DNA of 64,000 bases from Macrostomum lignano (taxonomy: Eukaryota). Below the pieces are notes generated by a model, which saw only the letters and a list, made by a program, of their open reading frames with translations, had not been told where the DNA came from and made no database searches. The translations under genes were made by a program, and so were the position numbers. Below are positions 1-64,000 of the stretch, piece by piece. The stretch is from NCBI GenBank assembly GCA_002269645.1, contig NIVC01000158.1, positions 784,514-848,513 of the forward strand, given 5' to 3'. Numbering within the stretch: position 1 is the stretch's first letter; every line of letters starts with the position of its first letter.

Positions 1-192
1 CTACTGACTAGCTAATTGTTGGCTACTGACTAAGCTAATTGTTGGCTACTGACTAAGCTAATTGTTGGCTACTGACTAGCTGATTGTTGGCTACTGACTA
101 GCTAACTGTTGGCTACTGACTAGCTGATTGCTGGCTACTGATTAGCTAATTGTTGGCTACTGACTAGCTCATTGTTGGCTACTGACTAAGCT
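1..192. repeat. 22-23 bp minisatellite (CTACTGACTAGCTAATTGTTGG), cut by window start
   Basis: About 8 imperfect tandem units read directly. Confidence 0.9.
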
Positions 193-614
193 TGGGAATT
201 CAAACTCGCGCCAAATCTGATTTGTTTATCTTATCTTACGCAGGCTGAGAATGGACCAACTATCACCCATATTACTGTTATTGCGCTGTACAAAACTGAG
301 GTTTTCAATCGATATCTTTCTGACGATTCTAGCATCCTTGAGATGAACCATTTATTACTCATTCTTCAATCCAATCTAATGGTGTTATTGCACTTGTAGC
401 CATATTTTGGCTTGCAAATTTGGTTTGCATGCATTGGAAGCCGCATCTTACACTCATTGACGACTCTATAGTACATGGTGTAGCGTTGTTACACCTAATT
501 AATGGACGAATTTTCTCATCCTATCGACTCATTTTCGATTCAATAAGCTGGACACTCAATACACACGCTCGCTTTTGCACTGCTTCATTAGTACAGTGCG
601 GAATTTCTATAGAT

Positions 615-1026
<412 letters not shown>

Positions 1027-2390
1027 TATACGCTAAGCACTATAAAAGGACAGAAATACAAGCTAAATACTGACTCCGTACCTGCGCATTTTAGGGTTCA
1101 AACAGGGTTCCTTAATCAAGCAGTAATCACTGGTACTGAGCAATCCTCCCACAACTCCGGCCTTTATCACTTGCGAATTCCGGCAAATTTCCCCCACTTT
1201 AGTTCCTGGTGATTTCCCTCGGGAATCTCATTGTCGACCAGTCAAGCTGCTCTTGAGTAAACTCGGAGGAAGGTCCCAAGGAAACAAAGGAGGCTGCTAG
1301 ATAGTCAAGCTAGTTGAACTTATAAAAGCCTGAGCGACTAAGTTGGGAGGTAGCGCCTCTACGAGCATATCGTTGAGTAAAAATCATTAAGAAAGTAATC
1401 AGTCTGTGAAAAGCACCTCTAAAATGGAAACAGAATTCTTTGGAATACTTCTGAAATATTGAGCTGTAGATCTGTGTGTGAAAGTGTGTGAAAGTCGGGA
1501 AACCCGCATCGCACAGTGACAGGCAATAAGTGCGTGACATTGGGCACGTTTAACTCAGGGAGTGCAGCTTCCGCATGCCGTCAGTAAGCGGGAGAGGGGG
1601 AGAGATGCTTGTTGTCAACGAGAGAAGGATAACGTGAGGAACTTGAGAAATCGCACTTGAGTTGAGGATGTCTAAACCAGGCGAGCATATGTAGAAGTGC
1701 GGGAAGGCAGTGCTCCGGAGCCTGTCTTGAGCCTGTCGAATTTCCGTACACTTTATTATATATATATATATATATAATATTACGAGCACTCTATCTTAAA
1801 GGAAAGGAGATGGAAGGAAAAGTGACTCAAGTGTACTCTTAACCAATTGAGCACTGAGGTGTATAAGCACCTATTGAAACAGACATCAGCTCGTGTTTAG
1901 AAATCACTAAGTTAGGTTTTAAAGCTCAGAAGTTTTTGATACGAAGGGCCTGTGTCTCTAGGAATGTACTGATTCACAACAACAAAATACGCTGCCAAAA
2001 ATGTCCTGAGTAAAAGATTACAGCTACAGTTCATGAAGCATCGCTACTGGCTAAGTCGGGGGCGCCCGGCGTCAGCCAGTAGGCAGAGACACGGCTTCTC
2101 ATGTATCTTTTTTGCTTCTGAGAAAATGCCGGTCCTATAAGGCCTTGGGGCTGAAGTCGGTCAGTGGTGACAAGAAAAATTACCGCGGGTGGGGGGAACT
2201 GGTCAAGGAGTATCCTGCAGCTGGGAGGCAGAGTCCAGCGAAGTGCAGCTGCACTCCCCTCGTAATTGGACGTCATGCATTGGGCTGACAGGAGGAGAGG
2301 GGAAAGACTAACAGCTTCTTGTCTGCAATTTTATACTATGATCGTATAATATTTATTGCCAGCTTACAAGCAAACTTCCTGACCTAGTCT

Positions 2391-3420
<1,030 letters not shown>

Positions 3421-4122
3421 AAAGATGTGATAGAGGTTAGGAGGTAAAGTAAATCGAAACGATGAGAAAAGCTGAGACAGGAGAGCAGCAGAGGTCCCCT
3501 CGCTCAGAACAAACGCTCAAAACGAGACCTTGGCAGACGTATTGACAGCTGAGCTAAATTAATCTTCAGTAGCCAGTTCTGGACTGCTATTTTCCAAGAA
3601 TTATCACCTTATCTACATTAAGCTTCATCAAAGCATCAGCGAGGAAACCAGATTCTCGTAGGTAAATTCTCCATGACCCCGCCTGATCACTTGAAATTTC
3701 TCCGGGCCAGAACTGGGCCGGAATCCTTCCCGCGCCTTGGGAGAGGGAGAGTATATCAGCGAACTCCTGGGAATAAACAGGGAACCGGGAGCTCGAGTAG
3801 GAGCCCGCTCGGGGGCGGGGGAGGAGGGGGAAGAAGCTGGGACTACACCATCGACTATGATGAAGCATAGTATCACAGCGGCAGCTCGGATGCTTGTGAA
3901 AGGAGAGAGAGGAGTGAGATACTGCCGCTGGAGTTGCTGCCAAGGGTATGCGGGGATAAGTGAATTGGGCGCAGCCGACGATCAAGATTATGGGATTAGT
4001 GGAATAGGATTGGGTGGCTTTGAAGCCAGGGGACCGCGACGCTACAGACCTCTGCTGCTCTCCTGTCTCAGCTTTTCTCATCGTTTCGATTTACTTTACC
4101 TCCTTACCGTTATCACATCTTT
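3421..4122. mobile_element. Foldback-like element core with 76-bp inverted repeats
   Basis: 3421-3496 (AAAGATGTGATAGAGGTTAGGAGGTAAAG...GCAGAGGTC) is the reverse complement of 4047-4122 with only a few mismatches. It is flanked by mirrored microsatellites. The inverted repeat is seen directly; the mobile-element label is inference. Confidence 0.55.
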
Positions 4123-4940
<818 letters not shown>

Positions 4941-6689
4941 GTGGCAGCATAAGAGCTGGGCAGTGCTGAAGGCAGGGCAGTCAGTCGCTCATCTGTGGCC
5001 GGCAAACTTGGAGGAGATAAATGACCCGAGGGGAGGAGACGGCCGGAGAGGCTGGGCGGACTCAGCTGTCCTGATTTAATCAGCGAACCGCTCTCTCCTC
5101 TTCGAAGTTCGCCTGCCTCTTGCAGAGAAAGAGGCTGAAAGGCTGAAGGGAGGGCAGGCGGCTGCTGGGCTAAGGCAGCTCCTCTATATAAAGTCTCCAA
5201 TGCCCGATAGATCCCCATCGCTGAGGCAATCCCTTCTTCATTCTTGAATGCCCTGTCGCAGCCCGCAGGTTTGGGGAGGGGGGGGGGTTGACTGGGAAGG
5301 CTTTTTCGAAGTCCAGACTGATGAGGCTTCCACAGCCGGCTCCCATGGTTGCTCGTTAGAAAAGGTGCAGGGACGAGCATCCATGGTTTGTCGGGGACTC
5401 CCTTGCACGAGGAGATCATTAGCAGTGGGCGCTCCATCTCCCTTCTCTCTCTCTCTCACCCCTCCTCTCCTGCTTTTCAATTCGGAGCACACTGGCTGAG
5501 TCCCCCCGGTGTCAATCAAATCCACGCTGCGAGTTGGCTGTAAAATTTTCTTGCTTCAAAGCCACAGAGTCTTTTCAGTTGCCGTCTGAGCTGTCCAGGT
5601 TGGGAAAATCTGCGGAAAAAATACGTAGATTCACTCCGGCTTTCTTAATCAAGGAGGGTTCATTCAACAAACTGAATATGCGTTCATGTGGGCTTTGGTT
5701 TGCATTCGGGTGGCACCGGAGTGTCTTTAGAGTGACGCAGGAGTGGCCGGGGGTTGTCGTGCGATTCACAGCCATGAGGGCCAACCCCCAAGGCGCAGAG
5801 AGTACATGCCTGACGATTAGACAGTCAGGACCGGACCTGCTACAGGCCGGATCACTACCCTGACTATCACAGTGAACGAGCCGAAGATGGCGTCAAGTCA
5901 ACTGGCCGGACTGACTTCGGACTCTGAGCGGGGGATCGCGTCAGGAGACTTAATCAGCCCGTCCCTATAGCACAGATTAATTCCCGCCAGTCCCTCAAAT
6001 AAGAAAGACACGCGACTCACTCTGTTTCTTCGGGTAACAACGGTGGCGGCAGCAGGGGTGGCTTCTCTCAATGTTCTCTCTTCAGTCTATAGAATAGACA
6101 GGTATCTAGATTGCAGTCTTAGACTTATGGCTGTGACTTGCACAATTCAACCAAAAAGATGCCTTCCCTACCGCCGCTCCTGCACACATTTATATTTACG
6201 CTAGCTAGCCAAAATTACGATCGTCTTATAAAAGTTACAAAGTCGGGGTCGCGATTGGAGGGGTGAAAGAATACAAACCGATTGGCTGGACCACCAGCCA
6301 ATCGCGGGCGAGCGAGGGGGCGCACTAGAGCCGCAGCCAGCCAAAACCGGCTGACCCAACAGACAGTGGGGTGGGTGCAACTGGGGGGGGGGGTGGGGTA
6401 CACAGAATGGGGGGTTGACGCAAACAATATTGGGGGTGTTGGCGCTGGCACGCGGCCGGGAGCCGGGAGCCAGAGATTGCTCATCGGTGCAAGTGCACCC
6501 GGGCACAACATTATTACTATAAGATTAGTTATGTTATACCTCTTCGACAGAAAATCTTGAATTTTGAAAAATGAATTTCCCGCGTAGTAATTTAGCGTGG
6601 CTTAGGAATTTCTGCAGTGTTTTTCTAATTGAAGCTTTGGTCCCGATAAGCCGAGCCTTAAACTTGGTCAGGACGAAATCCAATACTTC

Positions 6690-7235
6690 GACTCTGCAGC
6701 CTTCTTAGGTGTCATTCTAGTTACGGAACTTAGCTTTAAACAACTATTTCCAAGTCAAGCTCTATGCCATGAGGAGGATCGCTAGGAACACCAGGATCAC
6801 CCATCTACAGGTCTTACATTGAGAGTGGTATGACCTATGGTGCGCCTATTCTCATCGATGCTTCGGACACGCTCCTCCAAAAATTCCAGGTACGAGCGTA
6901 CTCCAAAACCAGGCGCTAAGATCTCCCTTGATGTGCCTGCTTACACAGAAACTAGTTGTACCTTCATGAACTCACCAAGATTCCCAAGTTCAAAGAGAGA
7001 ATCTGGAACCTGGGTAGAAGGCAGCGAACTTGAAAAAATAAAACCAGAAGACTCTAAATAGAGTACCCCATACTCAACAAATACTACAAGCCATAAATTA
7101 ACATAAACGCTCAAAACAAACCCAATGCTGAGACAGTTATTGAGGTAGAAATTGGTAAACTAGCGCCAGACATTTCATAACAGCCCTACCCGCTCAGACT
7201 CTTAATATTAATAAATAATAATAGTCTTAATAAAT
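6690..7235 (+). mobile_element. Degenerate non-LTR retrotransposon (LINE) 3' fragment, RT C-terminal region
   Basis: From 6702: FLGVILVTELSFKQ, resembling YLGVxLDxxLxFxxH. After a frameshift, from 6803: IYRSYIESGMTYGAPIL...LQKFQV...LHELTKIPKFKERI, resembling the LYKSxIRPxLEYGxPIW region of LINE RTs. Contains stops, and has a (TAA)-rich tail near 7200-7235. Confidence 0.75.
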
Positions 7236-7347
7236 ACAGCATTGGCGGAGAGTGTCTGACACTTACGAGGCAGAGGTTTCTGCTTTTATTCTGCTTTCTC
7301 ATATCTTTGCCAGCACTTTTTCTGACAGTCCGATGGAGTCTGCGGGT

Positions 7348-7350
<3 letters not shown>

Positions 7351-7408
<58 letters not shown>
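7351..7408. repeat. (GA)n microsatellite
   Basis: Direct reading; about 320 bp upstream of the orphan ORF. Confidence 0.97.
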
Positions 7409-7410
<2 letters not shown>

Positions 7411-7727
7411 AGCTACTAAGGTGAAGAAATATCAGTGGAGCTTATTGTTCCCCCCCATCCCACCCTCCCCAGTCGCGTTGCCAAGTGCGCGCGCCAGCTC
7501 GGCTCTCTATTATGCTTGAAGCAGAATCCCTGCATGGGCCGAGACGTCTTCTCTGTGAGCTTCTGCAGTTTAATGTACACTCAGCTAGCTAAAAGCGCCG
7601 CGAGACTTAGTTGAAGGGAGAGCGCAGCCCAGATATATCAAGTCCGCTGACAGAAGCGCAGCGACTATAAATCAAAGCAGGAGGCGTCGGAGAATTGCTT
7701 GACAATTGTCAATCTAGCTAGCTGACA

Positions 7728-8606
7728 ATGTGCGCAGCAGTGGCCAGTCACGCGGTCGGCTCCTATCCCTATCCACAGGCGATCCTGTCCCAGGTGACCC
7801 AGCCGCTCCCTGTCGGGTCGCCGGCGCCGGGCCGACCGTGCCGCAACGCCACTCACATGCGTTCCGCCGACGGTCAGGCGGCAGTGTACACACTGGATGG
7901 TCCGCTGCGGTCTCGGGTGCCTTTGGAGGCTGGCTTCCCTTCTGTCCGGCTGCGCCTGCGGCCGCTGCACGCCACCACGGCGTCCACTTGGACGGCCCGA
8001 CGCGACGACCAGCTGGCGGCTTACTTCAGCGAGGCCGCCGGCCGCTACCGGGTTCATCCGGGCGCCGGCCGCTGGGCCAGCAGGACCGGTGAAATTGCCA
8101 CTGCGAACGGTGCGCCGGCTTCTTCCTTCTTTCCTGACGATCCCGCAGTGCCCCGACGCCGGCCCCTGACTGTGGGCGTGGGAAATCGGAAGAACCTCTG
8201 CTCCAGCAGCCGAGGCGTGGTCTTCGCTGCGTGCACCAACGCTGAGCCGGTCGACGCCTCGGTGGCCACGGAGTCGCGCGACTGCTACCGTCGCCGCGAA
8301 GCCGCCGGCAGCGCCTCGTCAACGGAAGAGGAGCGCCAGAGTCGGCTGGAGGTGCAGCGGCATCGGGAGCGGATGCGCGAATCGGCGCAAGTTGCCGACC
8401 TGCTGGCGCCGGCCGGAGCTGCTGGCGGCGACTCCCGCAGCCGGTTCTGGTCGGAGAGCGCCCGGGCCAACGCCAGCGTCGGTGAAAGTTCCCCAATGCG
8501 CCGCTGCAGCACCGCTCCGGCCGAGACTTCATTTCGGCGAGTGTCTGGCAACCGGGTGCTGTCCCGTCTGCGAGACCAGTGCGCCCACATGCCTGTCATT
8601 TCGTGA
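7728..8606 (+). CDS. Intronless GC-rich hypothetical protein, 292 aa, no recognised domain
   Basis: True ATG at 7728 and TGA at 8604-8606. The GC-rich island coincides with the ORF, as it does for the confirmed genes here. TATAAA lies at about 7665. No homology recognised. Confidence 0.6.
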   Translation: MCAAVASHAVGSYPYPQAILSQVTQPLPVGSPAPGRPCRNATHMRSADGQAAVYTLDGPLRSRVPLEAGFPSVRLRLRPLHATTASTWTARRDDQLAAYFSEAAGRYRVHPGAGRWASRTGEIATANGAPASSFFPDDPAVPRRRPLTVGVGNRKNLCSSSRGVVFAACTNAEPVDASVATESRDCYRRREAAGSASSTEEERQSRLEVQRHRERMRESAQVADLLAPAGAAGGDSRSRFWSESARANASVGESSPMRRCSTAPAETSFRRVSGNRVLSRLRDQCAHMPVIS

Positions 8607-11167
8607 TTCAATCCTGCTCAATCACTGATGCATCTCTGTGTCAAATTATGTCTATTGTAATTCAGGACAGCGCCTGACAAGCGAGTCAGATTTTTGTCAA
8701 AAGGGGCTGTCAAAAATTAGACTGCAGGACCGAATGTCTGCAATATCAATATAGTGTGTCAGACAAATCCACTATAAGGTTCTTGCAGAGACCGATTTAA
8801 CAACAGATCGACTCAAAGGCCCTGAAAAGTAAAATTATGCTCAGTCAAGGGAATCCAAGAGAAACCCTGAGCTCAAAAACATTAATTGATGCGTGCTACG
8901 CGTATATTGAATAGTTTGCAAAACTGGCATATCCTTAAAGGATTAGTGAGCAGGAAAAAAACTATTGTAAACTATAAAACATATTGTAATCTTCATATTT
9001 GAATTTATTTGGCAATGCAAGTGCTATTGGAAAAAAACAATACTAAAAACACTGGTGCATTTTTGTGTGTTCTCTTTTTCAGTTTCGAAAAAATGGTATA
9101 ACTATAGCTAGGCTCACTTCGGGATGACTGATGAGTAAGGGAAGGAGCGTTGATGAGCTTTGACCACTTGCAGGCATTGGCCTATCAAAATCAATTCTCT
9201 TATAAATTACATGCTTAGCTATACACGAAGCTAAATTTTTCAAACAGAGAAAAGTGCAAATAAAATCTTTAAAGACAAGCTCGCTTCCTGTAAATAATCA
9301 GCCATTAGCTTGCGTATCCCAGCATTATAGATTGGGTTGCAGATTTTCCAGAGTTGATCTCAAATTGCGGGCATGCTCCACTGCAGTAGATCAAAGATTT
9401 AAGTAGATCAAGGGGATGCAAAAACACATTAATCACCCGCAAGGAAGCATAAGACAGGACTGTATGCGAGCAATGTTAGCCATTCGATCCCAAAAAGAAT
9501 TCTTTTTGAGCCTAGAATGGATTTAAATAATCTGCTAAAGAAAAGGCAAGGTCCTGCATTCTCGCAATAAATTTAACGCCGAAAACTGAACCCCAACTAG
9601 AATGCATGGTAGCTATTAATATTATTCTCGAAAAAGAGACTTCAACTTTCTAAAAAGTAGGAATCGCTGATTATGTGCCTACTCACAGTAGTATCGATAA
9701 TTTTTATTTTTAAAGCAACACGATCAATAATTGGCATCGAATTTTATGCCAAACTGAGTTTATCAATCCGAGCCTCCATTTTTGTAAAGTACCTGCTATC
9801 ACAAGTACATTAACTAATGCAATGAAGCCTAACAGGTGAAGTGACACCGTGAAATAAAAATAAAAAACTACAAAAGTACGAGCTTTTACTCGTACTATGT
9901 CTATACCACAGGTACTATAAACACTGTTTATTAGTATCTGTGGTCTATAGTATCTGTGTTTATAGTATCTGTGGTCTATACTACGTAACTATACGCAAAT
10001 ATCCGCGGACTATATTGTCCGCCGATTATACGCGGACTACTTTCTACTTGTACAAAAATGGCTTATAGACTTAGAGAGCTGACTAACAAAAAATGGCAAC
10101 CGATTGGTCAACGAAAATGGGGAGGGTAGCTACAAGATCGAGTTGGATCAATCTGGCCTTTAAAAATAAATACATGCAGCTAGAGCTTCGTGACTCGCAG
10201 CACGCCTCTGCAACTGCATTGAACTGTGACCGGCGGCCTCCTGCTGATGGTGTTCAACGCTTAGTGTGCATCTACATGAATTGTTGTTCTTTGTCTACAT
10301 GAACTGGACAACGTGTTTGAGACGTTTTCAAGAGACAGTTTTCCGAAAAAAAAATCGAAAGCAATTATATTATGGTGTATCACATCTACATGCATGTATA
10401 AATCATCTAACCCTTATCCTAAATGATAAATATGTTGATTATGATTTTAGCCCTCGTAAAGTTTTTGTCATTTTAGGAAGAAATCAAAACTGTGAATTTA
10501 TCTTTTTAGAAATTGTGTACTTTGCAAAATTACTGCTTCCAGGACCGGATAGGATAACATTCAGAATCGCTACTATAGTGCAACCAGGCTGACTTCTTCG
10601 GTTAAAAAACCCCTCCAAAAAAGGGAAGGGGAAAAAGTGAATCTTTGCCACAATACAGGCCCTAATCCATCCCTATCGTGAAGTCTGGCATTGGTGGATG
10701 GATGTATTATAGAATTTCTTGCTTCGTGGCTGATTCAATGTGTTCGGAATTTCGACGGAATTAATAAATTTATAACGACGTATACTCGTAGTAGCTAATT
10801 AGGCTTGGTTCGTTCGTTCGTCCTACTTTACTTTTAATCGTTTAATAAAAAAATTACATGGCTGTAACTGTAGAGTGTAGACTGTATACCTAGGTCTTTA
10901 AGTTAGTTGCTTCAATTTAGTTAGTTAGGCCTAAAATTATTTGTCTTAAGGTTTTATACCATTATTGTTATAGGGGCCTAGCTACTAGCTAGAAGAATAT
11001 CTTTTATTTGAAAATATGCAGTTTTAGGCCTACTTAGAGCAGCCAGCTGCCAGCTCTACTCGAAAGGTTTACATAATTAGTTAGATTTTTCGCCCTATTT
11101 GGCCCTGATTTTTTATTTTTGATACTGCCTTCTAACAAATTTCTACTAGGCCTAATCTACTTAAGCC

Positions 11168-11953
11168 TAGGGTTCCCAATCCCGGGATCCCAGCTTTTTG
11201 TTAGTGTTTGGGATCCCAGGATTAGCAATTAGGGGTCCAGGATCCCAGTAAACACAGGATTGGAATTTACACTTTGCAGAAGTGAATATTTTTCATCTTG
11301 CAGTTGCTGTTAGCACTTAACTTAACAGTTTTGAGAGAAATTTTGTATCCTGAGAATAAAGTTATAGAATGAAGGATAGGTAGGACTATCAATCAACTGT
11401 ATCAAGCACTAGGCCCTACTAGTCACTAGACTAAGGCCTAAGGGGTCTAACTCTAGTCTAGACTCTAACTGTCTAAGTGGCAATGGCCTGGACACTGGGC
11501 CCACTGGCCTGGGCCCTGCCGCAGTGCGTAGGCTAGGCCATAGGCGCAGCTAAGGAAGGGAAAGGGAAAATGGAGGTGGGGTGTGGACTGGGTTCTGAGT
11601 CTGAGTGTGTGTGAGGTAGTCTGTATTGGGGGCAGAAAGAGGCACCAGCGCAGCATATATGGTCCTAGGATCTAAGAGGAAAAGGTGTAGTTTAGTAATA
11701 GTATGTATGTACAACTAATAACTACATATAACTTCAACTATTTTATCAATGCAGTTCTACTCGTATAGGCTAGAAATAAAAAGTAGAAACCCAAATAATG
11801 CTCAATTTGGTTGAGAAATTGTTTTGTGGACAATGGGAAAGCTTCCCATAAATTTGTTTGTTCAATCCTGGGATTGGCCTGGGATCTTGGGATTGGGTCA
11901 ATTTTTTGTCCAGGATCCTGGGATTGTAAAATTTCTGGGATTTGAGACCCCTA
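11168..11953. mobile_element. Non-autonomous hAT-type element (MITE), 786 bp
   Basis: Imperfect TIRs TAGGGTTCCCAATCCC ... GGGATTTGAGACCCCTA. 8-bp target duplication CTTAAGCC (11160-11167) / CTTAGGCC (11954-11961). Clusters of GGATCC(C)AG/CTGGGAT subterminal motifs at both ends. TAGGG termini plus an 8-bp TSD are established hAT hallmarks. Confidence 0.8.
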
Positions 11954-12237
11954 CTTAGGCCTAATTTAATACTATAATTCTTATTTTAAAAAATCTGCTT
12001 AGGACCTAGGCCTAATATCTGGATCTGATCTAATATCCTAGATTATATTTAATATTTACAATTGGCTAGACCTAAGGCTGAATAAGCTTGAATTAGGGCT
12101 AGAATTATCTAAATTCTTTAGACTTAAATGTAAGGCCTATTTCTAAAGAACTAGGCCTATTTTTGATCATTTAAATAAATATTTATTTATATTTACATAA
12201 TTTAATATGGCTCCAAAATTATTTTTGAAACTCTATA

Positions 12238-12905
12238 GGATATGCAGTCATTTTGTCTGTTGCCTTTTTGTCTGCTGGTAGACAAAATGACTTTTTAAAA
12301 AGAAAAATTAAAATATCACTATGTAAATCATAAAGCTATTTTTTATTATAAGATATTGCAAGTCATGTAAAGAGTTATTATATGATATCTATTTGCATGT
12401 GTAATATTGTTAATACAATATTTCAAAGATATATTATATTTAATTTAAACGTCCATTGAAAAAAAAACTTTTGTGATAGTCAGTTAGAGTCATTAGTGAA
12501 TTAGAAGATAGAGTAGTTTGTAGTTAAATATGATTGTGAGCATTCTTATGATCCGTGGCCCTATTTCAATCCAATGATAATAGTGCATTTGTTGTCTTAT
12601 TGCAAATTTTATTTAAACTTAACTTCAAATTATATAAACTTACAAACTTACATATATATAAATACTTATAAACTTATATATATAAATCAAGTCAAACTTT
12701 GGTGGGTCTTAAAATAATATTTGTAGATATACTTGCACTTTTTAAAAATGAGTTCATTATCTTTACTTTTAAGTTTTTTTTAAAGATATACAGTCTTGAT
12801 TTCCATGATTAGACTGACATTGTACTCAATATTTTGTTGGTAGACAAAATGATTGTATTGTAATTTTGTAGACAAAAGAGTGACAGACAAAATGACCGCC
12901 AACCC
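12238..12905. mobile_element. Probable MITE
   Basis: GCAGTCATTTTGTCTGT (12244-12260) pairs with ACAGACAAAATGACCGC (12883-12899), 16/17. GACAAAATGA is repeated subterminally around an AT-rich interior. No clean TSD. Confidence 0.55.
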
Positions 12906-13059
12906 TTTATAGCAATAGGTACTAGCTCCTTCCCCTTCTAGGCCTATCTATTTGTAATCATAAGCCAAGGCATAACATAGCTAGCTAGTAATATGGTTGA
13001 TATTACTAGCATATATACATATGGTCATACATACATATGGTCATATATACATATGGTTG

Positions 13060-13240
13060 ACTGGCCTATTGGTTAGCCTGCTCACTGGCCTATTGGTTGG
13101 CTTGCTCACTGGCCCACTGCTTAGCCTGCTCATTGGCCCATTGGTTGGTCTGCTTATTGGCCCATTGCTTAGCTTACTACTTGGCCTACTTACCAGCCCA
13201 TTGTTTAGTGCACTTACTGGCCTACTGACTAGACCATTAA
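13060..13240. repeat. Degenerate 24-bp minisatellite (CTGGCCTATTGGTTAGCCTGCTCA)
   Basis: About 7 decaying units; it explains the LLTGLLVG-type ORF at 12997. Confidence 0.75.
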
Positions 13241-14360
13241 CCAGTATGGCATAAGCCCAAGCTATGGCTAAGCACTAGATAATAGATATATGAATAGTTC
13301 TTCAGTAAATAATGGAATACAAGTAAAATGCTGCATTAATACTCATCCTTGTTCATTAAAAGACATATAGATGCAACTTAAATTGGCAAAACATGATGTA
13401 CACTAGCATCTTATCTTGATATTTAGATGTGTGGCTTAAATTTTAGAAGTTCTTGGCCTTTAAGAGCAAGTAAATAGTTTACTAATAAAAGACAGCCAGT
13501 AAAACACATTTTGTTACTGAAATCTTGTTACCAACAGAGTAAGATCTACAATAGAAGGTTGAAAGTAAAGACATTCATAATTGTGCCAATGAGCAATGTA
13601 TGTTAGAAATGTTCCATCATTTTAACATGATTGGCAATTTCGTTTTTTATTCTGGCATGTGCTTAGCATTGTTTCTAATGTGGCACAAAACAACAACAAA
13701 ATATGCAGCCCCATGTTACAAGGTCACAGTATAATATGACAGCTATGTAGTATAGGGGATAATCTAAATAAAAAATCCAATAATAGAAAATCAAAATAAT
13801 AAATAAATCATAAATAGGAAATATAAAAAGAGCATATATTAATTTACTATCAATAAAATATATAATACATTTAGCTCCATAAAAGTTTTTAGATAAATCT
13901 AAAACATTTAAATACCAAATTTGCTATTGTCATTGCCAGTTAAAATAAATCAATAAATATAAAGCTATTACTTTAAAGTTAAACAAAGGCAGTTTAGCCT
14001 AAATCTATTTGGTTAGCAAAGTTAGCAATGTTAACAAATAAAATATTTGAGATGTTTTTTAGTCATTAAAAAACAAAAAAATTATGTTGTATACATATAT
14101 ATATATATATAAATATACATTCATAAGCTATTAATGCATTAGTAAATTTCTAATGCTGTGTATGGCAAAAATTAATGGCCTCAACATCTTAGCTTCTGAT
14201 TTTGGATTATTGTGTTTTGACAAATTTAGACACACCAGCTTTGATTTTTGCATCTTTTATTGAGACCCCAGGTGGCATATTGGCATCCTGTTAAGGGTTC
14301 ATATTAAGCAATTGTTCAAGTATTTTTCTTATTAAATTTTTACATTTGATGATAAGCAAA

Positions 14361-14657
14361 GGGTAGGAGATTGTAGTCTAGTAGCCTTGGACTTCCACCT
14401 GAAAGGTCAGGGGTTCGATTCCCGATCCTACTGGAACAATGTGTGTCCTTGAACACTTGACAGTTAACTCTGCATTGCTTCAGTTCACCCAGCTGTAAAA
14501 TGGGTGCCAGCACTAGCTGGGGTAATTGATGGTGTGTGGCGACTCCCCAGTTGGGCTAAACAGCCGTACGCAGCCTTCAGATGCGCCGCGCAATATCTGC
14601 GGCTGAGCTGTCGGTTGCACATCTGGCCATTGGGGCCAGGCAAACAGGCAAAATAAC
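14361..14657 (+). mobile_element. tRNA-derived SINE with CORE-like central domain (copy 1)
   Basis: B box GGTTCGATTCCC, followed by GTGTCCTTG...TTAACTCTGCATTGCTTCAGTTCACCCAGCTGTAAAATGGG, which resembles the MIR/CORE domain. Homologous to three other copies in the window. Confidence 0.85.
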
Positions 14658-14708
14658 GAGCCCTATATAATTTATATAACCTCCCCGCCACTCCAGCCAA
14701 GCTAAAAA

Positions 14709-15864
14709 ATGCTCGCCTCGCTGCGCCTCTGCAAATCTGTTGCTCGCCTTAGCCAACCAGGCCTCGGCGTGACCGCCCGCGGCTACGGCTCCGCCGCCTC
14801 CACTGCGCCTGTGCCACCCGGCTACACCAGCAAGGAGATGGAGTCTGTCATCTCCAATGGCCAACTGTCCAGCTACCCGCAGGTTGGCCGGCGCGAATGG
14901 GTCGGGCACGGCCGCGGCGGCATGCCCAACTATTTCGACTGCCTCATGTTCCCCTATCCGGCTATCCGCTTTCGCGAATGGGACAGCGCGTACGAGGCGT
15001 TGCGACAGAAGGAGAAAGGCGACTGGAAGAATCTGAGCATTGAAGACAAGAAGAAGCTGTATCGGTGAGTAGGCAGCTCAGAGATCATCAGCCCCACAGG
15101 AATCGCCCCTAGACAGCTCAGGGAGCAGCCCCAGCCCCATAGGAATCGCCCCTAGACAGCTCAGGGAGCAGCCCCAGCCCCATAGGAATCGCCCTTAGAC
15201 AGCTCAGAGATAAGCCCCATAGGAATCGCCCTTAGACAGCTCAGAGATAAGCCCCATAGGAATCGCCCTTAGACAGCTCAGAGATAAGCCCCATAGGAAT
15301 CGCCCTTAGACAGCTCAGAGATCATCAGCCCCATAGGAATCGCCCTTAGACAGCTCAGAGATAAGCCCCATAGGAATCGCCCTTAGACAGCTCAGAGATA
15401 AGCCCCATAGGAATCGCCCTTAGACAGCTCAGAGATAAGCCCCATAGGAATCGCCCTTAGACAGCTCAGAGATAAGCCCCATAGGAATCGCCCTTAGACA
15501 GCTCAGAGATAAGCCCCATAGGAATCGCCCTTAGACAGCTCAGAGATAAGCCCCATAGGAATCGCCCTAAAAAACCCGGTCAACTCCCCGTCTTCACTGC
15601 AGCCACTCCTTCCGGTACACCTTTACCGAGCTGGAGGCTCCCACCGGACGCTGGAAGCTGTCCATCGGTATTCTCATGCTAGTGTTCAGCGGCGCCTCCC
15701 TAACCATGCTCTTCATCAAGAAGGTATTCACCCCTGCCTTCCCGAAAAGCTTCGATGAAGAATGGATGATGCGCTCGATGTGGAAGCAGATCATGATCGG
15801 ATTCAATCCCGTGCAAGGCGTCAGCTCCAAGTGGGACTACGAGAACAACCGGTGGAAGGAGTAA
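14709..15864 (+). CDS. COX4: Cytochrome c oxidase subunit 4, mitochondrial
   Basis: Exons 14709-15064 and 15603-15864, GT-AG phase-2 intron, 205 aa. Mitochondrial presequence, LRQKEKGDWKNLSIEDKKKLYRHSF, one TM helix, NPVQGVSSKWDYENNRWK. AATAAA at about 15909. Confidence 0.97.
15072..15569. repeat. 37-bp minisatellite filling the COX4 intron
   Basis: Unit ATAAGCCCCATAGGAATCGCCCTTAGACAGCTCAGAG, about 13 copies. Confidence 0.97.
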
Positions 15865-16589
15865 TCTTTGCCATTGCCGTATTGTCCCAATATTGGAAAA
15901 CAATTATTAATAAATGACCGCTTTAAAATGTACTTTTTAGCCTGGGAAGATTTGGATTGGGATAGATTTCTAAATAATTGCAAAATTAGACTAAAACCCC
16001 GTTTCTTAGCTCTACTAACCAATCTGCAATCTGCGCTTAAAATATGAATTTGATACAGTAAATTTCTTGTAGTGCGTTTAGATTTTTAAAATTTAGAATC
16101 CATTTGAAACTCCTCTAACGCTAGTTTGTCGAAGTTTGACAATAAGTTTTTTTTTAAGAAAGTCACTGTAACCAACCACTTTGTTGTGTTGTGCTCTAGC
16201 CTATCTCTTTTTTTCTGGTCCTCTTCTGCTTCTTTTTAGGTCGTCTATATAAAGTTTTACTTAGCTTTAATTAGAATTTCGCATTCACTCGTCCGCACAG
16301 GTGCCTCGTGTCCAACTTCAGAAAATTCAAATAAAATAATAATCGCACCACGTGTTCTTAATACCTTTCAGCCCCCCCCGTCTCAATCTGATGCCTACAC
16401 AAAATAATCAATTATTTAAGATCAAAGAAATATAAACTGATGTGTTCTTGCAGGTCAGCCATCTCGTTGATGAAAGTGGGAAAATTAATTATCAGTTCCT
16501 TTTATTTGCGAAGTAGCAAGCTTGGAGTTGGACTATTTTTTTTCAAATGATTTTGTTATGAGCACATAGTTCTTATAGGATGCCTTCTG

Positions 16590-17216
16590 CCGAATTCGGT
16601 CATACAGTAGACACTGCAATGATCATTTTCCGAGTTTGGTCATGCAGTGGACACTGCAGTGATCATTTTCCGAGTTTGGTCATGCAGTGGACACTGCAAT
16701 GATCATTGTCCGTGTTTGGTCATACAGTGGACACTGCAATGATCATTGTCCGAGTTTGGTCATACAGTAGACACTGCAATGATCATTTTCCGAGTTTGGT
16801 CATACAGTGGACACTGCAATGATCATTGTCCGAGTTTGGTCATGTAGTGGACACTGCAATGATCATTTTCCGAGTTTGGTCATACAGTAGACACTGCAAT
16901 GATCATTTTCCGAGTTTGGTCATGCAGTGGACACTGCAATGATCATTGTCCGTGTTTGGTCATACAGTGGACACTGCAATGATCATTGTCCGAGTTTGGT
17001 CATGCAGTGGACACTGCAATGATCATTTTCCGAGTTTGGTCATACAGTAGACACTGCAATGATCATTGTCCGAGTTTGGTCATACAGTGGACACTGCAAT
17101 GATCATTGTTCGAGTTTGGTCATGCAGTGGACACTGCAATGATCATTGTCCGAGTTTGGTCATACAGTGGACACTGCAATGGTCATTGCCCGAGTTTTGG
17201 TCATATGGCGGACACT
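16590..17216. repeat. 40-bp minisatellite
   Basis: Unit CGAGTTTGGTCATGCAGTGGACACTGCAATGATCATTTTC, about 15 copies, ending about 170 bp upstream of the TRIM ATG. Confidence 0.97.
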
Positions 17217-17386
17217 TTAGTCAATTAGTCACACTAGTTAGCCACAGATGCAGTATTATTTTTGTAAGCAGAAATCGGTCTCAATTATTGAACAGCAAGC
17301 CGCATTAGTTGTTATTCCAGCAAATTCGCGAGCCCACTATCGACCTGTCAATCGCGCCGGCTCACACTCGCACACAGAAGTAGGCG

Positions 17387-20300
17387 ATGTCGGAGGCCAA
17401 GCGAATCCGCCTGGCCGATCCCAGCGAGCTGTCAGCCGCTCCGGCCTCCTCATCCGCTGTTGAATCCGAGCCGTCGCCTCAACTGATGGAGCTAGTTCAG
17501 GACTGCACCTGCCCGGTGTGCAAAGAGATCTTCACCGAGCCCGTAGCCCTTGTCGCGTGCGGTCACGCATTCTGCCGGCGTTGCTACGAGAAACTGTGTC
17601 GGAAATGTGCCACAACCGAGACCGGCATCGGCGGCGGCTTCGCCTTCTTGCTGGCGCCGCCGTCCTCGCTGGCCGCTGAACAGCAGCGCAGGGTTGCGTG
17701 TCCGGTCTGTCGGGTGAAGTTCCGGCCAGGCTCGGACGCTGTTAAACCGGACAGCCAGGCCGAGTGCTTAGTTCGAGCTCTGATGCTGGTGAAAGCTCCG
17801 CAGCAGACTGTCGACGCTTCTTTACCGACACCTGGCGACGTCGATCGCAGCGACGGCTGCTGCTCCGCATCCACCGACTGCTGGCGTCGACGAGCCGTCC
17901 GCTGCACCGACTGCGGAGTGGCCTCCTGCCGGGCCCACCACGAATCCGCGCTGGCCAGCCTGCGGTCCTCCGCCGCCGAGGTGGCTGCCGCCGGCGCCAC
18001 TTTCGCTTCGGACGAATCAGCCGGTGTCGGTCCGCTGCGCCGGCTAACCGACATGCGGCTCCGCCTGCCCAACCTCCGGCGAGCCCTGGCCGACCGGCTG
18101 ACGGCTCGTCTAGACGCCTACGAGGCCCGGCTGGAGGATGCCAGCGTCCGGGTTCGCCAGGCCGCCGAGGCCAGCTTGGATCGGCGCCAGCATCTGGCCG
18201 GCCTGGTCCACCGACTGGAATCGGTCACGGCCGCTGCAGCCGCTGTTGGCGGCGACGCAATCGATGCTAGCTACGCCGAGATGCTGACGTTGAAGTCGCG
18301 TCTGACCGCCGAACTGGCCGAGGCGCGTTCGCTTCATCCGGCACTGCGGGTGGAAGAGCCCATTGGCTTGGTGAGTTCAGCTAAATTATAGGTTGATGAT
18401 AGTCTAGAACTCATTCAGACAGTCCCACAGTTTCAAAGCGTGTTGAAAATCGCATCGGATCTACGTCCAAGTATCTTTGAGAATTGCTTCTAATCAGCCT
18501 TAGAATGGTCTATCGGATCGGCCCTCAAAACCGCTTTGAGAAATATCTCTCTAATCGGCCCTCAAAACTGCTTTAAGAATGGACTCTAATCGGCCCTCAA
18601 GTGCTTTGAGAATGGTCTCTGATCGGCCCTCAAAACCGCTTTGAGAATGGTCTCTGATCGGCCCTCAAAACCGCTTTGAGAATGGTCTCTGATCGGCCCT
18701 CAAAACCGCTTTGAGAATGGTCTCTGATCGGCCCTCAAAACCGCTTTGAGAATGGTCTCTGATCGGCCCTCAAAACCGCTTTGAGAATGGTCTCTGATCG
18801 GCCCTCAAAACCGCTTTGAGAATGGTCTCTGATCGGCCCTCAAAACCGCTTTGAGAATGGTCTCTGATCGGCCCTCAAAACCGCTTTGAGAATGGTCTCT
18901 GATCGGCCCTCAAAACCGCTTTGAGAATGGTCTCTGATCGGCCCTCAACACCGCTTTGAGAATTTTCTCTGATCGGCCCTCAAAACCTCTTTGAGAATAT
19001 TCTCTCTGACCGGCCCTCTAAATCATTAGCCCAATCAATTATATTCTGTACTGCTATACTCGAGGTAGATGGAGTTATGCCCAGAATCAAAAACCAACGT
19101 CCCCACCCCGCCCCGCACAGCAGGAGGACCTCGAGCGCGGCCTGGACGCCTGCCTGGACGAGCTCACAGTTCGCCTGTACGCCCTGCCCTACGAGTCCTT
19201 GGCCCGCGCCTCAACTAGCGGCGCCCCGTTGGCGCCAGTTCGCCTGGCACCGATAGCGCATCACCGAACCAGACCGCGCCGGCCCTGGTGCCTCCGCTTA
19301 TTGAAGAATGTCAGCGGGCTGCGGCTGCTTAACGGCCGGCTAGTCAGATCGTCGGCGGCCTCGGCAGCATCGGCTTCGGCTTCGCCAAGTGTCGAGGACG
19401 GCTCCGAGCCGCTGCCTCAGTCTGGCATTCTGCTGGTGAACTACAGCGGCCCAACTGGCCGGCTGCACATATTCGAAGCTGGGCAGAGAATACGCCGCCT
19501 GGGCTGCCTTCAACTGCAGCCGCCCCGCCTGCCCGGACCCGCTATCGGCCACGGCCGGCGTCGCTGCCGCCCCGGCCGCATCGCCGTCTGCAATAATCGG
19601 CAGAGAATCTTTGCCACTGACTCGGCCAATAATCGGGTTATGGCGTTTCATGCCACTGGCCGGCTGGTCGCCAGCTTTGGTTGCTATGGCGACTCAGACA
19701 ACGCCGGCGACGACAGTTTATGCCAGGACGACGTTGGCGAGTCGAACGGCGAGCCAAATTTTCAACGCCCTCTAGGGTTGTGCGTCGACAACGAAGCGCT
19801 GTACGTTGTTGACAGCGGCAACTGTAGGGTGCAGATCTTCTGCCTGGACAGCGGCTACAGGCGGATCGGCTGCCTGCGGCATCCTGACTTCACTGCCGGC
19901 CTGCACAGCGTGCTCGCCTGCCAGTCTGATCTAGTTGGGTCGGAGTCGGCGTCTGCGCCCGGTTTGGTGGTGTCGGATCGGGACACGGAGCGGCTGTTCC
20001 TGTTCGATCGGGCTAGCAGGTTGTGGGAGCCGCCTTTTCTTCTGAGCCTTTTTTAGGACCCAGTAGATCCCTCTAGCGACTCTATGGGGCCCTTGTGACT
20101 TTTTAGCGACTCAATTAAACGACTGCAATGCGACGGAGTCGGAGAGCTAGAGCCGAAAAAGTCGACTATAAGTCGTAGTGTTAGCTCAGATACGACCCTG
20201 CGACCCCAGAGTCATGATAGAATCGCCTCAGAGTTCCTTGCGTCGCTCCAGGCCTCAAATAGACTATTAGACGACTTTTTGGCGACTTGGAACCGCTACA

Positions 20301-21419
20301 TCTTGTCGTTTTTTAGGAGTCGTCTAGAGTCACTTCTTTCCTATTTTACCTGTGTAAAAGGTGTAAAACCTTTACCTGCAAAAACTCTGGGGCGACACAA
20401 GTGACTCTGGGACGCTTCTTTATGTAGCTCCTGACCTCTCAGCCTTGACACCTCAGCAATTGCCTCCCATAAGCCTCAACATCTCAAAGCCCCATTAGCC
20501 TTAACATCCCAGCAATTCCCCCAGTAAGCCTTGACATCTCAGCAATTCCCCCAGTAAGCCTTGACATCTCAGCAATTCCCCCAGTAAGCATTGATGTCTC
20601 AGCAATTCCCCCAGTAAGCCTTGACATCTCAGCAATTCCCCCAGTAAGCCTTGACATCTCAGCAATTCCCCCAGTAAGCCTTGACATCTCAGCAATTCCC
20701 CCAGTAAGCCTTGACATCTCAGCAATTCCCCCATCGCAGTAACAGTTCAGTACCACACCGCCTACCTACCTGTACTTAATACATTCCATACTCCTAATTA
20801 TGGATCTGCTATCGCTAACCATCGCAGAATATCCCCCCCCAACAGGCGAGCAATCCGCCACCTGTCAGTGGGCGGCCGGCCGGCCGACCTGAGCTCCGAC
20901 CGGCACGGCAACGTGTTGGTCAGCCTGGCCGCCAGCCGCCAGGTCAAAGTGTTCGACCCGCTGCTCACCCGCTGCCTGTACGCCTTCAACTTGGACAGCT
21001 GGTCGCCGCCGGTCGGTGCCAGCGAGGAACCGGCGACTGCAACACCAGAAGCAGCAGCTGCCGACAATCGGAACGGCGAAATCGAAATCGAAGAAGAAGA
21101 GGAGGATGAAGATGATGAAGAACAGTACATCGGCGGAGGCTGGGACTCGTCGCCGGGCTCGGCATCATCGGCCGCCTCGTCGGCATTCTCGCTGTCGGCT
21201 GCTCCGCCTCTGCCGTCGGTTGGCGAGTTTCTGTTCTCCGGCATGTCGGACGGTCGACGCCGGCGTCGATTTGTTGTCGCCGGATTTGGCGGCGGCGGCG
21301 GCGGCGGTGGCATCGGCGGTCCGGGCGACTGCCTGCAGGGCATTGCGCTGGACCCGTTGACCAGGCGGATCTTCGCCGCCGATGCGAGGCGACAGTGCCT
21401 GCTGGCCTATCAGCTGTGA
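17387..21419 (+). CDS. TRIM-NHL protein (RING finger, degenerate B-box, coiled coil, NHL repeats), about 818 aa
   Basis: Exons 17387-18370, 19121-20019 and 20846-21419 join in frame across GT-AG introns. C3HC4 RING CPVCKEIFTEPVALVACGHAFCRRC...CPVCR; B-box-like RCTDCGVASCRAHH; NHL blades IFATDSANNRVMAF, RPLGLCVDNEALYVVDSGNCRVQIF, GIALDPLTRRIFAADARRQCL. The final TGA overlaps a GTGAGT, so a further exon cannot be excluded. Confidence 0.88.
18515..19017. repeat. 35-bp minisatellite in TRIM intron 1
   Basis: Unit GATCGGCCCTCAAAACCGCTTTGAGAATGGTCTCT, about 14 copies. Confidence 0.97.
20454..20733. repeat. 30-bp minisatellite in TRIM intron 2
   Basis: Unit CAGCAATTCCCCCAGTAAGCCTTGACATCT, about 9 copies. 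Confidence 0.95.
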
Positions 21420-21532
21420 GTTGGCTGGTTAGCCTGAGGGGGGGAATTTAACGGTTTGTGTGGGATTTTTGTTGGAATATCCATCCCTATAGATTGATGT
21501 TAGTGCTATTAGCTGAACAATTAATCATCAAA

Positions 21533-21745
21533 AGAGCGGGTTGCAGCCTAGTGGCTAGAGCGTCGGACTCACGTTTGAAAGGTCCGGGGTTCGATTCTTG
21601 ATCCACGCAACTCTGGATTGTCTCAGTTCGCCCAGCTGTAAAATGGGTGCCTGGGGTAATTGAGGATGTGTGTGTGTGTGGCGACTGAACAGCTGAGCTG
21701 TCGGTTGCACACCTGCCCATTGGGTGTAATTAATAATTATTATTA
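21533..21745 (+). mobile_element. tRNA-derived CORE-like SINE (copy 2, internally deleted)
   Basis: A box TAGTGGCTAG, B box GGTTCGATTC, CAGCTGTAAAATGGGTGCC, and a (TAA)-rich tail. Matches the other copies with deletions. Confidence 0.85.
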
Positions 21746-22622
21746 CGATAAAAGACTATAGAAGAAAGCAGCTATTACTTCTTAGTGCTAGTATAGTTTG
21801 CTTTCCATTAGAGCATTGGAAATTCAGCTAGACTTGTGTATATAGTTTACTGTCTGTAATCTAGGCGCGGATTCAAATTCGATTTGTTACAACAAACTTA
21901 TACAAAACCAGCTCTATGCCTAGACTGTTTTATTCGTTATTATAATTTCTTGAGCTTTAGCCTGAAAAAGAGTATAAATTAGTCTAAAAGCTACTTCGGG
22001 GTGGAAATTTCAACATGCTGCTGAATGTTTACATTGTTTACTATCGACTTACTCTGTTGCTTGTCTTGACATTTTGTGTTGTCTATTAAATTTTAGCATT
22101 TTCTTAAAATCCCGACAAGAAACTGGCTGCTATAATGTTGAACTGTAGGCATCCATTGTAGGGTAACTTCTGTGAGTACGCGATCAGCTGATCGGTTGCA
22201 TCGCTGATTGACAGGCGCTTCCAAACAAATATTGTGCGCTGTTATTGCATTTTTGATCTGTCGTCTAGCTTTCAAAATTGCATTACTGTTAGTAATATTT
22301 TAAGGAAACAATTGGCTATAGTTACAATTAGTGTCAATTGTTTGACAAACAAATCGAAATTGTAGCTGATTTTGTTTTTAAGTAACTGTGCCGTGTAATT
22401 AAGTTCTTATTCTTTAATTTTGCTTTCCTTATTTTCATTTTTAAGCGATGAGTTTCTTCGCTTAGAAAAATCAAATATAAAAAATTAATCGCAAGCTTAG
22501 TTAAAGCTTGTAGTTTTAATTCTGTAATCAGAATGTATTACTTATTACTTATATTTGGTTGGTTTACAGAATTGCGATGCACTTAACAGTAAATTATATC
22601 CTGCTTTCTGTAGTTTATTACT

Positions 22623-22626
<4 letters not shown>

Positions 22627-22718
<92 letters not shown>

Positions 22719-23365
22719 AACAGACAGACAAAAAGACAGACAGACAGACAAAAAGACAGACTGACAGACAGACAGACAGACAGACAGACACCGTGGAGAC
22801 AGATAGGCAGGCAGGCAGGCAGACAGACACACCGAGACAGATAGGCAGACAGACAGACAAAAAGACAGACAGACACACCGAGACAGATAGGCAGGCAGGC
22901 AGACAAAAAGACAGACAGACACACCGAGACAGATAGGCAGGCAGGCAGACAGACAGACAGACACACCGAGACAGATAGGCAGGCAGACAGACAGACAAAA
23001 AGACAGACAGACACACCGAGACAGATAGGCAGGCAGACAGACAGACAGACACACCGAGACAGATAGGCAGGCAGACAGACAGACACACCGAGACAGATAG
23101 GCAGGCAGACAGACAGACACACCGAGACAGATAGACAGGCAGGCAGGCAGACAAAAAGACAGACAGACACACCGAGACAGATAGGCAGGCAGACAGACAC
23201 CCGAGACAGATAGGCAGACAGACAGACAAAAAGACAGACAGACACACCGAGACAGATAGGCAGACAGACAGACAAAAAGACAGACAGACACACCGAGACA
23301 GATAGGCAGGCAGGCAGACAGACAGACAGAGAGACAGACAGGCAGGCACAAGGCAGACAAACAAG
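22627..23365. repeat. Complex (CAGA)n microsatellite with interspersed ACACCGAGACAGATAGG units
   Basis: Direct reading; pure at the left end, composite toward the right. Confidence 0.97.
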
Positions 23366-23548
23366 GCAATCAGTCATGCCCATTCCACTGACTCGAATCA
23401 AAACTCGAATCAGATGCCAAAATCCCGGGTCAATGTTTGTACACGAGCCCCATAATATACGTAAAAAAATTGAAACGGCTACGCATGGCATCGAAACCGG
23501 TTTTGTGGAGCGAGAGTCGGACGCGTTATCCACTGAGTCGGAGTGGTC
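23366..23548 (-). mobile_element. Second SINE-like element with tRNA-Arg-like head, adjoining the (CTGT)n tract
   Basis: Minus strand reads GACTCAGTGGATAACGCGTCCGACT...GGTTTCGATGCC. This is an A box/D arm close to the tRNA-Arg GGATAACGCGTCTGACT, plus a degenerate B box. No acceptor stem, so it is not a tRNA gene. Confidence 0.55.
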
Positions 23549-24551
23549 AACTGATTTGCCATTACCGATTTGCTTGGCTATGGCGCACAGTTCACTTTTG
23601 CACCAAGCATTATGCTACTCTAGTGAAAGAGTGGTCGCTTGTTTCCATAATTTGAGTTTGCACTCCTTGGTCGCCTCTATATGACGCGAATTCGATAAAA
23701 AGCAAATGGTACACGATAAGAATATTGGCGCAATCTGCTCTAGCTGAGAGCTAAGTTTGAGTGCAGCTCTGTATATCTGTACAAATATTGAATGAGCATA
23801 GCAACGGCATTTCAGTTTCTTGCATGTCATAAAAGACTGCTATTTACACTGCTAGTTGACACTTAAGACAGGTGAGCTGAAGCATGGTTAGGAAAAAAAT
23901 AATTTTACATTTTACAATTTAGATTCTGTGTCGCACTACTGGACAACTGAAGAAAACTGCTATTCTTCTTGGGGTGTCGCTATCAAGTCGCCCTCCACTT
24001 TGTCCTCAGCTTCAGGGTTCCAAAATGAGTGCCTGCGCCACCAAAAATCAGTGAAATAATACAGGAATTTTTCGCTTTAGGATTCTTGGTTTTGTCCCCT
24101 CACCCGCCATAAAATCCATCATGGCGACACCCTTGGTTGCACTCGATTGACTTAAAAATGAGCTGGAGGTTTCGATAGAGAACGTCTGCGAGCAGTCGGA
24201 ATGTTGGAAGCAGGTTGTACTCTTTGAGCAGTTCGAGAACTTCAACAGCCTTCAACAGTTTTACGTCTGCTACAGAAGAGCAGAGCCACTGGGAAGCGTG
24301 AATCACGCGAGAAAAGGTACTGCGGTGCTTCGCGAGGCCAGATCGACGCGACGCCTCTAGTGGCAGGAAATTTCCCAGGACTGTTTTTGACGCCTTGTTT
24401 TGGGAATGCCACGTCGAGTCAACGCCCGGTTACGCGAGAGGAGGCTACATGCGTTTCTGAAGCCCTGTGTATACGTTCCTTACCGACCTCCAGCTCTTTT
24501 CTAAGAACAATCCAGTGAAGCGTCCTGCTACTTCAGCAGTCCACGGGGACA

Positions 24552-27500
24552 CTACTGAGGTCTATGAGTGACGGGAGATTCTTCAGTCAACTCGTCCGAG
24601 CCCCGGTGGCTTGACTCTGAGCGAGCGTTAGTCGCGCCAAATACAGAGAAGTCGGTAAATTGTCGGCCGTCAGTCAGGTCAGGATCTTGTTGCTCGGGGT
24701 CGAAGGCAAAATCAGAGATCTGTGTGTTGTTATAGACAGTTTTTTGACACTGAACAGCAGCAATTTTATGACCTATAAATGTACTGCCGAAAAATCAGCC
24801 CGCCATCATTGAATCATCATTGCTTAAATAAGATGAAGCGTGTGTTGCCCCTTCTCACCTGGGTTGTCCTGATGTGGAATGGAAAATTCTTGTTGGCCAA
24901 ACTCGGCCACGTCAGAATCAGGTAGAACAGGTGAGCCAAGAACAGGCTGATGACCTCGATGAAGTTTACAACCTTGGCCCGCATGTAGTCAGGCACCTGG
25001 TTGATGTTCACGGCCACTGTGATTGGAATGGCGATGAACCACAAGCTGTAGAAGACGAGCATCGGAGTGTAGAAGACGACCTTCTTGTGCTTGGACATTG
25101 TGAAGATGCTGCAGCCCACGTAGAACAGCCAGCATGCCAGAATGACGGCCATGAGTCCGTAGCCGGGCGAGCTCTCGTATCGGTACAGCACCAGAGCTGC
25201 GTCAAAGGTCACGGCCTCGACGATGTACAGAGCAATGTAGGCGATGGCGAAATAGAACATAAATACGATTAGGCAGGTTGTGGCCCAGTGAGGCAGACGA
25301 CCGCAGACAACAGTGTAGCCCAGGCTGAGCAGCAGCAGCATGAGCACCATCAGGATCTGAGACATGGCGTACAGCACGGTGCCTTCGGGTTGATTTAAGC
25401 TTCAAGATTATCATCCATTCAAATATGCTTCTCGATAACTGTAATCAGCGGCACTGAAGTACGCGCGTACTATACATGTTCCATTCTTGAGAAATATAAT
25501 AAATAATAATTGATTACACCTGCCCCAATGGCCAGATGTGCAACCGACAGCTCAGCCGCAGCTATTGCGCGGCGCATCTGAAGGCTGCGTACGGCTGTTC
25601 AGTCCAAGGACTGGGGGTCGCCACACACAGCCTCAATTACCCCAGCTAATGCTGGCACCCATTTTACAGCTGGGTGAACTGAAGCAATGCAGAGTTAAGT
25701 GTCTTGCTCAATTAAGGACACAAATTGTTCCAGTGGGATCGAGAATCGAACCTCCGACCTTCAAGTCGTGAGTCCGACGCTCTAATCACTAGGGCTAGGC
25801 TACAACCTCCTTGAGCAATTACGAGTAATAGAAATTCAATTCAAGCTCACCAAACAGCTTTAGTCCCGAGTTTTCCTGCCCACTCAGGCCGTAGTTCAAA
25901 TAGGAGATGCAGGTAAACACGATTGACATAAAGAATAAAGAAACAGACGACAAAAATATTTTGTATGTCGCGTGGAACATTTGGTTGCTGGCCAACTTCA
26001 CTGGAATCGGAATGAAACGGGCTTCTGAGTAGCAATGCAACTATGGTATCAATGCAAAAAGTTTTAGGCACCGTCGACTGTCACTCACCCGAAACTACAA
26101 CCACCAAGATAACCATGAGGAATTCAATGAAGAAAAATGCCATGTTAAATTCCAATATATCTGCAGATTATAACCGTACGGGTATTAGAATCCTAGATCG
26201 CTTATAAAATATTGTTTGCATTTGATTTTAGCTTACAGATTTCATCGGCGGAAAAGTGTTCTCTGAAGATCTGTCCCGGATTACCGTTTCTCATGAACAC
26301 GTCGTACTCCAGATACAGTCCCTGAAATCACGGTTGCGGATGCAGCCAGACCAACAGTAAATTCCTGGCCTAATTGAAAACTATAGTACTTTATACTTCT
26401 AGCAAATATTTTTAGATATCAACAAAATGTGCCACTCAGAATCAATATGATTTTACAACAGAATTTTCAAGCTTGCATAGATCGATATTTCTGCTTTAAC
26501 TTCCTACTCCACTATTCACTGTCAAAAAGTCAGCAGCAAAGTCAGTCCCGCTACATCCTGGATTGTGTAGCATGCAGTTCCGCTAAATCCTGGATTGTGT
26601 AGCATGCAGTTCCGCTACTTCCTGGATTGTGTAGCATGCAGTTCCGCTAAATCCTGGATTGTGTAGCACGCAGTTCCGCTAAATCCAGGATTGTGTAGCA
26701 CACAGTGCCGCTACATCCTGGATTGTGTAGCACACAGTTCCGCTACATCCTGGATTGTGTAGCACGCAGTGCCGCTAAATCCAGGATTGTGTAGCACGCA
26801 GTTCCGCTAAATCGATTGTGTAGCACGCAGTTCCGCTACATCCTGGATTGTGTAGCACGCAGTTCCGCTACATCCTGGATCTGGATTGTGTAGTACACAG
26901 TTCCGCTACATCCTGGATCTGGATTGTGTAGTACACAGTTCCGCTACATCCTGGATCTGGATTGTGTAGTACACAGTGCCGCTAAATCCTGGATTGTGTA
27001 GCACGCAGTTCCGCTACATCCTGGATTGTGTAGCACGCAGTGCCGCTAAATCCAGGATTGTGTAGCACGCAGTTCCGCTAAATCGATTGTGTAGCACGCA
27101 GTTCCGCTAAATCCAGGATTGTGTAGCACACAGTGCCGCTACATCCTGGATTGTGTAGCACGCAGTGCCGCTAAATCCTGGATTGTGTAGCACGCAGTTC
27201 CGCTACATCCTGGATTGTGTAGCACGCAGTTCCGCTACATCCTGGATCTGGATTGTGTAGTACACAGTTCCGCTACATCCTGGATCTGGATTGTGTAGTA
27301 CACAGTTCCGCTACATCCTGGATCTGGATTGTGTAGTACACAGTGCCGCTAAATCCTGGATTGTGTAGCACGCAGTTCCGCTACATCCTGGATTGTGTAG
27401 CACGCAGTTCCGCTACATCCTGGATCTGGATTGTGTAGTACACAGTTCCGCTAAATCCTGGATCTGGATTGTGTAGTACACAGTTCCGCTACATCCTGGA

Positions 27501-28838
27501 TCTAGATTGTGTAGTACACAGTTCCGCTAAATCCTGGATCTGGATTGTGTAGTAAACAGTTCCGCTACATCCTGGATCTAGATTGTGTAGTACACAGTTC
27601 CGCTACATCCTGGATCTGGATTGTGTAGTACACAGTTCCGCTACATCCTGGATCTAGATTGTGTAGTACACAGTTCCGCTACATCCTGGATCTGGATTGT
27701 GTAGTACACAGTTCCGCTAAATCCTGGATCTGGATTGTGTAGTACACAGTTCCGCTACATCCTGGATCTAGATTGTGTAGTACACAGTTCCGCTACATCC
27801 TGGATCTGGATTGTGTAGTACACAGTTCCGCTACATCCTGGATCTGGATTGTGTAGTACACAGTTCCGCTACATCCTGGATCTGGATTGTGTAGCACACC
27901 AGCGCCGCTACATCCTGGAGCGCAGCATGCAGCTGAAAGAAGTTTTTTACCCATGCCGCAGCTGGTGGCTCTAACCATCAGGCGGAATCTCATTTCCGTT
28001 TACCACGTCGTTTAAGATTTGAATGGATAGATTTGAATGGATATTATATGGGTTAATACCCGTATAATATTTTGCTACGTACTAACATTCTTTCCTAGGC
28101 AATTAGAGATCGCCATGAACCACCAGCGCTCTCTAGACGATGAGAATGGATAGTTTCGAGAGTTGCACGTGACGGAGTCATTGCCGCTGTAGACGCAGGT
28201 GCCATAGTCAGGATCTAGACGGAATATCTGGTAGCTGTTGACGTCTAACAGGGACTCCTTTTGGGCGCATGTCTGCATTGATATAAAGGCCAGATATTTC
28301 TGCGCGAAAGGATTAAAATAGTAAAATTGATATTTATGACAAGCGCATACCATGCTGTCATTGTTGTAGACCATCGACCACAAATTGGGCTTGTCCCAGT
28401 ACAATAGCAGGCTTTGAACCATAAACTTCTAAAATTCAGGTGCAAAATTTATCTAATAATATTCAATTCGATGCATTGTAACATTACTGATAGGATTTTT
28501 TCCATCAATAAGTTAATAGTTAAATTGTCACCCTTGGATATCGAAAGTTAAATTGCAGAATTCCTGCTGTTGGTAGAAAGCAGAATCTATCAAGAAATAT
28601 CCAGTCCTAAAATTGAGTTAAGAAATGTCTTTCAGAGCTTTTAGTATGTTGCAAGGCCGGGTATAAAATGGTTTGTCAGTCGAATTTTCGGCTTCTACTT
28701 TATTTGTTCATGACTAAAGGTTTATAAAATCTGCTTATTCACCTTTTCAGTTTTCAGGACTCCACTGATACGTTTTCCACTCGCAACCGCTGCAGCTGAT
28801 AATAAAGCCAAAAAAGAAAAGATTCGTTTACAATCCAT
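24552..28838 (-). CDS. TMEM145: TMEM145/GPR180-family 7TM protein, paralog A (477 aa)
   Basis: Nine exons: 28838-28743, 28606-28532, 28428-28351, 28272-28087, 26321-26237, 26160-26089, 26000-25851, 25382-24859, 24719-24552. All introns are GT-AG and the frame is continuous (1434 nt). Signal peptide, then DWIFLDRFCF, RERWWFMAISNC, EHFSADE, ANKNFPFHIRTTQI, which match TMEM145. Confidence 0.92.
25505..25811 (-). mobile_element. tRNA-derived CORE-like SINE (copy 3, near full length) in TMEM145-A intron 7
   Basis: Reverse complement shows the A/B boxes, the CORE-like segment and the same 3' end as copy 1. Confidence 0.9.
26548..27918. repeat. 32/38-bp minisatellite in TMEM145-A intron 4
   Basis: Unit TCCGCTACATCCTGGATTGTGTAGCACGCAGT; a variant with an extra GGATCT dominates the right half. 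Confidence 0.97.
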
Positions 28839-30855
28839 TTTGGCTATGCATGTATTGGTTGACTATAGCATACATGTAGGCTGTCTAACGAGTACGAGTT
28901 AGTAAGTTCGTTTAAATACGTGAATTTTTTGTTAAAACAAATTTCCAATTTCAGTTTTTCTATATAATATTTGTTACATTTGCTACTAAAATTTAATATT
29001 TCTAATAAAAAACGATTATTGTCTCGTTTCGCAAAAGATATTTTAAAAAGAAACAATTTTAGCTCGCAAATTTTGTTATACTTCCTTAAGAAAACAAATT
29101 TAATCCGTAAAGAAAATCTTAAAAGAAATCGTATGGCGTGGCTCTGGAAAAAATATAAATGAAAATATGTTGAAATCGTGGCCTAACTCAGTGCCTTATA
29201 CGGCGAGTTAACTTCACTCGAGTTAACAGCAGGAACGAGAATACTGATACAGTCAAATGGAGTTGCTGGTCGATGCCAAAAGTACTTCGTAGAGTTTTAT
29301 TTTGGAAAGTTCTATTACTTCATAATTTGTCACCTCCCCGTTGGGGGCTAAGATTACTAGTTCAATCCAACTATACTAAATATCCATAAAAACCTATTCT
29401 GTTTGTAGAATCGCAGTAATACTGAATTTTTGCCACATATAACTGCAGCCACACCCCGTGCATGTATTTCTGCCCAAGCTCCGACCTGCGGCTCTATCGC
29501 TGTCCCAACAAGGTGAAATGTACGAGCTAACTCAATTTAAGGGGGGGCTGTACACTAACTGCGGGCCCAACACTGCTTAACTTGCATAGTCAAAAAAGAA
29601 ACACTACATAGTTTTCGGGTATTTTTTTCCTTCGTTTATTAAGGATGAGTCAGCAGTAAAGTACATGTAATATAATAGTAAGTATGTATTTAAATAAAAC
29701 CGTTCGCATTCGCAACTACGAACTTGCGTAAAACTTCTATATTTAGATTGGGACAGCCACAAATTGTGTAAAATGAATGTTGAAGTTTTTTGTTAAAAAT
29801 AATATAAAATTCGATAGATGAGATCACAAATACTTTAACAACAAGATTGCCTAAAGCTGCCTGCCATGTACATTCTCAGCGGCGCTGGCCAATGTACATT
29901 AACGGCTGCGCCAATAGCAAGCTGTTTACGGGATGCAGGCCACTCCAACTGCCTTTATTTTTATAATATAGCTGACACATACTTCCTTACTACTGAACTG
30001 AAAGTAGTCGAAGTGGCTCCCTGTTTACTACATAGTGTATACGAGCCTGCATCTGTAAAATGAGACAAAAAAGAGCTAAAATATCAAATTTCAGCTGAAC
30101 ATAAAAAACTGTGTGGAGTCGGAAGTGACACATCGTGGGAGACTGATCGTGAGTACCGGAAGTCAGGAAAAGGGAAGAGATTCAGAAGCATAGCATAAAA
30201 TTAATAATTTCTCAGTTTTAAAAGCTATTCGTATTCTTGGAAGCAAAATCGTACAGAATATTATTTTTAAAATTACCATGAAAAGCAATTTATAAACAGA
30301 TAAATGACAGATAAAACAGCTGATACATCAAAAACTGCTAAATGTCATTGGAAGGTCCGCATCAATTCTTGACGGAAGAGTCTCTCACACAATAACGTTG
30401 GTACTTTTGTACCGAAATTGAAGCCATCTTTGCTTCATTATCAATTAACGAAAAGCTGGAGTAAAATAGCAGATATAAAAAAGGTTTTTGACAAAAATTA
30501 TTTTGGGGTAAACAAAAGTCGAATTTAAAACTCAACTTGAGTAGGCCAAATAATTAGTCCGCAACACTGTCAGCGTAAGGTTTGAATAAATTTAACAATT
30601 GCTCTGGAGATATTTTAGCTCAGATTTGAGTGCAACCAGCCATATGACAGCGACTCTGCAGTGAGCCATCAGCTGACTACAGCAGCAGGAATTGGAATTG
30701 GCTACATACCATGTAAGTCGATGTTCCATTATCACTTGTTTTCACAGACTTTTAGCACTGACGTAATCAACTAGGTTAAATTTTTATAGCAAGTTGGATG
30801 TCCAATTCTAGGCATGGCTTGTCTCTCAGTCAGAAATTTGCGTATTGTCTGTTGC

Positions 30856-31136
30856 CCAACCTATCCAACCTATGTCTATGCCCCATCTATGGCCCAACCT
30901 GTCCATATTATGTCTATGGCCTAACCTGTCCAATTATGTCTATGATCCAACCTGTCCATATTATGTCTATGGCCTAACCTGTCCATATTATGTCTATGAT
31001 CCAACCTGTCCATATTATGTCTATGGCCTAACCTGTCCATATTATGTCTATGATCCAACCTGTATATTATGTCTATGGCCCAACCTGTCCATATTATGTC
31101 TATGATCCAACCTGTATATTATGTCTATGGCCCAAC
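30856..31136. repeat. 27-bp minisatellite with alternating variants (54-bp dimer)
   Basis: AACCTGTCCATATTATGTCTATGGCCT alternates with ...TATGATCC. Confidence 0.93.
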
Positions 31137-31585
31137 GTGCCTTTGTTTTTAGTCTTTAAGCTTTAAATGTCCGTTTTCTAACTAGGCAGACTTAATTAAA
31201 TTTGAAGTGCAGCTCTACAGTTTTAGTCTATGGCTAAAGTTCATTCATACAGATTGGAGTTTGTACTCAATCACGGAGCCAATATACTTGACAATTTCTT
31301 CACACAAAATCGTACTAAGGGGTTGTCAATCTAAGTTTTGGAATATAGCCAGCCTTTTGCGAGCTATCTAAGAAAAGCTGTTAGTTTAAGTCTCTGAATA
31401 GGCTCGCTCATTTTTTATGGTTTCCCGGTGTTTCCCTGTCTGCTCTCTTCTCTCTGCTGGTCACTATGTCTGGCTCTTTACCCAGCTTTTCTTCACTACG
31501 AGATCTGCGACCGAGTGCTGCTGAGAGCAGTTGTTCAATTTTTTCCAACGCCTAGATCACCTGCTTTTACAGGCAGGATTCAGCC

Positions 31586-34500
31586 TCAGATTGGTGGCAG
31601 CGTACCGCCGCGACCAGCGCCGCCGCCACCCAGCGGCCCCCCGCGCATCCAGTCAGGTGGCTGCGCAGCGTCGGCCTCTCTGTCGGACGCAGAAGCGTCG
31701 TCATCAGTCAGTGGCGGCTGCTGCAGCGACGAAGTCTCACTCTGAACGTTGTCATGCTGATCTTCGTTAGAAGCCGCCGCCGCAACCGGACGGTCCTCGG
31801 TGTCCGCCCCGTCCGCGATGTCGTACGAGTTGAAATTTAATCCGGCGTCGTTCTCAACCAGCCGGGCTGCCCTGGAGACGCTTCCAGCCGGCGAGGCGGA
31901 CTCAGAAACGGTATCGGCGGCGACTGGCGTCGGCAGCATGACGCCTGAGTCCCAGTCACTGTCGCCGCTTCCGCCGACGCCGTCAGCGCCACCAAAACCA
32001 AACCCTGTGCTTGCAGCAGCAGCAGAAACCGCTGGGACATAACTCTGACGCTGGTCTGGCACCGTGAAGATGGAGAAGTCCGTGAACTGGCGTCCGTCTG
32101 CGAGGTCGCCGGATTCCTTGTTGGCCTCTGACTCCTCTTTGTCCGCCATCTGTGTGGCCACTTCGAAACTGATGACGTCGATCTGTAAAGAATATTGGTG
32201 CATAATTGAGTTATTGGAGCATTTTGATTTTTCAAATCGAAGGCTTTGGGTTTTTATTTCAATTTGGTTCATAACACGTTAAACATCTAGCTAGGGCAGC
32301 GCATCTACCGTGTTGAGGGCAGAGCATCCTACGGTGTTGAGGGCAGAGCATCCTACGGTGTTGAGGGCAGAGCATCCTACGGTGTTGAGGGCAGAGCATC
32401 CTACGGTGTTGAGGGCAGCGCATCTACCGTGTTGAGGGCAGAGCATCCTACGGTGTTGAGGGCAGAGCATCCTACGGTGTTGAGGGCAGCGCATCTACCG
32501 TGTTGAGGGCAGAGCATCCTACGGTGTTGAGGGCAGAGCATCCTACGGTGTTGAGGGCGGAGCATCCTATGGTGTTGAGGGCAGAGCATCCTATGGTGTT
32601 GAGGGCAGAGCATCCTACGGTGTTGAGGGCAGAGCATCCTATGGTGTTGAGGGCAGAGCATCCTACGGTGTTGAGGGCAGAGCATCCTATGGTGTTGAGG
32701 GCAGAGCATCCTACGGTTTTGAGGGCAGAGCAACCTACGGGTGTTGAGGGCAGAGCATCCTACGGTGTTGAGGGCAGAGCATCCTACGGTGTTGAGGGCA
32801 GAGCATCCTACGGTGTTGAGGGCAGAGCATCTTACGGTGTTGAGGGCAGAGCATCCTACGGTGTTGAGGGCAGAGCATCCTACGGTGTTTAGGGCAGAGC
32901 ATCCTATGGTGTTGAGGGCAGAGCATCCTACGGTGTTGAGGGCAGAGCATCCTACGGTGTTGAGGGCAGAGCATCCTACGGTGTTGAGGGCAGAGCATCC
33001 TACGGTGTTGAGGGCAGAGCATCCTACGGTGTTGAGGGCAGAGCATCCTACGGTGTTGAGGGCAGAGCATCCTACACGGTGTTGAGGGCAGAGCATCCTA
33101 CGGTGTTGAGGGCAGAGCATCCTACGGTGTTGAGGACAGGGTAACTGGCACCCTTTTAAACTTGACAGGGAGACACTAGGTTACAGATTCACGACAGATG
33201 TTCGCATTCTCAAAATTTGCACTATAATTACCGCCAGAATCAGCAGCCTAATGGAAATCGTTATGTCAGAAAGTAGAAAGAGCCCGACCAAGCTGAAGCG
33301 GCTATAAAGTGTGCTCTGGACGACTAGCCAAACTACGAGTATAGCCCTTAATTGTCGCGCTTTGCATTTAAAATTCCGATTTACCCCGAGCCTGACTACG
33401 TGGAAATGTATAGTTTAGAAGAGAGCAAGCTGAGCAATAGCTACTTGGAAAACCAGTGAGCAGACAAACACACATTCATTGCACTGTCTGACGCAGACTG
33501 GGACAATGGGCCTTAAGCCTTAAGTGAGCTCAGCTCAAAGACCCAGACTTAGACTCGGACTCTCTGGTATGGGGTAGAGAAAAAAAATTTGTTCAAACAA
33601 AGCAGAGTGCAGAATCCAAAATTTCGAGAGAACAGAAATAGAGAATTGAAAAGGCAGGAGAGTCTAAAGCAGGCCTCAGACGGTTTAAGCACAGCTACTA
33701 AGTGAATTTCTAAACACCATGTAGTTCCTTTCAGAAATTTGCTTTTAACGCAATTTACACTGTAAATGAGGCACTCACCTGGGTTGTCCTGATGTGGAAT
33801 GGAAAATTCTTGTTGGCCAAACTCGGCCACGTCAGAATCAGGTAGAACAGGTGAGCCAAGAACAGGCTGATGACCTCGATGAAGTTTACAACCTTGGCCC
33901 GCATGTAGTCAGGCACCTGGTTGATGTTCACGGCCACTGTGATTGGAATGGCGATGAACCACAAGCTGTAGAAGACGAGCATCGGAGTGTAGAAGACGAC
34001 CTTCTTCTTGTGCTTGGACATTGTGAAGATGCTGCAGCCCACGTAGAACAGCCAGCATGCCAGAATGACGGCCATGAGTCCGTAGCCGGGCGAGCTCTCG
34101 TATCGGTACAGCACCAGAGCTGCGTCAAAGGTCACGGCCTCGACGATGTACAGAGCGATGTAGGCGATGGAAAAGGAGGTCATAAATACGGACAGGCAGA
34201 TGGCGCCCCAGTGAGGCAGACGACCGCAGACAACAGTGTAGCCAAGGCTGAGCAGCAGCAGCATGAGCACCATCAGGATCTGAGAGATCGCGTACATCCC
34301 GGTGCCTTCGGGGCGATTGAGTGTAGGAGTGGGCTTTTAGAGTAGAAAACTTCTAAGTAGAGCGGAGAACAGACCACTTCAGGTGTACTAGGGAAGAGTG
34401 AGCCGAGAGCAGAACACTTCAGGTGTACTAGGGAAGAGTGAGCCGAGAGCAGAACACTTCAGGTGTACTAGGGAAGAGTGAGCCGAGAGCAGAACACTTC

Positions 34501-36617
34501 AGGTGTACTAGGGAAGAGTGAGCCGAGAGCAGAACACTTCAGGTGTACTAGGGAAGAGTGAGCCGAGAGCAGAACACTTCAGGTGTACTAGGGAAGAGTG
34601 AGCCGAGAGCAGAACACTTCAGGTGTACTAGGGAAGAGTGAGCCGAGAGCAGAACACTTCAGGTGTACTAGGGAAGAGTGAGCCGAGAGCAGACCACTTC
34701 AGGTGTATTAGGGAAGAGTGAGCGGAGAGCAGACCACTTCAGGTGTATTAGGGAAGAGTGAGCGGAGAGCAGACCACTTCAGGTGTATTAGGGAAGAGTG
34801 AGCGGAGAGCAGACCACTTCAGGTGTATTAGGGAAGAGTGAGCGGAGAGCAGACCACTTCAGGTGTATTAGGGAAGAGTGAGCGGAGAGCAGACCACTTC
34901 AGGTGTATTAGGGAAGAGTGAGCGGAGAGCAGACCACTTCAGGTGTATTAGGGAAGAGTGAGCCGAGAGCAGACCACTTCTCTTTCAATTTACTCACCAA
35001 GGTTTTTGAGCCCGGAATTTTCGTAGCCGAATGACGCATAGCTCAGGTAGGCACTGCAGGTCACGATGATTGAGGCAAAGAAGAATACCACAGATGACAG
35101 GAAGATCTTGTAGGTCGAATGAAACATCTGAATGTCGGCTAGTTTGACTGAAAGGAAATGTTTAAGGTGACATATTGATTGACTCTACAAGAACGATATG
35201 AATTCTATTTTACTTTACTCACCGCTCACGACTATGACAAGAATCATCATGACCAGTTCAACGAAGAACGCAGCGATGTTAAACTCCAGAATGTCTGCGG
35301 AAGAAGGGGATTGAAAATAAAAAAAGCATCACAAATCGTAAAAATTACACTAAAGGTCGGTTTTTTGACTGCAAAGTGCACTATCAGCTATCACGGTAGG
35401 AAGTTATCGGATTTTCTACTAATAAATTGGCAATAGTTGCATCACTGAGACCAGATCACCATTAAATAATTAAAAACATTAACAACAGTTTTTTGGCTTA
35501 CACAGCTCATCAGCGGAGAAGTGCTCACGGAAGAACTCGCCCGGTTCTCCATTCCGCATGACAACATCGTAGCGCAGATAGAGGCCCTGGTTAAAGTTGA
35601 AGTTTTTAATGCTATTTTCAATGTTAATTTGATTTCTATGTGACTCAGCGGGCTATGGGATTTTTTTCTCACAATCTTTGATGCGCAGTTTGAGATGGCG
35701 AGGTACCACCAGCGCTCTCGGGCCGATATAAACCGGATACGCTCAGTCTTGCACACAATTGTGCCATTCTCCATGTTGCACATTGACAGGCTCGTGTTTA
35801 AGCGGAATATCTGATTGCTTTTAACGTCTAGCAGGCCCTCTTTTTGCTCGCAGGTCTGCCATTGTTTTACGAAATTATTTGTTAGAATTCATAAAGAAAT
35901 TGCAATGTAATTGGATGTGATGCTGTACATTTGCTTGCATTTTTCTTACCATGCTTTTGTTAGTATAAGCAGATTTCCATAGGTTTGGCTTGTCCCAGTA
36001 GAGAAGAAGGCTTTGTGTCTTGAATCCCTGCAGTTAATATGAATTATTTAGAGTAAAACAGTTGCAAGACACTGTTTATTCAAACAGCAATACAATCTCT
36101 CTCTTACCCTGGGGTATTTAAATTCAAATTGTAATGTTCCATCTTTGTTAAGGAAGCAGAATCTAGTCAAAAATTTCCAATTCTAAAATTAATGTAGGTG
36201 ATATTTAGGAATGATCATGCTTTTGTGCAGCAAATATTTCAAAATTTACTTTTCTTTGCACAAATTTTTAAAGAAACAATTTTTTTGGCAGTTTTTCTTG
36301 AAATTTGACAATTTTCCGAGATATGAATGCATAAATATGTAATGCTTTTTAAAGAAGTTATTTGCCACGAATAGAAAGTCCTGTATTTCTTTAAAGTAGA
36401 CCTGGATGTAACTATTTATTGGATAGTTTACTTCAATATATAATAAATCATAAAATTTTACATTGTCTACCGCAGAAAAAAACATAGCTTCTTTTTTCTT
36501 ATAAAAACTTACAACGTCTCCAGAAAGCGTTCCAGACACTCTCTTTCCCTGAACCAAGCCAGTGGAAAAAATAAATCCAGCGCTAAAAAGAACAATATAT
36601 ACAAGGCATGGACGCAT
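31586..36617 (-). CDS. TMEM145: TMEM145/GPR180-family 7TM protein, paralog B (623 aa)
   Basis: Nine exons: 36617-36513, 36182-36108, 36027-35950, 35855-35673, 35586-35502, 35294-35223, 35147-34998, 34305-33779, 32182-31586. Same intron positions and phases as paralog A, 1872 nt open frame. Motifs NWKFLTRFCF, RERWWYLAISNC, NKNFPFHIRTTQI. Confidence 0.92.
32293..33135. repeat. 24-bp minisatellite in TMEM145-B intron 8
   Basis: Unit CCTACGGTGTTGAGGGCAGAGCAT, about 35 copies. Confidence 0.97.
34371..34980. repeat. 40-bp minisatellite in TMEM145-B intron 7
   Basis: Unit GAACACTTCAGGTGTACTAGGGAAGAGTGAGCCGAGAGCA; two homogeneous variant blocks, about 15 copies. Confidence 0.97.
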
Positions 36618-38272
36618 TTTTATATTTAAGCTTTAAGTCACTTCCACTTAAGGTTGATAAAATTTATACTTCCATAAAAATCGCTTTTGGCTCAATATAA
36701 TTTTTTATTTCTTTGTAGCTGATTAAAGCACACCAGGCTCAGGTAATTATTTCGTGTATAATAGAGTAATACTTGTCTCAGATTGTACTTGTCTGAAATA
36801 AATACTAACTAAAAAAGTAATCCGAAAATCGTAGCTAGATGTCAACCTCTAATGTAAACAATCAAGAGAGTTAAGTGTAATTATTCTTTTTAGGACATAA
36901 CACAGATAAAAAATATGAATATGCTGGGAAAAAACCAATCGAGATTGATCATTATCTGACGAGCAATATATTTGTTTTAATTACTCCCTCAAGAAAAAAT
37001 TCGAAGTCCCCGAGAGCAATTTGTTTCCAAAATTGTCCCAGATTTTATACACTTCCCTTCAATTCAATTTCCGTAGGGGCCTTAATTGAGATTTTAAAAG
37101 CAGAAAATTGTAACGTTCCTGAATCCTGAATAGCATATTCCTAAATAACAGGAAATTGAAAGTAGAATGGAAACATGTGGGATGTTATAGTTTGCTGCTA
37201 ATTTGAAATGGCTGGATTATTCCTTTTGCGGCCTAGTTGCTACTGCAAGCTTTCAATTTAATCATAGATGCAGAAATCAGGCTTGAGAGACTGAAAATTT
37301 TCTGTCTATGGACGGCACTCGTTGACATAAGGAAGTTCAATTTAATCCTGGGGGAATCAAAATTTGATTATTCTATGGTATTCGTGTACATTTTTACTAA
37401 TCATCTTAACTGGTTATAACATCTGGACACGTCGGACTCAAGGTCGCAGCTTAAGGGGCAAGAAGGCTAGACGTAAATTTCACACGCAACATGGAGTGCA
37501 GGTGAATGTCGTGCAAGCAATTACGAGCGTACACCTAAGCTCGGCCTTGTAGCTCGTACATCATATATAAATCCTCGGAGAGACTATGACGGCAGCCAGG
37601 TTCCAGCGTTCATCAATGATCTGGTGCAAAGCGTGACGAGTCGTGGTGATGTACATGTACAGGTGAACCAGGTGTGGCAGCCATCTGCAGTACAATTACA
37701 AGTCGCTGCAATTGTGCGCAAGCAAAGGCTGCGAGGGGTCGCAACTCCCAGTACACTGTGTACATCCATCCCAGGCTCCAGCTCAGAGCTGCTACTATAC
37801 CCTACCAGTGTACAGGTATGGGTTGAGCTCAGCTTAATCTGCTTTGAGAGAGGATGTGACACAATCATACCGCAATCATATTCAGCTGCGTACTAACCGC
37901 GTCCAGTTCTAATTACAATAACTTGCAGCGCCGGCTGTGAATGCGCCGTTGGCTTGCGACCCCCACCCCCAAATACTTGTAGTTATTATAGTATAGCTCT
38001 GACTTCAGATTCTGCGACGGACCAATAAAATCTCCGGACCAGGAAATTATTATAAAGAGACGATGGGCAGGCATACAGGTATAGCAGGAGGTGGCTTCAT
38101 CTCTCACAACCGAGACGGAACTTCTACAGGTTTCAACTGCACAGAAGTCTGTAAAGTAAGAAGGAAAGCTGCTGTTTATATCGGAGGCTACTAAACTGGC
38201 AAAGAAAACACAGGCTCAACCAAACAGAAATTGCTTGGCAGCAGAAGCAGAAATAAACAAACAGACGGCAGC

Positions 38273-39460
38273 ATGTTCGAGGGCGCCTTCCTTCGCCGCG
38301 ACTTTCCTTGGCACAGCAATGCCTGCGCGCCGCTCCGCCAACTGCTGGAGCTGAATAGCAGCGCCGAAGGCGGCCTGGCAGACCAGTCCTGCAACCAGAA
38401 TGACGTCCGCATGTCGGCGGTGTTCCTGCCGGTCAGCCTGCTCGGCCTGGCGCTCAGCTCGCTCAGCACGGCGCTGTTCCTGTGCCAGAAGCAGCGCACG
38501 GCATTCCGGGCCAGCCAGCTGAGCCTGTCGCTGGTGATGAGCCTCTACCTGCTGTTCTCGGCGGTGGATTTCATTAACGTACTGGCCGGCGCCTGCCTGT
38601 ACTGGAGCCAGCCAAGCCGGCACGTCCAGGTGATGATCGGGGCGCTCGCCTGTCTGCTTGTGGACGCGCTGCTCTGCTTGCGCAACTGGTGCACGGCGTT
38701 TATCGCAGCTCAACGCGCCGAAGCGGTGGCTTTCCCGTTGCGACCGAGAAAACTGCTGGACAGACGGAACTTCCGCATCAGCCTGCTGACGGCGGCGCTG
38801 GCGCTCTGTCTGCCGCTGTCGCTGGTCCGCTCTCTGGCCGAGGCGATGGTCGTCTGCTACGGAGGCGAGGCCGTGGCCCTAGCGAGCGTTGGCTACCCGC
38901 TGCCGGCTTCAGCGAAGCGGGATCCCAGCCACCAGCGCCACTACAACTACCTGCTGCAGTCCCGCTGGTTCGAACCATTCGAAGTTTACGTGTTCTTCTC
39001 TGTGCAGACTGTGCTGCCCGTGATTGGCGTTGTCTGCATGTCGCTGTCGATGGCCGTCGCCATGCTGCGCCGGCGGGGAGGTCAAGCGGGGACGCCGGCG
39101 CTGCAGCCGCAGGTGTGCAAGAGGAACAAGGCCCGTGCCAGTCGCACCGTGCTGAGCCTGGCGATGATCTTCACTCTGCTGCAGGCGCCCGTCTTTGTCG
39201 GCACCCTGCTCCGGCACGCCGGCGCTTTCGATGTCGAATCGACATTCGGCAAACATTTCCAGTTCATTGCTGAGCTGTGCTTGCTGTTGGACTCCATTTT
39301 CAATACGTTCGTCTACGCCTACTTTGTGCCGGATTTTCGACGCTTCTTTCGTCGGCTGCTGCGTCGAGACGGCGAGAGGCGAGGGCTGCCTATGCTGCCG
39401 CCGATGCCGACGCCTCCGTCGCCGACGCGAATGCGTCATCTGATAGGCGAGGGCGAGTGA
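38273..39460 (+). CDS. Intronless rhodopsin-class GPCR, peptide/FMRFamide-receptor-like, 395 aa
   Basis: First ATG at 38273 in the 38231 ORF. Seven hydrophobic segments; AVDF in TM2, QRAEAVAFP at the TM3 end, LPVIGV in TM5, LLQAP in TM6, DSIFNTFVY in TM7, helix 8 PDFRRFFRRLL. Confidence 0.9.
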   Translation: MFEGAFLRRDFPWHSNACAPLRQLLELNSSAEGGLADQSCNQNDVRMSAVFLPVSLLGLALSSLSTALFLCQKQRTAFRASQLSLSLVMSLYLLFSAVDFINVLAGACLYWSQPSRHVQVMIGALACLLVDALLCLRNWCTAFIAAQRAEAVAFPLRPRKLLDRRNFRISLLTAALALCLPLSLVRSLAEAMVVCYGGEAVALASVGYPLPASAKRDPSHQRHYNYLLQSRWFEPFEVYVFFSVQTVLPVIGVVCMSLSMAVAMLRRRGGQAGTPALQPQVCKRNKARASRTVLSLAMIFTLLQAPVFVGTLLRHAGAFDVESTFGKHFQFIAELCLLLDSIFNTFVYAYFVPDFRRFFRRLLRRDGERRGLPMLPPMPTPPSPTRMRHLIGEGE

Positions 39461-39504
39461 TATAAATGACTAGAGAAGTACCACGAGCAGGTACTGTATA
39501 AGGT

Positions 39505-39769
39505 TGGGTATTTATTGTGTAGCAGCTATTGCGCGGCGCATCTGAAGGTTGCGTACGGCTGTTCAGTCCAAGGACTGGGGGTCCCCACACAGCCTCAATT
39601 ACCCCAGCTAATGCTGGCACCCATTTTACAGCTGGGTGAACTGAATCAATGCAGAGTTAAGTGTCTTGCTCAAAAGACACAAATTGTTCCGAGTAGGTCG
39701 AGAATCGAACCCCCGACCTTTCTTTATCATGAGTCCGACACTCTAACCACCACTAGACTACAACCCCTG
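39505..39769 (-). mobile_element. tRNA-derived CORE-like SINE (copy 4) just 3' of the GPCR
   Basis: Near-identical to 25505-25811 apart from a shortened 3' end. Confidence 0.9.
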
Positions 39770-40257
39770 CTGTTACAACGATAATGTACTTACCTATGTA
39801 CCTCTCAGCACAAGTTATAAAACTACTTTCTTTATTGTAATCATAGCTTTATTAGTAGTTTGTGTCGCTTTTGAGCAAAGGCTTGTTAAAAAATATATAT
39901 TAGTTTAAGCTTAAGAAGCCGCCTTGCAATCACGAGTAGCTGTCGCACTGCTTGAATCATAATTATCTCGTACACAGCTAAGTCAGGTCTTCAGTTCAAG
40001 GTCATATTCTCTGTCGCATGCCCACTGAAACCTTACTTAATAGGTAATCTCTGATGAGATCTCAGGCTTGTCTTGGTGATTTTGTGACCTGCAATTTTTA
40101 ATTTCGATAGAACGTAGCAATTGTGATAATTCTCATCATGGTAACTAACTGCTGGCGTAGCCACACTATGGCGACAATAGGAATAGGTGTGTGCCTCACC
40201 TCAAACTGTTCAGAAATATGAAGGAGTGGATCATTATTTTTCTACCCTATATGACAT

Positions 40258-41140
40258 GCTTCATTCCTATGAAGAGTCACAATGCAATAGCTTCCATTCC
40301 TATGAAGTCACAATGCAATATCTTCCATTCCTATGAAGTCACAATGCAATAGCTTCCATTCCTATGAAGTCACAATGCAATATCTTCCATTCCTATGAAG
40401 TCACAATGCAATAGCTTCCATTCCTATGAAGTCACAATGCAATAGCTTCATTCCTATGAAGAGTCACAATGCAATAGCTTCCATTCCTATGAAGAGTCAC
40501 AATGCAATAGCTTCCATTCCTATGAAGAGTCACTATGCAATGGCTTCCATTCCTATGAAGAGTCACAAAGCAATAGCTTCCATTCCTATGAAGAGTCACA
40601 ATGTAATAGCTTCCATTCCTATGAAGTCACAATGCAATATCTTCCATTCCTATGAAGAGTCACAATGCAATGGCTTCCATTCCTATGAAGAGTCACAATG
40701 CAATAGCTTCCATTCCTATGAAGTCACAATGCAATAGCTTCCATTCCTATGAAGTCACAATGCAATAGCTTCCATTCCTATGAAGTCACAATGCAATAGC
40801 TTCCATTCCTATGAAGAGTCACAATGCAATGGCTTCCATTCCTATGAAGAGTCACAATGCAATAGCTTCAATTCCTATGAAGAGTCACAATGCAATAGCT
40901 TCCATTCCTATGAAGTCACAATGCAATAGCTTCAATTCCTATGAAGAGTCACAATGCAATATCTTCCATTCCTATGAAGTCGCAATGCAATATCTTCCAT
41001 TCCTATGAAGAGTCACAGGGCAATAGCTTCCATTCCTATGAAGAGTCACAATGCAATATCTTCCATTCCTATGAAGAGTCACAGGGCAATAGCTTCCATT
41101 CCTATGAAGAGTCACAGGGCAATAGCTTCCATTCCTATGA
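40258..41140. repeat. 31/33-bp minisatellite
   Basis: CTTCCATTCCTATGAAG(AG)TCACAATGCAATAG, about 27 copies. Confidence 0.97.
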
Positions 41141-41420
41141 AGAGTCACAGGGCAATAGCCTAGCTTCCAATTCCGACTACTATAACAAAACAAATAGCCC
41201 ACCCAAACCCACCATGAATTGCTCATATTTAAGATTGTCTGTAATAACGTTGGAATTACAAAATAATGTCCCTTATTAACATTCAAGTTTCCCAAAAGAA
41301 AGAGAGATCATACAGTATAGAAGCTTTAGCTGAAGTTTGCTCAGAGAAATTGACCAGAAATCCGAGAACAAAGAGAGTCTACGATTAACTACCAATAGAC
41401 AGCCATGGACAACTAACAGA

Positions 41421-42610
41421 CAGGGGCGTCGCCATGGATTTCTGGCGGGGGGACAAGGCCAAGAAGTCTACATGACTAAATTCCAACATTTTTTAGGAAT
41501 CAAAGTTGTTAGCACTCATTTTGGCGCCACAGGCAGGCACTCATTTTGGCGCCGCAGGCAGGCACTTATTTGGCGCCGCAGGCAGGCACTCATTTTGGCG
41601 CCACAGGCAGGCACTCATTTTGGCGCCACAGGCAGGCTTTCATTTTGGCGCCACAGGCAGGCACTCATTTTAGCGCCGCAGGCAGGCTTTCATTTTAGCG
41701 CCGCAGGCAGGCACTCATTTTGGCGCCGCAGGCAGGAACTCATTTTGGCGCCGCAGGCAGGCACTCATTTTGGCGCCGCAGGCAGGCTTTCATTTTGGCG
41801 CCGCAGGCAGGCACTCATTTTGGCGCCGCAGGCAGGCACTCATTTTGGCGCCGCAGGCAGGCACTCATTTTGGCGCCGCAGGCAGGCACTCATTTTGGCG
41901 CCGCAGGCAGGCACTCATTTTGGCGCCACAGGCAGGCTTTCATTTTGGCGCCGCAGGCAGGCACTCATTTTGGCGCCGCAGGCAGGCACTCATTTTGGCG
42001 CCGCAGGCAGGAACTCATTTTGGCGCCGCAGGCAGGCACTCATTTTGGCGCCGCAGGCAGGCACTCATTTTGGCGCCACAGGCAGGCACTCATTTTGGCG
42101 CCGCAGGCAGGCTTTCATTTTGGCGCCGCAGGCAGGCACTCATTTTGGCGCCGCAGGCAGGCACTCATTTTGGCGCCGCAGGCAGGCACTCATTTTGGCG
42201 CCGCAGGCAGGCACTCATTTTGGCGCCGCAGGCAGGAACTCATTTTGGCGCCGCAGGCAGGCACTCATTTTGGCGCCGCAGGCAGGCACTCATTTTGGCG
42301 CCGCAGGCAGGCACTCATTTTGGCGCCGCAGGCAGGCACTCATTTTGGCGCCGCAGGCAGGAACTCATTTTGGCGCCGCAGGCAGGCACTCATTTTGGCG
42401 CCGCAGGCAGGCACTCATTTTGGCGCCGCAGGCAGGCACTCATTTTGGCGCCGCAGGCAGGCACTCGTTCTGGCGCCCTGAAACAAATTTATTGATTTCC
42501 ATAACGGGTTACAAGGTTGGTCGGGGCGCGCAAAAAGGATTGGCATGTCCCCTCTATAGCTTTTACTGGGGGGTCATGTCCCCCTGTCCCCAGCAGCGGC
42601 AACGCACCTG
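41421..42610. mobile_element. MITE with internal 25-bp tandem array
   Basis: Left end CAGGGGCGTCGCC, right end GGCAACGCACCTG (11/13 inverted match), G/C-run subtermini. Internal array (about 41515-42478) of CATTTTGGCGCCGCAGGCAGGCACT, about 38 copies. No TSD identified. Confidence 0.75.
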
Positions 42611-42742
42611 ACTATAAAGATATGCTCGTAGATGACTGGATTGTGGGGTTGGGACGGAACTGCATACACTGTGTAGTTACAGCGCCAGAGCAGGTGCAAA
42701 ACTATTTTATGAAGCGCCAAACTCAGATATGGAGGCACCATA

Positions 42743-43077
42743 CTGAAATAACGATTCGCCTAATTGAGATAACGATTCGCCTAACTGAGAGAACGATTCC
42801 CTAATTGAGATAATAATTCGCCTAAATGAGATAACAATTCGCCTAAATGAGATAACAATTCGCCTAAATGAGATAATAATTCGCCTAATTGAGATAACAA
42901 TTCGCCTAATTGAGATAACGATTCGCCTAAGTGAGAGAACGATTCCCTAATTGAGATAATAATTCGCCTAAATGAGATAATAATTCGCCTAATTGAGATA
43001 ACAATTTGCCCAATTGAGAAAACAATTCGCCTAATTGAGATAACAATTCGCCTAATTGAGATAATAATTCGCCTAAT
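42743..43077. repeat. 21-bp minisatellite
   Basis: GAGATAACAATTCGCCTAATT, about 16 copies. Confidence 0.95.
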
Positions 43078-43688
43078 GAAGATAAGGGGGCATCAAACTC
43101 AGATAAGAGAGAGTGCAGCATTTTAATAATGAACCTGCCTAAATAACTTACATTATGACTTTTCACCTGTGACAGATCACAGAGACAGCCGGTCTATTTT
43201 TCTGAGAGAGAGAGAGAGAGAGAGAGAGAGATCGGCTTGCAAAACGCATTTAAGAAGACCCTGAAGATAACAGACTCGGTGGGAAGAGAACAAATAAAAG
43301 TACAAGAAAATCGATTTCGCGGCAACCCAAAGATGAAGCTGATGCACAGGCAGGTGTCACTGCATTCGCTGCATTCTGACAGGGGATCTACAGAAGGGAT
43401 TTGTTCGCCTCCAAACTTCTCACTCCAAACTTCTCAGCAATCCCGTATCCGTATAGAAACAGATCGAGCACTTCGTGTGACACTTGGCGTGAATGTAATT
43501 ACAAGCGCATTTTCAGTAGATATTTGACTACTGGCTGTGCGTGTAAATCTTGTTGCATGAGAAATTATTTCAGAAATACGAGCTGACATCAGCGAAGTTG
43601 TGATGCGCTAAGCTCTGGAGATCTCCGGCTGTTCGAATGCAACTGCTGGAATTGGAGATTGGAGAGAGTAGTGCGACAAGCCTCCGAT

Positions 43689-43930
43689 CGTGTCTACTTC
43701 TCCAGTGTCTACTTCTCCTCTCAGTCTTAGTGTCTACTTCTCCTCTCAGTCTCAGTGTCTACTTCTCCAGTGTCTACTTCTCTCAGTCTCAGTGTCTACT
43801 TCTCTAGTGTCTACTTCTCCTCTCAGTCTCAGTGTCTAGTTCTCTAGTGTCTACTTCTCCTCTCAGTCTCAGTGTCTACTTCTTCTATCAGTCTACTTCT
43901 CCTCTTAGTCTCAGTGTCTACTTCTCCTCT
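43689..43930. repeat. 25-bp pyrimidine-rich minisatellite (TCTACTTCTCCTCTCAGTCTCAGTG)
   Basis: Direct reading; its reverse complement recurs at 45716-46248. Confidence 0.9.
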
Positions 43931-44215
43931 AGAGAGAAGTACTCTCTACAGAGAGTAGACTGTAGAGAGTAGATTAGAGAGAGTAAATTGGAGAGAGGAG
44001 AGAGGAGAATGTAGATTGGAGAGAGTAGATTGGAGAGAGTAGATTGGAGAGAGTAGATTGGAGAGAGGAGAGAGGAGAATGTAAATTGGAGAGAGTAGAT
44101 TGGAGAGAGGAGAGAGGAGAATGTAGATTGGAGAAAGTAGATCGGAGAGAGTAGAGAGGGCAGAGGTGAGATGATAGAGGAGAGAGGAAAATGAGAAAGA
44201 ATGACTGATAGTAGA
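43931..44215. repeat. Purine-rich low-complexity repeat (GTAGATTGGAGAGA-type)
   Basis: Direct reading. Confidence 0.85.
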
Positions 44216-44619
44216 GAGAAGGGAACGCATGCAGTGCCGGGTGCATAAACCATGAACAGGTTAACCGCTTCATAACACCCAAGCAGAGCACATTCCTTTA
44301 AGTACAAAAAAATTCCATACCGCATACAGTGGCATGCATGCACAATCCCTAGTAGCATGTTATAAAACGAAATCTCTTTAATGCCAGCAAAAGTTCCGGG
44401 AAATTCTGCAATTCTGTAGCGTATTCACTAGATTATGCACACGCAGGTATCTTATATACTAATATACTACTATTTTCTTATCTGACAAGTACTATAAAAG
44501 CAATCTATATAGTCGAAATTTCTCAAATACAAGCTAAAATCACATTTATGCACTTTTTTTTCCAATATTAATTCCATATTGAATACAAATTATACAATAC
44601 CTACAATACCTAGACAGCT

Positions 44620-45086
44620 CAGGGGCGTCGCCATTTTGGCGCCGTAAGCAGACACTCATTTTTGCGCCGCAGGCAGGCACTCATTTTGGCGCATCATTTT
44701 GGCGCCGTAAGCAGACACTCATTTTGGCACCGCACGCAGGCACTCATTTTAGCGCCGCTCGCAGGCACTCATTTTGGCGCATCATTTTGGCGCCGTAAGC
44801 AGACACTCATTTTGGCACCGCACGCAGGCACTCATTTTGGCGCATCATTTTGGCGCCGTAAGCAGACACTCATTTTAGCGCCGCTCGCAGGCACTCATTT
44901 TGGCGCCGTAAGCAGGCACTCATTTTGGCGCCGTAAGCAGCCACTTTTCGGCGCCGCAGCCAGGCACTCACGTTGACACCGTAGGCCGCTATATTTGGCG
45001 CCTGAAGCCCTGAAGCAAAATTATTGATTTCCATAACGGGTCACAAGGTGGAGACGGGGTGCACAAAGCATTGGCATGTCCCCCTG
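44620..45086. mobile_element. Shorter member of the 41421 MITE family
   Basis: Same CAGGGGCGTCGCCAT start, related CATTTTGGCGCC units, and the same downstream block (TTATTGATTTCCATAACGGG...TTGGCATGTCCCCT). Ends in CCCCTG. Confidence 0.75.
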
Positions 45087-45715
45087 TATCGTATCGAAGC
45101 CCCTGCCAAGACTCCTGAGCATTGGCTCTCAATGCATAAATTGCATGCAAAACCCAAGCCTAACCCCAACTCGTTCGTCAGCTGAGATTAATCTCGCAGT
45201 AAATTATCCCAAGGGTTCGCTAGAGAAAGTGTTCGGTCGCTAGCGGCTCATCCGGTGCGGGTCTAAACCGACCTAAGCAAAGATCAGATTTAACAATAGC
45301 TACTGGTATGTTAATCCTTCCATGATTATCTGGGCTACAGCTGTGCGTAGGCGTGAACGCGATCAAGGCTAATAGTAAATTCTGAGCTTGTGTTTGTCCC
45401 ACAGTGTCAGTATCCGCTACCCCTGCATGCTGGCGAGTATTCACCCTGACTGCCTTGTTTACCAAATCGGGATCTGGTTTCAACACGCGCTGTTTTGGTG
45501 CCATTCGAGGGGATCTAAAGGTGTTGCACTCTGCTGTTAGAGGTGTAGAATGGGGTGGGGCAGCAGTTGCCGGATGTAGACTCAGCTGGCTGGGAGAGTC
45601 ACGCAGTTGGGTGGAAACCGTTTGTGAATTTGGCACCCTGTGAAACATTCTGCTTGTGTGAACTCTTTCCGAAGAGAAAATGCTTTTCATTCTCTAAAGG
45701 GAGATTCAGAGAAGT

Positions 45716-46248
45716 GGACACTGGGACAGGGAGATGTGCGGAGAGGGAGACTAAGAGGAGAAGTAGACACTGAGACTAAGAGGAGAAGTAGACACTGAGA
45801 CTGAGAGGAGAAGTAGACGCTGAGACTAAGAGGAGAAGTAGACTGAGAGGAGAAGTAGACACTGAGACTGAGAGGAGAGCAGTAGACACTGAGACTGAGA
45901 GGAGAAGTAGACACTGAGACTGAGAGGAGAAGTAGACTGAGAGGAGAAGTAGACACTGAGACTGAGAGGAGAAGTAGACACTGAGACTAAGAGGAGAACT
46001 AGACTGAGAGGAGAGAAGTAGACACTGAGACTAAGAGGAGAAGTAGACTGAGAGGAGAGAAGTAGACACTGAGACTGAGAGGAGAGAAGTAGACACTGAG
46101 ACTGAGAGGAGAAGTAGACACTGAGACTAAGAGGAGAAGTAGACACTGAGACTAATAGGAGAAGTAGACTGACAGGAGAAGTAGACACTGAGACTGAGAG
46201 GAGAGAAGTAGACACTGAGACTGAGAAAAGTAGACACTGAGACTGAGA
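45716..46248. repeat. 25-bp minisatellite, inverted copy of 43689-43930
   Basis: Unit CACTGAGACTGAGAGGAGAAGTAGA. Confidence 0.92.
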
Positions 46249-47367
46249 GACGCAGAGCTGCCCTTTCCAGGCGGCCTCCACCCACCCCAAAGTCAACACT
46301 GTTCTTTTTCCGCTTCAAGCCAAAGTTCTCCCTGAAGCAATTAAAAAGCGAAGTCGAACCCTCAACCCCCGCCTGTCTACCTGGCGAAGTCAATCAAGAT
46401 GATTGGCGCATTAATAGTAGTTCTTTGCGAAACAATGAGACAAGAGACAACAGCTAAAGAGAAGAGTATTCGATGGTAGTGAAGCCAAGGCTACTCTCGA
46501 CTCTCCTCAATTTGATTGACAGCTGCCAAACTCAAGAGGCTGCGCAGCGCCGAAGGCGGAGAAGATATATTTTTCTTTCTTAATCCTTGAGTGTCGTCGC
46601 ATCGAAACCTCGCTCTCTCTCCTCTCTCTTCCTGTGTAAACACGCCGCTTGACTGGCATTGAGACGGGCTCGAGTAGGTCAAGGAGGACTTCAACGACAA
46701 CTTGGAGTTGAAGGAGATTTCGCCTAAAATTGATCCAGGACTAAAAATAAGTGCTCATAAAAAGTTCATAGAGATGTCATACTCTGGGGCTACGGCTTGG
46801 AATCCTGTGACCAGGTTGATGAAGATCCGTCCAATTAAAACAGAACGAGATATGCCTGTTTCCGCTCCAGATTCTGGTAGATCTCCTTGAGTAGAAAAGG
46901 AATGAGCATCGCTTGCTGGCATAGAGAATCTGGCGCGGGGTCTTCGGGCTCGGTTCGTGTTTGCCCAGCAGCATCAATATTTAGCCAAGTCGTTGAGACC
47001 GGCGCCGGCTCCGCCCAGCCTCACCTCCCCGGGCCCAGTCTCCTCCCATGCCTCATCAAACCGGCCTGTCAGCTATTAATTGTCAGTTGACTCGCTGCAG
47101 TGTTCGCGACTGAAATAAAGGACGATGATAGACAGGTGTTTGTTGCGTTCGAATCTCCAACTGCATAAAAGCAGATGAGAGCGATTGCTCTATTCATTTC
47201 AAGACGAATTTTGAAAACTCGATAATTAAGGCTGAGAATTGTAAAATTTATTTTGGCAGATTTTTTTGCAATTGGGCGTTTAAAAATGGGTTTAAGAGTT
47301 CTGTATCGGATGTGAGCGCGACTTTTCAATTTTTCATGCCTTGCAACTGCGTCACCATTCGTTTGCC

Positions 47368-48080
47368 TCATCCGCCGCCACATCCACTCTCCTCATCCGC
47401 CCCCAAATCCACTCTCCTCATCCGCCCCCAAATCCACTCTCCTCATCCGCCCTCACATCCACTCTCCTCATCCGCCCCCACATCCACTCTCCTCATCCGC
47501 CCTCACATCCACTCTCCTCATCCGCCCCCACATCCACTCTCCTCATCCGCCCCCACATCCACTCTCCTCATCCGCCCCCAAATCCACTCTCCTCATCCGC
47601 CCCACATCCACTCTCCTCATCCGCCCCCACATCCACTCTCCTCATCCACCCCCACATCCACTCTCCTCATCCGCCCCACATCCACTCTCCTCATCCGCCC
47701 CCACATCCACTCTCCTCATCCGCCCCCAAATCCACTCTCCTCATCCGCCCTCACATCCACTCTCCTCATCCGCCCCCACATCCACTCTCCTCATCCGCCC
47801 TCACATCCACTCTCCTCATCCGCCCCCACATCCACTCTCCTCATCCGCCCCCACATCCACTCTCCTCATCCGCCCTCACATCCACTCTCCTCATCCGCCC
47901 TCACATCCACTCTCCTCATCCGCCGCCACATCCACTCTCCTCATCCGCCCCCACATCCACTCTCCTCATCCGCCCCCACATCCACTCTCCTCATCCGCCC
48001 CCACATCCACTCTCCTCATCCGCCCCCCACATCAACTCTCCTCATCCGCCCCCAAATCCACTCTCCTCATCCGCCCACAC
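47368..48080. repeat. 24/25-bp C-rich minisatellite
   Basis: CATCCACTCTCCTCATCCGCCCCCA, about 28 copies. Confidence 0.96.
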
Positions 48081-48084
48081 ATGC

Positions 48085-48800
48085 GCTCTCTACCCACCCT
48101 GATCTCTACCAATCCGCTCTCTACCCATCCTCTCTCTACCAATCCTCTCTCTCTCTACCTATCCTCTCTCTACCCATCCTCTCTCTACCCATCCGCTCTC
48201 TACCCATCCTCTCTCTACCCATCCGCTCTCTACCCATCCTCTCTCTACCCATCCTCTCTCTACCAATCCTCTCTCTCTCTACCTATCCTCTCTCTACCCA
48301 TCCTCTCTCTACCCATCCGCTCTCTACCCATCCTCTCTCTACCCATCCGCTCTCTACCCATCCTCTCTCTCTACCCATCCTCTCTCTCTCTACCCATCGT
48401 CTCTCTCTACCCATCCTCTCTCTACCAATCCGCTCTCTACCCATCCTCTCTCTACCCATCCGCTCTCTACCCATCCTCTCTCTACCCATCCGCTCTCTAC
48501 CCATCCTCTCTCTACCCATCCGCTCTCTACCCATCCTCTCTCTCTCTACCCATCCTCTCTCTCTCTACCCATCCTCTCTCTCTACCCATCCTCTCTCTAC
48601 CAATCCGCTCTCTACCCATCCTCTCTCTACCAATCCGCTCTCTACCCATCCTCTCTCTACCAATCCGCTCTCTACCCATCCTCTCTCTCTACCCATCCTC
48701 TCTCTACACATCCGCTCTCTACCCATCCGCTCTCTACCCATCCTCTCTCTACCAATCCGCTCTCTACCCATCCTCTCTCTACTTATCCGCTCTCTACCAA
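48085..48800. repeat. Approximately 15-bp pyrimidine-rich repeat (CTCTCTACCCATC[CT/CG])
   Basis: Direct reading. Confidence 0.94.
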
Positions 48801-49284
48801 TGCCCATCCACTCCTTCACCTGCTGTAGCCAACAAGCGCCCCATTATCTAAAAACGGCCTTATTCTGAAGAGGTGAATGATCTCGACACCCGAGACCAAC
48901 TGCAGTAAAGCATCTTGTCAGGCATTAATTACACTCCGTCTGGGTGTCACGTATTGAATATCTCATTATTAAAAAAGTTGACTTTTGACTTGAAAATGAC
49001 TATGTTCTCTCTCAATTGGAGATTTTACATTTGATCCGCATCTCCGGCTTCTGATTTTGTGAAGAGTTTATAAATTTGTTATAACCTAACAATTATCAGG
49101 TTCTTTTCGCAGCACACGAGAGGCTGACACAAGCAGTGCCCAGTGGCTGTCCACTGCGAGTCCGGTTCTGTCAATCTACGAGTAATTACACACCCATCCT
49201 GAAATCTGAGAAGTCAAAATTTAACCGTTTCTAACTTTAGAAGCGTATTTTATTCGCTGTATTCTTGGGAATACATGCTCTATA

Positions 49285-50460
49285 GGGTCATAGATGCTCT
49301 TTTCTGAGGGTCATAGATGCTCTTTTCTGAGGGTCATAGATGCTCTTTTCTGAGGGTCATAGATGCTCTTTTCTGAGGGTCATAGATGCTCTTTTCTGAG
49401 GGTCATAGATGCTCTTTTCTGAGGGTCATAGATGCTCTTTTCTGAGGGTCATAGATGCTCTTTTCTGAGGGTCATAGATGCTCTTTTCTGAGGGTCATAG
49501 ATGCTCTTTTCTGAGGGTCATAGAAACTACTTACTTTCCGAGGGTCATAGATGCTCTTTGCCGAGGGTCATAGAAACTACTTTCCGAGGGTCATAGATGC
49601 TCTTTGCCGAGGGTCATAGAAACTACTTTCTGAGGGTCATAGATGCTCTTTTCTGAGGGTCATAGATGCTCTTTTCTGAGGGTCATAGATGCTATTTTCT
49701 GAGGGTCATAGAAACTACTTTCCGAGGGTCATAGATGCTCTTTTCTGAGGGTCATAGATGCTCTTTTCTGAGGGTCGTAGATGCTCTTTTCTGAGGTTCA
49801 TAGATGCTCTTTTCTGAGGGTCATAGATGCTCTTTTCTGAGGGTCATAGATGCTCTTTTCTGAGGGTCGTAGATGCTCTTTTCTGAGGGTCATAGATGCT
49901 CTTTTCTGAGGGTCGTAGATGCTCTTTTCTGAGGGTCGTAGATGCTCTTTTCTGAGGGTCATAGAAACTACTTTCCGAGGGTCATTGATGCTCTTTGCCG
50001 CGGGTCATAGATGCTCTTTTCTGAGGGTCATAGAAACTACTTACTTTCCGAGGGTCATAGATGCTCTTTGCCGAGGGTCATAGAAACTACTTACTTTCCG
50101 AGGGTCATAGATGCTCTTTGCCGAGGGTCATAGAAACTACTTTCCGAGGGTCATAGATGCTCTTTGCCGAGGGTCATAGAAACTACTTTCTGAGGGTCAT
50201 AGATGCTCTTTTCTGAGGTTCATAGATGCTCTTTTCTGAGGGTCATAGATGCTATTTTCTGAGGGTCATAGAAACTACTTTCCGAGGGTCATAGATGCTC
50301 TTTGCCGAGGGTCATAGAAACTACTTTCCGAGGGTCATAGATGCTCTTTTCTGAGGGTCATAGATGCTCTTTTCTGAGGGTCATAGAAACTACTTTCCGA
50401 GGGTCATAGAGGAAGCCATCCGAGGGTCATAGAAAATGCTCTCTGAAGGTCATAGAGACT
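49285..50460. repeat. 23-bp minisatellite
   Basis: GAGGGTCATAGATGCTCTTTTCT interleaved with a GAAACTACTTTCC variant, about 50 copies. Confidence 0.97.
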
Positions 50461-51355
50461 GTTCTCTGATAGCTCCGAGGGTCATACCGAGGGTCATAGA
50501 GAATGCTCTCCGAGGACCTTCTCCAAGTCAATAATAAATAACTTCGGTGCATCCAAAAATTCAGCAACTAACGAAGTCAGTGGTGCACATTTCTCCCTTG
50601 GTTTTTGCGATAGATTTGCAATAATGTTAATTTATTAATTATATATAATTATATACTGCAATCTCTCCTACCACACACACTGTTACACAAGTTTGACCGA
50701 AGCAGAACAATGGGAGGGCGGCAGACAGGACGGGAGAAGTGAAGATAAGACAGGGTAGAGCAAGGACCAAGGACCTCCCGAGGCGAGGCTTGTCTATGGC
50801 CAAACCCTCCAATCAATGCAATGCATACGGTAGATAAATTCCCATAACTTCAAAGTCATTCTATTATTAGGAAAAACAAGATGAAAGAAAAGCGAGAATA
50901 GAAAGTGAAATTTCTCTACATGGGATAAAAATGAAATCGGGGTGTCGCGTGTAAAGCATGCATTATCGGCCGTGATTACATAAAGCTGTGTTTGCATTGA
51001 TTCCGATTACTAGCGAGAACAAAAGTCGACACAGAAAAATATCAGGTATTTTGATAGGCGACTCACGTTTACAACGGAGGAAAGGTTGACAGAACGAAAA
51101 CGGATAGGAAAAGTGGGACAGAGAAGTAGGTTGAGAGTAGGCAGACAGATCTCAATTCCTCAACTGTTCGCCGATATGTTGCGTAAATCGTTTTTTCTGC
51201 CGTAACAACGCAAATTTCGAAGAAAAAGCCGGAGAAGAAAGTGCAACTCGGCTCAGGCGGGTGGAGAGAAAGATTAGAAAGAGAGACCGGAGGAAATTCA
51301 GTCCTCTTCTGGTTTCCAGTTCCATTGCTGCAGTCAGTTGCCAACTGGAAAGTTT

Positions 51356-57611
<6,256 letters not shown>

Positions 57612-58037
57612 TTCTGCAATTTATGACTTGAACTCCAGTTCTGTCTGAACGAGTTTGCCTGCTAGGCGTCAATTTGGAATTCGTTGGTATATTAAAGTAA
57701 CTTTTATTATTTAACTGTTGGGGAGTGGGCGGCTGAGGCGGGTGGCGGGCCAGCAGTCCTATGGCAGGCAGTCCTGCCGAGCCATTGGCTGTGGCCTAAG
57801 GGGGGGGGAGTGGCGGGGACTGTCTGCAACACGGACCCCTCCTCCAACCCCAGTCCCAGTCTTGGCAGGCACTTCATCAACGCTACACGAGTCTCTTAAC
57901 AGGTAAAATGGCAACCTGCTTGTCGTTCAAGAATCAGTAGCCTGGAAGAACCCCTCTTCACAAAAAATCTTTTAGATAACTGTCACCATCTATTGATTTA
58001 TGACTCAATTTTTCACTTTAAGTTCATTTTTGACTGC

Positions 58038-59546
58038 TAAAGCACTGATTTTGGCGCCCAAGCACTGATTTTAGCGCCCAAGCACTGACTTTGGCGCCCA
58101 AGCACTGACTTTGGCGCCCAAGCACTGACTTTGGCGCCCAAGCACTGACTTTGGCGCCCAAGCACTGACTTTGGCGCCCAAGCACTGATTTTAGCTCAAA
58201 AGCACTGATTTTAGAGCCCAAGCACTGATTTTAGAGCCCAAGCACTGATTTTAGCGCCCCAGCACTGATTTTGGCGCCCAAGCACTGATTTTAGCGCCCA
58301 AGCACTGATTTTGGCGCCCAAGCACTGATTTTGGCGCCCAAGCACTGATTTTAGCGCCCAAGCACTGATTTTAGCGCCCAAGCACTGATTTTAGCGCCCA
58401 AGCACTGATTTTAGCGCCCAAGCACTGATTTTAGAGCCCAAGCACTGATTTTAGCGCCCAAGCACTGATTTTGGCGCCCAAGCACTGATTTTGGCGCCCA
58501 AGCACTGATTTTAGCGCCCAAGCACTGATTTTAGCGCCCAAGCACTGATTTTAGCGCCCAAGCACTGATTTTAGCGCCCAAGCACTGATTTTAGAGCCCA
58601 AGCACTGATTTTAGCGCCCAAGCACTGATTTTGGCGCCCAAGCACTGATTTTAGCGCCCAAGCACTGATTTTGGCGCCCAAGCACTGATTTTAGCGCCCA
58701 AGCACTGATTTTAGCGCCCAAGCACTGATTTTAGCGCCCAAGCACTGATTTTGGCGCCCAAGCACTGATTTTAGCGCCCAAGCACTGATTTTGGCGCCCA
58801 AGCACTGATTTTAGCGCCCAAGCATCTGATTTTAGCGCCCAAGCACTGATTTTAGCGCCCAAGCACTGATTCTGGCGCCCAAGCACTGATTTTAGCGCCC
58901 AAGCACTGATTTTAGCGCAGAAGCACTGATTTTAGCGCAGAAGCACTGATTTTAGCGCCCAAGCACTGATTTTAGCGCCGAAGCACTGATTTTAGCGCCA
59001 AGCACTGATTTTAGCGCCCAAGCACTGATTTTAGCGCCCAAGCACTGATTTTAGCGCCCAAGCACTGATTTTGGCGCCCAAGCACTGATTTTGGCGCCCA
59101 AGCACTGATTTTAGCGCCCAAGCACTGATTTTGGCGCCCAAGCACTTAATTTAGCGCCCAAGCACTGATTTTGGCGCCCAAGCACTTAATTTAGCGCCCA
59201 AGCACTGATTTTGGCGCCCAAGCACTTAATTTAGCGCCCAAGCACTGATTTTGGCGCCCAAGCACTGATTTTGGCGCCCAAGCACTTAATTTAGCGCCCA
59301 AGCACTGATTTTGGCGCCCAAGCACTTAATTTAGCGCCCAAGCACTGATTTTGGCGCCCAAGCACTTAATTTAGCGCCCAAGCACTGATTTTGGCGCCCA
59401 AGCACTGATTTTGGCGCCCAAGCACTTAATTTAGCGTCCAAGCACTTAATTTAGCGCCCAAGCACTGATTTTGGCGCCCAAGCACTGATTTTGGCGCCCA
59501 AGCACTTAATTTAGCGCCCAAGCACTGATTTTGGCGCCCAAGCACT
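58038..59546. repeat. 20-bp minisatellite AAGCACTGATTTT(A/G)GCGCCC
   Basis: About 75 copies; starts about 430 bp upstream of the six3/6 ATG. Confidence 0.98.
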
Positions 59547-60144
59547 GTGAGCCTTTGCAGCTCATTTTGGGATCCTAACACCTGGGCGCTCGGGTCAAAG
59601 TTGATGCGGGATTAGCCCCGCAGAAAGCAGAAAGCCTTAATCCGTAGTCAAATAAATATTCCAAATTAAATGAGCATTTTATACAATGCAATTATTTTCC
59701 CCAATGCAGTGGATTAATAGCGAGTGAATTAGGGCCATCTCTCCCGCCCATAGCAACTCAACTCAGCTCAAGCAGCAGTTTAATAGAGTGATGCTGATGA
59801 CGCGCTCAGGAAACAGGAAGTGCTGGAAGCTGGTAATGGGAAGCGGCAGAAATGGCATAAACCATGCATCGCGGATGCAGGCAGCAGTCACTATATAGAT
59901 TACGAAGGCCCCTCAAAGGCGCCGGTATGTCGATTGAGTCTCACACCCTCACGGACGGACAATGAGAGACTGCATCATGCATGTCAAGTGCTCGGCCTCA
60001 GCCGTAGCTAAGTGAGTAGCGTGAGCATGAGGGTTGAGGCTTGCTGAAGTCAGAAGGCACAAGAAGGCCTGGAACCAGAATTTGGAGTCAGTCAGAGAAT
60101 CAGCTTGTACCTTTTGGTTACTTCTCCAAAGATGCATAACCGCA

Positions 60145-61131
60145 ATGGCGGATCCGTCTAGGGGAGGTCAAGGTGGTCAAAGACCCCCAGATCCAAAAAA
60201 AATTTCTATTGCGCACGAAATCTAGACTGTGGTGCTAAAATCTAGACTGTGGCGCTAAAATCTAGACTGTGGCGCTAAAATCTAGACTTTGGCGCTTAAA
60301 TCTAGACTGTGGCGCTAAAATCTAGACTGTGGCGCTAAAATCTAGACTGTGGCGCTAAAATCTTGACCGTGGCGCTAAAATCTAGACTGTGGCGCTAAAA
60401 TCCAGACTGTGGCGCTAAAATCTAGACTGTGGCGCTAAAATCTAGACTGTGGCGCTAAAATCTAGACTGTGGCGCTAAAATCTAGACTGTGGCGCTAAAA
60501 TCTAGACCGTGGCGCTAAAATCTAGACTGTGACGCTAAAATCTAGACTGTGACGCTAAAATCTAGACTGTGGCGCTAAAATCTAGACTGTGGCGCTAAAA
60601 TCTAGACCGTGGCGCTAAAATCCAGACTGTGGTGCTAAAATCCAGACTGTGGCGCTAAAATCTAGACTGTGGCGCTAAAATCTAGACTTTGGCGCTAAAA
60701 TCTAGACTGTGGCGCTAAAATCTAGACTGTGGCGCCAAAATCTAGACTGTGGCGCTAAAATCTAGACTTTGGCGCTAAAATCTAGACTTTGTCGCTAAAA
60801 TCTAGACTGTGGCGCTAAAATCTAGACTGTGGCGCTAAAATCTAGACTTTGGCGCTAAAATCTAGACTGTGGCGCTAAAATCTAGACTGTGGCGCTAAAA
60901 TCTAGACTGTGGCGCTAAAATCTAGACTGTGGCGCTAAAATCTAGACTTTGGCGCTAAAATCTAGACTTTGTCGCTAAAATCTAGACTGTGGCGCTAAAA
61001 TCTAGACTTTGGCGCTAAAATCTAGACTGTGGCGCTAAAATCTAGACCGTGTCGCTAAAATCTAGACTGTGTCGCTAAAATCTAGACTGTGGCGCTAAAA
61101 TCTAGACTGCGGCGCTAAACTGGCGCTAGAA
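60145..61131. mobile_element. MITE-like head followed by a 20-bp array (AAAATCTAGACTGTGGCGCT)
   Basis: CAATGGCGGATCCGTCTAGGGGAGG head resembles the CAG(T/G)GGCG termini of non-autonomous TIR elements. Array 60219-61131, about 45 copies. No matching right TIR found. The array is certain; the element label is inferred. Confidence 0.6.
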
Positions 61132-62869
61132 TCTTGCGTTCTTGCGTCCTCATTCTCCCCAACACACTGGGAAAAAATTATTAACGAATATATTCAGCAT
61201 AATCAGGCTCAGGGACACCTGCTACAGTATAAGTGGCCTTGTTGTTTCTGAAGATTTATAAAAAAATTGGCAATCCAGATTTTTCGTTGACGGCCACCTT
61301 GGCAGGCTGGCAGAGTTCAGGGTGGGTGGAGTTTTCTGACACATGCACTGCATAGGTAAAAAATGAGGTTGTCATTGTCGACCGCTTGCTTGTACGCTAT
61401 GAAATTAATGCTTTGCCCGCCCAGCCAGCAGTTGCAGTCAGTTAAATGCTGACTCCACGCCACGCATCCGGTACTTAGCTATGTAAAGCCAGCTTAATCC
61501 CTTCTGTTAATAAAGCGAACAAAAAACACGGGATTTTGGTGATGCAGCTCTGTGCGTTTTGTCTCTGGATTCTGGAAGGAAGGCTTTCTTTAGTTTCTAA
61601 CACTGCTGGATTTCAGTTTCTCAGTGTTTTTGAATTAGTTTTCTTTAATTTTATCTCTTAATTCCTAGCTCATCTCATTTCTTAGATCAGTTCTCACTTT
61701 TCTGGAGTCATATCATCTTATCCCATCTTATCTATAGTCTTATCTGTCATCTAATCTCTTATCTTATCTGTTAAATCATCTAATCTCACCTGTCATCTCA
61801 TCGCATCTGTCATCTCGTCTCATCTGTCATCTCGTCTCATCTTTTAACTAATCTCACCTATCGTCCCATCTCATCGTCTCATCTAATTTCACCTATCATC
61901 TCATCTCATCTCATTACATCTCATCTGATCTTGTTTATCCAATCTGTCTCAAATCATTAGTCATCCCCACCCAAAATCTTCTCTCTTCAGTCTATTTCAA
62001 AAGCAAGATCACATTGAGAGCAAGCGGCATTGGTGGAGGGAAAAAGAAAGGAATGATTGCAAATCATACTTAAGCCGTAGTTCCACCATCGCTTCACCGC
62101 CAGGCCCATTGTGTATGAACAGTTGCCGACAAAAAACTGTGTTGTTGAAACCCCTCTAAAATGTATAAATCCCCCCTTATTGTTCCGAAACGGTTAATTT
62201 AATTGAAGTGATTGCTCGGGATGTGGTGAGGATTTTGGATAAGCCACAGCTCTGTGCCCCGCCTTCTAAATATACTCACAGCTATCATAGCGAGGCGGGC
62301 CTAACAGAGGCCAAAGCCCCCTCTGCAATTAGAAAATTGGCAATGAAAATTTGCGCACAAAATCGCCGAACAGCATGCAGCTAGCGGCATTCAAGCATCC
62401 GTCAGCCCCCCGCCCCCAGATGCAGACAGGTTTTTTTCAAGCAAAACAAAAATGAATGATCAATTCTGAAATGCTCCAAACCACTTGTCAAATTGGAGCA
62501 CTTGTTTGAGTCTCGATTTTTTAATTGGATTTCGGAAACGATTGAAATTTTATCCAGAACCATGACAGGGATTAAAGGAGCCTGCAAATCCGGATGATGA
62601 GCTCTCATTTTTATAATTCGCATGCAGTTTAACTGCAAAATCGGCAAATTTTAATTTAAACAATGACGTGAGTAAGCGATTAAAGGAAATGAGAATTTTA
62701 TAAATTTCTCTTCATTGTTTTTTAAATTATCAAACATCCAAAAACGGCACTCGGGACTCAAAACACAAAATGGTGCTTCAACTTTGAAACCGGCACTTAA
62801 CTAATATCCGAAAAGAACACAAAAATACGAAAAAGGCATTTTGACTCCCAGAATCTCTGATCATTACTC

Positions 62870-63200
62870 AAATTAATAAAATAAATAGCCTTTAAATAAA
62901 CAAAATGAAACTAAAGAGCAAATGGCAATTAAATAAACAAAATAAAACTAAGAAACAAATGGCAATTAAAAAAACAAAATAAAACTAAATAAAAAAATGG
63001 CAATTAAATAAACAAAATGAAACTAAGAAGCAAACGCCAGTTAAATCACTAAAATGACACTATACAAAACAGACGGCAATTAAATAAACGAAATGACTCT
63101 ATACAAAACAAATGGCACATGCACTTGACAGAATGACACAAAAATGGCGCATAAATAAATAAATGACACAGGAAAAAAACAAACGGCACTTGAATAGCCA
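62870..63200. repeat. Degenerate A-rich repeat (AAATGGCAATTAAATAAACAAAATGAAACT-like)
   Basis: About 7-8 decaying units. Confidence 0.7.
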
Positions 63201-64000
63201 AAATAAAATCAGAAAAAAGAACTACATTTGAATTAACAACACGCTAAAAATAGATTTACAAAAATATGTTAGAAAGTGAAGATTTTTATTATTTAAATAC
63301 TGATTTTCCTGGAAAAGAAAAACAAATTAATTTAGAAGCCTTCATTCCCTGGCACAGAGATAAAGGAAGCAGGTCAGTTGAATGGAGAAGGATCAGTTGC
63401 CAGCTTGATGAAAGTATGAAATTGGCAAGAAAGAGATAGCCAGTGTGAAAAGAATTGTTATTGCAGGCAGAAGAACCCTTCAAGGTGTATATAATGCATG
63501 CCACAGTGCCAGACCTTTGGCTTCTTGTCTGAGGCCTAATCAGACAGATCGCATATACGAAATCTGACTGCGCAGGAGAAGTTGGGACGGGCCTGCAACA
63601 GCTGATCAAGCTATCTTGATCAACCAAAATGGGAAGTTAATCCCACCTTTCTCCAGCCTCGTCTTCGCAACAACCTCCCCCTCCCTACTTCCCCCCAAAA
63701 AACTGAAAAAAAGGCAATTCTTTCAAGCCTATATCGGCTGTGGTTACTCTTTATCTGACCCGTCCATCAGCCACACTCCGAAGTTTCGCTGCTGGCAGGC
63801 CAAGGTAGCTGGCATTAAGACCGAATTGGATATCGTAGCGCGCATAGCATCCTATACGAGCTCCAACTAATAAAAAGTAGGTTCCCTTTTTAACAGACGC
63901 TCCTATTAGGCAGTACGCAGTGTCAGGTGACAGTGGCTGACGGAACGCACAGGCGGGGGGCCTGGCCCTGAACTATGGGGGGCTTCCTCCTGGAACTCAG

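What the first reader, a model, noticed from the sequence alone, without database searches (positions are those of the whole stretch)
24859..34305. Apparent gene conversion of the transmembrane exon between old tandem TMEM145 paralogs
The luminal exons are well diverged: exon 2 is 16/25 and exon 3 is 18/26 identical in amino acids, synonymous sites differ widely, and the introns are unalignable. In contrast, 24859-25247 and 33779-34170 are identical except for one 3-nt indel (KHKK vs KHKKK) and one synonymous change over about 390 nt. Identity stops at the splice donor. A short patch escapes it (TTCLIVFMFYFA vs AICLSVFMTSFS), and high identity then resumes toward the acceptor. Purifying selection cannot conserve synonymous sites this way. 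The result is a receptor-like pair with a shared 7TM core but different ectodomains and tails.
Basis: partly seen in the sequence, partly recalled or inferred. Interest (0 to 1): 0.72.

Follow-up and report, generated by a model that had tools for sequence, protein, structure and literature searches.

The report
Exon-limited gene conversion between flatworm TMEM145 paralogs
Two old, neighbouring copies of a TMEM145-type membrane protein gene in the flatworm Macrostomum lignano have had their one long exon (most of helix 3 to helix 7) copied from one gene onto the other, a clean but textbook case of gene conversion between tandem duplicates.

Summary

- **Source.** The window is Macrostomum lignano assembly Mlig_3_7, contig NIVC01000158.1.
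- **Genes.** It holds two head-to-tail, nine-exon TMEM145-family genes on the minus strand. Gene A is 477 aa (24552-28838) and gene B is 623 aa (31586-36617).
- **Old duplication.** In exons 2-7 synonymous sites are saturated (pS 0.83, dN 0.30), and the introns do not align.
- **Exon 8.** It is 524/527 nt long. Its last 378 nt are identical between A and B apart from one lost Lys codon in A.
- **Chance.** Permutation gave 0 of 10,000. A null that keeps the exon's codon bias gives P about 1e-34.
- **Related flatworm.** A transcript from a related flatworm groups with B in exons 2-7 (bootstrap 100%). In exon 8, A and B group together against it (100%). The duplication is therefore older than that species split, and exon 8 evolved in concert.
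- **Escaping patch.** A 36-50 nt patch at the start of helix 4 stays paralog-specific.
- **Replication.** A second homeologous copy of the locus shows the same mosaic.
- **Mechanism.** Non-crossover interlocus conversion, probably confined to exon 8 because it is the only long stretch of homology.
- **Correction.** The shared core is helices 3-7, not all seven.

This is a new example of a known kind, of modest interest.

The parts
24552..28838 (-). Gene A, TMEM145-family, 477 aa, 9 exons. Exons: e1 28743-28838, e2 28532-28606, e3 28351-28428, e4 28087-28272, e5 26237-26321, e6 26089-26160, e7 25851-26000, e8 24859-25382, e9 24552-24719 (stop included).
   Evidence: All introns are GT-AG, with the same phases as gene B. 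The model matches the annotated homeolog PAA82873.1 (P0002) apart from 3 residues and 1 Lys. Pfam: PF21892 E=3e-38 and PF10192 E=8e-36.
31586..36617 (-). Gene B, TMEM145-family, 623 aa, 9 exons. Exons: e1 36513-36617, e2 36108-36182, e3 35950-36027, e4 35673-35855, e5 35502-35586, e6 35223-35294, e7 34998-35147, e8 33779-34305, e9 31586-32182 (stop included).
   Evidence: My spliced model is identical to the NCBI protein BOX15_Mlig031667g1 (P0158). Pfam: PF21892 E=7e-41 and PF10192 E=3e-33.
24859..25233 (-). Most recently homogenised tract in gene A: exon 8 nt 150 to the end, encoding the second half of helix 4 through helix 7 and the NKNFPFHIRTTQ end.
   Evidence: No substitutions against gene B over 375 aligned nt; one Lys codon is missing.
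33779..34156 (-). Most recently homogenised tract in gene B (exon 8 nt 150-527).
   Evidence: Same as the gene A tract. It is also identical in the third homeolog, L005.
25081..25086 (-). (AAG)2 Lys run in gene A. Gene B has (AAG)3 at 34001-34009.
   Evidence: Only the window's gene A lacks the codon. The homeolog's A and all B copies have three. A protein model from the older ML2 assembly (P0156) also reads KHKK.
25248..25283 (-). Patch in gene A that escapes homogenisation (exon 8 nt 100-135; residues ATTCLIVFMFYFA, start of helix 4). One more synonymous difference lies at nt 149.
   Evidence: 13 of 36 nt differ from gene B. The related-species B orthologue agrees with B at 11 of the 14 diagnostic sites in nt 100-149, with A at 2, and with neither at 1.
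34171..34206 (-). The corresponding patch in gene B (GAICLSVFMTSFS).
   Evidence: It is 11/13 aa identical to the foreign B orthologue and 6/13 to gene A.
25284..25382 (-). 5' segment of exon 8 in gene A (nt 1-99, most of helix 3). It is homogenised but less completely. The counterpart in gene B is 34207-34305.
   Evidence: 94/99 nt identical between A and B. The 5 differences are fixed in both homeologs and show no paralog-specific agreement with the foreign orthologue.
25383..25850 (-). Intron 7 of gene A. It cannot be aligned with intron 7 of gene B (34306-34997), carries a SINE-like repeat at about 25510-25811, and bounds the tract on its 5' side.
   Evidence: The self-blastn finds no positional intron match. 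In gene B, intron 7 is mostly a 40-bp minisatellite at 34360-34980.

Best explanation
**What it is (shown).**
- Genes A and B are tandem, head-to-tail duplicates of a TMEM145-type gene. The protein has a GOLD-like luminal domain and seven membrane helices.
- They separated long ago, before Macrostomum lignano split from the related flatworm sampled in SRA runs SRR28338163/4.
- Since that split, their 524/527-nt exon 8 has been overwritten by non-crossover interlocus (ectopic) gene conversion: one copy served as the repair template for the other.
- The outcome is a mosaic: nt 1-99 are 95% identical, nt 100-149 are still paralog-specific, and nt 150-527 are identical.
- The 3' tract is no more diverged than the three subgenomes of this neopolyploid are from each other (0-0.8% against about 1-2%).

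**How it most likely works (inferred).**
- Conversion stops at the exon borders because the introns share no homology.
- Exon 8 is converted and the other exons are not because it is the only long shared stretch. The other exons that align end to end are 72-186 nt (exon 9 shares only a roughly 40-nt motif), likely too short to support homologous repair. Each conversion also restores the homology that the next one needs.
- The different identity of the 5' and 3' segments could mean more than one event.
- The patch at the start of helix 4 either was never included or is kept distinct by selection.
- The direction of transfer cannot be told from these data.
- Functionally, the two proteins keep one common helix 4b-7 core, while the GOLD domain, helices 1-2, the helix-4 patch and the tails differ.
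For: **Gene models and family.** Both genes have nine exons with GT-AG introns and matching phases. Gene B equals the NCBI protein P0158, and gene A matches its homeolog P0002. Both carry TMEM145_N and GPR180-TMEM145_TM.

**Age of the duplication.**
- Exons 2-7 have pS 0.83 and dN 0.30.
- The introns are unalignable.
- Synonymous codons differ within the conserved exon-9 motif.

**The tract.**
- dS is 0.059 for exon 8 overall.
- The last 126 codons carry no substitutions.
- Fourfold sites are 57/57 identical, against 11/39 in exons 2-7.
- No run of 375 nt appeared in 10,000 permutations.

**Not synonymous constraint.** The foreign B orthologue shares only 86 of 133 same-residue codons with B in exon 8, where 76 are expected from codon bias alone. 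A and B share 120 of 121 (log10 P = -34).

**Tree conflict.**
- Exons 2-7 give clade (wB, lB, X_B) at 100%. Exon 8 gives clade (wA, lA, wB, lB) at 100%.
- A is not a long branch: its identity to outgroups matches B's.
- pS(B,X) = 0.70 is below pS(A,B) = 0.83.

**Replication.** Homeolog L003 (94.6-98% identical in flanking DNA) shows the same mosaic with its own private differences.

**Non-crossover.** Exons 1-7 and exon 9 on both sides of the tract stay paralog-specific in each gene.
Against: - No raw reads were examined. The assembly was polished with Pilon using multi-mapping Illumina and RNA-seq reads, and 93% of read pairs map to several loci in this genome. A few true differences inside the tract could have been erased.
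- No A orthologue from another species was found. The species test therefore has three taxa, not four, and the direction of transfer is unknown.
- A GC-bias signature is not demonstrated. Exon 8 has the highest GC3 (0.80-0.81), but so does the foreign orthologue (0.86), and GC3 rises from 5' to 3' along the gene.
- All substitutions in the 3' tract lie on one branch (lB). Nothing requires conversion after the subgenomes split, so 'ongoing' is not shown.
- The case for two events rests on 5/99 vs 0/375 differences, and three of those five are non-synonymous.
Confidence: 0.9

Rival explanations
1. Assembly or polishing artefact. Short genomic or RNA-seq reads from one paralog, or Canu read correction, overwrote the other paralog's exon 8. 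RNA-seq polishing would naturally stop at exon borders.
For: Mlig_3_7 is a Canu PacBio assembly polished with Pilon, using Bowtie2-mapped Illumina reads and STAR-mapped RNA-seq reads. 93% of read pairs map to multiple loci.
Against: - A read can only mis-map if the two exons are already nearly identical. Polishing cannot turn the roughly 63% identity seen in the other exons into 100%.
- Closely spaced real differences survived polishing: the patch, five 5' differences, the Lys indel and lB's three private changes.
- A second homeologous locus shows the same mosaic with different private variants.
- Protein models from the independent ML2 assembly reproduce both A alleles of exon 8 (P0156, P0157).
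- Both genes lie about 8.9 kb apart on one contig, each with unique introns on either side.
Confidence: 0.04
2. No transfer took place. Exon 8 is identical because its synonymous sites are under very strong constraint, from extreme codon bias, an overlapping RNA or regulatory element, or an antisense ORF.
For: - Exon 8 has the highest GC3 (0.80-0.81).
- Its pS against the foreign orthologue (0.44) is lower than in other exons (0.70).
- Long antisense ORFs exist at 24874-25272 and 33794-34345.
Against: - Against the foreign orthologue, codon identity in exon 8 is 65%, close to the 57% expected from codon bias alone. Synonymous sites in this exon are therefore free to change, yet A and B share 120/121 codons.
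- No Rfam family matches anywhere in the window.
- Constraint would not produce a tree that groups by species.
Confidence: 0.01
3. Unequal crossing-over, or a recent partial duplication, produced a chimeric gene. This would be a crossover or a segmental copy rather than non-crossover conversion.
For: Tandem head-to-tail paralogs with a shared 0.5-kb segment are substrates for unequal exchange. Minisatellite-rich introns also change length between homeologs.
Against: A single crossover within exon 8 would leave one flank of a gene carrying the other paralog's exons. Here exons 1-7 upstream and exon 9 downstream are paralog-specific in both genes, in both homeologs, and the copy number is two. 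A segmental copy would carry intron sequence with it, but identity ends within 5-10 nt of the exon borders.
Confidence: 0.03

Closest known systems
TLR1/TLR6 in mammals: gene conversion that limits the divergence of tandem paralogs (Kruithof et al. 2007, PMC2077338)
   Same: Tandem paralogous membrane receptors-like proteins. The N-terminal ectodomain groups by orthologue, while a C-terminal block including the membrane-spanning part groups by paralog within a species. Conversion keeps a common core while the other domains diversify.
   Different: - The TLR genes have a single coding exon and a tract of roughly 300 aa with similar limits in nine species. Here the tract is bounded by intron non-homology and covers one exon.
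- Recurrence across species is shown for TLR1/6 and not here.
- This case has an internal patch that escapes conversion.
SIGLEC11/SIGLEC16 and the CEACAM families: domain-restricted conversion in paired receptors (PMC5701461 and PMC7042247, listed; I read only their abstracts)
   Same: Exon- or domain-limited concerted evolution between neighbouring paralogs, with selection invoked for the regions that escape.
   Different: In those families the ligand-binding ectodomain is homogenised and the signalling tails differ. Here the ectodomain diverges and the membrane core is homogenised.
Interlocus gene conversion giving mosaic divergence in tandem paralogs (HMA4 model, bioRxiv 10.1101/2025.10.29.685298, listed; I read only the abstract)
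   Same: Tandem copies whose divergence is a mosaic set by conversion and selection.
   Different: That work concerns recently duplicated plant metal-pump genes. Here the duplicates are old (saturated dS) and only one exon remains convertible.
[quoted passage not shown]
   Same: Same two Pfam domains and the same predicted architecture: signal peptide, beta-sandwich, seven helices. In mouse, the GOLD domain binds luminal cargo (stereocilin) and the 7TM region binds a cytosolic partner (tubby). That division of labour fits a shared core with different ectodomains.
   Different: Identity to named TMEM145 proteins is 33-42%. M. lignano has at least four to five family members (A, B, P0159, P0152, P0160). 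No function is known in flatworms.

Membership tests
TMEM145 (GOST family: GOLD-domain seven-transmembrane proteins) | N-terminal TMEM145-type GOLD-like beta-sandwich domain | tested here: met
   PF21892 TMEM145_N covers profile positions 1-131 of 131, with E=3e-38 (A) and 7e-41 (B). The AlphaFold2 model of the A homeolog has a beta-sandwich at residues 22-156 with pLDDT above 89.
TMEM145 (GOST family: GOLD-domain seven-transmembrane proteins) | GPR180/TMEM145-type seven-helix membrane domain | tested here: met
   PF10192 covers profile positions 1-223 of 224, with E=8e-36 (A) and 3e-33 (B). There are seven predicted helices at 175-405 and seven hydropathy peaks.
TMEM145 (GOST family: GOLD-domain seven-transmembrane proteins) | Overall fold shared with a solved GOST member | tested here: met
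   The four best Foldseek PDB matches are human TMEM87A (8htt, 8kb4, 8hsi, 8ctj). E is 6e-9 to 1e-7, 423-444 columns are aligned, and TM-score is 0.52-0.69. Ordinary GPCRs follow only at E>=6e-3.
TMEM145 (GOST family: GOLD-domain seven-transmembrane proteins) | Closer to TMEM145 than to GPR180 or other GOST branches | tested here: inconclusive
   The named hits are overwhelmingly 'transmembrane protein 145(-like)' at 33-42% identity; some UniRef names read 'Intimal thickness related receptor IRP domain', the GPR180-type label. The TMEM145-specific N-domain model matches. No explicit tree with GPR180 sequences was built.
TMEM145 (GOST family: GOLD-domain seven-transmembrane proteins) | Cargo-binding or secretion function as in mouse TMEM145 | not testable with these tools
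   The only source is the literature on mouse (PMC12789471).
Interlocus (ectopic) gene conversion between paralogs | The paralogs are much older than the identical tract | tested here: met
   In exons 2-7, pS is 0.83 (saturated), against dS 0.059 for exon 8 and 0 for its last 126 codons. The introns are unalignable.
Interlocus (ectopic) gene conversion between paralogs | A contiguous run of identity, including silent sites, longer than chance or codon bias allows | tested here: met
   Run of 375 nt, 0 of 10,000 permutations. Under a codon-bias null, log10 P = -34.
Interlocus (ectopic) gene conversion between paralogs | Phylogenetic conflict: the tract groups by genome, the flanks group by paralog | tested here: met
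   Rooted neighbour-joining trees with 300 bootstraps gave 100% for (B, foreign B) in exons 2-7 and 100% for (A, B) in exon 8. Only one foreign species is available, and only its B copy.
Interlocus (ectopic) gene conversion between paralogs | Both flanks keep their own identity (non-crossover) | tested here: met
   Exons 1-7 and exon 9 are paralog-specific in both genes and in both homeologs.
Interlocus (ectopic) gene conversion between paralogs | GC-biased outcome in the converted tract | tested here: inconclusive
   Exon 8 has GC3 of 0.80-0.81, the highest of all exons. The foreign orthologue also reaches 0.86, and GC3 rises 5' to 3' along the gene.
Interlocus (ectopic) gene conversion between paralogs | The sequence is real at read level | not testable with these tools
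   No reads are available. The indirect support is a second homeolog and protein models from the ML2 assembly.

The most novel reading that the evidence does not exclude
The mosaic is kept by selection rather than being a by-product of homology length. On this reading, repeated conversion holds helices 4b-7 of A and B identical because both must fit one shared partner on the cytosolic or membrane side (in mouse TMEM145 the 7TM region binds tubby). Selection would also block conversion of the helix-4 patch and of the GOLD domain, which would set each paralog's cargo or pairing specificity. The process would run in parallel in all three subgenomes of a neopolyploid.
Probability: 0.2. Interest if true: 0.45.

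Novelty: new member of a known kind. Interest (0 to 1): 0.3.

Why it matters
**For evolution.** It is a tidy, well-bounded example of how a single long exon can stay convertible, and so evolve in concert, long after the rest of a tandem gene pair has diverged past recognition. It also contains an internal patch that resists. It sits in a neopolyploid with three subgenomes, where up to six copies of the exon coexist.

**For the M. lignano community.** It is a practical warning. Reads, RNAi triggers, in situ probes or CRISPR guides placed in exon 8 cannot tell A from B, or one homeolog from another. Gene trees built on the whole protein will understate the age of the duplication. Gene A appears not to be annotated on this contig.

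**For TMEM145 biology.** It suggests which part of the protein tolerates no divergence between paralogs (helices 4b-7) and which parts carry specificity (the GOLD domain, helices 1-2, the start of helix 4 and the tail).

Tried and rejected
1. The first protein search, with exon 8 alone, returned only an unrelated metagenome fragment, P0001. The exhaustive representative search was needed to reach the M. lignano proteins.
2. A phmmer search of PDB sequences with exon 8 found nothing.
3. Exact look-ups of the two exon-8 ORFs as prokaryote-style gene calls found nothing.
4. The metagenome scan gave one short, distant contig, L001, which was not used.
6. No A orthologue from another species appeared among 126 hits. 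The four-taxon test and the direction of transfer could therefore not be addressed.
7. GC-biased conversion: considered and left inconclusive.
8. I asked whether lB's three private synonymous changes (exon nt 161, 170, 197) are old B-type states, which would mark a different tract boundary in that homeolog. They cluster at the tract's 5' edge; (48/378)^3 is about 0.002, computed after the fact. The foreign orthologue does not share them, so new mutations on that branch explain them equally well.
9. Rfam and tRNA scans of the window found nothing.
10. A mutually exclusive exon pair within one gene was rejected. All nine exons are duplicated in order, each set with its own start codon, signal peptide and stop.

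Full report
**1.

The two stretches are visibly the same in the raw sequence. A blastn of the window against itself finds one substantial match between the two gene regions: 24854-25389 vs 33774-34312, 95.9% over 539 nt. The only other hit is a weak 61-nt match in exon 4. Everything else in that comparison is minisatellite or SINE-like repeat.

**2. Gene models**

On the minus strand I built two nine-exon genes. Every intron is GT-AG, and the intron phases are the same in both genes.
- Gene A spans 24552-28838 and encodes 477 aa. Gene B spans 31586-36617 and encodes 623 aa.
- Each has its own ATG, a hydrophobic signal-like N-terminus and a stop codon.
- The B model is identical to NCBI protein BOX15_Mlig031667g1.
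- The A model matches PAA82873.1, which is encoded at a homeologous locus, apart from three residues and one Lys.
- Both proteins carry full-length TMEM145_N (E=3e-38 and 7e-41) and GPR180-TMEM145_TM (E=8e-36 and 3e-33).
- Most named database relatives are called 'transmembrane protein 145(-like)', at 33-42% identity.
- An AlphaFold2 model (mean pLDDT 84.9) shows a beta-sandwich at residues 22-156 and seven helices at 175-405.
- Its only strong PDB matches are human TMEM87A, the solved GOST-family member (E=6e-9, TM-score up to 0.69).

**3. Source of the window**

Locus L004 from assembly GCA_002269645.1 (Macrostomum lignano Mlig_3_7, contig NIVC01000158.1) is 100% identical to window 21586-46617.

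The DV1 line genome is a neopolyploid with three subgenomes. These differ by about 2.2% genome-wide and 1.1% in coding sequence (PMC10733133). I recovered two further copies of the locus:
- L003 (NIVC01000445.1), with both genes, 94.6-98% identical to the window.
- L005 (NIVC01005011.1), with gene B only.

**4. Divergence by exon (Nei-Gojobori)**

| Region | pS | dS | dN |
|---|---|---|---|
| Exons 2-7 | 0.83 | undefined (saturated) | 0.30 |
| Exon 8, whole | 0.057 | 0.059 | 0.031 |

- Fourfold-degenerate sites are 11/39 identical in exons 2-7, 18/20 in the first 33 codons of exon 8 and 57/57 in its 3' part.
- The longest identical run, 375 nt, was never approached in 10,000 column shuffles, whose maximum was 49.
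- Exon 9 shares only the motif DL[TA]DGRQFTDFS[VI]F, and its synonymous positions differ.
- Identity ends 5 nt into intron 8 and about 10 nt into intron 7.

**5. Why this is neither constraint nor codon bias**

Logan assemblies of SRA runs SRR28338163/4 contain a transcript, L002 (protein P0151, 627 aa). It is the B orthologue of a related, unnamed flatworm.
- Against M. lignano B, it has pS 0.70 and dN 0.187 in exons 2-7. Against A, it has pS 0.80 and dN 0.293.
- It shares B's long tail.
- In exon 8 it shares 86 of 133 same-residue codons with B. Codon bias alone predicts 76, so silent sites in this exon are nearly saturated between species.
- A and B, by contrast, share 120 of 121 such codons (log10 P = -34).

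**6. Per-exon trees**

The trees were rooted with three further M. lignano paralogs and TMEM145 proteins of other animals.
- Exons 2-7 give (wB, lB, foreign B) with 100% bootstrap.
- Exon 8 gives (wA, lA, wB, lB) with 100%, excluding the foreign B.
- A is not a long branch: its identity to every outgroup equals B's.

The duplication therefore predates that species split, and exon 8 has evolved in concert since.

**7. Anatomy of the mosaic**

| Exon 8 nt | A vs B | Notes |
|---|---|---|
| 1-99 | 94/99 identical | The 5 differences are fixed in both homeologs and show no paralog-specific agreement with the foreign sequence |
| 100-149 | 36/50 identical | The foreign B agrees with B at 11 of 14 diagnostic sites and with A at 2, so this patch (start of helix 4) has stayed paralog-specific |
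| 150-527 | identical | See below |

For nt 150-527:
- wA, lA, wB and hB are identical, except that wA has lost one AAG from an (AAG)3 run.
- lB carries three private synonymous changes at nt 161, 170 and 197.
- Those three cluster at the tract's 5' edge. That could mean a different tract boundary in that homeolog, but the foreign sequence does not share them, so new mutations explain them as well.

The different identity of the 5' and 3' segments (5/99 vs 0/375) could mean more than one event. However, three of the five differences are non-synonymous, so this is not proven.

**8. Mechanism**

Because exons 1-7 and exon 9 stay paralog-specific in both genes, the transfer was a non-crossover conversion, not an unequal crossover.

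The following points are inference from general knowledge of homologous repair, not tested here:
- The tract ends at the exon borders because the introns offer no homology.
- Exon 8 is the only exon converted because it alone offers about 0.5 kb of homology. The other exons that align end to end are 72-186 nt, and exon 9 shares only a roughly 40-nt motif.

The direction of transfer is unknown.

**9. Artefact check**

Mlig_3_7 is a Canu PacBio assembly polished with Pilon, using multi-mapping Illumina and RNA-seq reads. That could erase a few isolated differences between already near-identical sequences. It cannot create identity from the roughly 63% seen in neighbouring exons, and many closely spaced differences survived it.

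A second homeolog shows the same pattern with its own variants. Protein models from the independent ML2 assembly reproduce both A alleles (P0156 with KHKK, P0157 with KHKKK). Read-level proof is still missing.

**10. Comparison and verdict**

The closest described case is TLR1/TLR6 (PMC2077338). There, tandem receptor paralogs have orthologue-like ectodomains, and a C-terminal block including the membrane segment is kept alike by conversion.
- The phenomenon is well known. I found no report of it for TMEM145-family genes or for Macrostomum.
- In mouse TMEM145, the GOLD domain binds luminal stereocilin and the 7TM region binds cytosolic tubby (PMC12789471). A shared core with divergent ectodomains is therefore functionally plausible, but nothing is known in flatworms.
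It is a new member of a known kind and of modest interest.

Noticed in passing
window 1-64000: The window is unusually rich in tandem repeats. There are some 27 separate arrays with units of 4-40 bp, several over 1 kb (for example 53649-55090, 58040-59547, 2390-3419). Many lie inside introns of the two genes. This fits the 15% simple and tandem repeat content reported for this genome.
   Followed up: partly
window 26543-27919, 32293-33139; L003 10762-11417, 2532-6414: Intron lengths differ strongly between homeologs. Intron 4 of gene A is 1765 nt in the window and 656 nt in L003. Intron 8 of gene B is 1596 nt in the window and 3883 nt in L003. Both introns hold minisatellites (38-bp and 24-bp units), which probably account for the difference. 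The exons are 97-100% identical.
   Followed up: partly
window 24552-28838 (= L004 about 17780-22066): Gene A is intact here, but it is not among the genes listed for this contig (only B is listed for L004). Its homeolog on NIVC01000445.1 is annotated (PAA82873.1). This is probably an annotation gap.
   Followed up: partly
window 14400-14650, 21560-21730, 25510-25811, 39515-39770: Four copies of a roughly 250-300 bp dispersed repeat, 80-90% alike. It looked to me like a tRNA-derived SINE, but ARAGORN and Rfam find no tRNA. One copy sits in intron 7 of gene A, next to the converted exon.
   Followed up: no
window 56871-57620 (-): A single open frame encodes a SIX-class homeobox protein: SIX1_SD E=6e-46 and Homeodomain E=5e-13.
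   Followed up: partly
window 38195-39457 (+): A 421-aa open frame about 1.6 kb upstream of gene B on the opposite strand. It is rich in long hydrophobic stretches and receptor-like by eye, but it matches no Pfam family.
   Followed up: partly
window 17384-18388 (+) and on to about 21400; L003 16416-21091: A RING-finger gene. The homeolog is annotated as an 817-aa protein with RING and weak NHL hits, so it is TRIM-like. It lies downstream of gene A on the opposite strand, in the GC-richest part of the window.
   Followed up: partly
window 14706-15065 (+): An open frame with a cytochrome c oxidase subunit IV domain (PF02936, E=4e-14).
   Followed up: no
exon 8 of both genes and L002 768-1294: Exon 8 has much lower apparent synonymous divergence between species than the other exons (pS 0.44 vs 0.70). 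This is almost fully explained by strong GC3 and codon bias in this exon (86 identical codons observed vs 76 expected). GC3 rises steadily from exon 1 (about 0.3) to exon 8 (0.8-0.86) in both species.
   Followed up: yes
L002, L006 (Logan transcripts): In the related flatworm, the B transcript assembled full-length through exon 8 from short reads. This hints that no expressed paralog shares a long identical tract with it there. No A orthologue was found in the protein collection.
   Followed up: no
M. lignano proteins P0159, P0152, P0160: M. lignano has at least three further TMEM145-family paralogs, 44-52% identical to A, encoded at least partly on other contigs. The family is expanded in this flatworm.
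   Followed up: partly
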